Shown piece by piece: positions 1 through 44,889 of a stretch of 44,889 bases of DNA. How positions within the stretch are numbered: position 1 is the stretch's first letter; each line of letters begins with the position of its first letter. The notes below the pieces were generated by a model. The model made no database searches. It was not told the origin of the DNA and saw only the letters and a program-made list of their open reading frames with translations. The stretch is from positions 1 through 44,889 of the forward strand of contig CAZZNU010000001.1 in the NCBI GenBank assembly GCA_964655925.1. Direction: 5' to 3'. Source of the stretch: Candidatus Woesearchaeota archaeon. Its GTDB lineage: Archaea > Nanobdellota > Nanobdellia > Pacearchaeales > GW2011-AR1. The translations under genes were made by a program, and so were the position numbers.

Positions 1-110
1 ATAAAAATTTCTTTAGTTTTTATTTGTTCAATTTCTTTAAAACTAAAAATGTCTTCCATACAAATATAAAATAAAAATAAATATAAATATTAAATAAAAA
101 AATGGATAAA

Positions 111-638
111 TTAAGATGTTTTTTTCTTAGAACCTATTATTACCCAAAAAATCAATCCTACTATAACCAACAATGTTAGAATATTTCCTATTAGATTACT
201 ACTAGAACTAATCCATCCAGGTATTTTTTTATCTATTCCAGTAGCAAATAAAACCACACCTACAACAAAAAGTCCTGCCAACACCGATAGTGATATTTTC
301 AATCCCTTAGGTAATCCTTTACTTAAATCTCCCTCTATAAATCCATATAATATGAAAAATACCAACAAAACTGACAACCCAACAGCAAGCCAAGGTAAAA
401 TTGAAACCACGACATCTCTTGGAGTAGGAAATGCAATCAATAAAAATGCCATACACAACCCTATTAAAGAATTAATTTGATGCTTATTCTCTCCAAAAAG
501 TTTCGACTTCTCTAAAATAGCAAATATTAAAACAAACACTAGTATAAATGGTAGCGCCATTTCAAGTAAAAATTGTGATGCGAACATAGTACAAATTACA
601 ATAATAAGTTTATATATTTTTCTAGGATTTTTAGACAA
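111..638 (-). CDS. Hypothetical integral membrane protein
   Basis: 175-aa ORF with several long hydrophobic stretches (LIIVICTMFASQFLL, LPFILVFVLIFAIL, LLVFFILYGFI, LFVVGVVLFA, LLVIVGLIFWVIIG). No recognisable catalytic motif. Confidence 0.45.
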   Translation of the reverse strand: MSKNPRKIYKLIIVICTMFASQFLLEMALPFILVFVLIFAILEKSKLFGENKHQINSLIGLCMAFLLIAFPTPRDVVVSILPWLAVGLSVLLVFFILYGFIEGDLSKGLPKGLKISLSVLAGLFVVGVVLFATGIDKKIPGWISSSSNLIGNILTLLVIVGLIFWVIIGSKKKTS

Positions 639-645
639 TATTTAC

Positions 646-2175
646 TTAATCATCTATTGTTTTTTGTAGCCCATTTTTCCTAATATCTTCTATTATTTTA
701 TGCATCCTTTTCTCTTTATTGTATGAAGAATAGTAGTAGATTTCGTCCTTTGTTGATTTTGTAATTAAGACTTTTAATTCACCAGAAGACATTCTAGCCG
801 TTCTACCTGTTCTTTGAATTTTCCTTATTGCCGAAGGAACTGGCTCATAAAAAACAACTAGAGAAACTTCTGGAATATCTAATCCTTCCTCAGCAATAGA
901 TGTAGCAAGTAAAACATTTATAACACTACTTTTAAATTTTTCAATCATCTCTTTTTGCTCTTTTTGCTTCAAACCTGTCTTCACACCACGCGTATTTTCT
1001 TTCATTGCTTGTCCAACAAAAATTCCAGCTCTTACACTTTCTACTTCTTTTAAAAATTCTTTTATTTTATTAATCGTTTCCCTATATTGAGCAAAGACTA
1101 TTATTTTTGAAGACGGTGTTTTTTCTAGTGTTTCATAAACTATTTTTCTTAGCTCATACAGCTTTGGATGTTCTTTACCCAAACTCAAAGCTAAACTATA
1201 TGCTTTTGAGAACCTAACATCACTGGTTATTTTTTTTACAGCCCTTGATTGATTTTCTGAAGATTGCTTATATAAACCTCTCATATATTCTACAAAAGAA
1301 CCAACAGTTTGAGTTTCTATTAATTCTATTGCATGAGATATCTTTAATGCTTGGGCACATAAAGAGACACCAATCATAGTGTTTCCATCCTTACGCTTTC
1401 TTAAATCAGACATAAATCTATTCTGCAATTTTAATAACATAACTTTGTTTGCATATCCGAATAGTAATTTCCTATTTTTTAATTCATTAATTTTGTCATC
1501 ATATATTCCATCCAACAATATTTTAATTTCCATTAATTCAGCTGGGAATTCCACGAATATTTTTTCAAATTCTAACTCTTGTAAATATGGTTTCACATCT
1601 GCTGATAACCTAGTTCTAATTTCTACTTTTTCAATATTCATATTTGAACAAACACTGTTTATTGTAGTTTTATCTCCACCAGGAGACGCAGTAAGTGCCA
1701 AAATTTGTCCATTTTCATTTTGTACTTTGTACCTTGTGGCTATCTTATTATATGAATAATTTTTTAAACACCTGTGGGCCTCATCAAAAACAACCAAAGA
1801 AACATCTTTTAAATCATACAGATCTTTTTGAACATCATTATTTATACACTGAGGCGTCGAGAATATAAATTCTGCCGTTTGCCAAATCTTTTTTCTATTT
1901 GAAGAATTGGTTTTCCCCGTAAACAATTGCATGTCTGCCCATCCATCTGGGAAGCTCTCTTTGAATGAATTTAAATGTTGTTCAATTAATGGACGAGTAG
2001 GAGCCATTATTAAAATTTTTTTTAATGGTTCTCTGATAAATTTGTACTCCGCAACCATCATAGCTATCAATGTTTTTCCTGTTCCAGTTGGAAGTATGAC
2101 TAAAGAATTCTTGTCTTTAACAGATTCAAAAATATTACTCTGATAACCTCTAGGGGTAATTGACAAACCTCTCAT
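646..2175 (-). CDS. SF2 DEAH-box helicase, Hef/FANCM/Mph1-like helicase module without a nuclease domain
   Basis: Motif I ILPTGTGKT, motif II VVFDEAHRC, motif III LTASPG, motif VI IQRTGRTAR. Length 509 aa, and no ERCC4-type C-terminal domain. Confidence 0.8.
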   Translation of the reverse strand: MRGLSITPRGYQSNIFESVKDKNSLVILPTGTGKTLIAMMVAEYKFIREPLKKILIMAPTRPLIEQHLNSFKESFPDGWADMQLFTGKTNSSNRKKIWQTAEFIFSTPQCINNDVQKDLYDLKDVSLVVFDEAHRCLKNYSYNKIATRYKVQNENGQILALTASPGGDKTTINSVCSNMNIEKVEIRTRLSADVKPYLQELEFEKIFVEFPAELMEIKILLDGIYDDKINELKNRKLLFGYANKVMLLKLQNRFMSDLRKRKDGNTMIGVSLCAQALKISHAIELIETQTVGSFVEYMRGLYKQSSENQSRAVKKITSDVRFSKAYSLALSLGKEHPKLYELRKIVYETLEKTPSSKIIVFAQYRETINKIKEFLKEVESVRAGIFVGQAMKENTRGVKTGLKQKEQKEMIEKFKSSVINVLLATSIAEEGLDIPEVSLVVFYEPVPSAIRKIQRTGRTARMSSGELKVLITKSTKDEIYYYSSYNKEKRMHKIIEDIRKNGLQKTIDD

Positions 2176-2197
2176 CTTTAAAGAAAATTAAAACGCT

Positions 2198-2491
2198 TTA
2201 TAACATTTCTGTATCGTCTGAGCCAATCACATCATCTTCTGTCTTTTGGACAGGAATTGCGTTTTTACTAACAATAATTATATCACCAATTGCTTTAATA
2301 AATTGATGAGGAACTATTATTCCCCTCGCACCACCTAGTAAACTCAACATAGTAACATCCCTTGCAACTATTCTCCAAGAATCTACTTTATTCCCAATAA
2401 TACTTACCTCTTCAATCTTCCCAAAGAATTCTCCATTATCTGTATAAACTTGTTTATCGAGCATATCCGCAAGCTTCTTTATTCTTAACAT
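2198..2491 (-). CDS. PRC-barrel domain protein
   Basis: 97 aa. The pattern VYTDNGEFFGKIEEVSI...KVDSWRI...IIVPHQFI is typical of small archaeal PRC-barrel proteins. Confidence 0.6.
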   Translation of the reverse strand: MLRIKKLADMLDKQVYTDNGEFFGKIEEVSIIGNKVDSWRIVARDVTMLSLLGGARGIIVPHQFIKAIGDIIIVSKNAIPVQKTEDDVIGSDDTEML

Positions 2492-2554
2492 AAAATCTAT
2501 TATTGCATTTGATTTAAATACATTTCTATTATAAAAAATACATTAACAAAATTA

Positions 2555-3064
2555 TTAGATTAAATCATGGAATTTATTTGGTAAAAGTCCACTATCATTG
2601 CAATGGTATACTTTATGAAACAATTCGTTTGAATACAAATTCAACTTAAGATTGAAGCTTTTTATTAATTTTTTATTATCTTTACTTATAACTAACTGTG
2701 GTGGCTTAAATTCTGTAGGATAAAAACCAAAACAATCATAGAAAATATCAATTCCTTCTTGAATTTCTTCATTTGATATATTACCATTAAATTCTTCATA
2801 TGTGTGTTTAATCCCATGTAACTGCAAAGTTTTATTCATAGAAAGTATGTAGTCACACCAAACTCTAGATTCGTTTATGGAAATATCATTAAACTTCGGA
2901 ACTACATAAAATACATCTGCTTTGTCTAATTCAATTCTGCTACAATTCATATACGGATTAACATCATCTATTTGTCTAGGGGATAACACCCTAACTGTTA
3001 AAACTAAAACTAACGAAATTAAGAAAAACAATAAAAAAACTAATGGTATTTTCCACAACTCCAT
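2555..3064 (-). CDS. Hypothetical membrane-anchored protein
   Basis: 169-aa ORF with an N-terminal hydrophobic helix (IPLVFLLFFLISLVLVLTV). The rest is soluble and contains several Cys. No family recognised. Confidence 0.4.
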   Translation of the reverse strand: MELWKIPLVFLLFFLISLVLVLTVRVLSPRQIDDVNPYMNCSRIELDKADVFYVVPKFNDISINESRVWCDYILSMNKTLQLHGIKHTYEEFNGNISNEEIQEGIDIFYDCFGFYPTEFKPPQLVISKDNKKLIKSFNLKLNLYSNELFHKVYHCNDSGLLPNKFHDLI

Positions 3065-3085
3065 CTAACTAAGTACATTATTTAT

Positions 3086-4450
3086 TTAAGCTCCGAAAAA
3101 GTTTTTCATCTTTGGGTTCATTTCTAGTGCATATTTCTGCGCAATATTTTGATACATTTGGTATAATATCATTATTGCTAATAATATTGCAGTTCCAGCA
3201 ACCAACGAACCAAAAAGATCTGCTACGCTTGCTAAAAGTCCAATAGCTAACCCACCCATAATCGTTAAAGGCTTTACATACCTTGATAATATACTTTCTA
3301 AAACTCTTTCATCTTTTCTAAATCCAGGAATGCTTAATCCACTTTCCATTATTTTTCTTGCCTGGCTTTTTGCATCAAGCTCACTTGTTGTAACCCAAAA
3401 AAATGCAAACAAAACAGAAAAACCACAATAAAATAAGATGTGAAGAAACCCTTGAAGCAGTATTCTCCATTGAAATGTATTTGTAATTACAGCGTTTAAA
3501 ATATTTGTAGAACCTATCCAATAAGCAAAACCAGCAACTGCAATACCATTCTGAAAACTACCTAAAAATGTTGGATGACCTAACCAATTTTGAAGTAGCC
3601 CACCAAATAGCTGTAGTGTGGCTGTTAGAGAAGAAACTAAAATAACTGGAATAACTCCTGTATAAAAAAAGTTCATTGGCCACTTTATATTATATCCTCT
3701 AATTCTATCATAAGAAAGTGGAATCTCTACTTTCAAACTTTGTGCAAAAACTACTATGAAAAATAGTATAAGAGTTATAAGAATAGGAACAAAAGATGTC
3801 ATCGCACCAGTAACATCATTATTTGCAAAAGAAGAAATCATGGACAATAACTTACCACTCAAAGCAAATTCTCCGGTTGGACCAATAAATTGGAATAATT
3901 GGGCAAATAATCTCCAAGCAATTCCACCTACTATAAACAATGAAATTCCACTACCTAGTCCCCATTTTTGCACAATTTCATCCATAAACAATATTAGAAG
4001 ACCACCAATACATAATTGTAATATTACTATGAACTCTTTGCCTGGCATTGAGGAAATCCCTCCCATAAAAACATAAATCATCGATTCAAATACTATAAAA
4101 GCTATGGATAACAATTTTTGTAATCCTTGAAAAAACTTTTTCCCTTCTTCACTACTTGTATCTATTTTTAGAATTTGCGCTCCAACTAATAATTGTAAAA
4201 TAATAGAAGCCATTACAATTGGACCAATACCTAAACTAATAATAGAACCAAAACTTGTTCCTAATAATATAGCTAAATATTCAAAATTACTCAAAGCATT
4301 AGAACTAATTCCATACATTGGAATATTTGCCAAAACAAAATATGCCAATAAAACTATAATTGTCCATTTTAAAGCAACCTTGAAGTCAACTTTCTTCTCA
4401 GTAGGTCCAACTACCTCCGGTAGACTTTTTAAAAAATCCTTGAAAGCCAT
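3086..4450 (-). CDS. secY: Preprotein translocase subunit SecY
   Basis: 454-aa polytopic membrane protein with SecY-like organisation (GIGPIVMASIILQLL in the TM2 region, C-terminal LLAIMILYQ). It lies divergent from SRP54. Confidence 0.9.
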   Translation of the reverse strand: MAFKDFLKSLPEVVGPTEKKVDFKVALKWTIIVLLAYFVLANIPMYGISSNALSNFEYLAILLGTSFGSIISLGIGPIVMASIILQLLVGAQILKIDTSSEEGKKFFQGLQKLLSIAFIVFESMIYVFMGGISSMPGKEFIVILQLCIGGLLILFMDEIVQKWGLGSGISLFIVGGIAWRLFAQLFQFIGPTGEFALSGKLLSMISSFANNDVTGAMTSFVPILITLILFFIVVFAQSLKVEIPLSYDRIRGYNIKWPMNFFYTGVIPVILVSSLTATLQLFGGLLQNWLGHPTFLGSFQNGIAVAGFAYWIGSTNILNAVITNTFQWRILLQGFLHILFYCGFSVLFAFFWVTTSELDAKSQARKIMESGLSIPGFRKDERVLESILSRYVKPLTIMGGLAIGLLASVADLFGSLVAGTAILLAIMILYQMYQNIAQKYALEMNPKMKNFFGA

Positions 4451-4563
4451 AGAAGAATACCTAAAAAGTAATTTATAAATATTTGTTTAATAAATATCGA
4501 CGAACCTTATTTTTTAAAAAACAGACAAGAAAAGAATAAAAATACATCTAAATTAGTTATAGT

Positions 4564-5937
4564 ATGGTTTTAGAAAAAATTGGAGAATCAATAAAAAAGG
4601 GAATCACACGTATTGGAAATGCTATTGTTCTAGATAAAAAAATGATTGATGATATCATTAAAGACATTCAAAGAGCATTAATAGAATCCGATGTGAATAT
4701 TGATTTAGTATTTGGTTTAACTCAAAAAATAAAAAAGATAGCATATGATGAAAATATTCGTGGAATTGATAAAAAAGAACAACTAATTAGCCTAATTCAT
4801 GATGAAATATTAAAGATTTTAGGACAGGAAACAAAAGAATTAAAGTTAGATAAAAAAACAACCATCTTGTTCACTGGACTTTACGGTTCTGGTAAAACCA
4901 CAAGCATTGCTAAAATAGGGTTCTATTATGCAAAAAGAGGTCGAAAAGTTGCATTAGTGGGATTAGATACAGATAGACCAGCTGCAATGGAACAATTAGA
5001 GCAAATGGCTCAGAAAGTAAAACTAAAATCTTTTATAGACAAAGAAGAAAAAGATCCAATTAAAATTTACAAAAAAATATCTAAAGAACTTGAAGACTAT
5101 AATTTAGTTTTAATAGACAGCGCTGGAAGAGATGGGCTAAATAAGGATTTAATTAAACAAATAGAAAAAATAGACAAAACTGTTGAAGCTAATTATAGAA
5201 TTTTAGTAATGAGTGCTGATATGGGACAATCTGCTAAAACGCAAGTTGAAAAATTTAAAGAGGCGTTAAAAATAGACGGGATAATTATAACAAAAATGGA
5301 TGGTACATCAAAAGCAGGTGGAGCATTGACTGCATGTGTTGAAACATCCTCCCCTATATACTTCATAGGAACTGGAGAGTATATACACGACATAGAAATA
5401 TTCAATCCAAAAAATTTCATTAATAACCTTTTAGGAATGGGAGATTTGTCTGGGCTATTAGAAAAAGTTAGAACGATGAGTGATGAAAAGCAAATGAAAA
5501 GGACAACCCAAAGACTAGAAGAAGGAAAATTTACACTTCTTGATGTCTATTCTCAATTAGAGCAAATGAATTCTATTGGTTCAATGGACAAAATACTTTC
5601 TATGATTCCTGGATTTGGAAATGTCTCTAGCAAAATCTCAAAAACAGATATGGAAAAGCAGAGTAAAAAACTAAAAAATTGGAAATCTGCAATTAATTCT
5701 ATGACAGAAGAAGAAGTTGAAAACCCTGAAATATTAGAAAAACAAACTTCAAGAATAAGTAGAATTGCAAAAGGCAGTGGTACAACCACTAGCGAAATAA
5801 GAATGCTACTTAAACAGTATAAACTTCTAAAAGAAATGATTTACAGTTCAAGCAGTGAAAAAATCGCTAGTGGACAAATAGACAAAAGAATGATGCAAAA
5901 AATTGCTAGACAGATGAAAGGAAAGGTAAAACTTTAA
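4564..5937 (+). CDS. srp54: Signal recognition particle protein SRP54
   Basis: SRP GTPase motifs GLYGSGKTT, DTDRPAA, DSAGR and TKMDGTSKAGGAL, followed by a Met-rich M domain. Confidence 0.92.
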   Translation: MVLEKIGESIKKGITRIGNAIVLDKKMIDDIIKDIQRALIESDVNIDLVFGLTQKIKKIAYDENIRGIDKKEQLISLIHDEILKILGQETKELKLDKKTTILFTGLYGSGKTTSIAKIGFYYAKRGRKVALVGLDTDRPAAMEQLEQMAQKVKLKSFIDKEEKDPIKIYKKISKELEDYNLVLIDSAGRDGLNKDLIKQIEKIDKTVEANYRILVMSADMGQSAKTQVEKFKEALKIDGIIITKMDGTSKAGGALTACVETSSPIYFIGTGEYIHDIEIFNPKNFINNLLGMGDLSGLLEKVRTMSDEKQMKRTTQRLEEGKFTLLDVYSQLEQMNSIGSMDKILSMIPGFGNVSSKISKTDMEKQSKKLKNWKSAINSMTEEEVENPEILEKQTSRISRIAKGSGTTTSEIRMLLKQYKLLKEMIYSSSSEKIASGQIDKRMMQKIARQMKGKVKL

Positions 5938-6572
5938 TGGATAATGAGATTTTTAGGGGAGCCGAAGCAATAATAACTCTTGAAAATAACATTATAAAAA
6001 AAGAGAGAATTAGAAAAAGTTATAGAAACGAAAAAATAGATGAAGATATTAGAAAGAAAAGAACAAAACAAGAAGCAAAAATACTAGCAAAGGCAAAGGC
6101 GTTCTCTATTAATGTCCCACAAGTTCTCGATTTAGACAAAAAAAACATTCCTGTTGAAAAATACATTATAAAAATGGAATATATCAAAGGAGATAAAGTC
6201 TCTGAAAAATTAAACGATTATGAAATTCAAAAACAATATAATGTTATGAGAAAACTCGGGAAAGAAGTCTTTAAATTACATTTAAACAATATAATACATG
6301 GAGATTTAACCACTTCTAATGTAATACTAAGAGATAATGAAGTTTTTATCATAGACTTTGGTCTAGGATTTTTCTCTTCAAAAATAGAAGATAAAGCAGT
6401 AGATTTACATCTAATAAAACAAGCATTAGAAGCAAAACATTATGAAAATTATCAAAGATTATTTTTTGAGTTCTTAGAAGGATACGATGGAGATGAGGAG
6501 CTTAGAATTAAAGTAATAGAACATTTAAGAAAAGTAGAATCAAGAGGTAGATATAAGAAAAGGGTTGGTTAA
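5937..6572 (+). CDS. bud32: Bud32/PRPK-type atypical kinase (KEOPS subunit)
   Basis: 211 aa with GAEAII at the N-terminus, catalytic loop HGDLTTSNVIL and IIDFGLG. Its start overlaps the srp54 stop (TAATG). Confidence 0.8.
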   Translation: MDNEIFRGAEAIITLENNIIKKERIRKSYRNEKIDEDIRKKRTKQEAKILAKAKAFSINVPQVLDLDKKNIPVEKYIIKMEYIKGDKVSEKLNDYEIQKQYNVMRKLGKEVFKLHLNNIIHGDLTTSNVILRDNEVFIIDFGLGFFSSKIEDKAVDLHLIKQALEAKHYENYQRLFFEFLEGYDGDEELRIKVIEHLRKVESRGRYKKRVG

Positions 6573-6581
6573 AATAAAAAA

Positions 6582-6654
6582 TAGCCCCGCGCGGATTCGA
6601 ACCGCGGCCGCTGGGACCAAAACCCAGAATCCTTGACCACTAGACTACGGGACT
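6582..6654 (-). tRNA. tRNA-Gln (anticodon TTG)
   Basis: The reverse complement folds by hand into a cloverleaf: AGTCCCG TA GTCT AGTGGTCAA GGAT T CTGGG TTTTGGT CCCAG CGGC CGCGG TTCGAAT CCGCG CGGGGCT A. It has a 7-bp acceptor stem and a TTCGAAT T-loop. No CCA is encoded. Confidence 0.9.
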
Positions 6655-6702
6655 GTATAGTTTAGTATAAATATTAAGTTAAAAAGGTTTTTGTTTAAAA
6701 TA

Positions 6703-7926
6703 TCATCTCATTATGCCATCCCACTCTGTACATAACATCTCTTTTTCACTTTCTTTATCTTTTCTTGGCCACTTCACTTTAGCCTCTAATTTATCAATTA
6801 TATCTTCATCCCACTGATAAAAAATCAGTTGAGTATATGAATAATCATTTTCTTCAGCTACTCCTGTTCTATAAGTAAGAGTGCTAATTGTTATAAAAAA
6901 ATCTCCTGAATTAGGATTAATGTATTCTGGAAGCGCGATATTATGTCTCATTTTTTCAAATGCTTTTTTTGTTTCCTCTATTTCTATCCCACCTTTGTAA
7001 GGTATATAAAGCAATTTTCTTATTACATAAGTTTTTTTAAAGGTCTTGTAATCTAAATCATCACAAATTTTGTCAGCATCAGAGATTTTTGACCCAGTTT
7101 TTTTATTGATTATATTTATAGTTGGATTACCTTTTGCTATATCTCCAATGTTGTAACTATCCCACTTTTCTGTATAAACATCATCAATTGGATAATCCAC
7201 CTTTATAACATAGTTTTCTATTATACTCCCTCTACACATTAAAGAATAATTTTCTGTAACTAAATAATGTCCAGATTTCCCAACAGAATAATTTTTGCTA
7301 AAACCCATTGCTCCCCCTATCGTTATATATGGAACTTTAGAGATACTCTCTTCATAATTGGTCTGAAACCTATCTAGGTATATTTCTTCTGCTATTATTG
7401 GATTTAACCCACCCGCTGTTAAGTATTGCTTATATGATGTATCATGTCCTTTTATTTTTTTATTCATCGCATCCTTAATATTAATCTCATTTTCTCCCAT
7501 GTAGAAACTTTTTACACTGTCTTTAAATGTGATTCTTGCGCACGGATAACAACTAGAAAAAGAACCTCCTGAAAATATTGATTTTGATGGATAAATATTA
7601 TAATTCCCTTGTCCAAATAGACTCCAGCATTCTGCCATCTGCATCATTATTTCTTTTTCGGCCCTATCCTTATCTTTGTAGTCTATAGTTACAACATTCG
7701 TAGAACATTTTAATGGATACATCTCTTTAAATTTTATCCAATTTACTCCTGCAAAATCCATATTAGGTAGTGTGTTTCTCAAAATAATACTTTGTTGACA
7801 AACCTCTTTGCTTGCAGTATCTTCAGTAAAGAATTCTTGAAACAGCCAAAACATCCCGATAGATAATACAATTAACGAAAGAATTAATCCAACTATAAAA
7901 TATGGTTCTATCCCTCTCTTATTCAT
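6703..7926 (-). CDS. Hypothetical secreted/anchored protein with class III (prepilin-like) signal peptide
   Basis: The N-terminus MNKRG/IEPYFIVGLILSLIVLSIG fits a short basic leader, Gly, then a hydrophobic helix. The 407-aa body contains several Cys. No family recognised. Confidence 0.5.
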   Translation of the reverse strand: MNKRGIEPYFIVGLILSLIVLSIGMFWLFQEFFTEDTASKEVCQQSIILRNTLPNMDFAGVNWIKFKEMYPLKCSTNVVTIDYKDKDRAEKEIMMQMAECWSLFGQGNYNIYPSKSIFSGGSFSSCYPCARITFKDSVKSFYMGENEINIKDAMNKKIKGHDTSYKQYLTAGGLNPIIAEEIYLDRFQTNYEESISKVPYITIGGAMGFSKNYSVGKSGHYLVTENYSLMCRGSIIENYVIKVDYPIDDVYTEKWDSYNIGDIAKGNPTINIINKKTGSKISDADKICDDLDYKTFKKTYVIRKLLYIPYKGGIEIEETKKAFEKMRHNIALPEYINPNSGDFFITISTLTYRTGVAEENDYSYTQLIFYQWDEDIIDKLEAKVKWPRKDKESEKEMLCTEWDGIMR

Positions 7927-7963
7927 ATTTGTTTAATAATAAAGACATTTAAAATTCTGTCGG

Positions 7964-8033
7964 TTAACGGTGGACGGTTGACAGTTTACTGTTTACGGTC
8001 GACGGTTTACGGTCTACAGTTGACAGTTTACAT
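7964..8033 (+). repeat. Heptanucleotide tandem array A (10 units, GTTKACN family), intergenic
   Basis: Read directly, register shifted by one relative to GTTKACN: TTAACGG TGGACGG TTGACAG TTTACTG TTTACGG TCGACGG TTTACGG TCTACAG TTGACAG TTTACAT. It abuts the NAC stop codon at 8034. Confidence 0.85.
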
Positions 8034-8366
8034 CTATGCCACCAAATTAACAATTGCCTCAGCTATGTCGTTATCGTATTTTTTTAGTGCTTCAATTACT
8101 TCGTCTCGTTGCTTGTTTGTTTGAGACATAACCATTTCAATATCTTCTTCACTTATTTTGAGCTCATTTTCTTCTAACTCTGCGTGTCCCGTTATTTGAT
8201 AACTTTCTTGTCCGTGCATCATAATTTTTAGAATATCAGGATTTTCTATTACTAAATTTCCTTCAGGTGTCTCAAAGATAACTCTAGAAGCATTTATAGG
8301 AACTTGAGAAATTCCCATCTTTTTCATCATTGCTTGCATTTGTTTTGGGTTAATATTTGGAATCAT
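8034..8366 (-). CDS. nac: Nascent polypeptide-associated complex protein (archaeal NAC)
   Basis: 110 aa with NAC-domain N-terminus (NPKQMQAMMKKMGI...V.I....) and a C-terminal UBA-like segment (RDEVIEALKKYDNDIAEAIVNL). Confidence 0.85.
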   Translation of the reverse strand: MIPNINPKQMQAMMKKMGISQVPINASRVIFETPEGNLVIENPDILKIMMHGQESYQITGHAELEENELKISEEDIEMVMSQTNKQRDEVIEALKKYDNDIAEAIVNLVA

Positions 8367-8512
8367 CTTATAAAAAAGTGCAGTATGATTTCTAAAATAA
8401 CAGTAGCAACTACCATTCCCATTACAACACTTGGTTTTAACTTAAATCTAGAATTATACTCTTCGCTATAACGAGTCAATCCACCAAAAGAGGGCATTCT
8501 AATTTCAGCCAT
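8363..8512 (-). CDS. secG: Preprotein translocase subunit Sec61beta (SecG), 49 aa; not in the ORF track
   Basis: Hand translation gives MAEIRMPSFGGLTRYSEEYNSRFKLKPSVVMGMVVATVILEIILHFFIR. This matches the archaeal Sec61beta pattern: GL-x-RY-x-E, then KP..V, then a single C-terminal TM. Its stop overlaps the NAC start (ATGA). Confidence 0.7.
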   Translation of the reverse strand: MAEIRMPSFGGLTRYSEEYNSRFKLKPSVVMGMVVATVILEIILHFFIR

Positions 8513-8629
8513 AAGTGATTATGTTATCCATCCTTTAAAACTTTTTCTAAAATAATTTGTAATTTATAAGTGATTATCATACTGTAATATAAAAATATTT
8601 AAAAACTTTTGAAATTTTAAATTATTCAT

Positions 8630-8677
8630 ATACAATAAGTTGTATTAAAAACGACTACAAACTACAACATATTGTAA
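8630..8677 (+). promoter_or_regulatory. Two tandem NrdR-box-like 16-bp palindromes upstream of nrdR-nrdD
   Basis: Box 1 is ATACAATAAGTTGTAT (8630-8645), with perfect 6-bp arms. Box 2 is CTACAACATATTGTAA (8662-8677), with 5 of 6 arm positions matching. The centres are 32 bp apart, about three helical turns. Box 2 ends 21 nt before the nrdR ATG. Confidence 0.6.
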
Positions 8678-8698
8678 TTATTAAAAAGAGGTAATAAA

Positions 8699-9148
8699 AT
8701 GCTCTGTCCATATTGCAACAATGAAGATACAAAAGTTACAGATAAAAGAGATAATGACTCAGTAACTAGACGGAGGCGTGAGTGCCTAAAATGTTCAAAA
8801 AGGTTCACAACTTATGAAAGAATAGAAATGAATTTATATGTTCTAAAAAAAAATGGTTCTAAAGAAAAATTTGACAGAGAAAAACTTTACAGTGGAATTT
8901 CAAAATGTTTAGAAAAAAGAAAGTTTGAAGATGAGGAAATATCAAATATTGTTGATAAAATAGAGTCAAGAATCTACAAATTAGCAAAAGATAAAGATAT
9001 TGAATCAAAAAAAATAGGAGAAATAGTAATGTCTGAACTAAAAAAAATAGACAAAGTAGCATATTTACGGTTTTCAGCAGTGTATAAAGGGTTTGAAAGT
9101 TTAGAAGATTTTGAGAAGGAGTTGGAGGATTTAAAAAATGGTAAGTAA
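8699..9148 (+). CDS. nrdR: Transcriptional repressor NrdR (zinc ribbon + ATP-cone)
   Basis: N-terminal CPYC...18 aa...CLKC zinc ribbon with RRRREC, followed by an ATP-cone (KKNGSKEKFDREKL...VAYLRFSAVYKGF). GAGGT lies upstream of the ATG. Confidence 0.9.
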   Translation: MLCPYCNNEDTKVTDKRDNDSVTRRRRECLKCSKRFTTYERIEMNLYVLKKNGSKEKFDREKLYSGISKCLEKRKFEDEEISNIVDKIESRIYKLAKDKDIESKKIGEIVMSELKKIDKVAYLRFSAVYKGFESLEDFEKELEDLKNGK

Positions 9149-11237
9149 AATAAGAAAAAGAGATGGGGATGTCGTAACATTTGACGAACAAAAAATAGAA
9201 AATGCTATTTGGAAAGCAGTTTGTGCTGTCGGTGGAAAAGACAGAGAAAAAGTAATTTCGATAACAAAAGTTATAATAGATAAATTAGACGAAAGATTCG
9301 GAGAAAATAATATCCCAGGAGTTGAAGATGTTCAAGATTTAGTTGAAGAAGTTTTAATTAAAAATGGACACGATCAAGTTGCAAAGGCATACATATTATA
9401 TCGTAAAAGCAGAGAAGATTTAAGAAATGTTAAAGGTCTTTTTGACACAATTGAAGCAGTAGAGGATTATTTAGGGTTAAACGATTGGATGGTAAAGGAA
9501 AATTCTAATATGGGATATTCTCTACAAGGTTTAAACAATTATATTTCTACAAAAATTATCACAAACTATTGGATAAGACGAGTTTATCCAGAAGCAATTA
9601 GAAAAGTTCACGAGGCGGGCGATTTGCACATTCACGATCTAGGAACTTTGGGTTCTTATTGCGTTGGTTGGGACCTAAAAGATTTACTTTTAGTTGGTTT
9701 TCAAGGTGTAAAAGGGAAAGTTGCAAGTAAACCTGCAAAACATTTAAGGACAGCCTTGGGACAAATAGTAAATTTCTTTTACACACTTCAAGGAGAGAGT
9801 GCAGGAGCGCAGGCGTTTAGTAACTTTGACACACTTCTTGCTCCATTCATCAGGTACGATGGATTAGATTACAAACAAGTTAAACAAGCAATGCAGGAAT
9901 TTTTATTTAATTTAGCAGTACCAACGAGAGTTGGATTTCAAACTCCCTTTACAAATGTAACTATGGACTTAAAAGTTCCTGAATATATGAGAGACGAACA
10001 TGTAATAGTTGGAGGACAAATTCAAAAAGAGACATACAAAGATTTTGAGGAAGAAATTAAGATATTAAATAGGGCATTTGCTGAATGTATGCTTGAAGGC
10101 GACGCATCAGGAAGGGTTTTTACTTTTCCTATTCCAACTTATAATATAACAAAAGACTTTGATTGGGACAACCCAGAATACAATTTAATTTGGGAAATGA
10201 CAGCAAAATACGGAATTCCTTATTTTAGTAATTTTATAAATTCGGATATGAAACCAGAAGACGCAAGAAGTATGTGTTGTAGGTTAAGAATAGATAACAC
10301 AGAATTAAAAAAACGAGGTGGAGGACTTTTTGGGGCGAACCCACTAACAGGTTCTGTTGGAGTTGTAACTATAAATATGCCAAGATTAGGGTATACCTCA
10401 GTAAACGAAGAAGATTATTTCCGAAGATTGGGAAGATTAATGGAATTAGCAAAAGAATCTTTAGAAATCAAAAGAAAAACTATTGAGAAATTTACAGAAA
10501 TTGGTTTATATCCTTATTCAAGGTTTTATCTAAGATTAATTTATCAAAGATTTAAGCAATACTGGAAAAACCATTTTGCAACAATAGGACTATTAGGATT
10601 AAACGAATCAATTATTAATTTTATGCCAGAAGAGAGTATAATAACTCCAAAAGGAAAAGACTTCGCACTAAGAGTTCTGGATTTTATGAGAAATAAATTA
10701 GAAGAATTTCAAAAAGAAACTGGAAATATCTACAACCTTGAAGCAACACCTGGAGAAGGAACAACTTATCGTTTTGCAAGAATAGATAAAAAAAGATTTG
10801 GGAGAATTGTCTGTGCAAATGAAAAGGCGTATAAGGAAAACAGCGCACCTCCTTACTACACAAACTCATCTCAGCTACCAGTAGACTATACAGATGATAT
10901 ATTTGAGGCACTAGATAATCAAGACCAATTGCAATGCAAATATACAGGTGGAACAGTATTTCACACTTTTATTGGGGAAAAAATAACAGCAGAAGCCGCT
11001 AAAAGTATGGTAAAAAAAATAGCGAATAATTATCACTTGCCTTATTTTACAATCACTCCAACATTTTCAATATGTCCAATTCATGGATATATCGCAGGAG
11101 AACACGAATACTGTCCAAAATGTGATGAGGAGATAGAAGCAGAAGAGAGTAGCGTACTGTCTCAAGCGTATACTGTTTCGGATTCAGAATTAAACATTGA
11201 ATCTCAAAATAAAATGGAGGTGTTTTATGAGAGCTAG
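9138..11237 (+). CDS. nrdD: Anaerobic (class III) ribonucleoside-triphosphate reductase NrdD, large piece lacking the glycyl-radical segment
   Basis: N-terminal ATP-cone, an NrdD core, and the C-terminal zinc site FSICPIHGYIAGEHEYCPKC. The ORF then runs into non-conserved sequence (DEEIEAEESSVLSQAYTVSDSELNIESQNKMEVFYES) and stops without an RVxGY motif. Confidence 0.9.
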   Translation: MVSKIRKRDGDVVTFDEQKIENAIWKAVCAVGGKDREKVISITKVIIDKLDERFGENNIPGVEDVQDLVEEVLIKNGHDQVAKAYILYRKSREDLRNVKGLFDTIEAVEDYLGLNDWMVKENSNMGYSLQGLNNYISTKIITNYWIRRVYPEAIRKVHEAGDLHIHDLGTLGSYCVGWDLKDLLLVGFQGVKGKVASKPAKHLRTALGQIVNFFYTLQGESAGAQAFSNFDTLLAPFIRYDGLDYKQVKQAMQEFLFNLAVPTRVGFQTPFTNVTMDLKVPEYMRDEHVIVGGQIQKETYKDFEEEIKILNRAFAECMLEGDASGRVFTFPIPTYNITKDFDWDNPEYNLIWEMTAKYGIPYFSNFINSDMKPEDARSMCCRLRIDNTELKKRGGGLFGANPLTGSVGVVTINMPRLGYTSVNEEDYFRRLGRLMELAKESLEIKRKTIEKFTEIGLYPYSRFYLRLIYQRFKQYWKNHFATIGLLGLNESIINFMPEESIITPKGKDFALRVLDFMRNKLEEFQKETGNIYNLEATPGEGTTYRFARIDKKRFGRIVCANEKAYKENSAPPYYTNSSQLPVDYTDDIFEALDNQDQLQCKYTGGTVFHTFIGEKITAEAAKSMVKKIANNYHLPYFTITPTFSICPIHGYIAGEHEYCPKCDEEIEAEESSVLSQAYTVSDSELNIESQNKMEVFYES

Positions 11238-11352
11238 GACTAAATGTGAAGTTTGGAGCCGAGTTGTTGGATATTTAAGGCCAACATCTGCTTGGAATGA
11301 TGGAAAACTTCAAGAGTTTAAGGATAGAAAAACATTCAATCAAAACTCTTAA
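11227..11352 (+). CDS. 41-aa ORF encoding the NrdD glycyl-radical segment; not in the ORF track
   Basis: Hand translation in the +1 frame gives MRARTKCEVWSRVVGYLRPTSAWNDGKLQEFKDRKTFNQNS. It contains the class III RNR glycyl-radical signature (SRVVGYLRP...WN.GK..EF..R). GGAGGTG at 11216-11222 lies 4 nt before the ATG. Its stop lies 1 nt before the nrdG ATG. Confidence 0.7.
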   Translation: MRARTKCEVWSRVVGYLRPTSAWNDGKLQEFKDRKTFNQNS

Positions 11353-11353
11353 G

Positions 11354-12052
11354 ATGGATATTTGTGGATTAGAAAAAACCACGCTTATAGACTATCCAGG
11401 GAAAATTGCTTGTACGATTTTTTTATTCGGTTGTAATTTTAGATGTGGTTTTTGTTATAACGCAAGTTTGGTTTTAGACAAACCAGAAGGATGTTTATCT
11501 GAAGAGAAAATTTTTGAATTTTTAGAAGGTAAAAGGGGAAAATTAGATGCAGTTTGTATTACAGGTGGAGAACCACTCTTAACAGTAGAAAAAGATTTTT
11601 TAAGAAAGATAAAAGAAATGGGATTTTTACTTAAGATAGATACGAACGGAACAAGTCCGGACAAATTAAAAGAACTAATTGATGAAAAACTAGTTGACTA
11701 TATTGCTATTGATATAAAGAACTCAAAAGAAAAATACGATTTAACAACGGGAGTTGATACAGATATTTCTAAAGTGGAAGAGTCAATGAAAATAATATCA
11801 AACTTTGAAAATTATGAATTTAGAACGACAATTGTTCCTAAACTTCACACAAAAGAAGATATAGTAAATATTATAGATTGGTTTAAATCTTTAAACATAT
11901 TCCCACAAAGATATTACCTGCAAGGATTCAAAAACAAAGGGGATTTTATTGATGAAAAATATTCAAAATACCATAATGCGACTGCAAAGTATCTGTATGA
12001 ACTAAAGAAGATAATAAAACCATTTGTTCAGAAAGCTGGATTGAGGTATTGA
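11354..12052 (+). CDS. nrdG: Anaerobic RNR activating protein NrdG (radical SAM)
   Basis: It has the CNFRCGFCYN radical-SAM cluster motif, GGEPL, and a typical start MDICGLEKTTLIDYPGK. The track ORF begins at 11297, but those extra 19 codons overlap the glycyl-radical ORF in another frame. Confidence 0.85.
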   Translation: MDICGLEKTTLIDYPGKIACTIFLFGCNFRCGFCYNASLVLDKPEGCLSEEKIFEFLEGKRGKLDAVCITGGEPLLTVEKDFLRKIKEMGFLLKIDTNGTSPDKLKELIDEKLVDYIAIDIKNSKEKYDLTTGVDTDISKVEESMKIISNFENYEFRTTIVPKLHTKEDIVNIIDWFKSLNIFPQRYYLQGFKNKGDFIDEKYSKYHNATAKYLYELKKIIKPFVQKAGLRY

Positions 12053-12059
12053 GCGGGCG

Positions 12060-12101
12060 GTTGACGGTAAACAGTCGACCGTAGACAGTTTGCTGTTTAC
12101 T
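12060..12101 (+). repeat. Heptanucleotide array B (6 units), downstream flank of the four-helix-bundle gene
   Basis: GTTGACG GTAAACA GTCGACC GTAGACA GTTTGCT GTTTACT. It lies between the nrdG stop (12052) and the four-helix-bundle gene stop (12104). Confidence 0.8.
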
Positions 12102-12103
12102 GC

Positions 12104-12454
12104 TCACCCCAATCGCTTCGCAAATGTAAAAATTTTCCCGCTTATAATATCTATTTTCCCTACTAAATAATTTAACTCTTCTTCTGATATATAATTAAGA
12201 TTTTGTGCTATGATTAATTGACATTCTACTTCCTTAGCACTACCTAAAGACATATGTAAGAAATGTTTAAAATATTTATTTGAATTTCTTCCGGAGCCCT
12301 CTGCTATATTTGATGAGACACTTACAATTGCTCTTCTTATTTGGTTTGTTAACCCGTACATTTCCTCTTGTGGAAATTTTTTTGTGACCATATAAATTTC
12401 ATTTGTGAATTCAATAGATAACTTCCATATATCTAATTCCTTAAAATTATTCAT
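12104..12454 (-). CDS. Four-helix-bundle protein (23S rRNA intervening-sequence protein / Avd-like family)
   Basis: The 117-aa core MNNFKELDIWKLSIEFTNEIY...QIRRAIVSVSSNIAEGSGRNSNKYFKHFLHMSLGSAKEVECQLIIAQNLNYIS...KIFTFAKRL matches the family pattern (NIAEG.GR, F...A.GS..E). The ATG at 12454 is preferred over the TTG at 12583. Confidence 0.85.
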   Translation of the reverse strand: MNNFKELDIWKLSIEFTNEIYMVTKKFPQEEMYGLTNQIRRAIVSVSSNIAEGSGRNSNKYFKHFLHMSLGSAKEVECQLIIAQNLNYISEEELNYLVGKIDIISGKIFTFAKRLG

Positions 12455-12507
12455 CCATTCATTAACAGAATAAGTATTATATTTTTTATGACTAAATTGG
12501 GATAAGC

Positions 12508-12556
12508 CGTAAGCAGTAAACTGTAAACCGTAGACTGTAGACAGTAGACAGTAGAC
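12508..12556 (-). repeat. Heptanucleotide array C (7 units, opposite orientation), in the leader of the four-helix-bundle gene
   Basis: The plus strand reads CGTAAGC AGTAAAC TGTAAAC CGTAGAC TGTAGAC AGTAGAC AGTAGAC, which is the reverse complement of GTYTACN units. Confidence 0.85.
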
Positions 12557-12604
12557 TGCAAAATTTTTATCCAGAAAATTCAATAAAATTTAAATAGTCA
12601 TTAT

Positions 12605-12629
12605 TTTCGCGCGTTTTAAATTTCGCGCG
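12605..12629 (-). promoter_or_regulatory. BRE/TATA-like promoter for the four-helix-bundle gene
   Basis: The plus strand reads TTTCGCGCG TTTTAAA TTTCGCGCG. The minus strand reads CGCGCGAAA TTTAAAA CGCGCGAAA, the same CGCGAAA-plus-TATA arrangement seen upstream of tfb and other genes here. Confidence 0.5.
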
Positions 12630-12633
12630 AGTC

Positions 12634-12675
12634 CGTAAACAGCAAACAGTCAACAGTCAACAGTCAACCGTAAAC
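12634..12675 (-). repeat. Heptanucleotide array D (6 units), upstream flank of the four-helix-bundle cassette
   Basis: The plus strand reads CGTAAAC AGCAAAC AGTCAAC AGTCAAC AGTCAAC CGTAAAC. The reverse complement is GTTTACG GTTGACT x3 GTTTGCT GTTTACG. Its inner end, GTTTGCT GTTTAC, mirrors the inner end of array B. Confidence 0.85.
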
Positions 12676-12715
12676 AAAAAAAGAAAAAAAACAAAAAAAG
12701 GGAAAAAATCCCTTT
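12676..12715 (-). terminator. Hairpin plus T-run terminator of the S-layer-like gene
   Basis: On the minus strand, AAAGGGA TTTTT TCCCTTT forms a 7-bp stem (12697-12703 with 12709-12715). It is followed by TTTTTGTTTTTTTTCTTTTTTT and starts 12 nt after the stop codon. Confidence 0.6.
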
Positions 12716-12726
12716 AAATTTTATAC

Positions 12727-15057
12727 TTATGCAACAACAGTAGCCGTAGCAGTAGAGTATACCTTACCCTCACCATCAGTCAAACTGATAGATTTAGCGT
12801 TTTCCAACAAGTAAGATACAGCTCTTGTAGTATCAGCAGCTTCATAACCAGCAACCAATAAAGCAGTTTTACCTCCTCTATTAAATGCCTTAATCATGAA
12901 TTGTCCTTCTCCAACACCAGTATGCTCTGTAAATTCAGTGCCTCTATAAGAACCACCTAATAATTCAGCAGCAACTGTGTTAATAGCAGAACCACCAACA
13001 ACAACAAGATTTTTATCAACACCGCTAACCTCGCTATCCTTCAATGGAACAGCACCGGTAGATGTTGTTACTCTAGCACTTCCAGATGCAATAGATACAT
13101 CAGCAATAGCTTCTTCATTTCCTACGAAAATAGAGAATTTGTTAGAATCTGCTTCATCAAATTCAAACCTAGACGCCATTCTGGTATTAAGGTAACCAGT
13201 TGTAACATCTTTTGTTTTTACTTTCGTCTCAGCAGCAGTTACTAAAGCGTAACCATCAACTTCAAGGTCATCATCACTGTTAACTTTAACATTTAATTTA
13301 AAACCTTCATCTGATAATTTACCTTCGTAATCTGGTTCTAGTAATGTAAAGTGAGATAGATTTCCAAGACCGTTGAATGTTGCCTTGTCAGCAGCACCAA
13401 CTAATTTTGTAAAATCTAAATTCACAGTCAAACCATTTGCTGTATATATTTTATCATGCACCACTGTGTATGTTCCAGAAACTGTTGGCAATATAGACAA
13501 TGTACTAGGTGTACCATCATTTGATGTACCAGTACGAGCTGTACCGTTGGTATATTCAAATTTAACATTTCCTCTAGTTACTTCTCTACCATCTTTTAAT
13601 GTGAAAGTAGAACCATCAACTAAAGAAGATAGTGTTAATTCTGCATCGTCAAGATTTACTTCATCTACCTTATACACTTGTGATCTATATTCTTCACCAG
13701 AAGTTCTAGCAGAAGATACAATTATCATATTATCTTCCATTGATTCTCTTACTTCTGTATAAGGAGAACCACTTCCAGTGTAGGCTACATCAAAGACAAT
13801 TACTTTTCCACCACCACTAGATTCTGGAGTTAAGAATACATTACCATCGTCGTTTCCAACGATTACACCATATCCTACTCTACTTGAATCATAAGATAAT
13901 ATTGGTAAATCAATAGAACCATCTTTTAACTCTAAAGATAACACCAATTCTTCTCCTGGAACTACAGCAGTTTCTTCTAAGTCAGAAGATTCTACTCCTC
14001 CATACACTAATTTTAGTGACTGGAATCCTGGCATAATTAGTTCATTATCTTCTTCAGTTAAGAATGTTCCTTTTGTCTCAGTTGCAGTCCATTCTATTTC
14101 AATGACACCGCTTGCATCATTCACTGTTGTAGCTTTAAGACCTTTTACATCTTTGTCAGCTATTCTTACAGCTGCACCGTTAGTAAGTTTTATAGAACCA
14201 CTTCCTATTGTAACTTCTACGCTACTTGGGATTGATTCTTTACTAGATACATAAACTTCTTTAAGTAAAAGATGTGAATCATCAGACAATTTTTGAGTTT
14301 CGTCTTTGTTCATATTTCCTAAACTCTTTCCATTTACTGTAACTCTAGCTTTTCCTGTACTTATGTGAGATACAGACACTTCATATGTCTTCTCACCAAC
14401 AGTTATAGTTGTAGTTTGACCTTCTTCAACTTCAACAACAGAGCTTGCATCAAACAATTCTATTGTATGTGTTCCTGTTGTGTTTACTTTACTAACATAG
14501 TATGTTCCACCTAATAATGGAATATCAACACCCACAGCTTCATTCAACTCACCCTCAAGGTCTAATTTATACTTAAGAATTTCTGCATCTTTAGCTATGT
14601 TAAACCCTAAAGTTTCTTCTTTATCGTTGTAATTTCTATCTGAAAAGTATTGCAAAGCAGGTCCTGTAGTAGGGAATGTGATAGATTGAGAGTAATCCAT
14701 TTCAACATTGTCCTTATCTCTATAAGTGCCTTCTGCTAAAAATCCTTCCATATGGTCCTCATTAAGAGTTGCAATGACATTTGAGAAGTCATCACCCATA
14801 TTGAATTTTTTATAAGAAGTTTCTAGCTTAAATGAATCACCACCTTCAACAACAACACTTCCTGTTCCAACTCCTAAATCTGCAACAACTGTAGCAGCTG
14901 CAGTAGAGTCACTTGCTAATGCAGAAGCACCAACAACAACAGCAGTATTGCTTCCAGTTAAACTAGAATAGCTAGCTGCTAAAGCACCACTTAAAGTAGC
15001 ACCTATAAGAGTTAAACCTCCTAATACTGTTATAGCTTTGTGAAATAATTTTTTCAT
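12727..15057 (-). CDS. Large secreted surface (S-layer-like) protein
   Basis: Signal peptide MKKLFHKAITVLGGLTLIGATLSGALA. The body is rich in T, S, V, G, E and D, has no Cys, and looks beta-rich. AGGAGGT lies upstream of the ATG at 15057. The track start at 15108 would translate that RBS. Confidence 0.6.
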   Translation of the reverse strand: MKKLFHKAITVLGGLTLIGATLSGALAASYSSLTGSNTAVVVGASALASDSTAAATVVADLGVGTGSVVVEGGDSFKLETSYKKFNMGDDFSNVIATLNEDHMEGFLAEGTYRDKDNVEMDYSQSITFPTTGPALQYFSDRNYNDKEETLGFNIAKDAEILKYKLDLEGELNEAVGVDIPLLGGTYYVSKVNTTGTHTIELFDASSVVEVEEGQTTTITVGEKTYEVSVSHISTGKARVTVNGKSLGNMNKDETQKLSDDSHLLLKEVYVSSKESIPSSVEVTIGSGSIKLTNGAAVRIADKDVKGLKATTVNDASGVIEIEWTATETKGTFLTEEDNELIMPGFQSLKLVYGGVESSDLEETAVVPGEELVLSLELKDGSIDLPILSYDSSRVGYGVIVGNDDGNVFLTPESSGGGKVIVFDVAYTGSGSPYTEVRESMEDNMIIVSSARTSGEEYRSQVYKVDEVNLDDAELTLSSLVDGSTFTLKDGREVTRGNVKFEYTNGTARTGTSNDGTPSTLSILPTVSGTYTVVHDKIYTANGLTVNLDFTKLVGAADKATFNGLGNLSHFTLLEPDYEGKLSDEGFKLNVKVNSDDDLEVDGYALVTAAETKVKTKDVTTGYLNTRMASRFEFDEADSNKFSIFVGNEEAIADVSIASGSARVTTSTGAVPLKDSEVSGVDKNLVVVGGSAINTVAAELLGGSYRGTEFTEHTGVGEGQFMIKAFNRGGKTALLVAGYEAADTTRAVSYLLENAKSISLTDGEGKVYSTATATVVA

Positions 15058-15485
15058 ATTTTTTATTAACCTCCTTTCAGCACTATTATTGTTAGCCGCC
15101 TTAATCAAGGCCCTGAAATTCAGGTTTGGAAACTAAATAGCCTGGCCGGAACTTATAACTAGGGAGCGCTATAAGGTCATCACTAGGGTCCCTGTTTGTA
15201 CACTGACTAGTCAGCATTATTGATGAACAATAACGCAATCATAGTAAATTTTTATCATTTATAAAGTTTATCCTATTATTCTCGGTTGTCGTCGGCGTTT
15301 TTTGCCGAATTGTAAACTTGGTTTATAAACACTTTGTTGTCACTACATGTTTTAACAAAAAAGTAACTCCTAAAACTTTTCAATCTTTTATATATGACAT
15401 AAAAAAACATATGTGCTTCCTCGTCGTAATTGTCTAAAAAACTAATAACCATAATTTATATTTTTTAACGAATTTGTCCAAAAAC

Positions 15486-15800
15486 TCATATTTTTATTGA
15501 TATAAAAAACTCCTCACTCACCACTTTTGGCACCAAAGAACGCTTACTGTCTCCTTTTTTAGATTTCAACTCAACTATTCCAACAGATTCCAAGAACCTC
15601 ACATCGTCGTATACCACACGAAAATCTCGCTTTAGTAGTTTAGATAGGTTATATATTGAAGTTGGCTTATCATTTTTGACACACTTTAGCAATCTTATCT
15701 TTTCCTTTGAAAAAACCTTCCTTAATAACTCTCTATTTTCTTCAGACTTAGCTTTCTTTCCTAAATCTATTTTTATTATGCTCCGTTTTTTTACTGCCAT
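15486..15800 (-). CDS. Small winged-helix DNA-binding protein
   Basis: 104 aa with the segment KPTSIYNLSKLLKRDFRVVYDDVRFLESVGIVEL, which looks like an HTH plus wing. Confidence 0.5.
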   Translation of the reverse strand: MAVKKRSIIKIDLGKKAKSEENRELLRKVFSKEKIRLLKCVKNDKPTSIYNLSKLLKRDFRVVYDDVRFLESVGIVELKSKKGDSKRSLVPKVVSEEFFISIKI

Positions 15801-15830
15801 AAATCTTATCCACTATTACCTTATTTATTT

Positions 15831-15863
15831 GTTTCGCGCACAATAATTAGGAGTGCGCGAAAC
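15831..15863. promoter_or_regulatory. Perfect 11-bp inverted repeat (GTTTCGCGCAC / GTGCGCGAAAC, 11-nt loop): likely terminator hairpin that also carries the BRE of the next gene
   Basis: Read directly. The right arm ends 4 nt before the stop codon of the 719-aa gene, that is, just downstream of it on the minus strand. On the minus strand the left arm reads GTGCGCGAAAC, followed by AAATAAATAA, then 20 nt to the ATG at 15800. Confidence 0.6.
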
Positions 15864-15867
15864 GCCC

Positions 15868-18027
15868 CTAACCACCAATACCGGCTAGTGCAATACCGGC
15901 AATTAGTGTTAGAGCAACAATAGATACAAGAGCAATAGCAAAATATGTCATCATGCTCTTTGCTAAGTTAATCCCAGTCTGAGAAGCAACCGTTAAATCA
16001 TCCTTCCCATTATTTATAGTTACCAAAGTAGAACTCAAAATAAATACTATCTCAATTAGATAAATACCAACAACAATCTGTATCCAATAAGTAGGAAGCA
16101 TAGTTTCCAAATTAAACATAGAAGATAAATTACTCAAAGCCCCAGCCCCCATTATCCCATCAGCTGCATCCATACTCCCCATAATTGTCTCTAAATTGCC
16201 TAATATTAGCGTAATCATACCACTTAAACCCACTATTATCCCAGAAAGCATCGGCGCCAAAAACCCCATATTACTCCTCATATCACTAATTATCTCAGCA
16301 AGCAAATCCTTTAACCTATCCTGAACCTTATTAACATTCTTAACATACTCTGAAATACTCATTAAACTCCTCGCAGCAACCTGCAAACCCTTCTTCACTG
16401 ATTCAACCAATATTCTCATTGACATCACAATTAAATGAGATGGATAGTATATAGCAGCCCCACGACTCTCATCAAAAATAGCCCTATCAATACTCATACC
16501 ATACCCTCTAATATTCTCACTAACCATAGCAAAAAATCCCTCACTAGCAGTTCCCTTACTCGATTCTGCAATCTTCCCAAACGCCACCTCAGCTGGGAGC
16601 CCATCCCCAATTCTATTCCCCAACTGAAACAACGAAGAAGTAAACTCACTCTCCACCTGTCTATACCTCTCTTTTTCCTTAATAATATCAACAGTTCTCT
16701 TCCTAAAAGAATAAGAAAACATTACAGCAATCCCTATTGGAATAAATAAACTCATAACTAACGAAAGAGGTCCAAACGGTCCATAAACCTTACCATCACT
16801 CTCAAAAAGCCCAAATAAACTAGTACTTTCCATAAAACCAAATCCTAAATCTCCAAAAGTCCAATCCAAAGGCATATTCAACCAATTATGAAGTGGAGTA
16901 TAACCCCAAACAATAGGAAAAATACCAATCAAAAACAAAGGCAAAGCAATCAAAAACCCTACCTTCAAACTTTTCTTACTCTGAAACTTCTCATACAAAG
17001 GATTTTTTGACAACAACCCAGAATCCCCATACCCACCAGGTCTCATAGACATAATATTATATGTCATATATATTACAAAAAACGGTATCATCAAATTAAA
17101 CATAATAAACAAATGAGACACTTTTATTGCTCCATTAAGCATAGTAGACGCCAAAGGCAAAATCGCAAGAGCAAGAGTAGGCAAAACAATCCCAAGCATA
17201 TAAACATTAGTCAACGGACTTTTTACCTCATGAGTATACTTAAGCATCTTATCGTACACACCATCTAAAATAACAGTTAAAGCCCTCTCCAAAATCTCAA
17301 CCCTTCTTCCCTCACTTGATTCAAACAAACTAGAACTAACCAAATGAATTGCCTCAACAAATTCCATAGAATAATCCTTCCACCCCTCCAAATAAATATC
17401 AATAGCTTCCTTAATAGTAGAATACTTTTTAGACTGAACCTCCCAAAAAATTCTCTTAAAGTCTGATGACAACGGATCCTCTAAATTCTCAGCAGCAAAC
17501 GCAACCGCTTTTTCCAAGTTAGAAGTATGCTTCATATAAATAACAATATACAACAACGCAGGGACCATCTGACTACTCGCTTTAAGTCTCCACTTCATCG
17601 CCAACCTCTCAGGCGTCTTAGAAGCAAAATAATAAATAAATAAACCAAAAAACAAAAACAAAAAAAGCATAAGAACACTAAAAGTATCAATAATAAGATA
17701 TAGTGCGAGCACAAAAAAAAGCCCACCAACAATTGTAATCATCATAAGCATAGCAGCAAGCCCCATAACTTCAGAAGGACTAACATTCAAGTGAGCAATA
17801 TCTATATTTTTCTGAATCTTCTGAGCATCCTTACCCTTAACTTTAACACTTATTGTCTTACCAACTGACTTACACCACTTCTCATAATTAGTAAAATCAG
17901 GCGACAACCCTTCTTTATAACTCTCATAAGTTCTCGTAAAATTAACATTGTCATACGAACTCTCAAACTGGTTCATCTGCTTCTTTATCTTATCACCATA
18001 CTTCCTCAAAATATCGTCCGTACTCAT
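15868..18027 (-). CDS. Polytopic membrane protein, TadC/FlaJ/PilC-like type IV pilus platform protein
   Basis: 719 aa. Two soluble helical segments (about aa 136-270 and 440-590) resemble T2SS-F domains (DPLSSDFKRIFWEVQSKKYSTIKEAI; FTSSLFQLGNRIGDGLPAEVAF...IRGYGMSIDRAI). Each is followed by TM helices. Confidence 0.5.
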   Translation of the reverse strand: MSTDDILRKYGDKIKKQMNQFESSYDNVNFTRTYESYKEGLSPDFTNYEKWCKSVGKTISVKVKGKDAQKIQKNIDIAHLNVSPSEVMGLAAMLMMITIVGGLFFVLALYLIIDTFSVLMLFLFLFFGLFIYYFASKTPERLAMKWRLKASSQMVPALLYIVIYMKHTSNLEKAVAFAAENLEDPLSSDFKRIFWEVQSKKYSTIKEAIDIYLEGWKDYSMEFVEAIHLVSSSLFESSEGRRVEILERALTVILDGVYDKMLKYTHEVKSPLTNVYMLGIVLPTLALAILPLASTMLNGAIKVSHLFIMFNLMIPFFVIYMTYNIMSMRPGGYGDSGLLSKNPLYEKFQSKKSLKVGFLIALPLFLIGIFPIVWGYTPLHNWLNMPLDWTFGDLGFGFMESTSLFGLFESDGKVYGPFGPLSLVMSLFIPIGIAVMFSYSFRKRTVDIIKEKERYRQVESEFTSSLFQLGNRIGDGLPAEVAFGKIAESSKGTASEGFFAMVSENIRGYGMSIDRAIFDESRGAAIYYPSHLIVMSMRILVESVKKGLQVAARSLMSISEYVKNVNKVQDRLKDLLAEIISDMRSNMGFLAPMLSGIIVGLSGMITLILGNLETIMGSMDAADGIMGAGALSNLSSMFNLETMLPTYWIQIVVGIYLIEIVFILSSTLVTINNGKDDLTVASQTGINLAKSMMTYFAIALVSIVALTLIAGIALAGIGG

Positions 18028-18112
18028 AAACCACCTCTAAATAAAATAGAATATCACTTTAATAAATCTTTACAATAAACGCGTATTTACCTAAAACATA
18101 TGTCATTTTCCA

Positions 18113-18130
18113 CGCGAAAGCTTTTTAAAT
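18113..18130 (+). promoter_or_regulatory. BRE + TATA box of tfb
   Basis: CGCGAAAG CTTTTTAAAT, ending 23 nt before the ATG at 18154. This implies a leaderless or near-leaderless mRNA. Confidence 0.6.
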
Positions 18131-18153
18131 GCTAGTCATTTTTAAACCTTACT

Positions 18154-19110
18154 ATGTCATCTATTAAGCGTTGTCCTGAGTGTAATAGCACAAACCTAAT
18201 CTATGACGATTCTCGTGGAGAACTTATCTGTGGGGATTGTGGACTATTAGTTGAAGAAGGCATGGTGGACACCAGCCACGAACTTCGTTCTTTTGATAAA
18301 TCAGAGAAAAAATCAAGAGGCGGAGCACCAATGTCAATGCAAAAGTTTGACAAAGGACTAACAACAAACATCGGAGAAATTTCTGACATTTACAGATTAG
18401 ATTCTAGCCAACAAACAAGAAAATACTTAAGATTAAAGAAATGGCAAGAAAGAGTATCAACTTCTATTGAAAGAAACTTGCGTCTTGCAATGTCTGAACT
18501 AAGACGAGTAGCATCATTTCTAGATTTACCTTCAGTAGTTAGAGACGAAGCAGCAAGAATTTACAATTTCGTACTACAAAGAGGATTAGTTAGAGGAAGA
18601 AGTATGGAATCAGTAATTGCAGCATGTATCTACGCAGCATGCCGTTCATATAACATACCAAGAACACTTGACGAGATATCTAACGCAAGCGAAGTAGAAA
18701 GAAAAGAAATCGGAAGAACATACAGATTTATAATTAGAAAAATTGGACTTAAACTAGTGCCATCTTCTCCAAAAGATTACATCTCAAGATTTGGCTCAAC
18801 ATTACATCTATCTCCTCGTTCTCAAAACGAAGCGCTAAAAATCCTAAATAAACCAGAAATAAACGAACTTACTTCTGGGCGTGGACCTGCAGGAATTGCA
18901 GCCGCTGCACTGTATGTCTCAGCTCTACTTAATGACGAGAAAAAAACTCAAAGAGAAGTAGCCGATGTTGCAGGAATTACAGAAGTAACAATAAGAAACA
19001 GGTACAAAGAACTTCTAGACAAATTAAACCTTGAAGAAAAAATCAAAATAAAAGAAAACGAAGCAAGAAAAAAGAAAAGATTACTAAAAGAATCACAACC
19101 AAAAGATTAA
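18154..19110 (+). CDS. tfb: Transcription initiation factor IIB (TFB)
   Basis: N-terminal zinc ribbon CPECNS...CGDCG, a B-reader/linker, two cyclin-fold repeats, and a C-terminal HTH (QREVADVAGITEVTIRNRYKEL). Confidence 0.92.
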   Translation: MSSIKRCPECNSTNLIYDDSRGELICGDCGLLVEEGMVDTSHELRSFDKSEKKSRGGAPMSMQKFDKGLTTNIGEISDIYRLDSSQQTRKYLRLKKWQERVSTSIERNLRLAMSELRRVASFLDLPSVVRDEAARIYNFVLQRGLVRGRSMESVIAACIYAACRSYNIPRTLDEISNASEVERKEIGRTYRFIIRKIGLKLVPSSPKDYISRFGSTLHLSPRSQNEALKILNKPEINELTSGRGPAGIAAAALYVSALLNDEKKTQREVADVAGITEVTIRNRYKELLDKLNLEEKIKIKENEARKKKRLLKESQPKD

Positions 19111-19112
19111 CT

Positions 19113-22100
19113 CTACTTCTTCTCTAAAACTCCATCTCTAAAAGTATAATTTTCTAAAACAACTAATTTGTGTATTCCTATATATTCTCCCTTTTGTTTT
19201 TCATCAATTACAATAGCTCCATCCTCTAACACCTTCCCTACATTTTTATTAAAAAACAAAATACCTGATTTTTTTACCTTACCCTTATCATCTATAAAGA
19301 ATTTTGTCCTCTCTCCACCATACACAATATGCTTACCTTCCACATAAAAGTTGTAATCGTACATACATTTTCCAGAAAACAAATCACAATGGTACCCACT
19401 CTCACACTCTAAGTCAGAACTACAATAAGTATTAACACACCTATTATCTTCATCACAAACTTTTCCAACACTACAATCCAAAGACACCAAACACTCAACA
19501 CATGTCCTGCTCTCTGTTATCCAAACCATCTTGTTTTCTATACACCTTTCTTCTTCTCTCACAAATTCGTTTATACATTTTCCAGATGTCAAGTTACAAA
19601 AATATCCACTATTACAATCCAAGTCAGAACTGCAAAAATCACTAACACATACATTTTTTACACATACTCCTGCACCACAATCTAAAGATGAAATACATTC
19701 AACACACCCTAACTCATTTCCACCCCATACAAAACCACTTCTCTTACAATCTAATTCACTCTCTTTAAACTCTTCAAAACATTTTCCAGAAGTTAAATCA
19801 CAAAAATATCCTTTATCACATTCCAAATCAGAACTACAAAAATCATTAACACACATTTTATCTACACTACATATTTTACCTATACCACAATCAGAAGACT
19901 CCAAACACTCAACACATTTTCTATCTTTAGTTATCCAAAATAACCCATTGTCTTTACAAATTTGCTCCTTTTTTATAAAATCGTCCATACATTTTCCAGA
20001 AAACAAATCACAGAAATATCCTTTACCACATTCCAAATCAGAACTACAAAAATCATTAACACACATTCCATCCACGCTACATACCCTACCTATACCACAC
20101 TCTGAAGATGACATACATTCAACACACCTTTTTTCATCCTCTAACCAAGTCCACCCATTCTTAGCACAACTATCTTTCACCCTATCAGCATCCTTATATA
20201 AGGCACCATTAGAAATACGATATTTTTCTAATTCTTCATATGTGAACCCTACTCCTATTATCTCTCTATTCTTAAACTCTGGACTCACCACAATTATATC
20301 ATTTGAATTTAAACTAGCAATTATATTCTTACCACTTAAATCATATATCTTCCTATCAGCTGACAAATACATGTCTATATAATTATAATTATAATAAATT
20401 TTATTCTCTTTTAGATTTAACCCTATATTTTTCTTAAACTCTCCTCCAATAAATGAGTAATCGCTTAATGCCGAAAAAGTTATATCTTCCCCTTTAATTC
20501 GCTTAGATTCATGCCCACTTATTATTGAAATAGATTTATCTTCATTGATATAACCAAATTTTGTATACGGAATTGAACAACTTTGTAAATAGTAATCATA
20601 AACTCCTGTACCTTCTTTTATACAAATACCAGTAGAACGGGTTTCATACAATATTTCTCCCTTTATCGAGTTATATGAAAATCCTGAAACAGATATTGTC
20701 TCAACCAACTTCTCACAATGGTTATGACAATATTCCTTATTGTCCTCCCCCATACTTTCTAAGCAACTCAAAACACAATCCTCTGCTATTCCATCTTCTA
20801 CTACTATTCCTCTTTTTGCTAATATAGAGTTTAAAGAAATCTTCAAATAATATGCGTACGCTTTTTGACTGTTAGTAGCACCACTTGATGTTCCTATTAT
20901 ATCTTCTAAGTCCTTATTTATCTCATTATATGTTTTTACATCTCCAACAGACTCTTCAGGAGCAAAACTGTTTATTTTTTTCTTTACTTCTTCTAATTTA
21001 GTATCAAACTGTTCATAACTTCCAACCGTCCTTTTAATCCCAATATCTTTAATTTCAGAAGGATCTATTGTAGACAGAACCTTGTTTATATCTTTAGTAT
21101 CAAGCCAACATATTACATTTTCATCTCCACAATATCCAACATTTCTCCACCTCTCATCACTCTCTACAATAGATGCTCCAGATTCTGGATTCCTACTAGC
21201 ACAAACTCTAGTAATTCCAACACTAGAAATACTGTTTCTTGAATCAAGCATATTGTCTCCTTCCACAAAGTCAACAATTAAATTTAATCCGTGGCTAAAA
21301 GATAAACAATCCGCTTCTGTTGTTATCTTTGTAGAATTAACATCAGCTAATAGTATTTTATCTATTACACGATTAACTCCATACAGTGAACTAGTTACTC
21401 CAAAGTCGCATTTTGTATCACCATCTACTGAAATACATAATTTCCTATATCCACTTATTGCAGTAAAATCTTTATTTTCTATTTTTGACTCTCTAGCCGG
21501 AATAATTCCTTTAGCTATAACATAAGTATTATCATATGAAATGCTTGATGGATCCGTTAAATATACGCTATAAGACCTATCCTTACTACCTGCATAAATA
21601 CTATAAAATACACTGTATATTGATTCAGGTGGGGTTGTAGCATCAGTATAACTTTTCTCACTAACACTTCCTGTAAATTGTGCCCCTGTTGTTGGAGATA
21701 AAGAATTCCACACTCCACTAAGCCAACTCTGTTTGCCCCCATCTCCTATGCCAATAGACGGCGTATTAATTATTGCATTACATAAATCATAACTAACATT
21801 TTCTAGATTAATATCAAATAACTTGTCTAAAGATGTACTCAAATAATTTGCAATATAATTAGACGCTATAGCGTTTAATTCTTTTCTTTGTGCCAAGAAG
21901 TTAAGATAAGTTGAACCACCACTTAGTTTACTTATACCTAAATTACCCACCCAATTTAGACCTGAATTTACTAACGAGACAGCATGCTTAGTAACCATCT
22001 CACAAATATAAAAGCTCCTTATCTTATCACAACTGCCAACATATTCTCCAGTCGTCGCCCTTGTGTTTAAACAATTTTGATGTTCAACAAGCATAGAACG

Positions 22101-25100
22101 AAATGCATCAAGACCTGCATAAATCCCTGGAATACAAACAAATCCATTTCCTATACAATAAACAATACTTCCTATAACCCCTGTTTGAGTAACATCCTGA
22201 ACTCTCCATTTGCCTTTCAAGTCACATCTATCTGATGGACACTCCACCCAATCACACACCTTCTGAACTCCTAAGCAATCTTGAGGACTCAAAAAGTCCA
22301 TACACTCAAAATCCATTAATGCAAAAAGTGTCTTTCCAACTGTAAATGTTTGTCCTAAAATATTTGCTGTATCACTTCCGTATTGTCTATTTGCTTCCAT
22401 AATCGCAGTATACGCTTTATTATACAAATCCTTGACTTGCGCCTCTGTATAACTCTCACACGGAGTAAATTTATCATAAATAGGATTTCTAACTTCAAAA
22501 CTTCTACATAAGTCTTGCCCCAATCCATAATTTATAGTATTATCCTTTCCAACATTACAAATGTAAAAATTCAAAACTTCTCCATTAGATGAATATGCTT
22601 TGACTCTGTCATCAAACACATCTCCTCTACTCGAAGAAACATAAGCGTACCATCCTCTTTCTCTGTCAAACGGTACAACCGCAGCTAATCCATTAACATT
22701 ACTTAACCCACCAAGCATTGAGCCTACTTCATAATATTCTATATTTCCAGTTGTAATCACATTAGAACAAGCATCATCTAACCTACTTTTTTTACTCGTA
22801 CTAGGTTTTTCTTCTTCTTTCTCATTAACATTATTTTCTACTTCTTTAGAATCTCCACGAACGAGCGGAAATAATGTGAACGAAAATAATATCTTTCCAC
22901 TTTGAGATTGAGTTTGTTGTTCTATTAGTGGAGCAAATTCCTTATTTACATCTCCAAGTATTGTTTTACAATAATAATCTTTATCGCCACAACCTCCATT
23001 AAAATCAGCAACAGAAGAAAACAAAGTATATTTCTCCATTTGAGATACAGACATATCATCTATTTCTAATGGAATAGTTACTCCATTCACATTAATAAAT
23101 AATTCACCACTTGCAGACTTCCACCCTCTCTCTTCAGAAGCATCATTTAATAGAGAGCCTGCTGATACTCTCTCATTCTGAGTCATTTTATAACTTTCTT
23201 TATATTTACTCTTCAAGTCTTTTACATCCTTTGAGTATTGTTTAACTGCCTTATTTATTGCATCATTATTATCTAATAAACACTTATCCATTCCATCTGG
23301 AGAGTCCCTACATCCTTCCTTAAACACTTGCATAACACTCATTCTATACAAAGCTTCTCCATTAGCTAACGCTGTAATCATTTTTATTGTAGTATATGTT
23401 CTAGCTACACCACAAACCGCATTCCAACCATTATGTATTACTTCTATTGCGTCTACAATATTTCCAACTATTCTTATAGTATCGTTCATCTCATCAGCCC
23501 TCTTCTTAGCTTTTTCTGGTGTTAGAGCAAAAAATCTTTTTTCTATTGGAATGTGGAATGTAAAATTCATTGCAATATCTCCACTATCTATCTTTGGTAT
23601 AATCCTTACTTTTGCAACATTATTATAATTCACATTGTCTAGTCTTAATCCTATAATTTTTTTATTTTCATTTTCAAAATATTTGCTCTCTCCTACAGCT
23701 AAACTTATACTCTCTCCTTTCACCCAAAAGACAGCACTATCTTCATTTATTCTTGATATAATAACACCGTACTCCTCAATATACTCTCCCTCTCTTTTAT
23801 TAGGGAATACATTATCTTCACCATCTACATTCAAATTAAAACTAACTGTAACACTTTTTTCGTCTGATAAAAAGTGAAAGTTGTTTATGATTATTGTTGA
23901 ACTCAAACCGTTTTGTAAATTAATATTCCTAGCCCCCTCACTTCTATCAACATTTTGCATCCCTTGTCCCATAATAGAAATTTCTGAGAAATGTTCTGAA
24001 TATTGAAATTCTTTTAAGTATCTATTTACAAGTTCTTTTTGAGTTTTTTCAAGACCTAAATCTCTAGCCAAAAATATAGAATCATATAGCGCCATCTCCG
24101 CATAATATTTCTCGTCTGGCGATTTTTCTTTTGGAAAGTTATTAAGTAATTCTGTCAAATCTTCTTTTATCAACTTAAAAGACTCTATATTTTTCTCTTT
24201 ATCTACCAATTCCTCTACATTTTTTCTACTTTTTAGTCTCAGTGTATAAATTTCACTTCCACATTTAATCATCACCTGTCCAACAGGAGCATCCTCGCAT
24301 TTAACACCATCTTTACTTCCAGCAATATCACAATCTTTTACTATCCTGTTAACCACACAAGCACCGTTTAGTATAGAATCACCTTCCCTTAACATGTAGT
24401 TCATTCCATCTATATTCAAATCTACTTTATTTTTTGCAGGCACTATCCCCTCAAACTTAACTCTAAACCCAGCCTTACATTCGTATCCAGGTAAATAAAC
24501 AACATCGCTTGTTTGACCTTCCTTCAAATTAAAAGAAGCATAGTTTTCTAAACCAAGCATGTTAAAAACAAGTTGAACCGATTCAGAACTATAATCTCTT
24601 ACCTTAACCAACCCCGTACTAGAAAGATATTCGCCCGTATTTCTCTCGTCCAAACTTAAATATAAAACCTCATCTTTAATTCTGTCATTAGTAACAAAAG
24701 TGTACTTTATGTTAGCTGTCAAAATACCTGTTACATATTTTTCTAGATTGTCTTCATTAGGCTGCTTTTTTAGTACAACAACTACATAACCTATATTTTC
24801 CAAAACATCATCAATAATCTTAGATGAACTTTTAGACAATGATGACCTGTATGGATGATAACTTATACTTCTCACTTCTTCAGGGTAATCTCCACTAAAA
24901 GAAATAGAAGATATAGCCGATGCTTGAATTAATGAATTTAGTCTAACTGCATTTAATTGGCACATCACACTAACATCTTGTTCTGCTAATAAATTACTAG
25001 TAACAACCGACGGAGTGCAAGAACTTATGAAAATATCAAAATCTGCCTTTGCTGGAGTACTACACACATCTCCAAAAGAGGTTTCTCCACCTGGGAAATT

Positions 25101-25235
25101 ATTAGGTGAATTGCCAAAAGAGCTACTTCCTGTTGGATTATTAAAATTATCTTCTGCAAAAACTAAACTCATGGTCATTAGTAAAACCAGACACATCATT
25201 AAACAATAAATCGTCCTTTTATTTACATCTACCAT
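19113..25235 (-). CDS. Giant (2040-aa) secreted protein with C-terminal Cys-rich repeats, putative adhesin
   Basis: Sec-type signal peptide (MMCLVLLMTMSLVFA/ED) and a large body with no recognisable family. Four tandem repeats of about 70 aa with 10 Cys each lie near the C-terminus. Its start overlaps the stop of the upstream gene (TAATG). Confidence 0.75.
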   Translation of the reverse strand: MVDVNKRTIYCLMMCLVLLMTMSLVFAEDNFNNPTGSSSFGNSPNNFPGGETSFGDVCSTPAKADFDIFISSCTPSVVTSNLLAEQDVSVMCQLNAVRLNSLIQASAISSISFSGDYPEEVRSISYHPYRSSLSKSSSKIIDDVLENIGYVVVVLKKQPNEDNLEKYVTGILTANIKYTFVTNDRIKDEVLYLSLDERNTGEYLSSTGLVKVRDYSSESVQLVFNMLGLENYASFNLKEGQTSDVVYLPGYECKAGFRVKFEGIVPAKNKVDLNIDGMNYMLREGDSILNGACVVNRIVKDCDIAGSKDGVKCEDAPVGQVMIKCGSEIYTLRLKSRKNVEELVDKEKNIESFKLIKEDLTELLNNFPKEKSPDEKYYAEMALYDSIFLARDLGLEKTQKELVNRYLKEFQYSEHFSEISIMGQGMQNVDRSEGARNINLQNGLSSTIIINNFHFLSDEKSVTVSFNLNVDGEDNVFPNKREGEYIEEYGVIISRINEDSAVFWVKGESISLAVGESKYFENENKKIIGLRLDNVNYNNVAKVRIIPKIDSGDIAMNFTFHIPIEKRFFALTPEKAKKRADEMNDTIRIVGNIVDAIEVIHNGWNAVCGVARTYTTIKMITALANGEALYRMSVMQVFKEGCRDSPDGMDKCLLDNNDAINKAVKQYSKDVKDLKSKYKESYKMTQNERVSAGSLLNDASEERGWKSASGELFINVNGVTIPLEIDDMSVSQMEKYTLFSSVADFNGGCGDKDYYCKTILGDVNKEFAPLIEQQTQSQSGKILFSFTLFPLVRGDSKEVENNVNEKEEEKPSTSKKSRLDDACSNVITTGNIEYYEVGSMLGGLSNVNGLAAVVPFDRERGWYAYVSSSRGDVFDDRVKAYSSNGEVLNFYICNVGKDNTINYGLGQDLCRSFEVRNPIYDKFTPCESYTEAQVKDLYNKAYTAIMEANRQYGSDTANILGQTFTVGKTLFALMDFECMDFLSPQDCLGVQKVCDWVECPSDRCDLKGKWRVQDVTQTGVIGSIVYCIGNGFVCIPGIYAGLDAFRSMLVEHQNCLNTRATTGEYVGSCDKIRSFYICEMVTKHAVSLVNSGLNWVGNLGISKLSGGSTYLNFLAQRKELNAIASNYIANYLSTSLDKLFDINLENVSYDLCNAIINTPSIGIGDGGKQSWLSGVWNSLSPTTGAQFTGSVSEKSYTDATTPPESIYSVFYSIYAGSKDRSYSVYLTDPSSISYDNTYVIAKGIIPARESKIENKDFTAISGYRKLCISVDGDTKCDFGVTSSLYGVNRVIDKILLADVNSTKITTEADCLSFSHGLNLIVDFVEGDNMLDSRNSISSVGITRVCASRNPESGASIVESDERWRNVGYCGDENVICWLDTKDINKVLSTIDPSEIKDIGIKRTVGSYEQFDTKLEEVKKKINSFAPEESVGDVKTYNEINKDLEDIIGTSSGATNSQKAYAYYLKISLNSILAKRGIVVEDGIAEDCVLSCLESMGEDNKEYCHNHCEKLVETISVSGFSYNSIKGEILYETRSTGICIKEGTGVYDYYLQSCSIPYTKFGYINEDKSISIISGHESKRIKGEDITFSALSDYSFIGGEFKKNIGLNLKENKIYYNYNYIDMYLSADRKIYDLSGKNIIASLNSNDIIVVSPEFKNREIIGVGFTYEELEKYRISNGALYKDADRVKDSCAKNGWTWLEDEKRCVECMSSSECGIGRVCSVDGMCVNDFCSSDLECGKGYFCDLFSGKCMDDFIKKEQICKDNGLFWITKDRKCVECLESSDCGIGKICSVDKMCVNDFCSSDLECDKGYFCDLTSGKCFEEFKESELDCKRSGFVWGGNELGCVECISSLDCGAGVCVKNVCVSDFCSSDLDCNSGYFCNLTSGKCINEFVREEERCIENKMVWITESRTCVECLVSLDCSVGKVCDEDNRCVNTYCSSDLECESGYHCDLFSGKCMYDYNFYVEGKHIVYGGERTKFFIDDKGKVKKSGILFFNKNVGKVLEDGAIVIDEKQKGEYIGIHKLVVLENYTFRDGVLEKK
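19353..20168 (-). repeat. Four tandem coding repeats (64-70 codons each) inside the giant ORF
   Basis: The protein repeats share C..(N/S)G..W.....(K/R/G)CVEC..S.(D/E)C..G..C.....CV(N/S)(D/T)(F/Y)CSSDL(E/D)C..GY.C(D/N)L.SGKC. The DNA period is about 205-210 nt (boundaries 19353, 19545, 19749, 19959, 20168). Confidence 0.85.
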
Positions 25236-27109
25236 TAGATAAACTCCATATTCAATTTAGAATTTTCGATGTTTAAATAATTTCCTTGCAACTCTTCTGA
25301 AGATGTAGGAACACCAAACATAGTTGGCCTAATTCTTACAGAATTTATATTTCTCAACATCTCACTTGTAAAATATTGCTCTATTTCTCCTCCACCAATT
25401 AAAACACGCTCCATTTTGATTTCAGGAATAGTTATTTCCTTACAATTATCAAACTCTATTCCAAATATTTCGCTAAATCCTGTAGATTGTTTTGTACAAT
25501 ATTGCTCTTTTTTGCTCGGAATAGTTATTTCAGTTCCTGAATAAATGTATGCACTTACAATATAATTATCTTCAGAAAGTTTGGCTACCTTGGTTTCTGG
25601 GTACATTATTGTCTCTATGTTATTATTGTTCTCTCCATAAAAACTCAACATAGCACTGTCTCCTTCCCTTAAATCTAAAATTTCAACATTCAATTCATAT
25701 TCCTTATACAATATCAAATCTAATACATCATTATTTCCTCCACTAGTGTAAACAAATTCTGTATCTCCAAATCCTTCTGCGCTAACTTTTACAACACCAT
25801 TTACACATGTTGGAATTAATCCAGAATAAACATATAATCCATTCCTATATACACTCTCTCCTAATTCACAGTTAGAAGAAACACAACTATAAGAAATCCT
25901 AGCTGGTATTGGGTTTAAATCTGAATCATATGTTTTTATGCTTACTCTTGAATTCATATTCTCGCACACCTTACTATTATAGTTAACACTGCTATTAATA
26001 TCCGGCAAAATTAACTCTCTTGGTTCATTATTATCAATAACCACTCTTATAGGAAATTGAAACACGAAATCCTCATCCCATATTTGAATTAGTACTGGAT
26101 ATCTTATATCATAAACTAAGTGTGTATATGAGAGACATACGCCCAATATCCCTGATATAGCATCTATTGGATTAACATTTTTCTCTCCATAAATATCAAT
26201 TACATTAGACCAATTTCTATCAAACAAAACTCTAGTATTTTCATCAAAATTCATTCCAGTATTTTTTACAAAATATCCATTATGCCTATCAAGTGAAGAG
26301 TCATAATAACTACCCTTAAATTTAATGAAATTTATATTTTGCTCTAATGCTTCTAAAAGATTATCTTTAATCTCATCCTCCTTATAATTAACAGAAGAAC
26401 AATCAAAACTAACATCTTCAACTGGAGCGTAATTCCATAAAACATCCATAGTGTATTTTTCTAAAAACATTTCTTGCTTCTCATAATCATATATTGACTT
26501 TGCTAATTTGTAATATTTACCTAGTTTTGATGGAACATTGATTTTGTGTTCATCTAATGAATAATATTTATCATCAAAATACATATCTACTTTGTTAATA
26601 ATTTCTACATTTACATTGTTATCATTTATTGTAACAAACGCCTTTCCTGAATTAATTATCACATTATATCCTTCATTTAACGCATTACTAAAATCACAAC
26701 TATTCAAATGTGAGCTTACATATTGTTCTAATTCTAACTCCATATCTCTTTTAGAGGGAACTTGCTCTACAAAAGAGCCATTATTAGACAAGTACAGCCA
26801 ATAAGGAATATGATTTCCAAATATCTCAAATTGAGAATTATATTCAGAATTAATAAATCCCAATATTAAGTTTGGTTTTTCAATATATCCAGCATTATCC
26901 CCTAAAAGCATTATTCCTTCTTTAACTGTGGATTCTACACAAGCCAAATATTGTTCATACACCCCTCTAAAGTCCTTTGGGACATTCGTCACCAACAGTT
27001 TATCTTTAAATGCAAAAAATAATATTGAACTAGATAGAATAATTATTCCTAAAATAATAAAAAGAGTTACTTGTCCCTTTTTACCTCCCCTCTTTTCAAC
27101 GCTATACAT
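25235..27109 (-). CDS. Large protein with class III (prepilin-like) signal peptide, cotranscribed with the giant ORF
   Basis: N-terminus MYSVEKRGGKKG/QVTLFIILGIIILSSSILFF. 624 aa with several Cys and no recognisable family. Confidence 0.6.
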   Translation of the reverse strand: MYSVEKRGGKKGQVTLFIILGIIILSSSILFFAFKDKLLVTNVPKDFRGVYEQYLACVESTVKEGIMLLGDNAGYIEKPNLILGFINSEYNSQFEIFGNHIPYWLYLSNNGSFVEQVPSKRDMELELEQYVSSHLNSCDFSNALNEGYNVIINSGKAFVTINDNNVNVEIINKVDMYFDDKYYSLDEHKINVPSKLGKYYKLAKSIYDYEKQEMFLEKYTMDVLWNYAPVEDVSFDCSSVNYKEDEIKDNLLEALEQNINFIKFKGSYYDSSLDRHNGYFVKNTGMNFDENTRVLFDRNWSNVIDIYGEKNVNPIDAISGILGVCLSYTHLVYDIRYPVLIQIWDEDFVFQFPIRVVIDNNEPRELILPDINSSVNYNSKVCENMNSRVSIKTYDSDLNPIPARISYSCVSSNCELGESVYRNGLYVYSGLIPTCVNGVVKVSAEGFGDTEFVYTSGGNNDVLDLILYKEYELNVEILDLREGDSAMLSFYGENNNNIETIMYPETKVAKLSEDNYIVSAYIYSGTEITIPSKKEQYCTKQSTGFSEIFGIEFDNCKEITIPEIKMERVLIGGGEIEQYFTSEMLRNINSVRIRPTMFGVPTSSEELQGNYLNIENSKLNMEFI

Positions 27110-27213
27110 GTTTTTTTTAAATCAAAACTATATTTAAAGTTTTGTAACCAAATCATTTTTTTAAAATTCTTTTTTCAATAAGTTTTTATAATGATTTTCT
27201 CTCTTTTTTGGGT

Positions 27214-27295
27214 GAGGAGATGCCGGAGTGGTCAAACGGGCTAGGTTTAGGCCCTAGTGGTTCTTCCTACGGGGGTTCGAATCCTCCTCTCCTCA
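27214..27295 (+). tRNA. tRNA-Leu (anticodon TAG), long variable arm
   Basis: Hand fold: GAGGAGA TG CCG GAGTGGTCAAA CGG G CTAGG TTTAGGC CCTAG TGGTTCTTCCTAC GGGGG TTCGAAT CCTCC TCTCCTC A. Confidence 0.88.
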
Positions 27296-27371
27296 TTTTC
27301 CTCTACAATATAAATATAGAAATAGTTACTTTAAACAGAATAAGAAATAAACACTTGAAACTTTAAGATGT

Positions 27372-27833
27372 CTAACAGACAATTCTAGAACATTCTTCAA
27401 ACGATGAAACTACTTGCTCACATTTAAAAATAACAATGTCTTTTTCTCTATCTTCTTCTTCAGCTTTTTTATTAATCGCCGAAGGCCCTTCTTCACATAG
27501 AGCTCTGCCTACATGCAGTTTATCTTTTGAATTTTCTTTGTCCGTATATATTCCTTCTTCCATATCTTTACAAGTAAAGCTTCCTTTTTTACCGCCTTCA
27601 ATTTCTAGTGCTTTTTTCGCCGAGCAATAATCATACTCTGCTTCATTCATACAAGAAATGTAACAGAAGTTTCTCATGTCATCAACATTTACGCTTCCTA
27701 CATATACACCAGTTCTTCCTTGAAATATGTTCCATTGTGATCTAAATCCTATAATCAAAAAAACTAATACAACAACACCAACAATTATAGCAACAATAAT
27801 TCCTATACTTATCTCACCTTTTTTATTCTGCAT
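27372..27833 (-). CDS. Cys-rich pilin-like protein (class III signal peptide)
   Basis: MQNKKG/EISIGIIVAIIVGVVVLVFLIIGF, followed by a soluble domain with 8 Cys. It is a paralogue of the divergent gene at 27932. Confidence 0.65.
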   Translation of the reverse strand: MQNKKGEISIGIIVAIIVGVVVLVFLIIGFRSQWNIFQGRTGVYVGSVNVDDMRNFCYISCMNEAEYDYCSAKKALEIEGGKKGSFTCKDMEEGIYTDKENSKDKLHVGRALCEEGPSAINKKAEEEDREKDIVIFKCEQVVSSFEECSRIVC

Positions 27834-27931
27834 ATTTATTTGAATAATAAATAGTTTATAAATATTACCCTTAAATTAACCTAACCATCAATAAACATAA
27901 AAGTTAAAAATATATTATATTATCAATACTT

Positions 27932-28282
27932 ATGAAAAGAGGACAAATACAAATAGAAGTAATAATAGCCATAATTCTCGGAACTTTTGTGCTTACCTTT
28001 GTTATCTATGGTTTTACTAATAATTGGAATATTTTTAATTCTAAAATTTGTCTTTATGGGAACTGTCAATCCAATGTTGATGCAATAGAAAACGCTTGTG
28101 AACTTGCGTGCTTGCAAAAAGACCAGGAAGAATATTGTAAAAAAATGACTCTAAGATTAGGAACCAATGAACCTAAAAAGACGGGAAACTGTAAAGAATT
28201 ATATGACTTCGTGTCTGACCCTAAAAATAATATAATTGGAGTTACAATAAATCCTTGTCCGGAGATAAGTTGTATAAAATAA
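27932..28282 (+). CDS. Cys-rich pilin-like protein (class III signal peptide)
   Basis: MKRG/QIQIEVIIAIILGTFVLTFVIYGF. It shares GF..WNIF, NVD, C...C, YC and KK(G/T)..CK with the 27372 product. Confidence 0.65.
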   Translation: MKRGQIQIEVIIAIILGTFVLTFVIYGFTNNWNIFNSKICLYGNCQSNVDAIENACELACLQKDQEEYCKKMTLRLGTNEPKKTGNCKELYDFVSDPKNNIIGVTINPCPEISCIK

Positions 28283-28771
28283 ATGGTGGATTTAAATAAT
28301 ACTAATAGTGATTGTATATTTTGTTCTATCTTGCAAAATAAAATTCCTCATGTTAAGCTTTCTGAAAACGACGAATCAATAATTATATTAGAAATTAATC
28401 CAAAATCTAAAGGACATTCATTAGTATTAACAAAAAAACATAACGGAGAAATAACTAAAAATATTGTAGAGCTCTCAAAAGATATAAGTTCAAAAATTAT
28501 AGACACATATAATCCAAAAAATATAGATATTAATGAGGGGCAAATCTTCGGACACTCTATACTAGAGATAATTCCTGAGTATGACGACAAGCAACCACAA
28601 GAAAACAAAACAATTGAAGAATTAGAAAAAATAAAGTGTGATATTTTAAAATCACAAAATAAACATGATGAAAAAAAAGAAAATATTCCTTTACCTAATA
28701 ACACAGAGCAAGATAAATCCACAGAACCTTTCGAAGACGTCGTTCCTAAGTTTGGAGAAAGAATTCCTTAA
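28283..28771 (+). CDS. HIT-superfamily-like protein with a degenerate histidine triad
   Basis: HIT-like N-terminus (DCIFCSILQNKIPHVKL...IIILEINPKSKGHSLVLTKKH). At the expected H-x-H-x-H-x-x-P position the sequence reads GHSILEIIP. The C-terminal tail is low-complexity and acidic/basic. Confidence 0.55.
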   Translation: MVDLNNTNSDCIFCSILQNKIPHVKLSENDESIIILEINPKSKGHSLVLTKKHNGEITKNIVELSKDISSKIIDTYNPKNIDINEGQIFGHSILEIIPEYDDKQPQENKTIEELEKIKCDILKSQNKHDEKKENIPLPNNTEQDKSTEPFEDVVPKFGERIP

Positions 28772-29598
28772 ATAAAAAGCTGAAATATAAATATTAATAT
28801 TTTATCAAAGATAAATAAGCTACTAATTAAAGCCATACAAAATACTGGAGCAAATGGCAGGCCATCTTTTACATATATTTCTTTTCTATTCTTCAATAAC
28901 TCTACCTCTTCTTTACTAATTCCATAAAAGGAAGATTTTATTTTTTTACCTCCAACCGTAACATCATCTCTTAACCAATCTCCTACTCTTAGATCTGCTC
29001 CTCTTATTTTTTTTACTAGTACTACTTTTTCTAATGCCCTTATAAACACAAATAGAGGGGGAGCTAATACTAATATTACTGCAAATGGTAAAAACAATAT
29101 ATTAAAAAAGGAAAGTATAGATACAACAAGCCCAGCAACTATCATGAAGTTTAGCTTTGACTCTTTGAACCCTTTCCTTAATTCCACGTTCACCCTTTTA
29201 ACATTCTTGAAGTATAACCCCAAAGAATATATCACACCATATACGCTACCGCAAATAAACAATACTGCTAAAAAAGTTATAATATTTAAAATACTTATTA
29301 AAAATGTCTGCCCCACAAACAGTGCGCTAATTGAAAACAACAAATTAGCATCTCCACCTGCAAAGAATTTTGAATAATACATTAAATTAGTTAACAAAAA
29401 CATCACTAGATAAACAAATAAACCTTGAATTAACAAATTTACATCTTTATTAATTATAATATTGACAAGCAAATAAAAAACTCCACTAATTAGTAAAATA
29501 TATGTGAGCCACCTATCTATCTCTCTACGCTTAAAATCCTGAGCAGACGCAATAATAGTACCTATAAAAAAAACAATGAATATCAAACTAATTTTCAT
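28768..29598 (-). CDS. Prepilin/preflagellin peptidase (A24 family, PibD/FlaK-like)
   Basis: 276-aa polytopic membrane protein with two Asp motifs in the expected contexts: AQDFKRREI near the N-terminus and FFAGGDANLL. Confidence 0.6.
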   Translation of the reverse strand: MKISLIFIVFFIGTIIASAQDFKRREIDRWLTYILLISGVFYLLVNIIINKDVNLLIQGLFVYLVMFLLTNLMYYSKFFAGGDANLLFSISALFVGQTFLISILNIITFLAVLFICGSVYGVIYSLGLYFKNVKRVNVELRKGFKESKLNFMIVAGLVVSILSFFNILFLPFAVILVLAPPLFVFIRALEKVVLVKKIRGADLRVGDWLRDDVTVGGKKIKSSFYGISKEEVELLKNRKEIYVKDGLPFAPVFCMALISSLFIFDKILIFIFQLFI

Positions 29599-29734
29599 CC
29601 TTTTTCACCTTTTCTTTTTTTGACAAATCAACATTGTTTATCCTATATTGTCCCCCACGCTTGTATACACGCATAACCCTTTTTCTTTTCAAGTCCTTTT
29701 TTGTAGTTCTCTTATCATAACCACCGTAATCCAT
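29588..29734 (-). CDS. Possible 48-aa highly basic small protein; not in the ORF track
   Basis: Hand translation gives MDYGGYDKRTTKKDLKRKRVMRVYKRGGQYRINNVDLSKKEKVKKDEN. It overlaps the peptidase start by 11 nt. No family recognised, and it may not be expressed. Confidence 0.25.
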   Translation of the reverse strand: MDYGGYDKRTTKKDLKRKRVMRVYKRGGQYRINNVDLSKKEKVKKDEN

Positions 29735-29769
29735 AGAATATAGAACTTTCTAATATTTATATTTGTTTC

Positions 29770-30300
29770 TTAAATTTCTATTTCAAAGTATCCTGAAAAA
29801 TAATATTCTATAGTTTCAGTGAATGATATTTTCTCTCTATTTTTTGGAATTAAATCTATTCTCCTGTAATATTCATCATTATTTTTACTAACTTTAATTA
29901 AATTATTTTCTATTTTCACATCATATAATCTTCTACAGAATTCGTTCCAATCTCCTGCATTGTCTAATATATCCTCTTGAATTCTCCTTCCGTCTTTGTG
30001 CAAATTATATGCATAGTATTTTCTATACTCATAAAGTTCTTTGCATGCTTCACGCTTCATACTATCCACACTATATCCTTTTAATTTATTAAAAATTATT
30101 TTTTCATTGTGTTCAATAATTAGCGTTTCATCTCTTAGCTTCAGTATCTCATCAGGTAATACTAAAGCTCTTTCCATCTTCTCCTGAACTTTAATATAGA
30201 CTCCAATAGACAGCACTCCCATTATTAGCGTTATGAAAACTATTAACACTTCCATTATAGACCCCGATTTATTTTTAACAATTATATTTTTCACCGCCAA
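29770..30300 (-). CDS. Pilin-like protein (class III signal peptide)
   Basis: MAVKNIIVKNKSG/SIMEVLIVFITLIMGVLSIGVYI. 176 aa, fifth gene of the pilin operon. Confidence 0.55.
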   Translation of the reverse strand: MAVKNIIVKNKSGSIMEVLIVFITLIMGVLSIGVYIKVQEKMERALVLPDEILKLRDETLIIEHNEKIIFNKLKGYSVDSMKREACKELYEYRKYYAYNLHKDGRRIQEDILDNAGDWNEFCRRLYDVKIENNLIKVSKNNDEYYRRIDLIPKNREKISFTETIEYYFSGYFEIEI

Positions 30301-30970
30301 ATACCTCCCACAATAATTCCATCTTATGCCTAGGATTAGCTATATACTCTTCTTCTTTTTCTAAAAATTCTTTTAGTATTTCATTTTCTTCAAAATATTT
30401 CCTGTTTTTTACACTAGATGTTACTCCAGATATCCACTTTTTGTAATCTAATATACATCCCTCACTAATCGCGCACAATGTAAACATAAATTCAACGCTA
30501 TCTTTATCATTATTATTGTTCTCATTTAAAACTACTATTATATCTTTTTCTACGCCATTGATTCTAATAACTTGTTGAAAGTTGGTCAAAAAGATTTGAA
30601 GTTCTGAAGCATTAATTATTTTTTTATCTAGTGTTTCACAACTTCTATTTCCTAAACAAAGAATTAAATTTTCTCCTTCCCTTTTAAAATACGCACCTCC
30701 TCTAATTGCACTCGATATTGCCACAGAAAAATGATCACAGCTAATTTTATTATACTCATTTTCAAGCAAAAAAGTACTAGAATCCTTATATAATATTTCA
30801 GATGCCATACCTACTCCTGCTCTATACATTTCTCGTTCTTCATTTTTTGACAAAACACTCCCTCTAATCAACCCTGAAATAAATGCAAAAACAACTAGCA
30901 TTATTATCACTAGAACTATCATCACAAACATTGAAAGCGTACTCCCTATTTGCGCTTTTTTATTCTTCAT
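30275..30970 (-). CDS. Pilin-like protein (class III signal peptide)
   Basis: MKNKKA/QIGSTLSMFVMIVLVIIMLVVFAFISG. 231 aa, overlapping both neighbouring genes. Confidence 0.55.
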   Translation of the reverse strand: MKNKKAQIGSTLSMFVMIVLVIIMLVVFAFISGLIRGSVLSKNEEREMYRAGVGMASEILYKDSSTFLLENEYNKISCDHFSVAISSAIRGGAYFKREGENLILCLGNRSCETLDKKIINASELQIFLTNFQQVIRINGVEKDIIVVLNENNNNDKDSVEFMFTLCAISEGCILDYKKWISGVTSSVKNRKYFEENEILKEFLEKEEEYIANPRHKMELLWEVFGGEKYNC

Positions 30971-31424
30971 CTAATACCAAAGCTCCTATTTTAATGTCTG
31001 AATTCTTAGTATTGTATTTTTTTTCTGTATATCCAAGTACCGCAGCTGATTTAGACTGATCCTCATCTTTGTTTTTAACTATATCATAAATCCACATTTT
31101 TCCAGAATCCCCTTGCTGATACCTAAGATTCCCATCTACCTCTATTTTAACATAAACTCTATTAACATATTCATCCTTATACCCACAGAATTCTAATATT
31201 TTATTCTCATATCCTAACGGTACTTCTTTTAAATTAAAGTCTTGCACCAGGCAGTCGTAAACATTTCTATTTAATAAATAAGACTCTGCCTGTCTTATAT
31301 CTAATTCGTTATTGTAATAAGCCGCATTTAACCCTAATATTACAAGTCCAATAATTGATATTATTATTACTCTAAATATCATGAAAATCATTTCACTTTG
31401 TGCCCCACCCCTTTTGTTTCTCAT
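30960..31424 (-). CDS. Pilin-like protein (class III signal peptide)
   Basis: MRNKRGG/AQSEMIFMIFRVIIISIIGLVILGL. 154 aa, with an ATGA overlap with the upstream gene. Confidence 0.55.
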   Translation of the reverse strand: MRNKRGGAQSEMIFMIFRVIIISIIGLVILGLNAAYYNNELDIRQAESYLLNRNVYDCLVQDFNLKEVPLGYENKILEFCGYKDEYVNRVYVKIEVDGNLRYQQGDSGKMWIYDIVKNKDEDQSKSAAVLGYTEKKYNTKNSDIKIGALVLDEE

Positions 31425-31780
31425 TTTATAACGATACGAAATTGTTTTTCTTCCTCCATAACTAAAACATGATTATTGGAAATAAAGGAGGTTCCCTTTA
31501 ATGAAATCAATCCATCCAAGTCAATGAAGATTTTACCATCTTTTATCTTCACAGAACTAACCGTCATCCCAAAATTTTTTTTATATATAATTATGTTAGT
31601 ATTAGGCAAAGATGCTTCTATTAGGAGTGCTGTTTGTTTTTCTGCTAAATCTTGCTTCACACCTCTATCATCTAATTTTCTAACTATACCAAACATAAAA
31701 ATAACTGCAACAAACCCTATTATTATCAAGCTAACTATCATTTGCCCTATTGGGTTTTGGCTTCCTTTTTTTATTTTCAT
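31421..31780 (-). CDS. Pilin-like protein (class III signal peptide)
   Basis: The start at Met7 of the track ORF is preferred: MKIKKG/SQNPIGQMIVSLIIIGFVAVIFMF. That ATG lies 1 nt after the stop of the upstream mini-pilin ORF. Confidence 0.55.
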   Translation of the reverse strand: MKIKKGSQNPIGQMIVSLIIIGFVAVIFMFGIVRKLDDRGVKQDLAEKQTALLIEASLPNTNIIIYKKNFGMTVSSVKIKDGKIFIDLDGLISLKGTSFISNNHVLVMEEEKQFRIVIK

Positions 31781-31781
31781 T

Positions 31782-31892
31782 CTATATAAGCTTATCAAAA
31801 ATTAATTTTAGAGAGAATAACACAGCTACAATAATTGCAGTCCATAAAATCCACCTAATAATATCATCCATTTCACCGCGTTTGTTTTTCAT
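31782..31892 (-). CDS. 36-aa mini pilin-like ORF; not in the ORF track
   Basis: Hand translation gives MKNKRG/EMDDIIRWILWTAIIVAVLFSLKLIFDKLI. It has the same leader logic as the following five genes and is first in the operon. Confidence 0.4.
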   Translation of the reverse strand: MKNKRGEMDDIIRWILWTAIIVAVLFSLKLIFDKLI

Positions 31893-31937
31893 ATTAAAAT
31901 CCTCTTCAAAAAGAAAACATCTTATAATTAATAAAAG

Positions 31938-32372
31938 TTATGTCATATCTAATCTCATGTGATTGTCACTTTTTCTAAACCCAAGCTTTTCATAAAAACT
32001 AACTACTTCATCTGAACAGTCTAATATTATCTTATAGCACCCTCTTCTTTTAGCGTAATTGATACATTCTTTCACAATTTCACTACCAATATTTTTACTT
32101 TTAAAATTTTCACTCACAGAAACATCCTCTATATGCCCAACCTTTGCTCCCTGCCTAATAAATTTTTGTTCGATAAGAATTGTGGCTGTCCCGATTATAT
32201 CTTCTCCACTAATTGCAACAAAAATATGGGCATCTTGACTATTTATCTTTTTTAGAATCTCAATTTGTCTATTAATATCTAATTCTCCAACCTCTCTTAG
32301 TCTAGATAGCGTCTCCACAAATCCTCTTTTATGCAATAAACTTACTGTCAACTCTTTAACTATATATTCCAT
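31938..32372 (-). CDS. GNAT-family N-acetyltransferase
   Basis: 144 aa. It has a GNAT motif A-like segment (VGHIEDVSVSENFKSKNIGSEIVKECINYAKRRG) and a C-terminal FYEKLGF. Confidence 0.75.
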   Translation of the reverse strand: MEYIVKELTVSLLHKRGFVETLSRLREVGELDINRQIEILKKINSQDAHIFVAISGEDIIGTATILIEQKFIRQGAKVGHIEDVSVSENFKSKNIGSEIVKECINYAKRRGCYKIILDCSDEVVSFYEKLGFRKSDNHMRLDMT

Positions 32373-32644
32373 TAACCAATTGCTCTTCTATAATCTATCA
32401 TTTGAGCAGAAGAAACTCCGTCAATTCCTGATAAATGATTTCCTACTTCCTCTACATCTTTTTCTTCAGGAAATGCAAAAAATATTATAAGTGCTTTTAG
32501 TCCAAAAGCTATAGGTTCTTCTTCATATTCTGAGACTTTTCCACCATTTTCTGTTATTACTTTTTCACTTTCCTTTTTCAAGTACTCCAAATCGACATCC
32601 AATCCCGACGGCATTATTTTATATTTAACTGCACTTACTCCCAT
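32372..32644 (-). CDS. Translation elongation factor aEF-1 beta
   Basis: 90 aa with MG.V..KYKIMPS..DVDL..L, FGLKAL and a C-terminal IDGV...Q..D.RR. This is the typical size and pattern of aEF-1beta. Confidence 0.8.
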   Translation of the reverse strand: MGVSAVKYKIMPSGLDVDLEYLKKESEKVITENGGKVSEYEEEPIAFGLKALIIFFAFPEEKDVEEVGNHLSGIDGVSSAQMIDYRRAIG

Positions 32645-32645
32645 T

Positions 32646-32795
32646 TTAAGGTCCTATGTGTCCGCACTCTGGACATTTATATTCTATTGATAAATTCCTG
32701 CACTTGCCACATCTAAAAATATTAGCTCCACACTGTGGGCATGGAAATCTAACACCTTCATTACTTGGTTTATTACAGCTAATACATTCTTTCAT
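32646..32795 (-). CDS. 49-aa zinc-ribbon protein (the type that usually precedes aEF-1beta); not in the ORF track
   Basis: Hand translation gives MKECISCNKPSNEGVRFPCPQCGANIFRCGKCRNLSIEYKCPECGHIGP, with four CxxC pairs. Its stop lies 1 nt before the aEF-1beta ATG. Confidence 0.6.
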   Translation of the reverse strand: MKECISCNKPSNEGVRFPCPQCGANIFRCGKCRNLSIEYKCPECGHIGP

Positions 32796-32816
32796 ACAAA
32801 CAATATTCTAAAAACA

Positions 32817-32837
32817 ATATATAAATCTTTCGCGCAC
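32817..32837 (-). promoter_or_regulatory. BRE + TATA box of the Zn-ribbon / aEF-1beta transcription unit
   Basis: The minus strand reads GTGCGCGAAAG ATTTATATAT, followed by 21 nt to the ATG at 32795. Confidence 0.55.
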
Positions 32838-32848
32838 CCATACAACAA

Positions 32849-33259
32849 TCATATATCTATAACACACTCAAACGACCAATCTTTGTCATGTTCCAAACTT
32901 AAGTTATTATAAGTTATTGCCTTAATCCCATTTGAAATCTCATAATTAAGGATATTATCTCCTACAAAAACGCACGATAAGCTAAAATTTTCTTCATTAA
33001 TCTCTAATTTTTCAATTTTAGAAAGTATAAAATTTTCTGAGTCCAACAAAAATATTATCTCTTCTAAAAAACTATGCAATAGTTTCTCAATATTATTTTC
33101 TTCAATTTTTATTGGTATTCTAATATTTCCTTTAATTACTTTGTTCTCTTTAATGATAAATAAAATTGCTTCTGTTGCGTCCAAAAATAATCCTTTTAAG
33201 TTTTTATTTCTTACAACAAATTTTATGTCTGCGGTATGCTCTAAAAATTTATATGTCAT
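32849..33259 (-). CDS. Archease
   Basis: 136 aa with the N-terminus MTYKFLEHTADIKF characteristic of archease. Confidence 0.85.
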   Translation of the reverse strand: MTYKFLEHTADIKFVVRNKNLKGLFLDATEAILFIIKENKVIKGNIRIPIKIEENNIEKLLHSFLEEIIFLLDSENFILSKIEKLEINEENFSLSCVFVGDNILNYEISNGIKAITYNNLSLEHDKDWSFECVIDI

Positions 33260-33312
33260 AACAATTCAAGTTGCTTAATGCTTTTAGATTTTTCGAAAAC
33301 ACAAATTTATTT

Positions 33313-33939
33313 TTATTTAAGAATATTTCCTGTTTCAATATACCACAAATAAAAATCCAATTCTCCTAATTTCATTTTGTACTTTTCTGCTATTTCTTTT
33401 AATATCTTTTCTATTTCTATATACCTTTTTTTTGTAATTGTTTTGGGTCTTTCTATTATCTTTTCTTTAACGAGTAAATCTACTATGTGAAAATCAATTA
33501 TCGCAAAATCCAAAAGTCCTATGTTTCTAAGAAAATGACTTGCCTCTTTCATCCCTATCCCTTTAAAGTTTTCAACAACCCATTCTCTTAATTTTAGATT
33601 ATCTAGTTCTCTATTTGTTACCTTATTCCACAATTCCTCTTTTTTGTCTCTAGCCAAAACTATCCTTTGTGCTCTTTGTTCCCAAAATCTGTGTCCTTCT
33701 TTTTTTAGAATAATTTTAAGTTTCTCCTCATCCGCGTTTTCTAATTCATCTGGATATTTTTGCTGGATATATATAGATTTTTTTGCTTGAAAGTTTGCTG
33801 TCATAATACAAAATAACAATTCTAAGAAAACTAATCTTTTTGTTTTTATGTTATTACTTAATTCCTCTAGTTTATTGTCTATCTTATACTTTACATCACT
33901 TTTTACAACTTCGTCCAATTTGAAAAATAAATTTTTCAT
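33313..33939 (-). CDS. ogg: 8-oxoguanine DNA glycosylase / AP lyase, archaeal Ogg2 type (HhH-GPD)
   Basis: FCIMTANFQAK, a helix-hairpin-helix with the catalytic Lys context GIGMKEASHFLRNIG, and IIDFHI (catalytic Asp). Confidence 0.75.
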   Translation of the reverse strand: MKNLFFKLDEVVKSDVKYKIDNKLEELSNNIKTKRLVFLELLFCIMTANFQAKKSIYIQQKYPDELENADEEKLKIILKKEGHRFWEQRAQRIVLARDKKEELWNKVTNRELDNLKLREWVVENFKGIGMKEASHFLRNIGLLDFAIIDFHIVDLLVKEKIIERPKTITKKRYIEIEKILKEIAEKYKMKLGELDFYLWYIETGNILK

Positions 33940-34520
33940 TAATAGTTTTCACACTGAATTTCATAATGTGCTTGTGGATGCTGACATGCAGGACATTCAT
34001 CTGGTGCCGTTGTCCCAATGTGAATATATCCACAATTCCTACACTTCCAAGAATATTCTTTTTCTCTTACAAACACTTTTCCTTCTTTTATATTTTCCAA
34101 TAGTTTTAGGTATCTTTTTTCGTGCTCTTTTTCAACTTTTGCTACCTCTTCAAATGATTTTGCTATTTCTTCAAATCCTTCTTCCCTAGCTATTTTTGCA
34201 AATTCTGGATACAAAGATTGCCACTCCTCATTTTCTCCATCTGCAGCAGACTGTAAATTTTCAATTGTATGCCCTATCCTTCCAGAAGGAAATGTTGCTG
34301 TAATCTCTAATGGTTCTCCTCCACAGTTATTTAGGTATTTAAAAAATACTTTTGCATGTTCTTTCTCGTTATCAGCTGTTTCTGTAAATATTGAAGAGAT
34401 TTGTTCATACCCTTCTTTTTTAGCTTGAGACGCAAAATAATTATAACGAGTCCTTGCCTGACTTTCTCCTGCAAATGCCTTCAATAATGACTTTTCTGTC
34501 TGACTTCCTTTAAGTTCCAT
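33939..34520 (-). CDS. rbr: Rubrerythrin
   Basis: Diiron four-helix-bundle motifs ([30 protein letters not shown]) and a C-terminal rubredoxin-like CRNCG...CPAC. The start at [10 protein letters not shown] is preferred. Confidence 0.9.
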
Positions 34521-34570
34521 TACATACAAAAAAAACAAATCTTTTTATATTTTTCTATACTTTATACAAA

Positions 34571-35353
34571 ATGAAAAACATCTCAAACGATATCATTGGA
34601 AATATCCTTATCTTAAGGTTTCACAAAAAGACTCTTCTTTTTTTTAAAAAAATTTACGCCAAAAAATTTATTGATGGTAAAATCACAACAGTACTGGAGA
34701 AGCTAGATAATATTGAAGGTAAATATCGAATCCCAAAATTAAAACACCTAGTAGGAGAAAAGACTTTTGAAACAATTTACAAAGAAAATGGATGCATATT
34801 TAAATTAGACATTTCAAAAACTTATTTTTCATCAAGACTAAGCAATGAGAGAAATGTAATAAGTGAGGAAGTGGTAAAAATATGCAATAAAAGTAAGAAT
34901 AATCGAATATTAGTTATGTTTGCTGGAATTGCGCCTTACCCTATTGTAATAGCAAAAAAACTCACATTAAAAAAATATAAGTTTGAAATGTACTCCAATG
35001 AATTAAATAAAGATGCAAATTTTTACGCAAACATAAACGTTAAGTTAAACAAGGTGGGAAAAAATTTTAACTTTGTAAATGGGGACGCAAGTCGGTTAGA
35101 TCCTAAAAAAATTGGAAAATTTGATATCATTATAATGCCTCGTCCTAACCTAAAAAATACTTTTCTTAAAACTGCAATATCTCTTTCAAAAAGAGGAACT
35201 ACTATTTTCTATCACGGTTTTGGAACAAAAGAGAATGTATTAAATGAGATAAAAAAAGATACAATGGGTAAAATACAAAAGATTTCTATTAGAAAAGCTG
35301 GCGACATTGCACCACATAAATATCGTTGGCAAGCAATGTTTAAAGTAAAATAG
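34571..35353 (+). CDS. Class I SAM-dependent methyltransferase, Trm5/Taw2 (Met-10+) like
   Basis: FKLDISKTYFSSRLSNER, VMFAGIAPYPI (SAM motif I-like), NELN and IIMPRP match the Trm5/TYW2 pattern. Confidence 0.6.
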   Translation: MKNISNDIIGNILILRFHKKTLLFFKKIYAKKFIDGKITTVLEKLDNIEGKYRIPKLKHLVGEKTFETIYKENGCIFKLDISKTYFSSRLSNERNVISEEVVKICNKSKNNRILVMFAGIAPYPIVIAKKLTLKKYKFEMYSNELNKDANFYANINVKLNKVGKNFNFVNGDASRLDPKKIGKFDIIIMPRPNLKNTFLKTAISLSKRGTTIFYHGFGTKENVLNEIKKDTMGKIQKISIRKAGDIAPHKYRWQAMFKVK

Positions 35354-38300
35354 CTAAATCATTCTGGCTCTATGTATCTCACTAACTATTATATTGTTTC
35401 TATCTTCCTCTCCTTCGTTATACACTCCACTAATAACAACCCCATCCTCTTCTTCTAAGTTCATAACATGATAGAACTCTTCAAATGTTCTAGGAAATAT
35501 TACACATTCACATGAATCTTTTTTGTTTACTATCTTTAGAAACGCCATTGTATCTCCGTTTTTTGTTTTTATTTTTTTAAATTCTTCTACAAGGCCAAAC
35601 ACAGAGACACTTTCTTTATCTGTAAACTTAAAATTGTTTAAGGCCTTAGACCTTGATTCTACATACAAATCAATTAAGTTATAAGAGACACAAACACCCA
35701 CCAATTCTTTTTCAGATTCTATTATCTCTTTAATTGTCATCTTCTTAGGCAAATCTTCTTCTTTCTTTGTTGGTTCACCAAACAGTGTCGTCTGTTTATT
35801 ATGTTTTTTATTCTTGCTTTCCACTTCAGACAAAAGCTCCCCTCTGTTTATACCAAAATTATCAAAGCACCCTACAGATATTAAATTTTTTAAAACCCTT
35901 TTATTGACTTTTGATGCATCTATTTTTGCAACAAACTCTTTGTACGAATTATATGGTCTATTGGATAATATTGATTCTATCGCACTATTCCCAACATTTT
36001 TTATGCCTCCAAGACCAAATCTAATTATTTTTTTTCTACCCATCTGTTCAATATTAAAACCCACTAAAGATGTGTTAATATCTGGACCTAAGACATTTAT
36101 GTCCATATTTCTTGTTTCCTTCAAATATTTCCTCATTTTTTTTGTATCGCTCACACTTGAAGAAAGCACCGCTGCCATAAATTCTACCGGATAGTGTTTT
36201 TTAAGATACATTGTTCTATATGCCACTAGTGCATATGCTGCTGCATGACTTTTATTAAATGAGTAGTCAGCAAATTTTACAATATCATCCCATAATTTCT
36301 CAACATCACCCTTCTTCATTTTCGCAATAGATAAACATCCTTTTTTGAATTTTTCCTCCATACTTTTCATCAAATCCAATTTTTTCTTACCTATTGCTTT
36401 ACGCAATATATCCGCTTCAGACATACTAAATCCTGCTAACTTTTGAGCTAATTTCATAACCTGCTCTTGGTACACCATAATTCCATATGTTGAAGACAAA
36501 ATTTCTTCTGTTAACTTATGTGGATATATTACTCTTTCTTTTCCCTTTTTCCTATTAGCATAGACTTCTAAATACTGCATAGGTCCTGGCCTGTAAAGCG
36601 CAACTATTGCAATTATATCATCAAAATTTGTAGGTCCAACCATCTTCAATGATTTCTGCATTCCCTGACTTTCAAGCTGAAATATTCCAACACTATTTCC
36701 TTCTCTAAACATTTCGTACACACCATCATCATCTAATGGTATATTTTCAAACCAATTATCATCTTTCTCTATAAAATCTAAAACTTTTTTTGTTATATTT
36801 AATGTTTCAAGTCCTAGGAAGTCAAACTTTAGTAAACCAATGTCTTCTATTTCTCGTCCTTCTAACTGACTAACAATATATCCATCTCTTTCCATAACTG
36901 GCATATAATTTACAATTGGCTCCTTCCCCCAGACAACACCACAAGCATGGACTCCTTTGTGTCTGACACATCCTTCTAACCTCATTGCTATCTGAAATAT
37001 TTCTGGATATTCTTCTTTAAACCTATTTAATTCGGTATTTGACAATCTTCCAGAAGAACTCTTTTTTTCTAAACTTTCTTTAATTGTTTTTCCTTCAACA
37101 TACTCTGTTATTTTATTTGCTATATTAAATGGTATTTTAAAAACTCTCATTACATCCTTCAATACTGATTTGGCACTCATTGTTCCATATGTACCAATTA
37201 AAGCAACCTTATCTTCTCCATATTTTTCTTTTACATAATTTATAACTATATTTCTGTCTCCAAAATCAATATCAAAATCAGGCAAACTAATTCTTTCTGG
37301 ATTAAGAAATCTTTCAAATAATAAATCCAAATGTAATGGTTCTAGTTGAGTTATCCCCAATAAATATGCAACAATGCTTCCAGCTCCACTTCCTCTTCCT
37401 GGCCCTACTTGGCATTTTTTCTTAGCAGAAATTATAAAATCTTGCACTATCAAAAAATATGTAGAATATCCCATTTTTTTTATTACAGATAGCTCATACT
37501 CCATCCTTTCCCTTGCTTTTTCATAGTTACTTTTTCCACTATATATTTTTTCTAGGCTTTCTGTACATAGTTTTGTCAGATATTCATCATGACTGTAACC
37601 TTCTGGTGGCTCGTATTCTGGAAATATTGTTTCTCCTAATTCCAATTCCACATTACACATATCTGCTATTTTTTTCGTATTATCGAGTGCGTCTGGTCTA
37701 TCCGAAAATCTTTCAAACATTTCCTCTTTATTCATTAGGTAATACCCATCTCCATTAAATTGAAAGTGTTTTGGGTCATCTAAAAAACCATTAGTTTGTA
37801 TACACAACATAACTTCATGTGCTCTTGCATCCTCTTTTAATAAATAATGTGCATCGCACGCAGCAACTAAGTTTAGCCCATATTCTTCCGCCCATTTGTA
37901 GTATACATCTCTTACTTTTTTTTCATCTAAAATATTATGGTTTTGTACCTCTAAATAAAAATTATCTTTTCCAAATATTTCTAAATATTCATCTAAATTA
38001 CTTTTAGCTTTTTCAAGGTTGTCGTTCACAATCTCTGTTGCGATATCATTTGCCAAACATGCACTTGTACATATAAGACCTTCGCTATATTTCTTTAATA
38101 TATTTTTATCTATTCTTGGCTTGTAATAAAATCCCTCGCAAGATGCAATAGAGCTTAGCTTCATCAAGTTTTTGAAACCTATGTTATTCTTGGCTAACAA
38201 AACTAAATGTCCTCTATGTTCATTTTTATCCTTTACGCTTATATCTCTTACAACATATGCTTCCATTCCAAAAATCAATTTCACCCCTACTTTTTTTGCC

Positions 38301-41300
38301 TCTTGGTATTTATTTACAAACGACTCCATATTTCCATGTTCTGTAATAGCAACACTGTCCATCCCTAATTCTTTTACACGCTTAAATAAATCCTTAACCC
38401 TTATTGAACCATCTAAAAAACTAAACTCTGTATGTAAGTGTAGATGCACAAAGTCAACATCCTTAGCATCTTTTTTAGATTTTGTATTCTTGTCTTTTAC
38501 ATGTTCTTTTATATTCTCTTTGTTTTCAATATATTTTCTATCTATTTCTTCACTTTCTTCATTCAATTTTATCTGTTTATCAGAACCGAATATATCATGA
38601 ATATATTTTTGTGCTATATTTACACACTCAACAGTGTACTCACTAACATCATATTTCTTTGTTAACTCTATAGCCGTATCTAAATATTTTTTAATAGATG
38701 CGTATGATACCGTCATCAAAAGATTCCCTTCACACCTTCGGCAAGTTCCTATCAAAGGCACCCTACGATGTTTTAAACCACAAGAAGAGCATCTAAACTG
38801 CTGTTTAAAAAATCTTGATAAATTTCCTATAATATCTTTTAAAAAATGTTTTTCTATTATCATCTTAGCTACATTATCTTTGTCAACAGCCCTTATCTTT
38901 TCAGCCAACTCCATTTGTTTTTCTACTTTTTCCTTCATATTGTTTAGTAATTTATACATGCCATTTACTTCACCCTGATTTATATCAAATGTATCATGTG
39001 TAAATCCTATATTAGAAAAACAAGATATCTTTTTTTTCATTCTCTCTTTTACATTTTTATTTTTTACATTACTAGAATGTTCTTTATTTAGAGATTTTTC
39101 ATACAATTCTAAATCATATTTATCGGCTAAATCATATTCTAATATTTGATCATCTACTTCACCTGGATTAATCTTACTGTTTAAAATAAGTGGCGCATCT
39201 TGAGTTCCACCTCTATGCTTTGGTAAAAACTCTTTATTAAAATTTAACAAAACATCCATTAGCATCATCACACTCATTTCATCACCATCGCAATCTCTTC
39301 TAATGGCTGCATGCATGTACGGACTAGCCATTATCCCTTGCATTTGAGAAAAACCTATTATTCTTCCAACAACTCCTGCACAATTGTGGGGTGCCATACA
39401 GACAACTAATTGTCCTACTAAATCTTTTTTGCTTTTTACATTATAATATCTATCTAAAGAATAAATTTTTTCCAATTCTTCATCTATAAAATTACATATA
39501 TTAGAGAAAACATCAATAGATGACATACTTCCAGAATCGTTAAAACTTGATAGTACTATATCGTGCGGTTTTAATTCAATAATTTGTTCTTCTGAGATTA
39601 TTTCATTTCCATTTATGTCAATATTATATCCTATTTCTTTTAGTTTTTCTATAGATGCATTTATTTCTTTAGGTTTAAAATGAGTCAAAGGTACTTCTGT
39701 ACCATCATACCTAATCGTCCCATCTTTATTAACACCAAGATTATAGAGGCTTCTTAATATTCCTTTTCTAATATCTTCCTCTTTATCACATTTTTTCATT
39801 CCCCTAACAGAACTCAATATTTTTTTATCATATTTATTTTCTTCTATAAACTTCACAGCACTTATGTAGACTTTTGATGTTTGATTGACTGTTGACTGTT
39901 GACTGTTGACTGTTGACTGTAGACTGTTGACTGTTGACTGTTGACTGTAGACTGTTGACTGTAGACTGTTAACAGTAGATGTTACCGAATTAAATGTTGT
40001 TTTTCTCAGCCTTGCTTTTTCTGGGCGCCCCATCCTAGCCCCTATAAATTCTCCACTTTTATCTTTTATTTCATACTCAGCAAATTCGTTAATTAGTGCT
40101 AGAATATCTTTTCGTCTCTCTGACTTTGAAATTATATCTTCTAATTTATTTTCATTACTTCCAATGTTTATAAATAGAGATTTAGCAACATCTTTTTCTA
40201 TAACAACATTATCTAAAACAACTTCATGTGGGACTCCTAGTAATTCCAAACTTCTTTTGCCAACATTATACTTCTCTTTAGAAATATTCCCATACGGTAA
40301 TATAAATTTTTCCTCTATCCAATTTCCCTCTTTTATCCATATCAATAGTTTTACAAAATCTTCTACATCTATTTGGTTCCAAAAATAAATGAATTCTGGA
40401 TGCAATGGTATAGAATATTTTTTACTTATTCTTATAGCTAAATCTAAACTTATATCATTTTTATCGTACTCTATATAGTCATTAAGTATTTCCATTTTAT
40501 TTTTCAGGTCCAAATCCCACCATTCTTCTACATATGCAGACTTTAACAAAATAGAATTTCTATCAACCACATCCCCTAAAGACACTAACATATCTCCTAA
40601 ATAAATTATTTCTTCTGTTTCTTTGTAAAGTTTTTTCCCTTCTTCAAATGTTTTTATTTTTCTTACACTACCGTTTTTTAGTTTCACTATTGGTCCATCT
40701 ATACTATCACAAGAAGTGATAATTGCTCCCTTTATTGGTTTTTCAATTTTTAGTTGAGTCCCTAAAGATAAAAAACTATTACTAATACCCATCGTTGCTG
40801 GACTAATTGACACTGCACTAAATCCACTATTTCTACTTTTACCATATCTGAATCTAAAAGAACCACCTCTTGATGGATATCCAAAAATGGGTCTCCCTGC
40901 TACTAAATCTTTTATATAAACAGCATCCCCTGTATGTCCTTCAATAGACTTTGAGTGAATAAGAGAGTATTCTCCAAGATAATCAAATCCAGAAGATATT
41001 ATACCATGTTTTTTTACTTCTTTTAGTCTTGCTAGTGCCTTTTGTGCCTTTTGTGCTAATCCTTCACATAAAACTAAACACATGCCTCCACGAATTTTAT
41101 TCTCTGGCACTCTTTTTAAATTTCTATACTCACTAACTTCTATATTTTCTGTAGGCTCCCCGTCAATTTGAATTGGTATGTTTTTTACTAAAAATTTTAA
41201 TTCTTCTTCTGTTGGTAAATACTGCAAATTTGAGACTTTCTCATTATAATCTATACATTCTATATAGTATCTATTAATTTCTTCTTCTGTTGGAATATAT

Positions 41301-41896
41301 TTAGAATACTCGAAATGTTCCCTCAAATAATCTACAAGCATTAGAAAAACACATGTAGTCGTCGTTCCCGCACTTCTTATTGGTCCTGAAAATTTTACAT
41401 TGAAAAATTCCTTATTATCTTCTTTTACTAGAGTTAGTCCTGTATATCCCTCTATAGGACTAGCAACAACACCTAATGTTAAATAGGCAAATCCTATCCT
41501 TAGCCCAGCATCTATAGAATCAATTTTTTTATCGAAATTATAAAACTTGTTCTCGGCTATTTCTCTTGCTATTATAAAGGCTATCGTTGGATTTTGTTTC
41601 CCATATTTTTCTTCAAGTTCTTCTATTCTTTGACTAATTTCTTCTACAGGAAGGAAAGAATATATTGTTTTTATTAAATTTACACTTCTTTCAGCCACCG
41701 ACTTGGCTATTGGAATATCCACATCCAAAGAAAAGTCTATCCCTCTTTTTTTTGCTAAAAGTGCAACATCGTATGATTTTTTTATTTTATTATTCAATTC
41801 CTCAAAATATTCATCCTCATCCCAATATTTTACTCCCCTATCTTCTACCATTTTTAGAGAACTCAAAAATAATTTATATAGATTTTTATACAGCAA
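35354..41896 (-). CDS. Fusion protein: DNA polymerase D large subunit (DP2) + linker + bacterial-type DNA polymerase III alpha (DnaE)
   Basis: The DP2 part (about 38585-41896) has GARMGRPEKA, APHNCAGVVGRIIGF, AAIRRDCDGDE, RGGTQDAPL and FRCSSCG...CRRCEG. A 42-aa K/E-rich linker (38459-38584) has no Met and no stop. The DnaE part (35357-38458) has PHP motifs FVHLHLHTEFSFLDGS, ITEHGNM and ACDAHY, then GPGRGSGAGSIVAYLLGIT, LPDFDIDF, KFDFLGLETL, FNKSHAAAYA, a QTTLF clamp-type motif and a C-terminal OB fold. An alternative start is Met16 (41851). Confidence 0.85.
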   Translation of the reverse strand: MLYKNLYKLFLSSLKMVEDRGVKYWDEDEYFEELNNKIKKSYDVALLAKKRGIDFSLDVDIPIAKSVAERSVNLIKTIYSFLPVEEISQRIEELEEKYGKQNPTIAFIIAREIAENKFYNFDKKIDSIDAGLRIGFAYLTLGVVASPIEGYTGLTLVKEDNKEFFNVKFSGPIRSAGTTTTCVFLMLVDYLREHFEYSKYIPTEEEINRYYIECIDYNEKVSNLQYLPTEEELKFLVKNIPIQIDGEPTENIEVSEYRNLKRVPENKIRGGMCLVLCEGLAQKAQKALARLKEVKKHGIISSGFDYLGEYSLIHSKSIEGHTGDAVYIKDLVAGRPIFGYPSRGGSFRFRYGKSRNSGFSAVSISPATMGISNSFLSLGTQLKIEKPIKGAIITSCDSIDGPIVKLKNGSVRKIKTFEEGKKLYKETEEIIYLGDMLVSLGDVVDRNSILLKSAYVEEWWDLDLKNKMEILNDYIEYDKNDISLDLAIRISKKYSIPLHPEFIYFWNQIDVEDFVKLLIWIKEGNWIEEKFILPYGNISKEKYNVGKRSLELLGVPHEVVLDNVVIEKDVAKSLFINIGSNENKLEDIISKSERRKDILALINEFAEYEIKDKSGEFIGARMGRPEKARLRKTTFNSVTSTVNSLQSTVYSQQSTVNSLQSTVNSQQSTVNQTSKVYISAVKFIEENKYDKKILSSVRGMKKCDKEEDIRKGILRSLYNLGVNKDGTIRYDGTEVPLTHFKPKEINASIEKLKEIGYNIDINGNEIISEEQIIELKPHDIVLSSFNDSGSMSSIDVFSNICNFIDEELEKIYSLDRYYNVKSKKDLVGQLVVCMAPHNCAGVVGRIIGFSQMQGIMASPYMHAAIRRDCDGDEMSVMMLMDVLLNFNKEFLPKHRGGTQDAPLILNSKINPGEVDDQILEYDLADKYDLELYEKSLNKEHSSNVKNKNVKERMKKKISCFSNIGFTHDTFDINQGEVNGMYKLLNNMKEKVEKQMELAEKIRAVDKDNVAKMIIEKHFLKDIIGNLSRFFKQQFRCSSCGLKHRRVPLIGTCRRCEGNLLMTVSYASIKKYLDTAIELTKKYDVSEYTVECVNIAQKYIHDIFGSDKQIKLNEESEEIDRKYIENKENIKEHVKDKNTKSKKDAKDVDFVHLHLHTEFSFLDGSIRVKDLFKRVKELGMDSVAITEHGNMESFVNKYQEAKKVGVKLIFGMEAYVVRDISVKDKNEHRGHLVLLAKNNIGFKNLMKLSSIASCEGFYYKPRIDKNILKKYSEGLICTSACLANDIATEIVNDNLEKAKSNLDEYLEIFGKDNFYLEVQNHNILDEKKVRDVYYKWAEEYGLNLVAACDAHYLLKEDARAHEVMLCIQTNGFLDDPKHFQFNGDGYYLMNKEEMFERFSDRPDALDNTKKIADMCNVELELGETIFPEYEPPEGYSHDEYLTKLCTESLEKIYSGKSNYEKARERMEYELSVIKKMGYSTYFLIVQDFIISAKKKCQVGPGRGSGAGSIVAYLLGITQLEPLHLDLLFERFLNPERISLPDFDIDFGDRNIVINYVKEKYGEDKVALIGTYGTMSAKSVLKDVMRVFKIPFNIANKITEYVEGKTIKESLEKKSSSGRLSNTELNRFKEEYPEIFQIAMRLEGCVRHKGVHACGVVWGKEPIVNYMPVMERDGYIVSQLEGREIEDIGLLKFDFLGLETLNITKKVLDFIEKDDNWFENIPLDDDGVYEMFREGNSVGIFQLESQGMQKSLKMVGPTNFDDIIAIVALYRPGPMQYLEVYANRKKGKERVIYPHKLTEEILSSTYGIMVYQEQVMKLAQKLAGFSMSEADILRKAIGKKKLDLMKSMEEKFKKGCLSIAKMKKGDVEKLWDDIVKFADYSFNKSHAAAYALVAYRTMYLKKHYPVEFMAAVLSSSVSDTKKMRKYLKETRNMDINVLGPDINTSLVGFNIEQMGRKKIIRFGLGGIKNVGNSAIESILSNRPYNSYKEFVAKIDASKVNKRVLKNLISVGCFDNFGINRGELLSEVESKNKKHNKQTTLFGEPTKKEEDLPKKMTIKEIIESEKELVGVCVSYNLIDLYVESRSKALNNFKFTDKESVSVFGLVEEFKKIKTKNGDTMAFLKIVNKKDSCECVIFPRTFEEFYHVMNLEEEDGVVISGVYNEGEEDRNNIIVSEIHRARMI
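39882..39986 (+). repeat. Heptanucleotide array E (about 14 units) in frame inside the DP2 coding region
   Basis: The plus strand reads TGATTGA, CTGTTGA x4, CTGTAGA, CTGTTGA x3, CTGTAGA, CTGTTGA, CTGTAGA, CTGTTAA, CAGTAGA, TGTTACC. It is translated as TSTVNSLQSTVYSQQSTVNSLQSTVNSQQSTVNQ, a 7-aa period as expected for a 7-nt unit. Confidence 0.9.
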
Positions 41897-41985
41897 ACAT
41901 ACTATTAGAGCAAGACACTACTTTAAAGTCAAATTATATAAAAACATAATCATTTTTTCATATCCAATATTATGTATTTTTACAC

Positions 41986-42645
41986 TTACTTGAAAAGCTT
42001 CTCAAATTCTGCTTTTTGTGGTATATCATAAAAAAGTACTTCATTATTGACTATAACAACAGGATATTTATCTATTTCGTATTCAGATAAAATTGTATCT
42101 AGTGAAACCAATTCTTGATTTACAGCTATTGGTACTAAGATTATTTCATCCCCATATTCTTTTTTAATTTCACCTAGAAATTTAGACCATGTATTTTGAT
42201 AAGCTTGTTGAGTTAATTCTTTTGTCTCGTATTCATATAAATAAACAACGAGATTATAATTTGAACATTTATTAATCATAGAACCAGATATATCCCAAAG
42301 CATTGTTCTTAAAACATCATACTTTCTATGCACTATTTTTATATCATCAAAAATTTCAGAAAATTCTTCATATTTTTCTAGTAACTCAGCCTCTTTATAA
42401 ATTCTATTTGCCAACTTTATTGATTCTTCTTTAATAAAATCACATGTACTGTTTTCATCTATAAAGTTAGAGGCTAGATACATATCAAACATAGTTACCT
42501 GAGAATTAAGATACGCTTCATTCATTTCGTTAACGTTTTTACTTTCAATATTCATTCCAATTAATATTCCAAATACAAACACCATTATTGTAAATATGAA
42601 CGCTTCTAAAAATGTCCTTCTATTTTTTGATTCCATATCTACCAA
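41986..42645 (-). CDS. Hypothetical membrane-anchored protein
   Basis: 219 aa with one N-terminal TM helix (FLEAFIFTIMVFVFGILIGM) and a soluble C-terminal domain. It overlaps the GT2 gene by 7 nt, so the two are probably cotranscribed. Confidence 0.4.
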   Translation of the reverse strand: MVDMESKNRRTFLEAFIFTIMVFVFGILIGMNIESKNVNEMNEAYLNSQVTMFDMYLASNFIDENSTCDFIKEESIKLANRIYKEAELLEKYEEFSEIFDDIKIVHRKYDVLRTMLWDISGSMINKCSNYNLVVYLYEYETKELTQQAYQNTWSKFLGEIKKEYGDEIILVPIAVNQELVSLDTILSEYEIDKYPVVIVNNEVLFYDIPQKAEFEKLFK

Positions 42646-43868
42646 GTACTATATCCTCTAAGGTATTTTATAAGAGATACTATTAATATAGCCGGATATA
42701 AAAATACATAAAGTAATGAATATATAAGTATTTCGTGAACCTTATATTTTACATCCTTTTCTCTATTGTATACAATTGATAACATTAAAAAAGCAGTACT
42801 TATAGATAGCAAAAATATTCCTAAAAAAAATAACATAGTTGGGTTTATCATTAAATCTTTCATAGTAATAATTGCGATTTGAGACTCTATTGCTAATTTA
42901 GTAGACAATAATCTTACAAAGATATAATTAAATGCCCTATATGCAAAAACAAATAATCCCGAAACTCCTATTACCCAAGACATTATAAAATACGGAATTA
43001 TGAATTTACCCAAAATTCCAGTACGCATCATTTTGGGAGAATATTGTTTCGTTGTTTGAAATCCACCAACATTCCAACGTACTCTTTGCTTGAACCAAAC
43101 CTTTAATTTACTTGGAACTTCTGTATATACTATCGCATTAAATGCCATCCTTACTTTATATCCTGCATTAACTATGTGCCATGTTAATTCTATATCCTCA
43201 GTTAAGTTAACTTCATCGAACCCTCCTACTTCATCAAAAACATCTTTTTTATAAATTGATAAAGGTCCATTTGCAACATATATTGAATCTATAAATTCCA
43301 TTATTTTTCTAGTAAACGCAATTGTCTTATACTCAACTGATTGCATTTTCTCTAACATATTATTACAATTTTCTACAAATACTCTAGAAGTAACACACGC
43401 CACGTCCCTTTCTTCCAGATATCCTATCATATACGATATAGAATCTTTTTTACACGCAGAATCTGCGTCTGAAAAACCTATTAATTCTGTATTTACAAAT
43501 TTTGCCCCATAATTTTTAGAGCCTGCCGCTCTACCTGTATTTTTAGGAGTTCTGAGAGCCAACACTTTACCTTTATATTTTTTTTCGCATTCTTTTATTT
43601 TCTGAAAAGAATTATCTTTAGAACAATCATCCACAACTATAATTTTTTTTAATCCTGGGTAATCTGATTTTAGCAATTTTTCTATTGTTCTTACAATCGT
43701 CTTTTCTTCATTATAACAAGGGATAACTATTGACAATGGTTTAGCCCTAGCGTATTTCGGATCATTAAAGATTTTATCTGAATTTTTTAGATAGATGATA
43801 ACGAATAGTATAACAAAGTAAAATGCAAAAAACGTGTAAAAGTAATATAAAAAGGTTAAACCATCCAT
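42639..43868 (-). CDS. Family 2 glycosyltransferase, processive (NodC / chitin / PNAG synthase-like)
   Basis: SIVIPCYNEE, VVDDCSKD, FSDADS, TEDIELTW and QRVRWNVGG (QxxRW), with N- and C-terminal TM helices. Confidence 0.8.
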   Translation of the reverse strand: MDGLTFLYYFYTFFAFYFVILFVIIYLKNSDKIFNDPKYARAKPLSIVIPCYNEEKTIVRTIEKLLKSDYPGLKKIIVVDDCSKDNSFQKIKECEKKYKGKVLALRTPKNTGRAAGSKNYGAKFVNTELIGFSDADSACKKDSISYMIGYLEERDVACVTSRVFVENCNNMLEKMQSVEYKTIAFTRKIMEFIDSIYVANGPLSIYKKDVFDEVGGFDEVNLTEDIELTWHIVNAGYKVRMAFNAIVYTEVPSKLKVWFKQRVRWNVGGFQTTKQYSPKMMRTGILGKFIIPYFIMSWVIGVSGLFVFAYRAFNYIFVRLLSTKLAIESQIAIITMKDLMINPTMLFFLGIFLLSISTAFLMLSIVYNREKDVKYKVHEILIYSLLYVFLYPAILIVSLIKYLRGYSTW

Positions 43869-43904
43869 GACCTATAATATTTATTTTTATTTAAAAGTTT
43901 ATGT

Positions 43905-44889
43905 TTACACAATACTATCTTTTTGATTGTCATCATTAAAATCCAATACTTTTACTTCTTTTGTTTTAAGATTCACAAGTGGAACTTTGCATAAATCTGG
44001 GTTAAGTCCTCTTTTTTCCAAAAATTTCGTATTTTTCATCCAGCAAGAGCCATTTACTAATAACACATTGTTTTTAATGTCTATATTACTTCTATGAAAA
44101 TGTGAAGTGAATATTATATCTGGTATTTCATTTAAAATAAAAGAATTATTTTTATCTATCATAAAATCAACATCCCCATATGGCATAGATATTTGACTCG
44201 TGTTTAAAAATTCCTTGATTAAAACATTAGGATTTTCATATTTATATTTATTTTTAATTTCATTTTTCTCATTGATTAAATTATACATATTATTTCCATG
44301 ATAAGAAAAGACTTTTATTCCTTTTTCTAATATTACAGTAGATGGATTTCCTATGAAAAAAATATTTTCTCTATCTTTTAATTCTTCAAAATAATTCTGA
44401 TTTATTTTTGGTTGTGGTTCTCCTTTCCATACAGAATCTCTATTTCCTGGAATTACGAAAATTTGCAAATCATTCCTAAATAGTTTTAGTAAATCTTGAG
44501 CTTTTTTATATTGTCCATTTATAGTTTTTATTAACAAATCTTTTTCTTGACCATTATATTGTCCAACTCCATCTATTAAATCTCCTCCAATAAATAAATA
44601 TTTTACTTTTTTAGAAATATTACTATAATTTTGGCTATTATCTTTATTATTTATCCATTTTATAAAATTCAGAAAATTCTTTTCTAAAAAATTAATAGAG
44701 CCACAATGAATATCTGCAATAAATGCAACCCAACAATCGTCATCCGTTTTTTTATTACTATTTGTTTTTATTTTTGGGAATATTAAGTCATTTGCTAATA
44801 ACAATCCATTTAAAATATTTCCTCTAATTAAAACAATATCATCTAAAAATATTTTTTTTACCTTATCATATAAAATATTATTATTCTTA
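43905..44889 (-). CDS. DNA polymerase D small subunit (DP1), 5'-truncated by the window edge
   Basis: Calcineurin/Mre11-type phosphoesterase motifs IADIHCGS, IGGDLIDG, VIPGNRDS, YHGNN and TSHFH. The track start at 44804 is a TTG. I checked that the frame stays open upstream to position 44889 (KNNNILYDKVKKIFLDDIVLIRGNILNG...), so the OB-fold part lies outside the window. Confidence 0.85.
   Translation of the reverse strand, partial: KNNNILYDKVKKIFLDDIVLIRGNILNGLLLANDLIFPKIKTNSNKKTDDDCWVAFIADIHCGSINFLEKNFLNFIKWINNKDNSQNYSNISKKVKYLFIGGDLIDGVGQYNGQEKDLLIKTINGQYKKAQDLLKLFRNDLQIFVIPGNRDSVWKGEPQPKINQNYFEELKDRENIFFIGNPSTVILEKGIKVFSYHGNNMYNLINEKNEIKNKYKYENPNVLIKEFLNTSQISMPYGDVDFMIDKNNSFILNEIPDIIFTSHFHRSNIDIKNNVLLVNGSCWMKNTKFLEKRGLNPDLCKVPLVNLKTKEVKVLDFNDDNQKDSIV

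Follow-up and report, generated by a model that had tools for sequence, protein, structure and literature searches.

The anaerobic ribonucleotide reductase (RNR) of class III encoded in the window, the whole stretch of 44,889 nucleotides analysed here, is very probably a natural two-polypeptide enzyme with a detachable glycyl-radical peptide, as judged from its genes and their relatives. The genes form an operon in the order nrdR - nrdD - 41-aa ORF - nrdG, with the following features.

8699 to 9148, plus strand: nrdR, the operon's first gene, for a repressor of NrdR type that has a Zn ribbon and an ATP-cone
9138 to 11237, plus strand: nrdD large piece, 699 aa, with TAG stop at 11235-11237
11073 to 11123, plus strand: zinc-ribbon ligands of the large piece, C646-P-I-H649 ... 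C659-P-K-C662, located from the sequence
11124 to 11237, plus strand: C-terminal extension of the large piece, aa 663-699 and the stop codon, fast-evolving and predicted to be disordered
11216 to 11222, plus strand: Shine-Dalgarno (SD) site GGAGGTG, 4 nt upstream of the small-ORF ATG
11227 to 11352, plus strand: small ORF, 41 aa, glycyl-radical segment of NrdD, with ATG at 11227 and TAA at 11350-11352
11354 to 12052, plus strand: nrdG, radical-SAM activase, 232 aa (NCBIfam TIGR02495 NrdG2, 2e-57)

An earlier note on this DNA had placed the end of nrdD, the small ORF, GGAGGTG at its 4-nt spacing and nrdG 1 nt further on at these same positions, all of them correctly.

The nrdR product matched the Pfam families Zn_ribbon_NrdR (6e-16) and ATP-cone (1.5e-19), and the 3' end of its gene overlaps the start of nrdD by 11 nt. 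The large nrdD piece is composed of an ATP-cone (aa 4-93), the catalytic barrel (aa 121-666), a zinc ribbon and an acidic tail. It covered positions 1-533 of the 562 in the Pfam profile NRDD (PF13597; 6e-178) and 2-658 of the 684 in NCBIfam NF006126, the latter with 1036 bits against a cutoff of 548 and without any further lesions in the ORF. The Zn site aligned with the Zn sites of T. maritima and P. copri NrdD, and the zinc ribbon is the final segment of the large piece that is homologous to unsplit NrdD. As the earlier note had described, the zinc site is followed by about 35 residues (37 when counted) before the stop at 11237, and the RVxGY glycyl-radical motif is absent from the whole of the 699-aa ORF.

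The small ORF lies in the +1 frame relative to nrdD, overlaps its end by 11 nt and encodes MRARTKCEVWSRVVGYLRPTSAWNDGKLQEFKDRKTFNQNS. It matched positions 531-562 of the 562 in NRDD (E 4.8e-11) and 649-683 of the 684 in NF006126, and these profile matches locate the break precisely at the boundary of Zn ribbon and radical hairpin. NRDD was its sole Pfam match, and none was found to Gly_radical (PF01228). G15 (codon 11269-11271), within SRVVGY, is the predicted radical glycine. Among the 33 ORF starts of the window that were checked, the SD site of the small ORF gave the longest anti-SD match, and nrdG itself gave none. Because nrdG has no SD of its own and its ATG (11354) lies 1 nt past the small-ORF stop, its translation is probably coupled to that of the small ORF. 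The window also encodes TFIIB, SecY/Sec61 and PolD, which mark the organism as an archaeon. A DP2-DnaE fusion was followed as a side lead; the search with the junction-spanning protein gave only bacterial DnaE fragments, and the look-up of the exact product was without match.

The same split was sought in related genomes and found in 50 of the 78 related loci of species-representative genomes. None of the 120 closest NrdD homologues (74-100% identity) has RVxGY, each of them ending in a variable tail, and the split is conserved over hundreds of diverged homologues. The small ORF has its own start codon in all 50 split loci, ATG in 49 of them, and an SD of at least 5 nt is present at the same place in 31. 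Two of the 50 loci were recognised only with a relaxed motif, and the frame counts cover the other 48: relative to the large ORF, the small ORF lies in frame 0 in 12 loci, in +1 in 18 and in +2 in 18. The gap between the two ORFs ranges from -137 to +726 nt. Whole clades are split, namely a DPANN clade, the Elusimicrobia (8/8 loci sampled), three bacterial lineages of the candidate phyla radiation (CPR; Microgenomates, Falkowbacteria and Veblenbacteria) and the Halanaerobiales, with fused lineages lying between them. In the cultured Orenia metallireducens MSL40 the gene order is nrdD, nrdG, small ORF, the last of these encoding 47 aa; about 720 nt part the pieces in this and another Halanaerobiales genome, and in Orenia the stretch is the nrdG gene. 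These comparisons demonstrate a genuine split that is old, has recurred and is under selection, and the preference of the earlier note for a two-piece class III RNR is supported by them together with the purifying selection described next.

Sequence matches to the small ORF were without exception short proteins (66/66 of 38-72 aa), and of the best 150 cluster representatives 149 were 42-123 aa long. A protein of 72 aa (P0186) combines a Zn ribbon with the radical segment; its contig has no nrdD upstream but, at 2.3 kb, is too short for interpretation. Eleven residues (E8, S11, R12, G15, Y16, L17, R18, P19, N24, G26 and R34) are invariant over 29 diverged sequences, and the small peptides are net basic in 58 of the 66 homologues. 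In split loci the radical segment diverged by 0.28/0.22/0.60 at the three codon positions, as compared with 0.27/0.17/0.62 in fused ones, and the same residues are conserved in both. By this measure, purifying selection acts on the small ORF as strongly as on the fused domains.

The 37 residues after the zinc site, DEEIEAEESSVLSQAYTVSDSELNIESQNKMEVFYES, include 11 D/E and one K, giving a net charge of about -10 by residue count. When compared with the nearest homologues, they reach an identity of 0.26-0.49 and the core one of 0.79-0.87, and the tails of the large subunit are net negative in 118 of the 119 homologues. The earlier note had estimated that roughly 100 nt were inserted at the junction. 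The estimate was right as regards length, since the spacing from CxxC to S-R-V-x-G-Y is 133 nt in the window and 21-75 nt in fused relatives, but the extra nucleotides are not a recent repeat-flanked insertion: they encode an acidic C-terminal extension, conserved in composition and variable in length, that is common to all split relatives. Other chance repeats within these 400 nt are at least as long as the short direct repeat to which the note had drawn attention.

In its last codons, nrdD runs out of frame through the SD and the start of the small ORF. The tail ends LNxGGDxNGxNEM and KKEVxY were weighed as a protein motif and rejected; because of the overlap coordinates, they are better read as the SD (GGAGGTGAT) and the first small-ORF codons out of frame, with the stop TGA falling within the TGT-GAA (Cys-Glu) codons. 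When the two pieces were concatenated and modelled by AF2 with an unpaired alignment, the model showed an NrdD fold, a disordered tail (pLDDT <50 at residues 669-706) and a hairpin-plus-helix radical segment with a confidence of only about 50-68 pLDDT; an alignment-free run gave pLDDT 34. The best Foldseek matches of the AF2 model were NrdD structures, and it superposes on solved NrdD structures.

Programmed recoding is a very unlikely alternative. According to it, a +1 frameshift or a bypass of the tail-coding stretch would produce a single full-length NrdD, GGAGGTG acting as the frameshift stimulator. The small frame is indeed +1 in the window and open from 11197, and the SD-like element is followed at short spacing by GTG TTT TAT G, an arrangement that loosely resembles the prfB +1 site. 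A +1 slip at GTG-TTT-TAT-G could in principle fuse the frames in the window and give a minor fused product. Among the relatives, however, the three frames are similar in number and the gaps vary widely, the T-run of the window is not conserved, and neither a fixed frame relation nor a conserved slippery or take-off site, as expected of prfB-like frameshifting or of bypassing like that of T4 gene 60, was found among the split homologues. Shuffled sequences fold as well as the junction RNA (z = -0.27), and no stimulatory structure, intron element or Rfam match was found at the junction. The occurrence of the small ORF alone in viruses speaks against recoding as well. Frameshifting, bypassing and splicing, which the earlier note had left as one option under recoding or splicing, are therefore disfavoured as a general mechanism by the variety of frames, the Orenia order with its intervening nrdG and the start codon on every small ORF.

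It is highly improbable that the large ORF is radical-free, being non-catalytic or differently activated, with the small ORF an unrelated leftover that serves only as a coupling leader for nrdG. The position of nrdG, 1 nt after the small-ORF stop and without an SD, fits this, and the small ORF probably does serve coupling. A mere leader would, however, have neither 11 residues, from E8 to R34, unchanged in 29 diverged sequences nor purifying selection as strong as in functional domains, and viruses lacking nrdG would not carry it alone.

RNA splicing, in which the stretch of about 100 nt would be a small intron of the archaeal bulge-helix-bulge (BHB) or another type and its removal would restore the frame, can practically be discounted. 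The organism is an archaeon, a few archaeal protein-coding genes carry BHB introns, and the extra length is 1 modulo 3; against this, neither a stable nor a conserved structure was found at the junction, between 71 and 783 nt intervene, with a whole gene inside in some lineages, and the conserved SD and ATG would be needless if the stretch were removed. The same split is furthermore present in bacteria (Elusimicrobia, the CPR lineages and Halanaerobiales), which to our knowledge lack the archaeal splicing endonuclease. A pseudogene or a sequencing or assembly error, another option of the earlier note, with an indel disrupting an ordinary nrdD and the small ORF having arisen with its SD by coincidence, has in its favour only the prior that a 1-nt frame difference is the commonest artefact of metagenome assembly, and is extremely improbable: 10 independent assemblies, made from different sequencing runs, agree in all 341 nt around the junction (100% identity), the split recurs in all the nearest homologues and in hundreds of diverged ones, the third-codon-position bias equals that of fused genes, and the large ORF scores far above its profile cutoff without other lesions.

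For the two-polypeptide enzyme, we infer assembly of the pieces, catalytic activity, activation of the free peptide, exchangeability and a role for the tail, and the following course of events may be proposed. The operon would yield a 699-aa catalytic subunit ending after the zinc ribbon in a disordered acidic tail, a separate basic 41-aa peptide that constitutes the glycyl-radical segment and is translated from its own SD and ATG, and NrdG; the three are likely made in a coupled fashion, because the peptide stop abuts the nrdG start. NrdG with S-adenosylmethionine would take a hydrogen from Gly15 of the peptide; the activase of pyruvate formate-lyase (PFL) is known to act on short peptides carrying the glycine motif. 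The beta-hairpin of the peptide would then enter the barrel of the large subunit non-covalently, at the place where the C-terminus of unsplit NrdD sits, and the docked peptide would generate the thiyl radical with which nucleotide reduction begins. Capture or retention of the basic peptide may be aided by the acidic tail. Since glycyl-radical proteins are cut by oxygen at their glycine, O2 damage would cost the split enzyme only a 41-aa peptide, which is cheap to replace.

The small ORF was found without nrdD or nrdG within 10 kb in 59 of 78 viral contigs, which come from IMG/VR and of which some may be misclassified cellular DNA; one of the 59 is a bona fide tailed virus. The viral sequences are under the same constraint, and the orphan copies suggest a previously unrecognised auxiliary gene. 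They might fit a GrcA-like replacement of a partner enzyme's own radical domain. A further-reaching proposal, tentative and somewhat more doubtful than not, is that the peptide of about 40 aa is an exchangeable, consumable radical cofactor, which NrdG would activate off the enzyme, which would dock in any compatible NrdD body and which would be discarded and renewed once oxygen has damaged it; the copies encoded by viruses of DPANN archaea, CPR bacteria and other anaerobes would then serve to re-arm or take over the host reductase during infection. If so, class III would, like class I, have a separate radical-carrying subunit, and the orphans would represent a new kind of tiny viral auxiliary gene.

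A search of the literature, RNR and glycyl-radical enzyme (GRE) reviews included but not exhaustive, found no description of a split NrdD or of an NrdD-type stand-alone radical peptide. If true, this would be the first split RNR of class III, since classes I and II already have split RNRs, and, outside the formate-lyases, the first glycyl-radical module to stand alone. By the common view, glycyl-radical enzymes bear the radical on their own C-terminus, and it has long been asked how the activase gains access to a glycine buried within the barrel. A free radical hairpin of 40 aa would open activation, docking and radical transfer to direct experiment, and it bears on the evolution of RNR classes with separate radical subunits. 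Many lineages with tiny genomes bear the split, and NrdD may be their sole source of dNTPs; annotation pipelines that label such genes as truncated or hypothetical therefore misjudge a core function. The split can be tested, since at least one of its carriers, Orenia metallireducens, is in culture.

The system shares the ATP-cone, barrel, zinc ribbon, SRVxGY and adjacent radical-SAM NrdG with canonical single-chain NrdD/NrdG, as known from the T4, E. coli, T. maritima, P. copri and S. thermophilus structures. In canonical NrdD the chain continues into the radical hairpin and the motif is on that same chain, whereas here the catalytic chain ends in an acidic disordered extension and the motif is on a separate 41-aa polypeptide.

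The PFL spare parts GrcA/YfiD and T4 Y06I are likewise small glycyl-radical proteins working in trans with a large barrel protein, and the viral orphan copies resemble the situation of the phage-encoded Y06I. GrcA/YfiD restores oxygen-cleaved PFL in trans, and according to a 2026 review the formate-lyases are the sole GRE class with known spare-part proteins (PMC13450708). GrcA/YfiD belongs to the PFL-type family, whereas the small ORF belongs to Pfam NRDD and gave no match to Gly_radical, the family of the PFL C-terminal domain. The comparison with GrcA drawn in the earlier note thus holds for a small stand-alone glycyl-radical protein but not for its task: GrcA, of 127 aa, rescues a complete enzyme that has a radical domain of its own, while in the present system the radical site exists solely on the peptide, which is obligatory because the partner NrdD lacks the radical domain altogether.

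Catalytic subunits encoded by two genes that reassemble are found also in class II (NrdJa/NrdJb of Pseudomonas) and class I (NrdA-a/NrdA-b of phage Aeh1, with its mobE insertion). In Aeh1 NrdA, C- and N-terminal extensions at the break aid assembly, and no class III split is among those listed (bioRxiv 10.1101/2022.08.31.505936; PMC3267527). These extensions have their analogues in the acidic tail here and in the N-terminal helices that the small ORFs of Elusimicrobia bear. The class I and II splits differ in RNR class and in break point, and here it is the small piece, no more than about 40 aa long, that carries the radical. No homing endonuclease gene or remnant was found at the break, where the pieces overlap by 11 nt, and the intervening gene in Orenia is nrdG. 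Genes in pieces are known from the reduced genomes of Nanoarchaeum equitans and other DPANN archaea, but the nrdD split is not confined to DPANN, being present also in Elusimicrobia, CPR bacteria, Halanaerobiales and viruses.

The nrdD gene of the window is part of an operon of four ORFs:

8699–9148, forward strand: nrdR, encoding a bacterial-type NrdR repressor, first in the operon and overlapping the start of nrdD by 11 nt
9138–11237, forward strand: nrdD, 699 aa, with ATP-cone, full catalytic core, zinc ribbon and acidic tail
11227–11352, forward strand: small ORF, 41 aa, product MRARTKCEVWSRVVGYLRPTSAWNDGKLQEFKDRKTFNQNS
11354–12052, forward strand: nrdG, last in the operon

The zinc ribbon of NrdD (C646-x2-H649...C659-x2-C662) is followed by 37 acidic residues up to the TAG. 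The Pfam NRDD profile (562 positions) matched the large ORF over positions 1–533 and the small ORF over 531–562, and NCBIfam NF006126 (684 positions) matched them over 2–658 and 649–683, respectively; these ranges put the break precisely at the boundary of zinc ribbon and glycyl-radical hairpin. The small ORF lies in the +1 frame relative to nrdD with an 11-nt overlap, and the GGAGGTG 4 nt before it was the longest anti-Shine–Dalgarno match among the 33 ORF starts compared in the window. Its stop is 1 nt from the ATG of nrdG, which has no Shine–Dalgarno (SD) sequence of its own at its start in the window. The earlier note had described a split nrdD whose glycyl-radical segment is a separate ORF with its own SD site, and the sequence and profile matches bore out all elements of that description (ORFs, motif, SD, spacing); the short direct repeat also reported at the junction was at chance level.

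The host is a DPANN archaeon. The closest fused relatives of the NrdD are bacterial (Bacteroidales, Syntrophomonas), which suggests horizontal movement of the whole operon. Directly downstream of nrdG, in convergent orientation, is a homologue of the four-helix-bundle '23S rRNA intervening sequence protein' (12104–12583, reverse strand; Pfam 2e-37), a neighbour also found in independent assemblies. In line with the DPANN host, the window (GC 31%) also encodes TFIIB, SRP54, PolD, an S-layer protein and a SecY with the Sec61 plug. Its polymerase features are:

35354–41896, reverse strand: single 2180-aa ORF joining the PolD large subunit DP2 and DNA polymerase III alpha/DnaE
aa 27–1110 of this ORF: complete archaeal DP2
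aa 1147–2174 of this ORF: complete bacterial-type DnaE (1132 bits; cutoff 1002)
43905–44804, reverse strand: DP1-like small subunit

The GC content is uniform (~0.30) in both halves of the 2180-aa ORF, which argues against a chimeric assembly. Fused relatives were absent from the best 120 matches of a junction-spanning search, no description of such a fusion was found in the literature searched, and the ORF may be a novel replicase fusion. Three long reverse-strand ORFs, 19113–25235, 25235–27109 and 15868–18027 (2040, 624 and 719 aa), had no Pfam match at E ≤ 0.001.

The RVxGY motif was missing in all 120 closest NrdD homologues (74–100% identity), which stop after a tail of 12–385 residues; the nearest carry the names Pacearchaeota or Nanoarchaeia. 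In 80 related loci from species-representative genomes, all frames were then scanned for zinc site and radical motif; the 80 are best matches to the query, not an unbiased census. Of these loci, 50 were split between two ORFs and 28 fused. Measured against the large ORF, the frame of the small one was 0 in 12 loci, +1 in 18 and +2 in 18 (48 of the 50 split loci scored), at distances from −137 (overlap) to +726 nt. A start codon preceded the radical motif in every split locus (ATG in 49), and 31 of the 50 had an SD of 5 nt or more. In a rough neighbour-joining tree of the NrdD core, the split state occupies whole clades, among them a joint Pace-/Woese-/Nanoarchaeota clade, 8/8 sampled Elusimicrobia, three CPR lineages and Halanaerobiales. 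Representatives of Aenigm-, Iain- and Micrarchaeota were also split. Fused lineages fall between the split clades of this tree, which points to several independent splits or re-fusions. In the cultured Orenia metallireducens MSL40, nrdD ending ...CPKCDAEMEFEEEQSA is followed by nrdG and then by a radical ORF of 47 aa preceded by AAGGAGGTGA. Some of the split large subunits have about 350 aa more: in P0105 (1046 aa) an acidic, repetitive 385-aa tail extends beyond the zinc site, and in P0038 and P0084 (1034–1062 aa) the extra length precedes it, possibly as inteins.

Divergence per site over the 30-codon radical core was 0.28/0.22/0.60 at codon positions 1/2/3 in the split loci and 0.27/0.17/0.62 in the fused genes, both sharing the conserved residues CEvySRvvGYlRPv.qWN.GK..Ef.dRk. 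A search with the small-ORF sequence found 66 proteins, all of 38–72 aa; such annotations as they carry read 'anaerobic ribonucleoside-triphosphate reductase' or 'hypothetical'. The corresponding profile gave 4,984 matches among 1.84 billion cluster representatives, 149 of the best 150 being 42–123 aa long. These results mark the small ORF as a functional gene, and the locus comprises two genes, both under selection, with independent yet coupled translation signals.

The varied frames, gaps, start codons and clades and the Orenia gene order are incompatible with any frameshift, bypass or intron mechanism shared by these loci. The junction RNA showed no excess of structure over shuffled sequence (z = −0.27), and no Rfam family matched it. 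Low-level +1 slippage at GTG-TTT-TAT may occur in this window's own sequence. The split and its conservation are almost certainly no artefact: at least 12 contigs encode the identical 41-aa product, and 10 assemblies of different sequencing runs match the window sequence at every one of the 341 nt spanning the junction.

The window's large-subunit extension was 26–49% identical to those of five close homologues, against 79–87% for the cores. Net charge was negative for 118 of the 119 homologue tails (median −9) and positive for 58 of the 66 small peptides (median +5). Conserved tail ends were rejected as a protein motif; by the overlap coordinates, they are probably the small ORF's SD and initial codons read out of frame. 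AF2 modelling of the two pieces, concatenated and given an unpaired alignment, produced an NrdD fold (mean pLDDT 72, pTM 0.66), with residues 669–706 below pLDDT 50 and the radical segment predicted at modest confidence as a hairpin (709–712, 715–718) and a helix. The best Foldseek matches were NrdD structures of P. copri, S. thermophilus, T. maritima and T4.

In the Elusimicrobia loci (L059–L074; in L062, large ORF 2986–5046 and small ORF 5140–5421), the large-subunit tail (…EEIEKQIALLEEQLYSK; also given as EEIEKQIALLEEQL) looks helical, as does the 25-aa N-terminal extension (…IENKISELKTKLEN…) of the 66–100-aa small ORFs. This extension is conserved (MTAQEK..IENKISELK..), and the C-terminal tails of these small ORFs are Cys-rich or N/T/S-rich. 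Speculatively, tail and extension may pair as a coiled-coil tether between the pieces, possibly like the extensions that aid assembly of the split NrdA of Aeh1.

Scanning IMG/VR with the small-ORF profile gave 80 loci, again best matches to the query and not an unbiased census; in 59 of the 78 scorable ones, some of them on possibly misclassified contigs, the radical segment was a small stand-alone ORF (for example L174, 9477–9590, from the contig set L172–L250). Neither an NrdD core, sought with an HMM from 78 genomic cores, nor an NrdG-like ORF was found within 10 kb or on the whole contig in those 59. On one of these contigs lie genes for a baseplate hub, a minor tail protein and a tape-measure protein (E 6e-105). 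Consensus and third-position bias (0.30/0.24/0.60) are retained in the viral peptides. Some copies also include the zinc ribbon and are 95–137 aa long, or up to 144 aa with the ANMV-1 copy counted. The 144-aa CDS of ANMV-1 virus (GenBank KP703175, 25525–25959; L251, 3698–4132), labelled nrdD by its authors and taken for a complete oxygen-sensitive RNR, is one of these fragments and no full reductase. Since the viral copies stand alone, the radical module circulates as a gene in its own right, a finding in favour of action in trans.

The genes very probably encode a class III RNR of two polypeptides. NrdG would turn Gly15 of the peptide into a glycyl radical, and the peptide hairpin would bind at the barrel site that the C-terminus fills in single-chain NrdD; the basic peptide may be recruited by the acidic tail, and oxygen damage would cost the peptide alone. 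These steps draw on homology to NrdD structures and on the pyruvate formate-lyase (PFL) system, in which the activase accepts peptides with the glycine motif and GrcA restores cleaved PFL in trans. That the peptide is an exchangeable cofactor, with which viruses take over the host's reductase, we consider slightly short of an even chance.

Split RNRs are known from class I (NrdA-a/b of Aeh1) and class II (NrdJa/b) (PMC3267527, PMC9669993), and no description of a split class III RNR was found in the literature searched. The peptide resembles GrcA as a putative trans-acting radical module, but it is homologous to NRDD and not to Gly_radical, and its partner has no radical domain of its own.

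What the first reader, a model, noticed from the sequence alone, without database searches (positions are those of the whole stretch)
12053..12680. Four-helix-bundle (23S rRNA IVS / Avd-like) gene with its own promoter is bracketed by inverted heptamer arrays, a cassette-like element between nrdG and the S-layer gene
The layout, in order, is: nrdG stop; array B (6 units, GTTKACN on plus); the four-helix-bundle gene on the minus strand; array C (7 units, inverted); the CGCGCGAAA/TTTAAAA promoter-like palindrome; array D (6 units, inverted); the S-layer terminator. Arrays B and D are in inverted orientation. Their gene-proximal ends are nearly identical: GTTTGCT GTTTACT against GTTTGCT GTTTACG. 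They therefore resemble terminal inverted repeats around a self-contained transcription unit of about 620 bp. This protein family is known from 23S rRNA intervening sequences and as the Avd accessory protein of diversity-generating retroelements, and its role outside those contexts is unclear. The heptamer CAACAGT, a rotation of GTCAACA, is as far as I recall also one of the cyanobacterial STRR heptamers. That hints at a widespread link between such repeats and this gene family. The cassette could be a non-autonomous mobile unit. The four-helix-bundle protein might also bind or act on the heptamer arrays.
Basis: partly seen in the sequence, partly recalled or inferred. Interest (0 to 1): 0.72.

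Follow-up and report, generated by a model that had tools for sequence, protein, structure and literature searches.

The report
Small gene framed by mirrored repeats
A small four-helix-bundle gene in a DPANN archaeon is framed by mirror-image runs of a 7-base repeat. The same layout surrounds this gene family in about 130 bacterial and viral loci, which suggests these genes are free-standing relatives of the "intervening sequences" that fragment ribosomal RNA.

Summary
Arrays B, C and D (unit GTNNACN), the CGCGCG palindrome and a PF05635 four-helix-bundle (4HB) gene lie where stated. The gene is 12104-12454 on the minus strand and encodes 116 aa.

The pattern is general. In 81 GTDB loci, 59% of intergenic gaps next to a PF05635 gene hold a period-7 or period-8 array, against 11% of other gaps in the same loci (p = 6e-23). 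In 47 viral contigs the figures are 66% and 32%.

The unit sequence differs from locus to locus. In 29 of 43 loci the upstream unit is the reverse complement of the downstream unit, against 4% for cross-locus pairs.

Arrays sit about 30-45 nt before the start codon and at the stop codon. The gene points the same way as its upstream neighbour in 95% of loci. Units and protein are inherited together.

The Coxiella 23S rRNA intervening sequence (IVS) has the same features: an S23p ORF, tandem heptamers and an RNase III-cut stem.

My best reading is an IVS-type cassette outside rRNA, whose arrays pair in cis to form a stem around the ORF. Mobility is only partly supported. An RNA-level role is inferred, because the wobble test gave no signal. 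The protein's function is still unknown.

The parts
12060..12108 (-). Array B. This is the downstream (3') arm: 7 heptamers starting at the 4HB stop codon (TCA at 12104-12106) and ending 8 nt after the nrdG stop. It also folds on itself (GTAAACAG...CTGTTTAC).
   Evidence: pairing with D; local hairpin
12104..12454 (-). Four-helix-bundle gene (PF05635 / TIGR02436, S23p family), 116 aa, starting MNNFKELDIW.
   Evidence: 116-aa gene calls in L114, L115 and L117
12455..12508 (-). Conserved leader. It holds a TATA-like box, AAAAAATATAATA (12475-12487), about 21 nt before the ATG, and the motif ATCCCAATTTAGTCAT. It is conserved in L001 and L002.
   Evidence: alignments; promoter function is inferred, not tested
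12509..12557 (-). Array C. This is the proximal upstream arm of 7 heptamers. Its position, about 54 nt before the ATG, matches the family norm.
12558..12634 (-). AT-rich spacer plus the palindrome CGCGCG-TTTTAAATTT-CGCGCG (12608-12629). It is absent from L001. In L002 it is present but sits between the array and the leader.
12635..12676 (-). Array D. This is the distal upstream arm of 6 heptamers, and it is the arm predicted to pair with B.
12697..12715 (-). Terminator-like hairpin with a T-run belonging to the upstream, co-directional S-layer gene (12727-15108).
7963..8032 (.). Array A. It has 10 units of the same heptamer family and lies between the NAC gene stop and the next gene. No 4HB gene is nearby.
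39884..39981 (.). Array E. It has 14 units of the same family and lies in frame inside the PolD DP2 coding sequence.

Best explanation
The locus is a free-standing member of the S23p/IVS-type cassette. This is a small four-helix-bundle ORF with a short leader, bracketed by two arrays of a 7-nt (elsewhere sometimes 8-nt) unit that are reverse complements of each other.

The arrays act in cis. They pair with each other to form a long stem that tolerates shifts in register and encloses the leader and ORF. In this window the pairing is D with B, and C is an alternative partner for B.

The cassette sits co-directionally just downstream of another gene, here the S-layer gene. It is most likely transcribed at least partly by read-through. 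In bacteria the stem is the kind of substrate that RNase III cuts to excise rRNA intervening sequences. The enzyme that would act in this archaeon is unknown.

ORF and arrays are inherited together and occasionally relocate.

Shown: the architecture, its conservation, the covariation of the two arms, its polarity and the co-inheritance. Inferred: the RNA-level stem, its processing, and any role of the protein.
For: - Enrichment: 58.8% of gaps next to 4HB genes carry a strong period-7/8 array, against 10.8% of other gaps (odds ratio 11.8, p = 6e-23). In viral contigs the figures are 65.7% and 32.1% (raw counts).
- Complementary arms with locus-specific units: 29 of 43 loci, against 51 of 1203 cross-locus pairs. 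In 36 of 78 loci an ungapped stem exceeds the 99th percentile of the control.
- Paralogues in one genome use different units, and even different periods, which points to cis pairing rather than a shared trans factor.
- Geometry is stereotyped. The upstream array ends a median 30-45 nt before the start codon. The downstream array starts 0-9 nt after the stop. Each has about 4.4 copies.
- The gene is co-directional with its upstream neighbour in 74 of 78 loci, against a 76% baseline (p = 1e-5).
- In L008 the cassette fills almost the whole spacer between tRNA-Cys and tRNA-Val.
- Polarity on the sense strand: the upstream arm is 27% G and 10% C, and the downstream arm is the reverse. AG[AT] occurs in 30 of 45 upstream units, against 23% by chance.
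- Unit sharing rises from 1-2% of pairs below 50% protein identity to 100% above 85%.
- In this lineage the D:B stem has z = -4.2 and the L002 stem has z = -4.4.
- Precedent: the Coxiella IVS has 3-4 tandem GACAGAT units before the S23p ORF inside a 28-bp stem cut by RNase III, and the copy number varies between strains (PMC4990558).
Against: - Mismatches in the stems show no excess of sense-strand G·U over A·C (56 against 86). RNA-level selection is therefore not demonstrated.
- In the archaeal copies a conserved TATA-like box lies between the upstream arrays and the ATG. A transcript from that promoter would lack the 5' arm.
- Without D, the window transcript does not form a long stem (z = -1.8). 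L001 folds weakly (z = -1.3).
- About 40% of gaps next to 4HB genes have no detectable array.
- L046 and L079 have direct rather than inverted arms.
- RNase III is, to my knowledge, usually absent from archaea.
Confidence: 0.6

Rival explanations
1. This is a DNA-level element. The arrays are terminal inverted repeats or iterons bound by a protein (a transposase supplied in trans, or the 4HB protein itself). That would make it a non-autonomous mobile unit.
For: - The arms are inverted and the edges of homology coincide with the arrays.
- Related cassettes at 74-85% identity lie in unrelated contexts (the window against L002).
- Hairpins without an ORF use the same unit in the same locus, as MITEs do (L014 and L060; L095).
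- There is no sense-strand wobble signal.
- Frameshifted copies exist (L004-L007).
- The cassette is absent downstream of nrdG in 21 more distant relatives.
Against: - No transposase or recombinase is nearby, and no target-site duplication is visible in the window or L002.
- Six strain-level copies are identical and in the same place.
- Many cassettes are syntenic across species.
- The strict orientation with the upstream gene, the fixed spacing to the start and stop codons, and the G/C polarity relative to the ORF are not expected of a symmetric DNA transposon.
- Each paralogue has its own unit, so one shared transposase is unlikely.
Confidence: 0.2
2. The arrays are cis-regulatory sites for expression of the 4HB gene. 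They could drive autoregulation through 4HB binding, act as a terminator or insulator between neighbouring genes, or control translation. In this reading pairing between the two arms is not the functional feature.
For: - The AG[AT] core and the polarity are conserved.
- B folds on itself between the convergent nrdG and 4HB genes.
- Heptamer repeats near start codons in Nostoc affect expression and are suspected to have an unidentified binding partner (bioRxiv 10.1101/2022.06.06.494920).
- Solved homologues were deposited with five chains per entry (2GSC, 2RLD). The 2GSC protein is reported to be a homopentameric toroid of four-helix bundles. The related Avd is known, from general knowledge, to bind nucleic acid.
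Against: Simple binding sites would not require the downstream array to be the reverse complement of the upstream one while the unit itself is free to change. Hairpins without an ORF also exist.
Confidence: 0.15
3. The arrays are a generic intergenic repeat of this genome, like STRR or REP elements, and lie next to the 4HB gene by chance.
For: - Arrays A and E lie far from any 4HB gene.
- Other intergenic gaps also carry arrays at 11-32%.
Against: - Three of the five arrays in 45 kb flank the only 4HB gene.
- The enrichment was replicated in two independent collections.
- Arms are complementary and the unit is co-inherited with the protein.
Confidence: 0.04

Closest known systems
ORF-bearing 23S rRNA intervening sequences (Coxiella burnetii helix-45 IVS; Leptospira IVS)
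   Same: - The ORF belongs to the same protein family (S23p, PF05635).
- The termini are complementary and form a long stem around the ORF.
- Tandem heptamers lie directly upstream of the ORF and vary in number between strains.
- The element is co-transcribed with the host gene.
(PMC4990558.)
   Different: - This element is not in an rRNA gene. It lies between protein-coding genes (nrdG and the S-layer gene).
- The host is an archaeon.
- There are two upstream arrays plus a GC palindrome.
- Excision was not tested, and RNase III may be absent from the host.
Avd accessory protein of diversity-generating retroelements
   Same: The fold family is distantly related (bAvd PF22296, 22.7 bits).
   Different: - The score is below the family cutoffs (PF22296 cutoff 40; NCBIfam Avd equivalog 19.3 bits against 80).
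- No reverse transcriptase was seen among the neighbouring genes that were scanned.
- No template/variable repeat pair is apparent in the sequence around the cassette.
Unexplained tandem heptamer repeats of cyanobacteria (STRR; Nostoc TTTTGAA/TTCAAAA) and Beggiatoaceae (TAACTGA)
   Same: - They are contiguous intergenic heptamers near start codons, occur in both orientations, and have no known function.
- The D unit GTCAACA is a rotation of STRR CAACAGT. The STRR sequence is from memory.
   Different: - Those repeats are described genome-wide, and the papers read do not link them to 4HB genes. MacGregor 2015 contains none of the search terms.
- No cyanobacterial locus was examined here.
MITE/REP-type small inverted-repeat elements
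   Same: - The ends are inverted.
- Hairpin versions without an ORF occur in the same genomes.
- The distribution is patchy.
   Different: - The ends are tandem arrays of a short unit that differs between copies, not a conserved terminal sequence.
- No target-site duplication is seen.
- Orientation and spacing are fixed relative to an internal ORF and to the upstream gene.

Membership tests
PF05635 / TIGR02436 four-helix-bundle (S23p) protein | Profile match above the curated cutoff | tested here: met
   PF05635 129.3 bits (cutoff 33.8). TIGR02436 120.7 bits (cutoff 24). PDB 2GSC E = 7e-21.
rRNA intervening sequence (IVS) | Inserted in a 16S or 23S rRNA helix (23S helices 9, 25 or 45) | tested here: not met
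   Rfam found no rRNA or any other RNA family in 7500-13000. The flanking genes are nrdG and the S-layer gene.
rRNA intervening sequence (IVS) | Complementary termini forming a long stem around the element | tested here: met
   The D:B stem appears in both the minimum-energy and centroid structures, z = -4.2. L002 gives z = -4.4.
rRNA intervening sequence (IVS) | Excision from the precursor by RNase III without re-ligation | not testable with these tools
   This needs RNA end-mapping. Whether the host has RNase III is unknown.
rRNA intervening sequence (IVS) | Tandem heptamers directly upstream of the S23p ORF (the Coxiella type) | tested here: met
   Arrays C and D, compared with PMC4990558.
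DGR Avd | Match to the Avd equivalog model, with an adjacent reverse transcriptase and TR/VR pair | tested here: not met
   NF033474 19.3 bits against a cutoff of 80. The neighbouring proteins scanned carry no RT domain.
MITE / TIR transposon | Conserved terminal inverted repeats with a target-site duplication and filled/empty sites | tested here: inconclusive
   - The arms are inverted, but the B/D identity is only 13 nt (P about 0.04).
- No target-site duplication is seen.
- No empty site was found among close relatives.
- The cassette is absent from 21 distant nrdG loci.
Cyanobacterial STRR repeats | Tandem heptamers with the STRR unit sequences, in a cyanobacterial genome | tested here: inconclusive
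   GTCAACA is a rotation of CAACAGT, which the sequence shows directly, but the STRR sequence itself is from memory. The host is an archaeon. Homology cannot be defined for 7-nt units.
CRISPR array | Repeats of 20-50 nt separated by unique spacers | tested here: not met
   The arrays are head-to-tail 7-nt units with no spacers.
Known anti-phage defence systems (PADLOC) | Match to a defence-system protein model | tested here: not met
   No families matched.

The most novel reading that the evidence does not exclude
PF05635 four-helix-bundle genes and their paired 7- or 8-nt "zipper" arrays form a very widespread and so far unrecognised class of self-structured gene cassette. It is found in bacteria, DPANN archaea and viral contigs. 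ORF-bearing rRNA intervening sequences would be the special case of such a cassette landing in rRNA. Each 4HB protein would recognise its own cognate repeat stem and so control its processing, stability or spread. This would also name the missing partner for the unexplained heptamer arrays of cyanobacteria and Beggiatoaceae.
Probability: 0.25. Interest if true: 0.85.

Novelty: new variant of a known kind. Interest (0 to 1): 0.7.

Why it matters
The PF05635 proteins are common across many bacterial phyla, and the papers read here still describe them as functionally uncharacterised. The origin and purpose of rRNA intervening sequences have been open questions since about 1990.

This work shows that the family is almost always packaged between complementary short-period arrays. 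The repeat sequence is free to change but the geometry is not. That gives three things:
1. A defining signature for annotation.
2. A concrete and testable hypothesis: a cis stem, processing by a double-strand RNase, and possibly recognition by the cognate protein.
3. A plausible source for ORF-bearing IVSs.

It may also explain why this family appears as "CRISPR-array associated" in large screens. It extends the element to DPANN archaea, where the usual processing enzyme may be missing.

Tried and rejected
1. Wobble test for RNA-level selection. There were 56 sense-strand G·U against 86 A·C in 36 significant stems, so it gave no support and I make no claim from it.
2. Whole-flank RNAduplex energies. 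True pairs beat mismatched pairs (-66 against -47 kcal/mol). The control with the reverse complement of the same locus was also strong (-60 kcal/mol). I therefore replaced this with unit-level and ungapped-stem tests.
3. Association with tRNA or rRNA operons. Only L008 of 60 loci has tRNAs directly adjacent (L062 has two more than 800 nt away), so I rejected this as a general rule.
4. Rfam searches found no family over the window region or over 12 loci.
5. PADLOC found no defence-system match.
6. Empty-site search. Six contigs carrying the same or a near-identical NrdG all carry an identical cassette. The 21 metagenome nrdG loci are too distant (37-63% identity) and do not keep the S-layer neighbour.
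7. Sharing of units between the cassette and other arrays in the same locus occurred in only 20%, against 3.6% cross-locus. A genome-wide common unit is therefore not the rule.
8. Literature searches found only the local Coxiella observation, not the general architecture. The library covers open-access papers only, so an earlier description cannot be excluded.
9. The CGCGCG palindrome as the promoter. I rejected it as essential because L001 lacks it.

Full report
**What is in the window**

The window is a chromosomal piece of a DPANN archaeon with 30.9% G+C.
- It encodes NAC, TFB, SecY, SRP54, and PolD DP1 and DP2.
- Relatives of its DnaE-type polymerase are named Pacearchaeota or Nanoarchaeota by their sources.

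Between nrdG (11297-12052, plus strand) and an S-layer gene (12727-15108, minus strand) the parts lie in this order:
- array B, 12060-12108, 7 units
- a PF05635/TIGR02436 four-helix-bundle gene on the minus strand
- a conserved leader of about 54 nt
- array C, 12509-12557, 7 units
- an AT-rich spacer with the palindrome CGCGCG-TTTTAAATTT-CGCGCG at 12608-12629
- array D, 12635-12676, 6 units
- the S-layer terminator-like hairpin at 12697-12715

The pattern of three GTNNAC units spaced 7 nt apart occurs 26 times in the window, against 0 in shuffles. The matches are confined to five arrays. Three of the five flank the only 4HB gene.

The gene is most likely 12104-12454 and 116 aa. This follows from the reading frame and from the gene calls in L114, L115 and L117. 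The longer TTG-start ORF runs through array C and is probably not real.

The unit and its junction are both near-palindromic. Orientation is therefore weakly defined, and B is of mixed orientation.

**Close relatives**

- Six contigs from different samples carry an identical cassette at the same place.
- L001 has a 96%-identical protein and the same synteny, and its unique sequence is almost unchanged. Its arrays, however, are completely remodelled, and it lacks array D and the palindrome.
- L002/L003 (85% identity) and a frameshifted version (L004-L007) lie in an unrelated context, upstream of a Fic gene. They are again bracketed by GTNNACN arrays. Homology to the window begins and ends at the arrays.
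- The conserved core is the leader, the ORF and one array on each side. The leader holds ATCCYAATTTNGTCAT and a TATA-like box, AAAAAATATAATA, about 21 nt before the ATG.
- The palindrome is optional and moves, so it is not the essential promoter.

**The pattern is general**

An alignment of 35 homologues retrieved 80 loci from GTDB species representatives. Most are Bacteroidota. Others are Desulfobacterota, Ignavibacteria, Planctomycetota, Acidobacteria, Omnitrophota, Firmicutes and a CPR bacterium. A further 47 loci came from IMG/VR contigs.

- Of the 81 loci analysed (the 80 GTDB loci plus L008), 53 have an upstream period-7 or period-8 array, 60 have a downstream one, and 45 have both.
- Of the viral loci, 35, 34 and 31 of 47 do.
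- I restricted the control to intergenic gaps of the same loci. A strong array is then present in 58.8% of gaps next to a 4HB gene, against 10.8% of other gaps (odds ratio 11.8, p = 6e-23). In the viral set the figures are 65.7% and 32.1% (p = 7e-5).

**The arms covary**

- The unit sequence differs from locus to locus. Examples are AGTGATC, TATGGCT, AGACACA and GTATTGA.
- In 29 of 43 loci the downstream unit is the reverse complement of the upstream one within one mismatch. For cross-locus pairs the figure is 51 of 1203.
- In 36 of 78 loci an ungapped stem between the flanks exceeds the 99th percentile of mismatched controls.
- Paralogues within one locus use different units, and even different periods (L040, L082). 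What is conserved is therefore cis complementarity, not a genome-wide motif.

**Geometry and polarity**

- The upstream array ends a median 30-45 nt before the start codon.
- The downstream array begins 0-9 nt after the stop codon.
- Each array has about 4.4 copies.
- The period is 7 in about 85% of arrays and 8 in the rest.
- The gene is co-directional with its upstream neighbour in 74 of 78 loci, against a baseline of 76% (p = 1e-5).
- In L008 the cassette fills almost the whole spacer between tRNA-Cys and tRNA-Val.
- On the sense strand the upstream arm is G-rich and C-poor (27% and 10%), and the downstream arm is the reverse.
- AG[AT] occurs in 30 of 45 upstream units, against 23% by chance.

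**Inheritance**

- Sharing of the repeat unit rises with protein identity. It is 1-2% of pairs below 50% identity, 21% at 60-70%, 62% at 70-85% and 100% above 85%.
- ORF and arrays are therefore inherited together.
- Among pairs at 65% identity or more, some are syntenic across species and others lie in unrelated contexts.
- Hairpins without an ORF but with the same unit occur in the same loci (L014 7810-7919, L060 692-786). They also occur on both sides of nrdD in L095.
- None of 21 more distant nrdG loci carries a 4HB gene downstream.
- Taken together, the cassette is a long-lived resident that relocates occasionally. It is not a highly active transposon.

**Structure in this lineage**

- The minus-strand RNA of 12040-12700 folds with D paired to B over about 40 nt, enclosing everything in between. 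This holds in both the minimum-energy and centroid structures (z = -4.2).
- L002 folds in the same way (z = -4.4).
- Without D there is no long stem (z = -1.8), and L001 folds weakly (z = -1.3).
- By eye, the proximal end of C (GGTTTACAGTTTACTGCTTAC) can also pair with the start of B over about 21 nt, with two mismatches and one G·U. The two upstream arrays are therefore alternative partners for B.

**Comparison with what is known**

The nearest precedent is the Coxiella burnetii IVS.
- It is a 428-nt element in helix 45 of 23S rRNA that encodes S23p.
- It has a 28-bp terminal stem cut by RNase III.
- It has three or four tandem GACAGAT heptamers directly before the ORF, and their number varies between strains (PMC4990558).

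That paper treats the heptamers as a local feature.

I found no paper in the searchable library that describes the family-wide architecture. PF05635 is still described as functionally uncharacterised. Rfam has no matching family and PADLOC has no match.

The element fails the defining location test for an IVS, because it is not in rRNA. It also fails the tests for a DGR Avd. I therefore file it as working like an IVS without being one: a free-standing variant, here in an archaeon.

**Mechanism**

- Shown: the architecture, arm covariation, polarity, co-orientation and co-inheritance.
- Inferred: the arms pair in the transcript, which is supplied at least partly by read-through from the upstream gene. 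The stem is then cut or otherwise used, as in IVS excision.

Several points weigh against the RNA reading.
- There is no sense-strand wobble excess (56 G·U against 86 A·C).
- A conserved TATA-like box lies between the upstream arrays and the ATG in the archaeal copies.
- RNase III is probably absent from the host. This is from general knowledge and was not tested.

DNA-level readings (terminal repeats or iterons) and a purely regulatory reading remain open. The idea that the arrays are generic repeats lying here by chance is contradicted.

**Limits**

- The bacterial sample is the top 80 of at least 598 hits and is dominated by Bacteroidota.
- TRF thresholds miss degenerate arrays.
- No cyanobacterial locus was examined, so the STRR link is untested.
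- The literature library is open-access only.

Noticed in passing
window 39884-39981: Array E has 14 heptamers and lies in frame inside the PolD DP2 gene. It is translated as ...TSTVNSLQSTVYSQQSTVNSLQSTVNSQQSTVN..., between the Pfam central and catalytic domains. In an alignment with four distant DP2 fragments, it takes the place of a conserved segment that lies between RMGRPEKA and IKGILR. That segment includes GGRLRSFQ and CxxC motifs.
   Followed up: partly
window 35354-41896 (-): A single 2180-aa ORF joins PolD DP2 (aa 29-990) in frame to a bacterial-type DnaE (PHP, pol III alpha, finger, HhH and OB domains). The junction reads ...KDAKDVDFVHLHLHTEFS, with no stop codon. Relatives named Pacearchaeota or Nanoarchaeota have a stand-alone DnaE of about 1040 aa.
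   Followed up: partly
window 7963-8032: Array A has 10 heptamers of the same family. It lies between the stop of the NAC gene and the start of the next co-directional gene, and no 4HB gene is nearby. It is a solitary array of the same kind.
   Followed up: partly
window 11227-11352 (+): The C-terminal piece of NrdD (sequence ...SRVVGYLRP..., which I read as the glycyl-radical site; PF13597 hit on record for the 41-aa product) is encoded as a separate 41-aa ORF in another frame. It overlaps the end of the 699-aa NrdD ORF. The same split appears in all strain-level contigs. The relative L106 has one unsplit ORF of 714 aa.
   Followed up: partly
window 19355-20126: A 210-nt tandem repeat (3.7 copies, 70% matches) lies inside a 2040-aa ORF (19113-25235, minus strand) that has no Pfam match.
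   Followed up: no
L004-L007 (for example L004 2005-2348): This is a frameshifted version of the L002 cassette, giving a 79-aa product and two tblastn pieces. Both arrays are intact. It was seen in 13 contigs from several samples.
   Followed up: partly
L008 9891-10462: In a bacterial contig the 4HB cassette lies between tRNA-Cys and tRNA-Val. Its arrays are CAGTGAA x4 upstream and CTATTCA x4 downstream. They come within about 4 nt and 0-6 nt of the two tRNAs.
   Followed up: yes
L095 1522-1652 and 3868-3977: Two copies of an ORF-less heptamer hairpin (GAATCAT arm, a loop of about 50-70 nt, then an ATAATTC arm) lie before and after nrdD in a related nrd operon.
   Followed up: partly
L046 about 4797-5512: Very long arrays flank a 4HB gene: about 23 and 22 copies of ACTAGGG / GGGACTA. 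They are in direct, not inverted, orientation, which is an exception to the rule.
   Followed up: no
L040 3181-5365; L082 2774-6067: Two diverged 4HB paralogues sit a few kb apart. Each has its own repeat unit, and even its own period (7 against 8 nt).
   Followed up: partly
literature (PMC10910872, figure legend): A large CRISPR-discovery screen lists '23S rRNA IVP' among the protein families linked to CRISPR arrays. The flanking heptamer arrays could be what the array detectors picked up.
   Followed up: no

Follow-up and report, generated by a model that had tools for sequence, protein, structure and literature searches.

A position of dnaE beside the PolD genes has already been published (Castelle et al. 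2021, PMC8204110). In bacteria, a tau-binding C-terminal domain (CTD) keeps DnaE1 in the replisome; DnaE2 and DnaE3 have non-replicative or auxiliary functions and, in many cases, no such CTD (PMC3919608). Within PolD, a KxRRxP loop has a role in docking DP1 (Raia et al. 2019), and the inactive DP1 of Aenigmarchaeota and Heimdallarchaeota has been explained by the gain of a proofreading PolB bearing a DP2-like CTD (PMC7544198). Here we analyzed a stretch of 44,889 nt from a Candidatus Woesearchaeota archaeon (contig CAZZNU010000001.1; the whole stretch is referred to as the window), in which DP2 and DnaE are encoded as one polypeptide. We found no description of a DP2::DnaE fusion in the literature. 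The preliminary description of this DNA had regarded the architecture as new, which holds for the fusion itself as far as we could find, but not for the adjacency of DP2 and dnaE; moreover, fused ORFs are already present in public databases, where they carry either no name or the label 'DNA polymerase III subunit alpha'.

The DP2::DnaE gene and its relatives

Positions 35354..41896 form a single ORF on the minus strand, comprising 2180 codons counted from a TTG at 41896, from which the frame is open to a stop codon at 35354-35356. The preliminary description had reported the fusion within these limits but omitted the strand. Homologues begin at the methionine encoded at 41851, which gives a protein of 2165 aa. 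In this protein, a complete DP2 is followed by a low-complexity linker of 42 aa and then by DnaE, which comprises PHP, palm, fingers, HhH and OB regions (Table 1). It scores 1132.7 bits against the NCBIfam DnaE model PRK05673 (cut-off 1002), and the Pfam profiles of both catalytic domains are covered to their full length. All previously quoted motifs were found where expected, i.e., GARMGRPEKA, HNCAGVVGRIIGF, RRDCDGDE, RGGTQDAPL and the CxxC...CxxC module in DP2, and FVHLHLHTEFSFLDGS, ITEHGNM, ACDAHY, GPGRGSGAGS, PDFDIDF, KFDFLGL, NKSHAAAYA and QTTLF in the remainder. Thus, two unrelated replicative polymerase cores reside on a single polypeptide, and the catalytic residues of both are intact by sequence.

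Table 1. Features of the DP2::DnaE locus, with positions in the window.
Feature	Positions	Strand	Basis or remark
DP1 (PolD small subunit), PDE domain	43905..44889	minus	Pfam Metallophos, DNA_pol_E_B; gene cut by window end
GT2 glycosyltransferase gene	42639-43868	minus	Pfam; between DP1 and fusion
219-aa ORF, no family match	41986-42645	minus	Pfam; between DP1 and fusion
DP2::DnaE fused gene	35354..41851	minus	Likely start ATG 41851; ORF list, translation, domain content
DP2 N-terminal domain, aa 29-297	41006..41812	minus	Pfam PolC_DP2_N, E = 1.4e-75; aligns to P. abyssi DP2 12-283
DP2 central domain, aa 325-633	39998..40924	minus	Pfam PolC_DP2_central, E = 2.4e-88
GARMGRPEKA	40013-40042	minus	C-terminal end of DP2 central domain
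Segment in place of clamp-2 Zn-I/Zn-II cysteine clusters	39824..39997	minus	Alignment, translation
Heptanucleotide tandem repeat	39885-39983		Encodes S/T/V/Q-rich insert within the preceding segment
DP2 catalytic domain, aa 692-990	38927..39823	minus	Pfam PolC_DP2_cat, profile 6-299/299, E = 1.7e-98
HNCAGVVGRIIGF	39350-39388	minus	In DP2 catalytic domain
RRDCDGDE (catalytic)	39278-39301	minus	In DP2 catalytic domain
RGGTQDAPL	39188-39214	minus	In DP2 catalytic domain
Zn-III Cys4 module and DP1-docking KxRRxP loop (CSSCGLKHRRVPLIGTCRRC)	38732..38791	minus	Translation
Degenerate DP2 PIP-box remnant (DKQIKL, aromatic pair lost), then K/E-rich linker; 42 aa in total	38459..38584	minus	Translation
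PHP domain, aa 1151-1320	37937..38446	minus	Pfam PHP, E = 1.5e-55; all nine metal ligands (HHDHEHCDH)
Pol III alpha palm/NTPase domain, aa 1438-1695	36809..37585	minus	Pfam DNA_pol3_alpha, profile 1-260/260
PDFDIDF	37262-37282	minus	Catalytic Asp motif of palm
KFDFLGL	36809-36829	minus	Catalytic Asp motif of palm
Pol III alpha fingers, aa 1699-1855	36332..36802	minus	Pfam DNA_pol3_finger, E = 7e-57
NKSHAAAYA (fingers)	36230-36256	minus	Just outside Pfam envelope
(HhH)2 duplex-DNA/clamp-binding domain, aa 1933-2020	35837..36100	minus	Pfam HHH_6, E = 8.3e-23
QTTLF, beta-clamp-type pentapeptide	35780..35794	minus	Alignment to E. coli alpha
C-terminal OB fold, aa 2097-2174	35375..35608	minus	Weak Pfam OB match, 16.7 bits; alignment

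The linker had been said to contain neither methionine nor stop, which is correct for its 42 aa, but its opening DKQIKL is a remnant of the DP2 PIP box. A stop-free run of 42 codons is indeed improbable, as had been argued, with only ~2% expected at the local base composition; since that value still leaves room for chance, conservation is the decisive evidence. Linkers of 39-158 aa stay in frame in nine aligned fusions, with a mean identity of 26% between fusions and variable length. In the window, an in-frame GTG at 38449 is preceded by AAGGA ~10 nt upstream, so that separate initiation of DnaE is possible.

We found at least 11 distinct fused genes with 57-73% identity, from independent assemblies and on contigs of up to 635 kb. 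They include eight fused proteins (58-68% identity) from JGI, ENA, NCBI and Logan assemblies, and further fused ORFs in the GTDB MAGs L003 (635-kb contig) and L004 and in L156. The synteny at fused loci is always cdc6/orc1, DP1, DP2::DnaE. DP1 lies directly upstream of the fusion at other fused loci; the order DP1, GT2 gene, 219-aa ORF, fusion is peculiar to the subclade of the window and also occurs in L003, L004 and L157. The DP1 gene reported earlier is present upstream, beyond two intervening ORFs. Unfused neighbours were found as well: in unfused relatives dnaE lies 0-1.3 kb downstream of DP2, with an 11-nt overlap of the genes in L097. DnaE encoded on its own is widely distributed among Pacearchaeota, with >120 clusters. 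In the same archaea, DP2 is also fused to other partners (NT5C and HD).

All 10 distinct fused DnaE halves fall into one clade of a neighbor-joining tree (calculated without bootstrap support and with a small bacterial outgroup), which points to a single origin of the fusion. Pairwise identities of the DP2 and DnaE halves are strongly correlated (r = 0.94). The chance that the ORF reflects an assembly chimera, or a stop or frameshift missed at the junction, is negligible. The window does come from a metagenome-type assembly and its exact protein is recorded nowhere else, but the same architecture and synteny recur in eleven independently assembled fused genes, base composition is even (GC content 0.29-0.33 over the fused gene and its flanks) and the halves co-evolve, so that an artefact is effectively refuted and the earlier argument against a contaminant join is borne out. 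The fusion of DP2 and DnaE is genuine and has been inherited vertically within a small subclade of tiny, Pacearchaeota/Woesearchaeota-like DPANN archaea.

The DnaE half

Comparison of the PHP signature with Taq DnaE and 129 archaeal DnaE sequences showed that HHDHEHCDH and the three palm aspartates are complete in 123 of the 129, the remaining 6 being N-terminally incomplete; the palm Asp triad is kept in all of them. HHDHEH[C/H]DH is the published criterion of an active PHP domain (PMC12926913). The (HhH)2 region aligns with Taq, E. coli and M. tuberculosis alpha, and the OB region with Taq alpha (to residue 1110/1220) and E. coli alpha (to 1052/1160). QTTLF had been assigned to the position of the internal clamp motif of E. 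coli, and it aligns exactly with QLDLF of 5FKU; KQxTLFG is conserved in archaeal DnaE whether fused or not, and it does not vary among the fusions; the same invariance holds for PDFDxDF, KFDFLGL and the PHP motifs and for RRDCDGDE of DP2. The tau-binding CTD is absent from archaeal DnaE: the protein stops after the OB fold and PRK05673 is matched only to position 1059/1146.

This missing CTD is shared with many of the non-replicative or auxiliary bacterial enzymes DnaE2 and DnaE3, and the DnaE module might accordingly fill gaps, carry out translesion synthesis or act as a PHP nuclease/phosphatase only, with PolD as the sole replicase. We consider such an accessory role very unlikely. The score for the error-prone model PRK05672 is 549 bits, below its cut-off of 939, whereas that for PRK05673 exceeds its own cut-off, a DnaE1-type rather than a DnaE2-type result; the intact PHP metal site and the conserved clamp-type motif of the module are typical of DnaE1 and PolC and absent from DnaE3 and most DnaE2; and the gene is located in an origin-proximal replication operon.

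Changes in PolD

Judged from its sequences, PolD is altered in three respects: DP1 lacks the catalytic His, the PIP box of DP2 is degenerate and, in the lineage of the window, the Zn-I/Zn-II cysteines are lost. DP1 of the window shares 56% identity with a 521-aa DP1 over residues 213-506 of the latter, and the reading frame in the window is open up to the edge, i.e., the gene is cut by the edge and not truncated. Its catalytic signature reads DHDNRHHH, with all seven metal-ligand positions canonical and His451 alone changed, to Arg (motif PGNRDS). His451 is missing (R or N) in all DP1 proteins that adjoin fused genes or belong to that DP1 subclade, and its loss was seen in none of ~180 other DP1 sequences. 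Positions 404, 450 and 560 are also variable within fused-clade DP1. His451 is the proton donor and the alanine mutant is proofreading-dead. Some metallophosphoesterases do without this His, and DP1 with Arg451 may still have some activity as a nuclease. The PDE domain of DP1 has evolved faster in each fused lineage (0.56-0.62) than in any unfused lineage with DnaE (0.52-0.545); conservation persists in the N-terminal domain and OB fold of DP1.

Unfused DP2 of archaea without dnaE ends in EKQxxLxxWF, whereas the aromatic pair is gone from the C-terminal PIP box in each DP2 that is linked to DnaE. Because unfused DnaE-bearing relatives likewise lack the pair, this loss is older than the fusion, and part of the remodelling therefore tracks the acquisition of DnaE, not the fusion. 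Residues 672-789 of P. abyssi DP2 have no counterpart in the DP2 of the window; P0003-P0008 have the Zn-I/Zn-II Cys clusters, which are missing in the window as well as in P0001 and P0002. By contrast, the catalytic-domain motifs of DP2 are invariant across nine fusions, RRDCDGDE aligns with RRNCDGDE of P. abyssi DP2, and C, K, RR and P of the Zn-III/KxRRxP module are invariant among fusions.

These losses raise the possibility of near-complete displacement, in which DnaE would be the sole working replicase and DP2 a scaffold to DP1, GINS and CMG with its polymerase activity dispensable or lost. In P. abyssi, the clamp-2 residues that contact PCNA (E692, K779 and Y781) belong to the Zn-I/Zn-II region, DP2 evolves ~17% faster in the window subclade, and DnaE is the better conserved half (mean identity among fusions 70%, DP2 62%). 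Eukaryotes offer a parallel, having replaced the DP2 polymerase domain and kept the CTD and an inactive DP1. However, the DP2 catalytic motifs and ~1049 well-aligned columns are strongly conserved, and one half of the fused clade has not accelerated (distance to outgroup DP2 0.41, unfused relatives 0.40-0.43). DP1 catalytic residues drifted over the same divergence, which indicates that unused sites decay on this timescale. DP2 remains under purifying selection, and we regard near-complete displacement as improbable; the fusion as a snapshot of polymerase displacement, as first proposed, is possible.

A putative two-polymerase replicase

We lean, with somewhat better than even confidence, towards a covalently tethered two-polymerase replicase that arose from this fusion and in which the PHP nuclease of DnaE probably replaces DP1 proofreading. 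In the ancestor, a bacterial-type dnaE would have followed immediately on the PolD genes, within an origin-proximal cluster of cdc6/orc1, DP1, DP2 and dnaE, and a single loss of the DP2 stop would have joined DP2 and dnaE. The product would carry a PolD module, with DP2 still docking DP1 via Zn-III/KxRRxP, and a DnaE1-like module, connected by a disordered tether of 39-158 aa. Lacking the tau-binding CTD, the DnaE module would stay at the archaeal fork through its covalent attachment to PolD. The earlier suggestion of recruitment through a DP1/DP2 scaffold fits with this missing CTD and with the conserved KxRRxP loop and DP1 N-terminal domain. Both polymerases would be active and presumably divide the work between them.

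The PHP exonuclease is proposed as the proofreader because DP1 of exactly this clade lost its proton-donor His, with metal ligands drifting; DP1 would persist as a structural subunit, similar to the eukaryotic B subunit. Alternatively, translationally coupled neighbours may simply have lost the stop codon between them in a streamlined genome, a neutral Rosetta-stone fusion with no new function compared to unfused relatives. Overlapping or adjacent genes in those relatives, the poorly conserved linker, the NT5C and HD fusions and the older PIP-box decay would all agree with neutrality. Yet none of the 11 genes reverted while diverging to ~57% identity, His451 loss matches the fused clade exactly and is absent from unfused DnaE-bearing relatives, and all fused lineages show the faster evolution of the DP1 PDE domain, so that we consider a neutral origin unlikely, if less so than the other alternatives. 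With PolD and DnaE on one chain and DP1 deprived of a key catalytic residue, the fused protein looks like a natural hybrid replicase.

The fused DP2-DnaE gene and its relatives

The fused gene forms a single ORF of 2180 codons counted from TTG; its homologues begin at a Met that is encoded here at position 41851, and the likely product is thus a protein of 2165 aa. A plus-strand gene in the same interval was rejected, its translation being full of stops. The preliminary description had read this ORF as the PolD large subunit DP2, a linker and a complete bacterial-type Pol III alpha (DnaE) in one frame, and both the ORF and the places of all motifs that it quoted were confirmed. Profile searches found both halves to be full-length, with the DP2, PHP and DNA_pol3_alpha models covered. 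The DP2 part contains three full-length Pfam DP2 domains (N-terminal, central and catalytic; aa 29-990, E = 1e-75 to 1e-98) and scores 996 bits with the NCBIfam DP2 model TIGR00354 (cut-off 702) and 1118.8 bits with PRK04023, which is below the cut-off of 1269. The DnaE part (aa 1151-2174 in Pfam) comprises PHP, DNA_pol3_alpha (profile positions 1-260 of 260), fingers and HHH_6 domains and a weak OB match, and reaches 1132.7 bits with the NCBIfam DnaE model PRK05673 (cut-off 1002) and 1083.6 bits with TIGR00594 (cut-off 434).

An exact-sequence look-up gave no record identical to the window protein. A search of 5.8 billion proteins retrieved eight other proteins of 2153-2367 aa that have the same eight domains and are 58-68% identical; they come from JGI, ENA, NCBI and Logan assemblies, and some of their contigs measure 371 and 382 kb. 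Fused ORFs of 2151 and 2155 aa were found in two GTDB species representatives labelled Candidatus Woesearchaeota, one on the 635-kb contig CAZTFL010000001.1, and a further fused gene of 2212 aa in GCA_964518625.1. Because the same architecture recurs with an in-frame linker in separate assemblies from all of these sources, GTDB included, an artefact in the form of an assembly chimera or of a missed stop or frameshift is exceedingly improbable. The preliminary description had argued from composition against a contaminant join, and this held: the GC content is uniform (~0.30) and the remaining window genes are archaeal-chromosomal, encoding SecY, SRP54, TFB, NAC, a RIO kinase, an S-layer protein, archease and Trm5. 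Further genes of the window are listed with the other features in the table; NrdR, to which one product of the ribonucleotide reductase cluster is similar, is mainly a bacterial regulator.

Coordinates of features in the window and in loci of relatives
Feature	Location	Strand	Remarks
Fused DP2-DnaE gene	window 35354-41896	-	
GTG codon	window 38449		in frame, at Val of FVHLH
AAGGA	window, about 38463-38467		Shine-Dalgarno-like, ~10 nt upstream of the GTG
Heptanucleotide tandem repeat	window 39885-39983		TTGACTG/TAGACTG (plus strand), ~14 units
DP1 gene	window 43905-44889	-	
ORF of 407 aa	window 6703-7926		no Pfam match
Anaerobic ribonucleotide reductase cluster	window 8699-12052	+	NrdR-like regulator (Zn ribbon and ATP cone), NrdD, radical-SAM activase
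23S rRNA-intervening-sequence protein family	window 12104-12583	-	PF05635, E = 2e-37; adjoins S-layer-like protein gene
ORF of 719 aa	window 15868-18027		no Pfam match
ORF of 2040 aa	window 19113-25235	-	no Pfam match; adjacent to the next
ORF of 624 aa	window 25235-27109	-	no Pfam match
DP2 with another fusion partner (P0016)	L001 10001-14029		
PRC-barrel/cdc6 gap region	L001 6444-8479		
PRC-barrel/cdc6 gap region	L002 6337-8270		
PRC-barrel/cdc6 gap region	L154 4466-6388		
PRC-barrel/cdc6 gap region	L156 8028-9957		

The linker is in frame in all nine aligned fusions, is acidic and Lys-rich, and varies from 39 to 158 aa with a mean identity of only 26%; the mean identities of the DP2 and DnaE halves are 62 and 70%, respectively. 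The linkers share no conserved start codon, and the Met of the unfused DnaE is lost. To judge from the ribosome-binding-like motif in front of it, the in-frame GTG of the window could start a separate DnaE by internal initiation. The pairwise identities of the DP2 and DnaE halves correlate with r = 0.94. In neighbour-joining trees, which carry no support values and use a rough bacterial outgroup of 69 DnaE loci from a contig scan that gave only two archaeal loci of relevance, the fused DnaE halves, ten distinct ones, group in a single clade that contains no unfused sequence, and all archaeal DnaE sequences are monophyletic relative to the bacterial ones sampled. The in-frame linkers, the co-varying halves and the single fused DnaE clade indicate that the fusion arose once and was vertically inherited.

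The PolD subunits of the fused lineage

The fused DP2 aligns over nearly its whole length with canonical PolD of P. abyssi and T. kodakarensis (PDB 6HMS, 6T8H, 6KNB; E = 6e-216), with which it shares the catalytic DGD, the Zn-III module and the KxRRxP loop. Unlike canonical PolD, the window protein has lost the Zn-I/Zn-II cysteines, has a degenerate PIP box, is accompanied by a DP1 (the small subunit, with the proofreading nuclease) without His451 and carries an additional DnaE of 1035 aa. The catalytic xDGDE motif of DPBB-2, RRDCDGDE, aligns with RRNCDGDE of P. abyssi and is invariant in the nine fusions and in 37 DP2 sequences. Equally invariant in fused DP2 are the KH-like and DPBB motifs and the Zn-III module with its KxRRxP loop (CSSCGLKHRRVPLIGTCRRC in the window), which docks DP1 (Raia et al., 2019).

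In the window subclade, the Zn-I/Zn-II cysteines of clamp-2 are gone. Neither the window protein nor the homologues P0001 and P0002 have these clusters, which are present in the homologues P0003-P0008 and in at least 90% of the 37 DP2 sequences; Zn-II has been described as 'not strictly conserved' in PolD (Raia et al., 2019). In the window, the site is replaced by the heptanucleotide repeat, which encodes TSTVNSLQSTVYSQQSTVNSLQSTVNSQQSTVN and has no counterpart in the closest relatives. As the unit of 7 nt is no multiple of three, gain or loss of a single unit would frameshift the entire fused ORF.

DP2 proteins from loci without dnaE end in a canonical PIP box, EKQxxLxxWF, which in P. abyssi binds PCNA and primase (PMC7101311). 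None of the nine DnaE-linked DP2 proteins, fused or unfused, has kept the aromatic pair of this box. Only KQIKL is left in the window, and the DKQIKL at the start of what the preliminary description took for linker is the remnant of this box. In one locus, L080, the DP2 tail reads IFGKDERQVTL, a truncated PIP box, and the DP1 signature is DHDQHYGH; this contig extends only 1 kb downstream of DP2, and the genome is probably DnaE-bearing with dnaE beyond the contig end.

The distances from outgroup sequences bear on a near-complete displacement in which DP2 would be left as a scaffold, a reading that we regard as improbable. Half of the fused clade lies at 0.41 from outgroup DP2, against 0.40-0.43 for unfused relatives; only in the window subclade is it faster (0.49-0.50). 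DP2 as such is not in decay, and the rate of DnaE is unchanged.

DP2 has other fusion partners in these archaea (P0016, P0011, P0014, P0020, P0022, P0027, P0080, P0084 and P0098): several unfused DnaE-bearing relatives have NT5C, a 5'-deoxynucleotidase, N-terminal on DP2, and the DP2 of P0098 is fused to an HD domain. Close to the fused gene of P0006, NT5C is encoded by a gene of its own. Inteins, with LAGLIDADG and intein-splicing domains, occur in some archaeal DnaE (P0204, P0211) and in the majority of Pacearchaeota DP2; the fused genes have none.

For DP1, we compared the residues at the P. abyssi catalytic positions D360, H362, D404, N450, H451, H497, H560 and H562. The canonical signature DHDNHHHH is found in 38 of 60 DP1 proteins from DP2 loci without dnaE, and DHDQHHDH is the usual Pacearchaeota type (99 of 120). 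In every DP1 that lies beside a fused gene or belongs to the same DP1 subclade, His451 is missing and replaced by Arg or Asn, and the residues at 404, 450 and 560 vary as well. The signatures are DHDNRHHH in the window, the fused loci L003 and L004 and the homologues P0410 and P0412, DHDERHHH in P0409 (locus L157), DHDSRHSH in the fused locus L156, DHNDRHNH in L002, DHDSNHNH in L154 and DHDTRHNH in L155. None of ~180 other DP1 sequences has lost His451; the DP1 of the unfused Pacearchaeota relatives retains it. His451 acts as the proton donor in catalysis, and the H451A mutant is the proofreading-deficient PolD in standard use (PMC6355029); PDB entries 6HMF and 5IHE differ at exactly this position. 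The window DP1 keeps all seven metal ligands, and Arg451 might support residual catalysis.

The PDE domain of DP1 has diverged further in the fused lineages, all of which lie at 0.56-0.62 from outgroups, than in the unfused lineages with DnaE, which all lie at 0.52-0.545. Its fold is retained, the N-terminal domain and the OB fold of DP1 remain conserved, and full-length DP1 proteins of fused loci (491-543 aa) align throughout; the copy in the window is incomplete, the window ending within the gene. Beside these changes in the partner subunit, a functionally neutral fusion seems unlikely to us. Two further candidates were discarded. The window DP1 is not a truncated paralogue of 299 aa: its reading frame continues without a stop up to the window edge, and at this place relatives encode a DP1 of 491-503 aa. 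Nor does N450Q/H560D mark DnaE acquisition, since loci that have a canonical PIP box and lack dnaE within 10 kb carry this variant too.

The DnaE module and its gene neighbourhood

The PHP metal-site signature HHDHEHCDH and the three palm Asp are complete in 123 of 129 fused and unfused archaeal DnaE, the other six being N-terminally incomplete; the Asp triad, which lies in PDFDIDF and KFDFLGL in the window, is present in all 129. Together with RRDCDGDE in DP2, these motifs indicate that both polymerase active sites are intact, as the preliminary description had proposed. The PHP ligands of the window are the same as those of Taq and fit the published criterion for an 'active' PHP domain, HHDHEH[C/H]DH (PMC12926913). 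DnaE1 and PolC typically show the full signature, unlike DnaE3 and most DnaE2 (PMC3919608), and the model of the error-prone DnaE2 (ImuC), PRK05672, gave 549 bits, far below its cut-off of 939. That DnaE serves as an accessory or repair enzyme is very unlikely in our view.

Compared with bacterial DnaE1 proteins that have an active PHP domain (Taq, 2HPI; M. tuberculosis, 5LEW/7PU7), to which it is 40-46% identical, the module likewise has the full set of domains through OB, the nine PHP ligands, the three Asp and an internal clamp-type pentapeptide. The latter, QTTLF between HhH and OB, falls in the alignment exactly on QLDLF, the internal clamp-binding motif of E. coli alpha (5FKU), where the preliminary description had placed it, and KQxTLFG is conserved throughout the archaeal DnaE family. 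Unlike the bacterial enzymes, the module is fused to DP2, resides in an archaeal host and ends after the OB fold without the tau-binding CTD: alignments stop at position 1059 of 1146 in PRK05673, 1052 of 1160 in E. coli alpha and 1110 of 1220 in Taq, and the bacterial DnaE neighbours are ~100-150 aa longer than archaeal DnaE. This CTD of ~100 aa binds tau and 'retains DnaE1 within the replisome' (PMC3919608). No dnaN, tau or other bacterial replisome gene was found in the window or in the ~20-kb neighbourhoods of related loci. We know of no tau or beta clamp in the archaeal host.

With the DnaE half alone as query, we obtained more than 120 clusters of stand-alone proteins, those that are named being from Pacearchaeota, Nanoarchaeota or 'archaeon'. 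They belong to the same family as the stand-alone DnaE reported beside the PolD genes of Pacearchaeota (Castelle et al., 2021, Front Microbiol, PMC8204110), being 54-62% identical to the fused half and ~1040 aa long, with no CTD and an intact PHP domain. The place downstream of DP1/DP2 near cdc6/orc1 is also the same; there the genes are separate, whereas here they form one ORF with no internal Met in the join. The archaeal family is tight: among 1.84 billion cluster representatives, scores fall from ~1000 to 828 bits at its boundary, and the next-best matches are bacterial DnaE of 1130-1220 aa with 40-46% identity. The only named bacterial neighbour is a Bacillota DnaE from Thermoflavimicrobium, and no donor stood out in this search.

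The relatives include, besides the same fusion, DP2 and dnaE as separate neighbouring genes, which is the configuration on which a Rosetta-stone argument draws. In the DP2 loci that were retrieved, dnaE follows closely downstream of DP2 in the nearest unfused relatives: the two are separated by one 84-aa ORF in L001, by 0.4 kb in L074, by 1.3 kb in L078 and by 14 nt between the open frames in L079, and in L097 the DP2 stop overlaps the dnaE start by 11 nt. In unfused loci, the small ORFs that lie between DP2 and dnaE matched no family. The order, from a PRC-barrel gene across a gap to cdc6/orc1, DP1, DP2 and finally dnaE or the fusion, is conserved, and the cdc6/orc1-DP1-DP2-dnaE neighbourhood is a classic origin-proximal replication cluster. 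The gap between the PRC-barrel gene and cdc6/orc1 is itself conserved (~0.45-0.6 kb, directly upstream of DP1) and is probably the replication origin. A nearby 'phage integrase' is likely a XerA-type chromosomal recombinase and not a mark of a phage.

The preliminary description knew of no described DP2-DnaE fusion. The fusion is not mentioned in the accessible parts of Castelle et al. (2021, PMC8204110), and none was found in the literature searched, which lay largely outside subscription journals; the adjacency of DP2 and dnaE genes, on the other hand, had been reported in 2021. The fusion, its exact coincidence with the disappearance of the catalytic His from DP1 and the association of PIP-box decay with dnaE appear to be undescribed.

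A candidate hybrid replicase

The replicative polymerases of bacteria belong to family C, those of most archaea to family D and those of eukaryotes to family B, and the three are unrelated. Two replicative-class polymerases act at one fork in B. subtilis (PolC and DnaE) and in eukaryotes (Pol alpha, delta and epsilon), and the catalytic subunit of Pol epsilon holds two polymerase modules in a single chain. These known pairs are homologous, C with C and B with B, and are separate proteins except for the Pol epsilon modules. The fusion differs from them in that two unrelated folds, a double-psi beta-barrel and a Pol-beta-like nucleotidyltransferase, are covalently joined.

Judging from the sequence, we consider it fairly probable that the product is a covalently tethered two-polymerase replicase in which the PHP domain of DnaE supplies proofreading. 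The DnaE module, lacking tau, would be held at the fork by PolD, through operon-encoded association first and through a covalent tether later. Once the PHP nuclease took on proofreading, DP1 would be free to become a structural subunit. Labour may be divided between leading and lagging strand or between primer extension and bulk synthesis.

The logic of a proofreading takeover follows the precedent of Aenigmarchaeota B6 and Heimdallarchaeota B10, where a PolB has a DP2-like CTD and DP1 is inactivated; the inactivation was attributed to the acquisition of a proofreading PolB and linked to the origin of the eukaryotic B subunits (Kazlauskas et al., 2020, PMC7544198). As in these systems and in the eukaryotic PolB/B-subunit pair, a foreign polymerase with its own nuclease is joined to the DP2 C-terminal/DP1 module, and the nuclease site of the DP1-type second subunit is lost. 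The newcomer, however, is family C (DnaE with PHP) and not family B, and it lies C-terminal to a complete, apparently active DP2, whereas theirs replaces the DP2 polymerase domain.

More tentatively, a horizontally acquired bacterial family C polymerase may, with its PHP domain, have taken the place of the DP1 nuclease in proofreading, and would then probably have assumed functions in clamp or primer hand-off as well, with PolD keeping polymerase activity and anchoring the complex to the archaeal CMG; we hold this fuller version to be possible rather than probable. The preliminary description had proposed a hybrid replicase recruited through the PolD scaffold. The conserved docking elements and intact motifs are consistent with it, and its interpretation as a whole is supported in part; the snapshot of polymerase displacement that it offered as another reading is possible.

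How a cell can survive the displacement of one replicase by another is an old question in studies of how replication evolved. The loci described here form a graded natural series, from PolD alone, through PolD with dnaE downstream and the C-terminal PIP box already decayed, to fused PolD-DnaE with the DP1 catalytic His gone and, in the window branch, with the Zn-I/Zn-II cysteines lost too. This series opens the displacement question to experiments with recombinant proteins. As a Rosetta-stone argument, the fusion suggests physical cooperation between PolD and DnaE in those many Pacearchaeota that encode them separately, and it offers an independent counterpart to the way in which the inactive B subunits of eukaryotes are proposed to have originated. 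If the hybrid replicase is real, this lineage would be a living intermediate of non-orthologous replicase displacement, and it would parallel, with another incoming polymerase family, the step thought to have yielded eukaryotic PolB and its B subunit from PolD.

Follow-up and report, generated by a model that had tools for sequence, protein, structure and literature searches.

A heptanucleotide repeat array in the degenerate clamp-2 linker of an archaeal DP2-DnaE fusion polymerase gene

The window, that is, the whole stretch of 44,889 nucleotides analyzed here, is a contig of a Candidatus Woesearchaeota archaeon and carries a gene in which DP2, the large subunit of the family D polymerase (PolD), is fused to DnaE, the alpha subunit of a bacterial-type Pol III. 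The gene for DP1, the small PolD subunit, lies two genes upstream.

35354-41851, minus strand: DP2-DnaE fusion ORF of 2165 aa, stop codon included, ATG at 41851, frame open from 41896 (ORF list, translation and Pfam)
38822-41851, minus strand: DP2 (PolD large subunit) module, residues ~1-1010 (Pfam, phmmer against PDB, AF2/Foldseek)
35354-38461, minus strand: DnaE (Pol III alpha) module, residues ~1131-2165 (Pfam and phmmer)
43905-44804, minus strand: DP1 (PolD small subunit; Metallophos and DNA_pol_E_B domains by Pfam)

The Pfam domains of both polymerase families are found on one chain: PolC_DP2_N, PolC_DP2_central and PolC_DP2_cat at residues 14-975, and PHP, DNA_pol3_alpha, finger, HHH_6 and OB at residues 1136-2159. 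Ten full-length relatives of this fusion were identified. The DP2 half matches the Pyrococcus abyssi DP2 in a phmmer search against PDB (E=1e-196). Its N-terminal domain (PolC_DP2_N, E=1.4e-75) contains GPIRSAGTT at residues 156-164, a KH-like motif of the PIRxxGGT type in which the invariant columns G156, P157, R159, A161, G162 and T164 are kept. Both double-psi beta-barrels (DPBB) are present, with the FRFRYGKSR/KGA region retained. The catalytic DxDGD loop reads RRDCDGDE at residues 851-858 (DCDGDE at 853-858), all invariant in 121 sequences, and the C-terminal Zn-III module with the KxRRxP motif that docks DP1 is represented by FRCSSCGLKHRRVPLIGTCRRCEG. The DnaE half aligns over its full length with the Thermus aquaticus Pol III alpha subunit (2hpi, E=4e-225) and has all the features expected of the bacterial-type enzyme, including intact HLHLHTEFS (PHP), PDFDIDF and KFDFLGL motifs. 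The DP2 domains are conserved nearly as well as the DnaE domains, both active sites are intact, and the Cdc6-DP1-...-fusion gene order recurs in L001 and L004. A literature search returned no direct report of a DP2-DnaE fusion; the sole related statement is that Pol III genes of Pacearchaeota adjoin the DP1 and DP2 genes.

The DP2 module contains a tandem array of heptanucleotides. A previous reading made from the sequence only had described about 14 units of a 7-nt repeat in frame inside DP2, and Tandem Repeats Finder, parsing of the units and translation all bear this out.

39885-39983, minus strand: heptanucleotide tandem array of 13 phased units with degenerate ends

The array is 99 nt long and comprises 13-14 units. 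Tandem Repeats Finder reports a period of 7 at 39885-39970 (12.3 copies, 92% matches, score 151) and a period of 14 at 39885-39983 (7.1 copies, 93% matches). The unit is CTGTTGA or CTGTAGA on the plus strand and TCAACAG or TCTACAG on the coding strand. In phase, eight units are CTGTTGA and three are CTGTAGA, then come CTGTTAA and CAGTAGA, and one extra degenerate unit, TGATTGA, stands at the left edge. The order of the variant units, TTTTATTTATA, is aperiodic, and the longest perfect run is of four units, the array being broken by the three CTGTAGA and two degenerate units. A two-unit pattern has 22 matches in the window where shuffles predict 0.84, and a three-unit ACNGTNN pattern has 31 where 0.01 is expected.

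The array is in frame within the fusion ORF and encodes residues ~624-656. These 33 residues, TTFNSVTSTVNSLQSTVYSQQSTVNSLQSTVNSQQSTVNQTSKVY, follow directly after GARMGRPEKARLRK(617) and form 7-aa units of the STVNSLQ, STVYSQQ, STVNSQQ and STVYSLQ types, with a peptide period of 7 aa (21 nt). Only the coding orientation is free of stops; the opposite strand contains TGA and TAG. In a frameshift computation, the gain or loss of one or two units led to a stop 10-25 codons past the array, and three units kept the frame.

The site of the array is also the site of a loss.

39782-40000, minus strand: degenerate linker, residues 618-690, where canonical DP2 has the clamp-2 loop and Zn-I/Zn-II (phmmer, alignment of 24 relatives, identity and AF2 pLDDT)

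In the phmmer alignment, residues 618-677 are left unaligned opposite residues 667-784 of the P. abyssi DP2, a segment in which clamp-2 has its LFPIG..GG..R loop and its Zn-I and Zn-II modules. In P. abyssi this loop touches the DNA minor groove and PCNA, with contacts by K689 and E692 (Raia et al. 2019, PMC6355029; Madru et al. 2020, PMC7101311). The sequence-only reading had seen neither an LFP.G segment nor Cys-rich modules after RPEKA, and rightly so: from RPEKA to KDGTIRYDGTEVPLTHF the DP2 of the window has a single Cys and lacks both the LFP..GG segment and any CxxC pair. In an alignment of 121 DP2s that includes this one, the columns of the clamp-2 loop and Zn modules have a conservation of 90% or more, yet the DP2 of the window is without them. 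The distance from GRPEK to NKDGT is 129-214 aa in 118 of these 121 proteins; the three exceptions are P0001 with 72 aa, P0002 with 85 aa and the window with 95 aa. None of the 112 non-fusion DP2s examined has lost Zn-I and the LFP..GGR loop, and the short variants are all DnaE fusions. A helix and an 'L.GV.G'-like remnant are retained at residues ~659-690. Identity to seven fusion homologs (P0001-P0004 and P0006-P0008) is 15-25% at residues 618-690 versus 55-79% elsewhere.

The proposal that the repeat marks a replacement in the clamp region holds insofar as residues 618-677 stand in for P. abyssi 667-784; the repeat is not its cause, since sister fusions lost the segment without any repeat. 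The deletion is shared by P0001/L126 and L125 and is partial in P0002, and the tract is absent from all relatives, the 24 aligned ones included. The array would accordingly have filled, at a later time, a linker that had degenerated before, and from its distribution among relatives we infer that the clamp-2 deletion is older than the repeat. The site does tolerate insertions, because P0036, a normal DP2 from Pacearchaeota, has an independent tandem-repeat insertion (18 aa, three times) at the same place. The Zn-II module has been described as 'not strictly conserved' in DP2 in the two studies cited above, and P0100, P0104 and P0110 of Pacearchaeota lack the second Cys pair, whereas the DP2 of the window is also devoid of Zn-I and of the LFP..GGR loop, which is almost invariant elsewhere. 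The idea that the array site holds what is left of an intein or intron was dropped: the DP2 intein of Pacearchaeota is located at the catalytic loop, and the fusions have no intein.

A structure model places the tract in the one long part of DP2 that is poorly modeled. The AF2 model built from a 50-sequence alignment has a pLDDT of 83.4 (with 25 sequences the pLDDT was 58 and the pTM 0.41, and that model was set aside) and matches chain B of the PolD DP2 structures 9f2a, 8ppt and 6t8h in Foldseek with TMq 0.84-0.85. Its sole long stretch with pLDDT below 50 comprises residues 618-658, at 30-40, a low-confidence loop in an otherwise good model. The repeat tract would be a floppy, disordered linker of 33 residues on the outside of the enzyme.

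Four other arrays of the window share with the DP2 array the period of 7 and an ACNGT core, which is found in all 13 phased units of the latter.

7960-8027, no strand assigned: ACNGTNN array, 9-10 units, intergenic between the NAC gene (8034-8366, minus strand) and the next gene (6703-7926, minus strand)
12057-12096, no strand assigned: ACNGTNN array, 4-6 units, adjoining the 3' end of the four-helix-bundle gene
12104-12454, minus strand: four-helix-bundle gene, 23S rRNA intervening-sequence protein family (Pfam PF05635, E=8e-38)
12513-12559, no strand assigned: ACNGTNN array, 5-7 units of ACTGTAG/ACAGTAG, ~60 bp upstream of the four-helix-bundle gene
12639-12671, no strand assigned: ACNGTNN array, 4-5 units of ACAGTCA, downstream of an S-layer-like gene

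The kinship suggested earlier between the DP2 array and four intergenic arrays is supported. The ACTGTAG unit recurs at 12520-12552, and ACAGTCA, in tandem at 12646-12671, is the reverse complement of the main unit of the DP2 array (ACTGTTG in tandem). The four arrays are not all independent, however, because three of them, clustered at 12.06-12.67 kb, bracket one small gene, that of the four-helix-bundle protein. In 31 intergenic units, C2 is kept in 31, G4 in 30, T5 in 28 and A1 in 25, and positions 3, 6 and 7 are variable. A non-coding repeat may have 'colonized' the polymerase gene. A BLAST search of the DP2-array flanks against the rest of the window revealed only chance 9-13-mers. The surroundings of the other arrays are not homologous to these flanks, so that a larger transposed segment around the array was rejected; nothing beyond the heptamers themselves moved. 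About 100 kb of sequence from relatives contained no ACNGT arrays, compared with five in the 45 kb of the window.

We consider it probable that the tract is a recent, lineage-specific heptanucleotide expansion tolerated in an unconstrained linker of an already degenerate clamp-2 site. In the ancestor of the fusion subgroup the clamp-2 tip would have been deleted, first the Zn-I/Zn-II modules and then the DNA-contacting LFP..GGR loop, leaving a short unconstrained linker. In the lineage of the window, where an ACNGT-core repeat family may be active elsewhere in the genome, a TCAACAG array could have arisen in, or been copied into, that linker and grown to 99 nt via slippage. It might persist because the coding-strand unit is free of stops in all three phases, the total length preserves the frame, and the product would be a polar disordered S/T/V/N/Q stretch at the enzyme periphery. 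Unit changes other than multiples of three would destroy the DP2 catalytic barrel and DnaE and would be purged by selection. Both slippage as the mechanism and neutrality of the tract are presumed in this scheme. The palindromic ACNGT core, invariant across arrays that vary otherwise, may point to selection acting on DNA or RNA as such, which purely neutral slippage does not account for. Within an essential ORF, a unit of 7 nt moreover imposes a real mutational burden, which argues that its cost is offset or that the array is very young.

Cyanobacterial STRR heptamers are comparable long heptanucleotide repeats, and TCAACAG is a rotation of CAACAGT, which may be STRR3 of Calothrix and Nostoc. 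The genic repeats of archaeal Borg elements reportedly have unit lengths divisible by three, whereas the unit here is of 7 nt and only every third unit change is tolerated. The Borg repeats (PMC9879509) resemble the tract as recent, fast-evolving, perfect tandem repeats within ORFs that yield polar, low-complexity disordered segments. Heptanucleotide repeats are the commonest class of long simple sequence repeats (SSRs) in prokaryotes, according to Mrazek et al. 2007 as summarized in PMC4679880, and are known from several lineages, for example as TAACTGA repeats in Beggiatoaceae, Cyanobacteria and Bacteroidetes (MacGregor 2015). Now and then they lie in an ORF, in a part that encodes a variable surface loop, one such case being an RNAP beta'-like protein (PMC4679880). 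The arrays of the window are similar to these in their number per genome, mostly intergenic location and sporadic distribution across lineages, and in entering an ORF only in the stop-free orientation and in a variable surface region. They differ in coming from a DPANN archaeon and in their palindromic ACNGT core, and the DP2 array differs in its 13 units (33 codons), against three units in the described ORF case, and in lying in the middle of an essential replicase, where it replaces a conserved structural module. This position of a non-triplet repeat is what mainly makes the tract notable; otherwise it is one more heptanucleotide repeat in a tolerant loop.

The tract also marks the sole place where a subgroup of the DPANN DP2-DnaE fusions lost clamp-2 elements. 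Among the DP2s examined, the stepwise loss from Zn-I/Zn-II to the LFP..GGR loop is limited to those with a fused Pol III alpha. This leads to a testable hypothesis that the division of labor is shifting between archaeal and bacterial replicative polymerases on one polypeptide. The sequence-only reading had raised the idea that the DP2 half may be altered while DnaE supplies polymerase activity; both active sites are intact.

Rather than being merely tolerated, the expansion could have been fixed as an adaptive new disordered region. Once the clamp-2 tip was lost, the connection left from RPEKA, where DPBB-1 ends, to the helices that precede DPBB-2 would have been too short or too rigid, and the repeat would restore its length and flexibility, a reading that we regard as rather unlikely. 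Without the 33 repeat residues the linker would have ~62 aa, below the 72-85 aa of P0001, L125 and P0002, and a selected, length-restoring role is conceivable because the linker with its tract has 95 aa, against 72-73 aa in sister lineages. By the same count the linker with the repeat exceeds those of the sisters, and therefore no precise length is restored. Its polar composition and low model confidence are typical of disordered linkers, and tandem repeats of Borg elements are described as making disordered regions under selection (PMC9879509). The unit purity of 92-93% suggests youth over long maintenance, however, and a 7-nt unit is ill-suited to building a stable linker.

Selection could instead act on the nucleic acid, with the tract serving as a protein-binding array, or as a pairing partner or RNase III target tied to the arrays of the four-helix-bundle cassette, and the linker would be the one region where the polymerase gene can accommodate it. 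We assign this a small chance. In its favor, the 31 intergenic units share an invariant ACNGT core but differ at positions 3, 6 and 7. Arrays around four-helix-bundle genes are inverted copies, and stems of 36-92 bp are predicted in four independent cassettes; in the window, the array at 12057-12096 is predicted to pair with that at 12639-12671 in the minus-strand transcript. The (ACUGUUG)3 sequence transcribed from the minus strand of 12639-12671 is perfectly complementary to the array in the DP2 mRNA. On the other hand, an Rfam scan of the whole window returned two tRNAs and no family at any array, and most arrays in metagenome contigs are solo, without a four-helix-bundle gene nearby. Relatives with the same polymerase do not have the array, so that any such role would stand outside the conserved biology of the polymerase.

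The cassettes themselves invite comparison with the intervening sequences (IVS) of 23S rRNA. PF05635 homologs with similar flanking arrays were found in metagenome contigs L005, L010, L054, L033 and L074, and, as in an IVS, a PF05635 gene lies within inverted arrays predicted to form stems in the window and at least four metagenome contigs. Unlike an IVS, the cassettes are located outside rRNA genes and their stems consist of ACNGT heptamers, and the DP2 array has no adjacent four-helix-bundle gene. A literature search on heptamer arrays around PF05635 genes gave no direct report. We see a slim chance that the DP2 array is a working part of this IVS-like system, which unrelated metagenome contigs share, in a lineage whose PolD, its clamp-2 tip lost, would be turning from a polymerase into a scaffold for DnaE; the array could possibly be a docking site or footprint of the cassette, or an antisense or RNase III target of the (ACUGUUG)n arm. 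That would tie a selfish or regulatory RNA element to how an archaeal replicase is expressed, in the midst of a polymerase replacement.

The tolerated expansion is also the most likely reading when set against a switch. The frameshift liability pointed out by the sequence-only reading is arithmetically correct, since one or two units more or less bring a stop within 10-25 codons, and 7-nt repeats cause phase variation of the Haemophilus hmw genes (PMC8262952). In a contingency locus of this kind, slippage by a number of units that is not a multiple of three would reversibly switch off the full-length protein and leave an N-terminal fragment of ~660 aa. We find this very improbable. The gene encodes replicase catalytic subunits near DP1 and Cdc6, so its loss is probably lethal, and the Cdc6-DP1-...-polymerase locus is conserved rather than dispensable or variable. 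Gain and loss of units alter expression or frame at known phase-variable loci too (7-bp repeats of H. influenzae hmw1A/hmw2A and in-ORF tetranucleotide repeats; PMC8262952), but those tracts are long, uninterrupted and polymorphic and lie in the promoter or at the 5' end of surface or modification genes. The DP2 tract is interrupted, with no perfect run above four units, sits in the middle of a replicase ORF and is absent from all relatives, and neither the gene index nor metagenome contigs gave a second allele. A downstream restart after a frameshift, which would make a split DP2, seems poorly supported: Met685 has no convincing upstream signal.

Least probable of all is that the array or its length is a short-read mis-assembly: tandem repeats are prone to error in de Bruijn assemblies, an exact-sequence look-up of the fusion protein in the public gene index gave no record, and a scan of metagenome contigs with a 27-nt array flank for other unit numbers gave 0 matches, but the frame is kept over 2165 aa (a 1 in 3 chance were the length arbitrary), the order TTTTATTTATA is aperiodic, unlike a collapsed loop, 99 nt is shorter than common read lengths, and four more arrays of the family stand in unique contexts on the same contig.

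Apart from the polymerase gene, ACNGT arrays build the predicted stems of four-helix-bundle cassettes in organisms of 31% to 61% G+C, and these stems may merit a separate study.

The DP2 array, a heptanucleotide repeat lying in frame in the DP2-DnaE fusion gene, was identified together with four other period-7 arrays.

Fusion gene and period-7 arrays of the window
35354..41896, minus strand, ATG at 41851: DP2-DnaE fusion ORF (2165 aa), containing the DP2 array
39885-39983: DP2 array
7960-8027: non-coding array
12057-12096: non-coding array
12513-12559: non-coding array
12639-12671: non-coding array

TRF called the DP2 array with period 7, 12.3 copies, 92% matches and a score of 151, or alternatively with period 14 and 7.1 copies. 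Its phased units on the plus strand are CTGTTGA x4, CTGTAGA, CTGTTGA x3, CTGTAGA, CTGTTGA, CTGTAGA, CTGTTAA and CAGTAGA, with one extra degenerate unit at the left edge. The two-unit heptamer pattern has 22 matches in the window, where dinucleotide-preserving shuffles give an expectation of 0.84. The in-frame translation, TTFNSVT-STVNSLQ-STVYSQQ-STVNSLQ-STVNSQQ-STVNQ-TSKVY, follows GARMGRPEKARLRK(617), and the repeat constitutes 33 of the protein's 95 residues from GRPEK to NKDGT. The unit is free of stops in all three phases on the coding strand only; its complement carries TGA or TAG in each unit. With moderate confidence, we interpret the array as a lineage-specific expansion of the heptamer, driven by slippage and tolerated in the protein as a disordered linker.

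The fusion protein contains all three Pfam DP2 domains (residues 14-975) and, after a low-complexity spacer, a complete bacterial-type Pol III alpha (PHP, alpha, fingers, HhH, OB; residues 1136-2159). The window, with genes for a Sec61-type SecY, SRP54, NAC, DP1 and an S-layer-like protein, is archaeal. Labels on its closest relatives read Pacearchaeota, Woesearchaeota or Nanoarchaeota, each a DPANN lineage. The ten fusion relatives comprise eight proteins, P0001-P0008, with 58-68% identity and, judged by domain content, full coverage, and the GTDB MAG loci L125 and L126. Gene order around the fusion is conserved in these DPANN archaea: Cdc6/Orc1, DP1, (GT2, hypothetical), fusion, aS21, EF1beta. 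Pol III genes adjoin DP1/DP2 genes in two Pacearchaeota (Castelle et al., PMC8204110); no description of a DP2-DnaE fusion, or of clamp-2 loss in it, was found in the literature searched. In most Pacearchaeota/Nanoarchaeota DP2s (~1600-1690 aa), the catalytic DCDGDE loop is the site of an intein that has a LAGLIDADG domain; no intein occurs in P0001-P0008, as compared with the non-fusion DP2s P0009-P0120.

Against solved structures, phmmer matched the DP2 half to DP2 of P. abyssi and T. kodakarensis (E about 1e-196) in four blocks, with query residues 618-677 (60 aa) left over opposite P. abyssi 667-784 (118 aa), an interval throughout which the canonical Pacearchaeota DP2 P0013 aligns. In P0013 the interval includes the loop KPPVQVLFPIGLAGGSSRDIKKA, two CxxC...CxxC zinc modules and a helix ending KLKGVMG. 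The loop and zinc modules belong to clamp-2, which is rich in loops and stabilised by Zn-I; Zn-II, an insertion within Zn-I described as "not strictly conserved", lines the template entry, and P. abyssi residues E692, K779 and Y781 contact PCNA (PMC6355029, PMC7101311). The window protein lacks the loop and both zinc modules, and the helix remains with a V-R-G remnant. The missing positions include the loop F, P, G, G and R and four cysteines, at least 90% conserved among 121 aligned DP2s. The GRPEK-to-NKDGT segment spans 129-214 aa (mode 146-149) in 118 of these 121 and is shorter only in P0001, P0002 and the window (72, 85 and 95 aa, respectively), all DnaE fusions. The otherwise canonical Pacearchaeota DP2 P0036 has an independent repeat, three copies of the 18-residue unit RNSVPxKMGTxVPxSSGA after GGRMKSVLDAVGT, between the GGR loop and Zn-I. 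The window tract sits at this same site, making it a hot spot of repeat insertion.

State of the clamp-2 segment in fusion proteins
P0003-P0008: loop and zinc modules complete
P0002: loop retained (GNPNGLFSVKNGGRQ), zinc modules lost
P0001/L126, L125 and the window (mutually closest, 68%): loop and zinc modules lost

Since these states are graded and the heptamer tract occurs, among the fusion relatives compared, in the window only, we infer that the clamp-2 deletion was stepwise and older than the repeat. P0001 and L125 have unrelated fillers of 19-20 residues at the tract site. The segment would have lost its zinc modules and loop stepwise, leaving an unconstrained linker; the repeat would have arisen later in the window's lineage, expanding by slippage, and the protein would tolerate it as a disordered stretch. 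Such a late arrival, confined to one lineage and placed in a linker already free of constraint, is consistent with the identity of residues 618-690 to P0001-P0004 and P0006-P0008, 15-25% versus 55-79% in all other blocks. The sequence-only reading had proposed a replacement in the clamp region marked by the repeat. The tract does stand in place of the clamp-2 segment, but the repeat is not the cause, since P0001 and L125 carry the loss without it; judged from these alignments, it would be a consequence of relaxed constraint. The original observation is confirmed, and its interpretation partly supported.

Outside this segment, the DP2 half keeps RRDCDGDE at its catalytic site, the segment HRGGTQDAPL, the motifs FRFRYG.SR/KGA of barrel 1, GPIRSAGTT of KH-like type and the Zn-III/RRxP element that docks DP1. 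An AlphaFold model from a 50-sequence alignment (pLDDT 83.4, pTM 0.83) superposes on P. abyssi PolD chain B with TMq 0.84-0.85, and its sole long stretch with pLDDT below 50, residues 618-658, is the tract. Identity to P0001 is 69-72% in DP2 domains, against 76-79% in the PHP, palm and fingers of DnaE. By motifs, model and identity, the DP2 half is not in wholesale decay. An alignment of the DnaE half to Taq Pol III alpha (E = 4e-225) covers it from end to end, and its metal ligands in PHP and its three aspartate motifs in the palm are intact. On the sequence-only reading, the polymerase activity may be supplied by this fused DnaE. Departures were scored at 339 columns at least 95% conserved in non-fusion DP2s.

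Departures from conserved DP2 columns
Window: about 42 of 315 assessable columns, 10 deleted
P0001: 41
P0002: 24
P0003: 23
P0004-P0008: 7-14
Non-fusion DP2s: mean 3.7, a baseline favoured by construction

Because of this gradient, read against a baseline favoured by construction, DP2 appears to evolve faster in the fusion clade, above all in the loop-less subgroup.

The frameshift liability ascribed to the 7-nt unit is real: gain or loss of one or two units brings a stop 10-25 codons downstream, with loss of DPBB-2 and all of DnaE, while a three-unit change leaves the frame unaffected. Its proposed use as a contingency switch is argued against by a longest perfect run of only four units, by the position of the tract in the middle of a replicase ORF within the conserved Cdc6-DP1-...-polymerase-aS21-EF1beta locus, and by its absence from relatives.

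Among 31 intergenic units, A is found at position 1 in 25, C at position 2 in 31, G at position 4 in 30 and T at position 5 in 28, and positions 3, 6 and 7 are free to vary. What defines the family is therefore a palindromic core ACNGT with a 7-nt period. The DP2 array is far more homogeneous than the other four, with two unit types, ACTGTTG and ACTGTAG. Both are also present in the 12.5-12.7 kb arrays, which bears out the proposed common family. Within the window, no shared sequence between array flanks was found beyond the heptamers, and no such arrays were found in relatives within roughly 100 kb around their fusion genes. A CAGTAG run at 12738-12759, encoding the C-terminal ...YSTATATVVA of an S-layer-like protein (ORF 12727..15108, minus strand), resembles the family superficially and was left out because its period is 6.

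Three of the four non-coding arrays bracket a 116-aa gene of the 23S-rRNA-intervening-sequence/four-helix-bundle family (PF05635, E = 8e-38). Six ACNGTNN units in succession were found in at least 120 metagenome contigs, spanning 21-74% G+C among the matches listed, where most arrays are solo perfect microsatellites. A PF05635 homologue lies directly between or beside arrays in at least five listed contigs; a local profile search added three more distant candidates.

PF05635 cassettes
Window: 12057-12671
Metagenome contig L005: 3049-3633
Metagenome contig L010: 1534-2074
Metagenome contig L054: 69-756
Metagenome contig L033: 1628-2161
Metagenome contig L074: 2219-2666

Arrays upstream of the gene are inverted copies of those downstream in the window, L005, L010 and L054, and the two are predicted to pair around the ORF in a 36-92 bp stem, partial complementarity being built into any two ACNGT arrays. 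The predicted pairing gives an architecture like that of rRNA intervening sequences, where a stem encloses the ORF. Its recurrence in contigs of 31% to 61% G+C suggests that a cassette based on heptamer arrays, IVS-like or mobile, is widespread; no description of a PF05635 gene bracketed by such arrays was found in the literature searched. Between the two arrays upstream of the window gene, a G+C-rich direct repeat, TTTCGCGCG(n9)TTTCGCGCG (12596-12632), lies in surroundings of 31% G+C. An extended ORF is possible for only 17 of 130 arrays among the matches listed, none comparable to the window array, flanked by 647 and 1510 codons.

Heptanucleotide repeats are reported as the commonest long SSR class in most prokaryotic genomes, non-triplet units being rare in coding regions (PMC4679880). 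In Beggiatoaceae, cyanobacteria and Bacteroidetes, TAACTGA heptamers lie mostly between genes and enter ORFs in the stop-free orientation only, at protein peripheries, including a surface loop of an RNAP beta'-like protein (MacGregor 2015). Tandem repeats create new disordered regions in archaeal Borg elements (PMC9879509). Compared with these cases, the tract belongs to a familiar type of repeat; its location is unusual and informative.

Elsewhere in the window, a 210-nt tandem repeat (19355-20126; 3.7 copies, 70% matches) lies within a giant, repeat-containing ORF (19113..25235, minus strand; 2040 aa); neither this ORF nor the adjoining 624-aa ORF has a Pfam match. An NrdR-like repressor (Zn ribbon and ATP-cone), the anaerobic ribonucleotide reductase NrdD and a radical-SAM activase are encoded in a row at 8699-12052; NrdR is usually viewed as bacterial.
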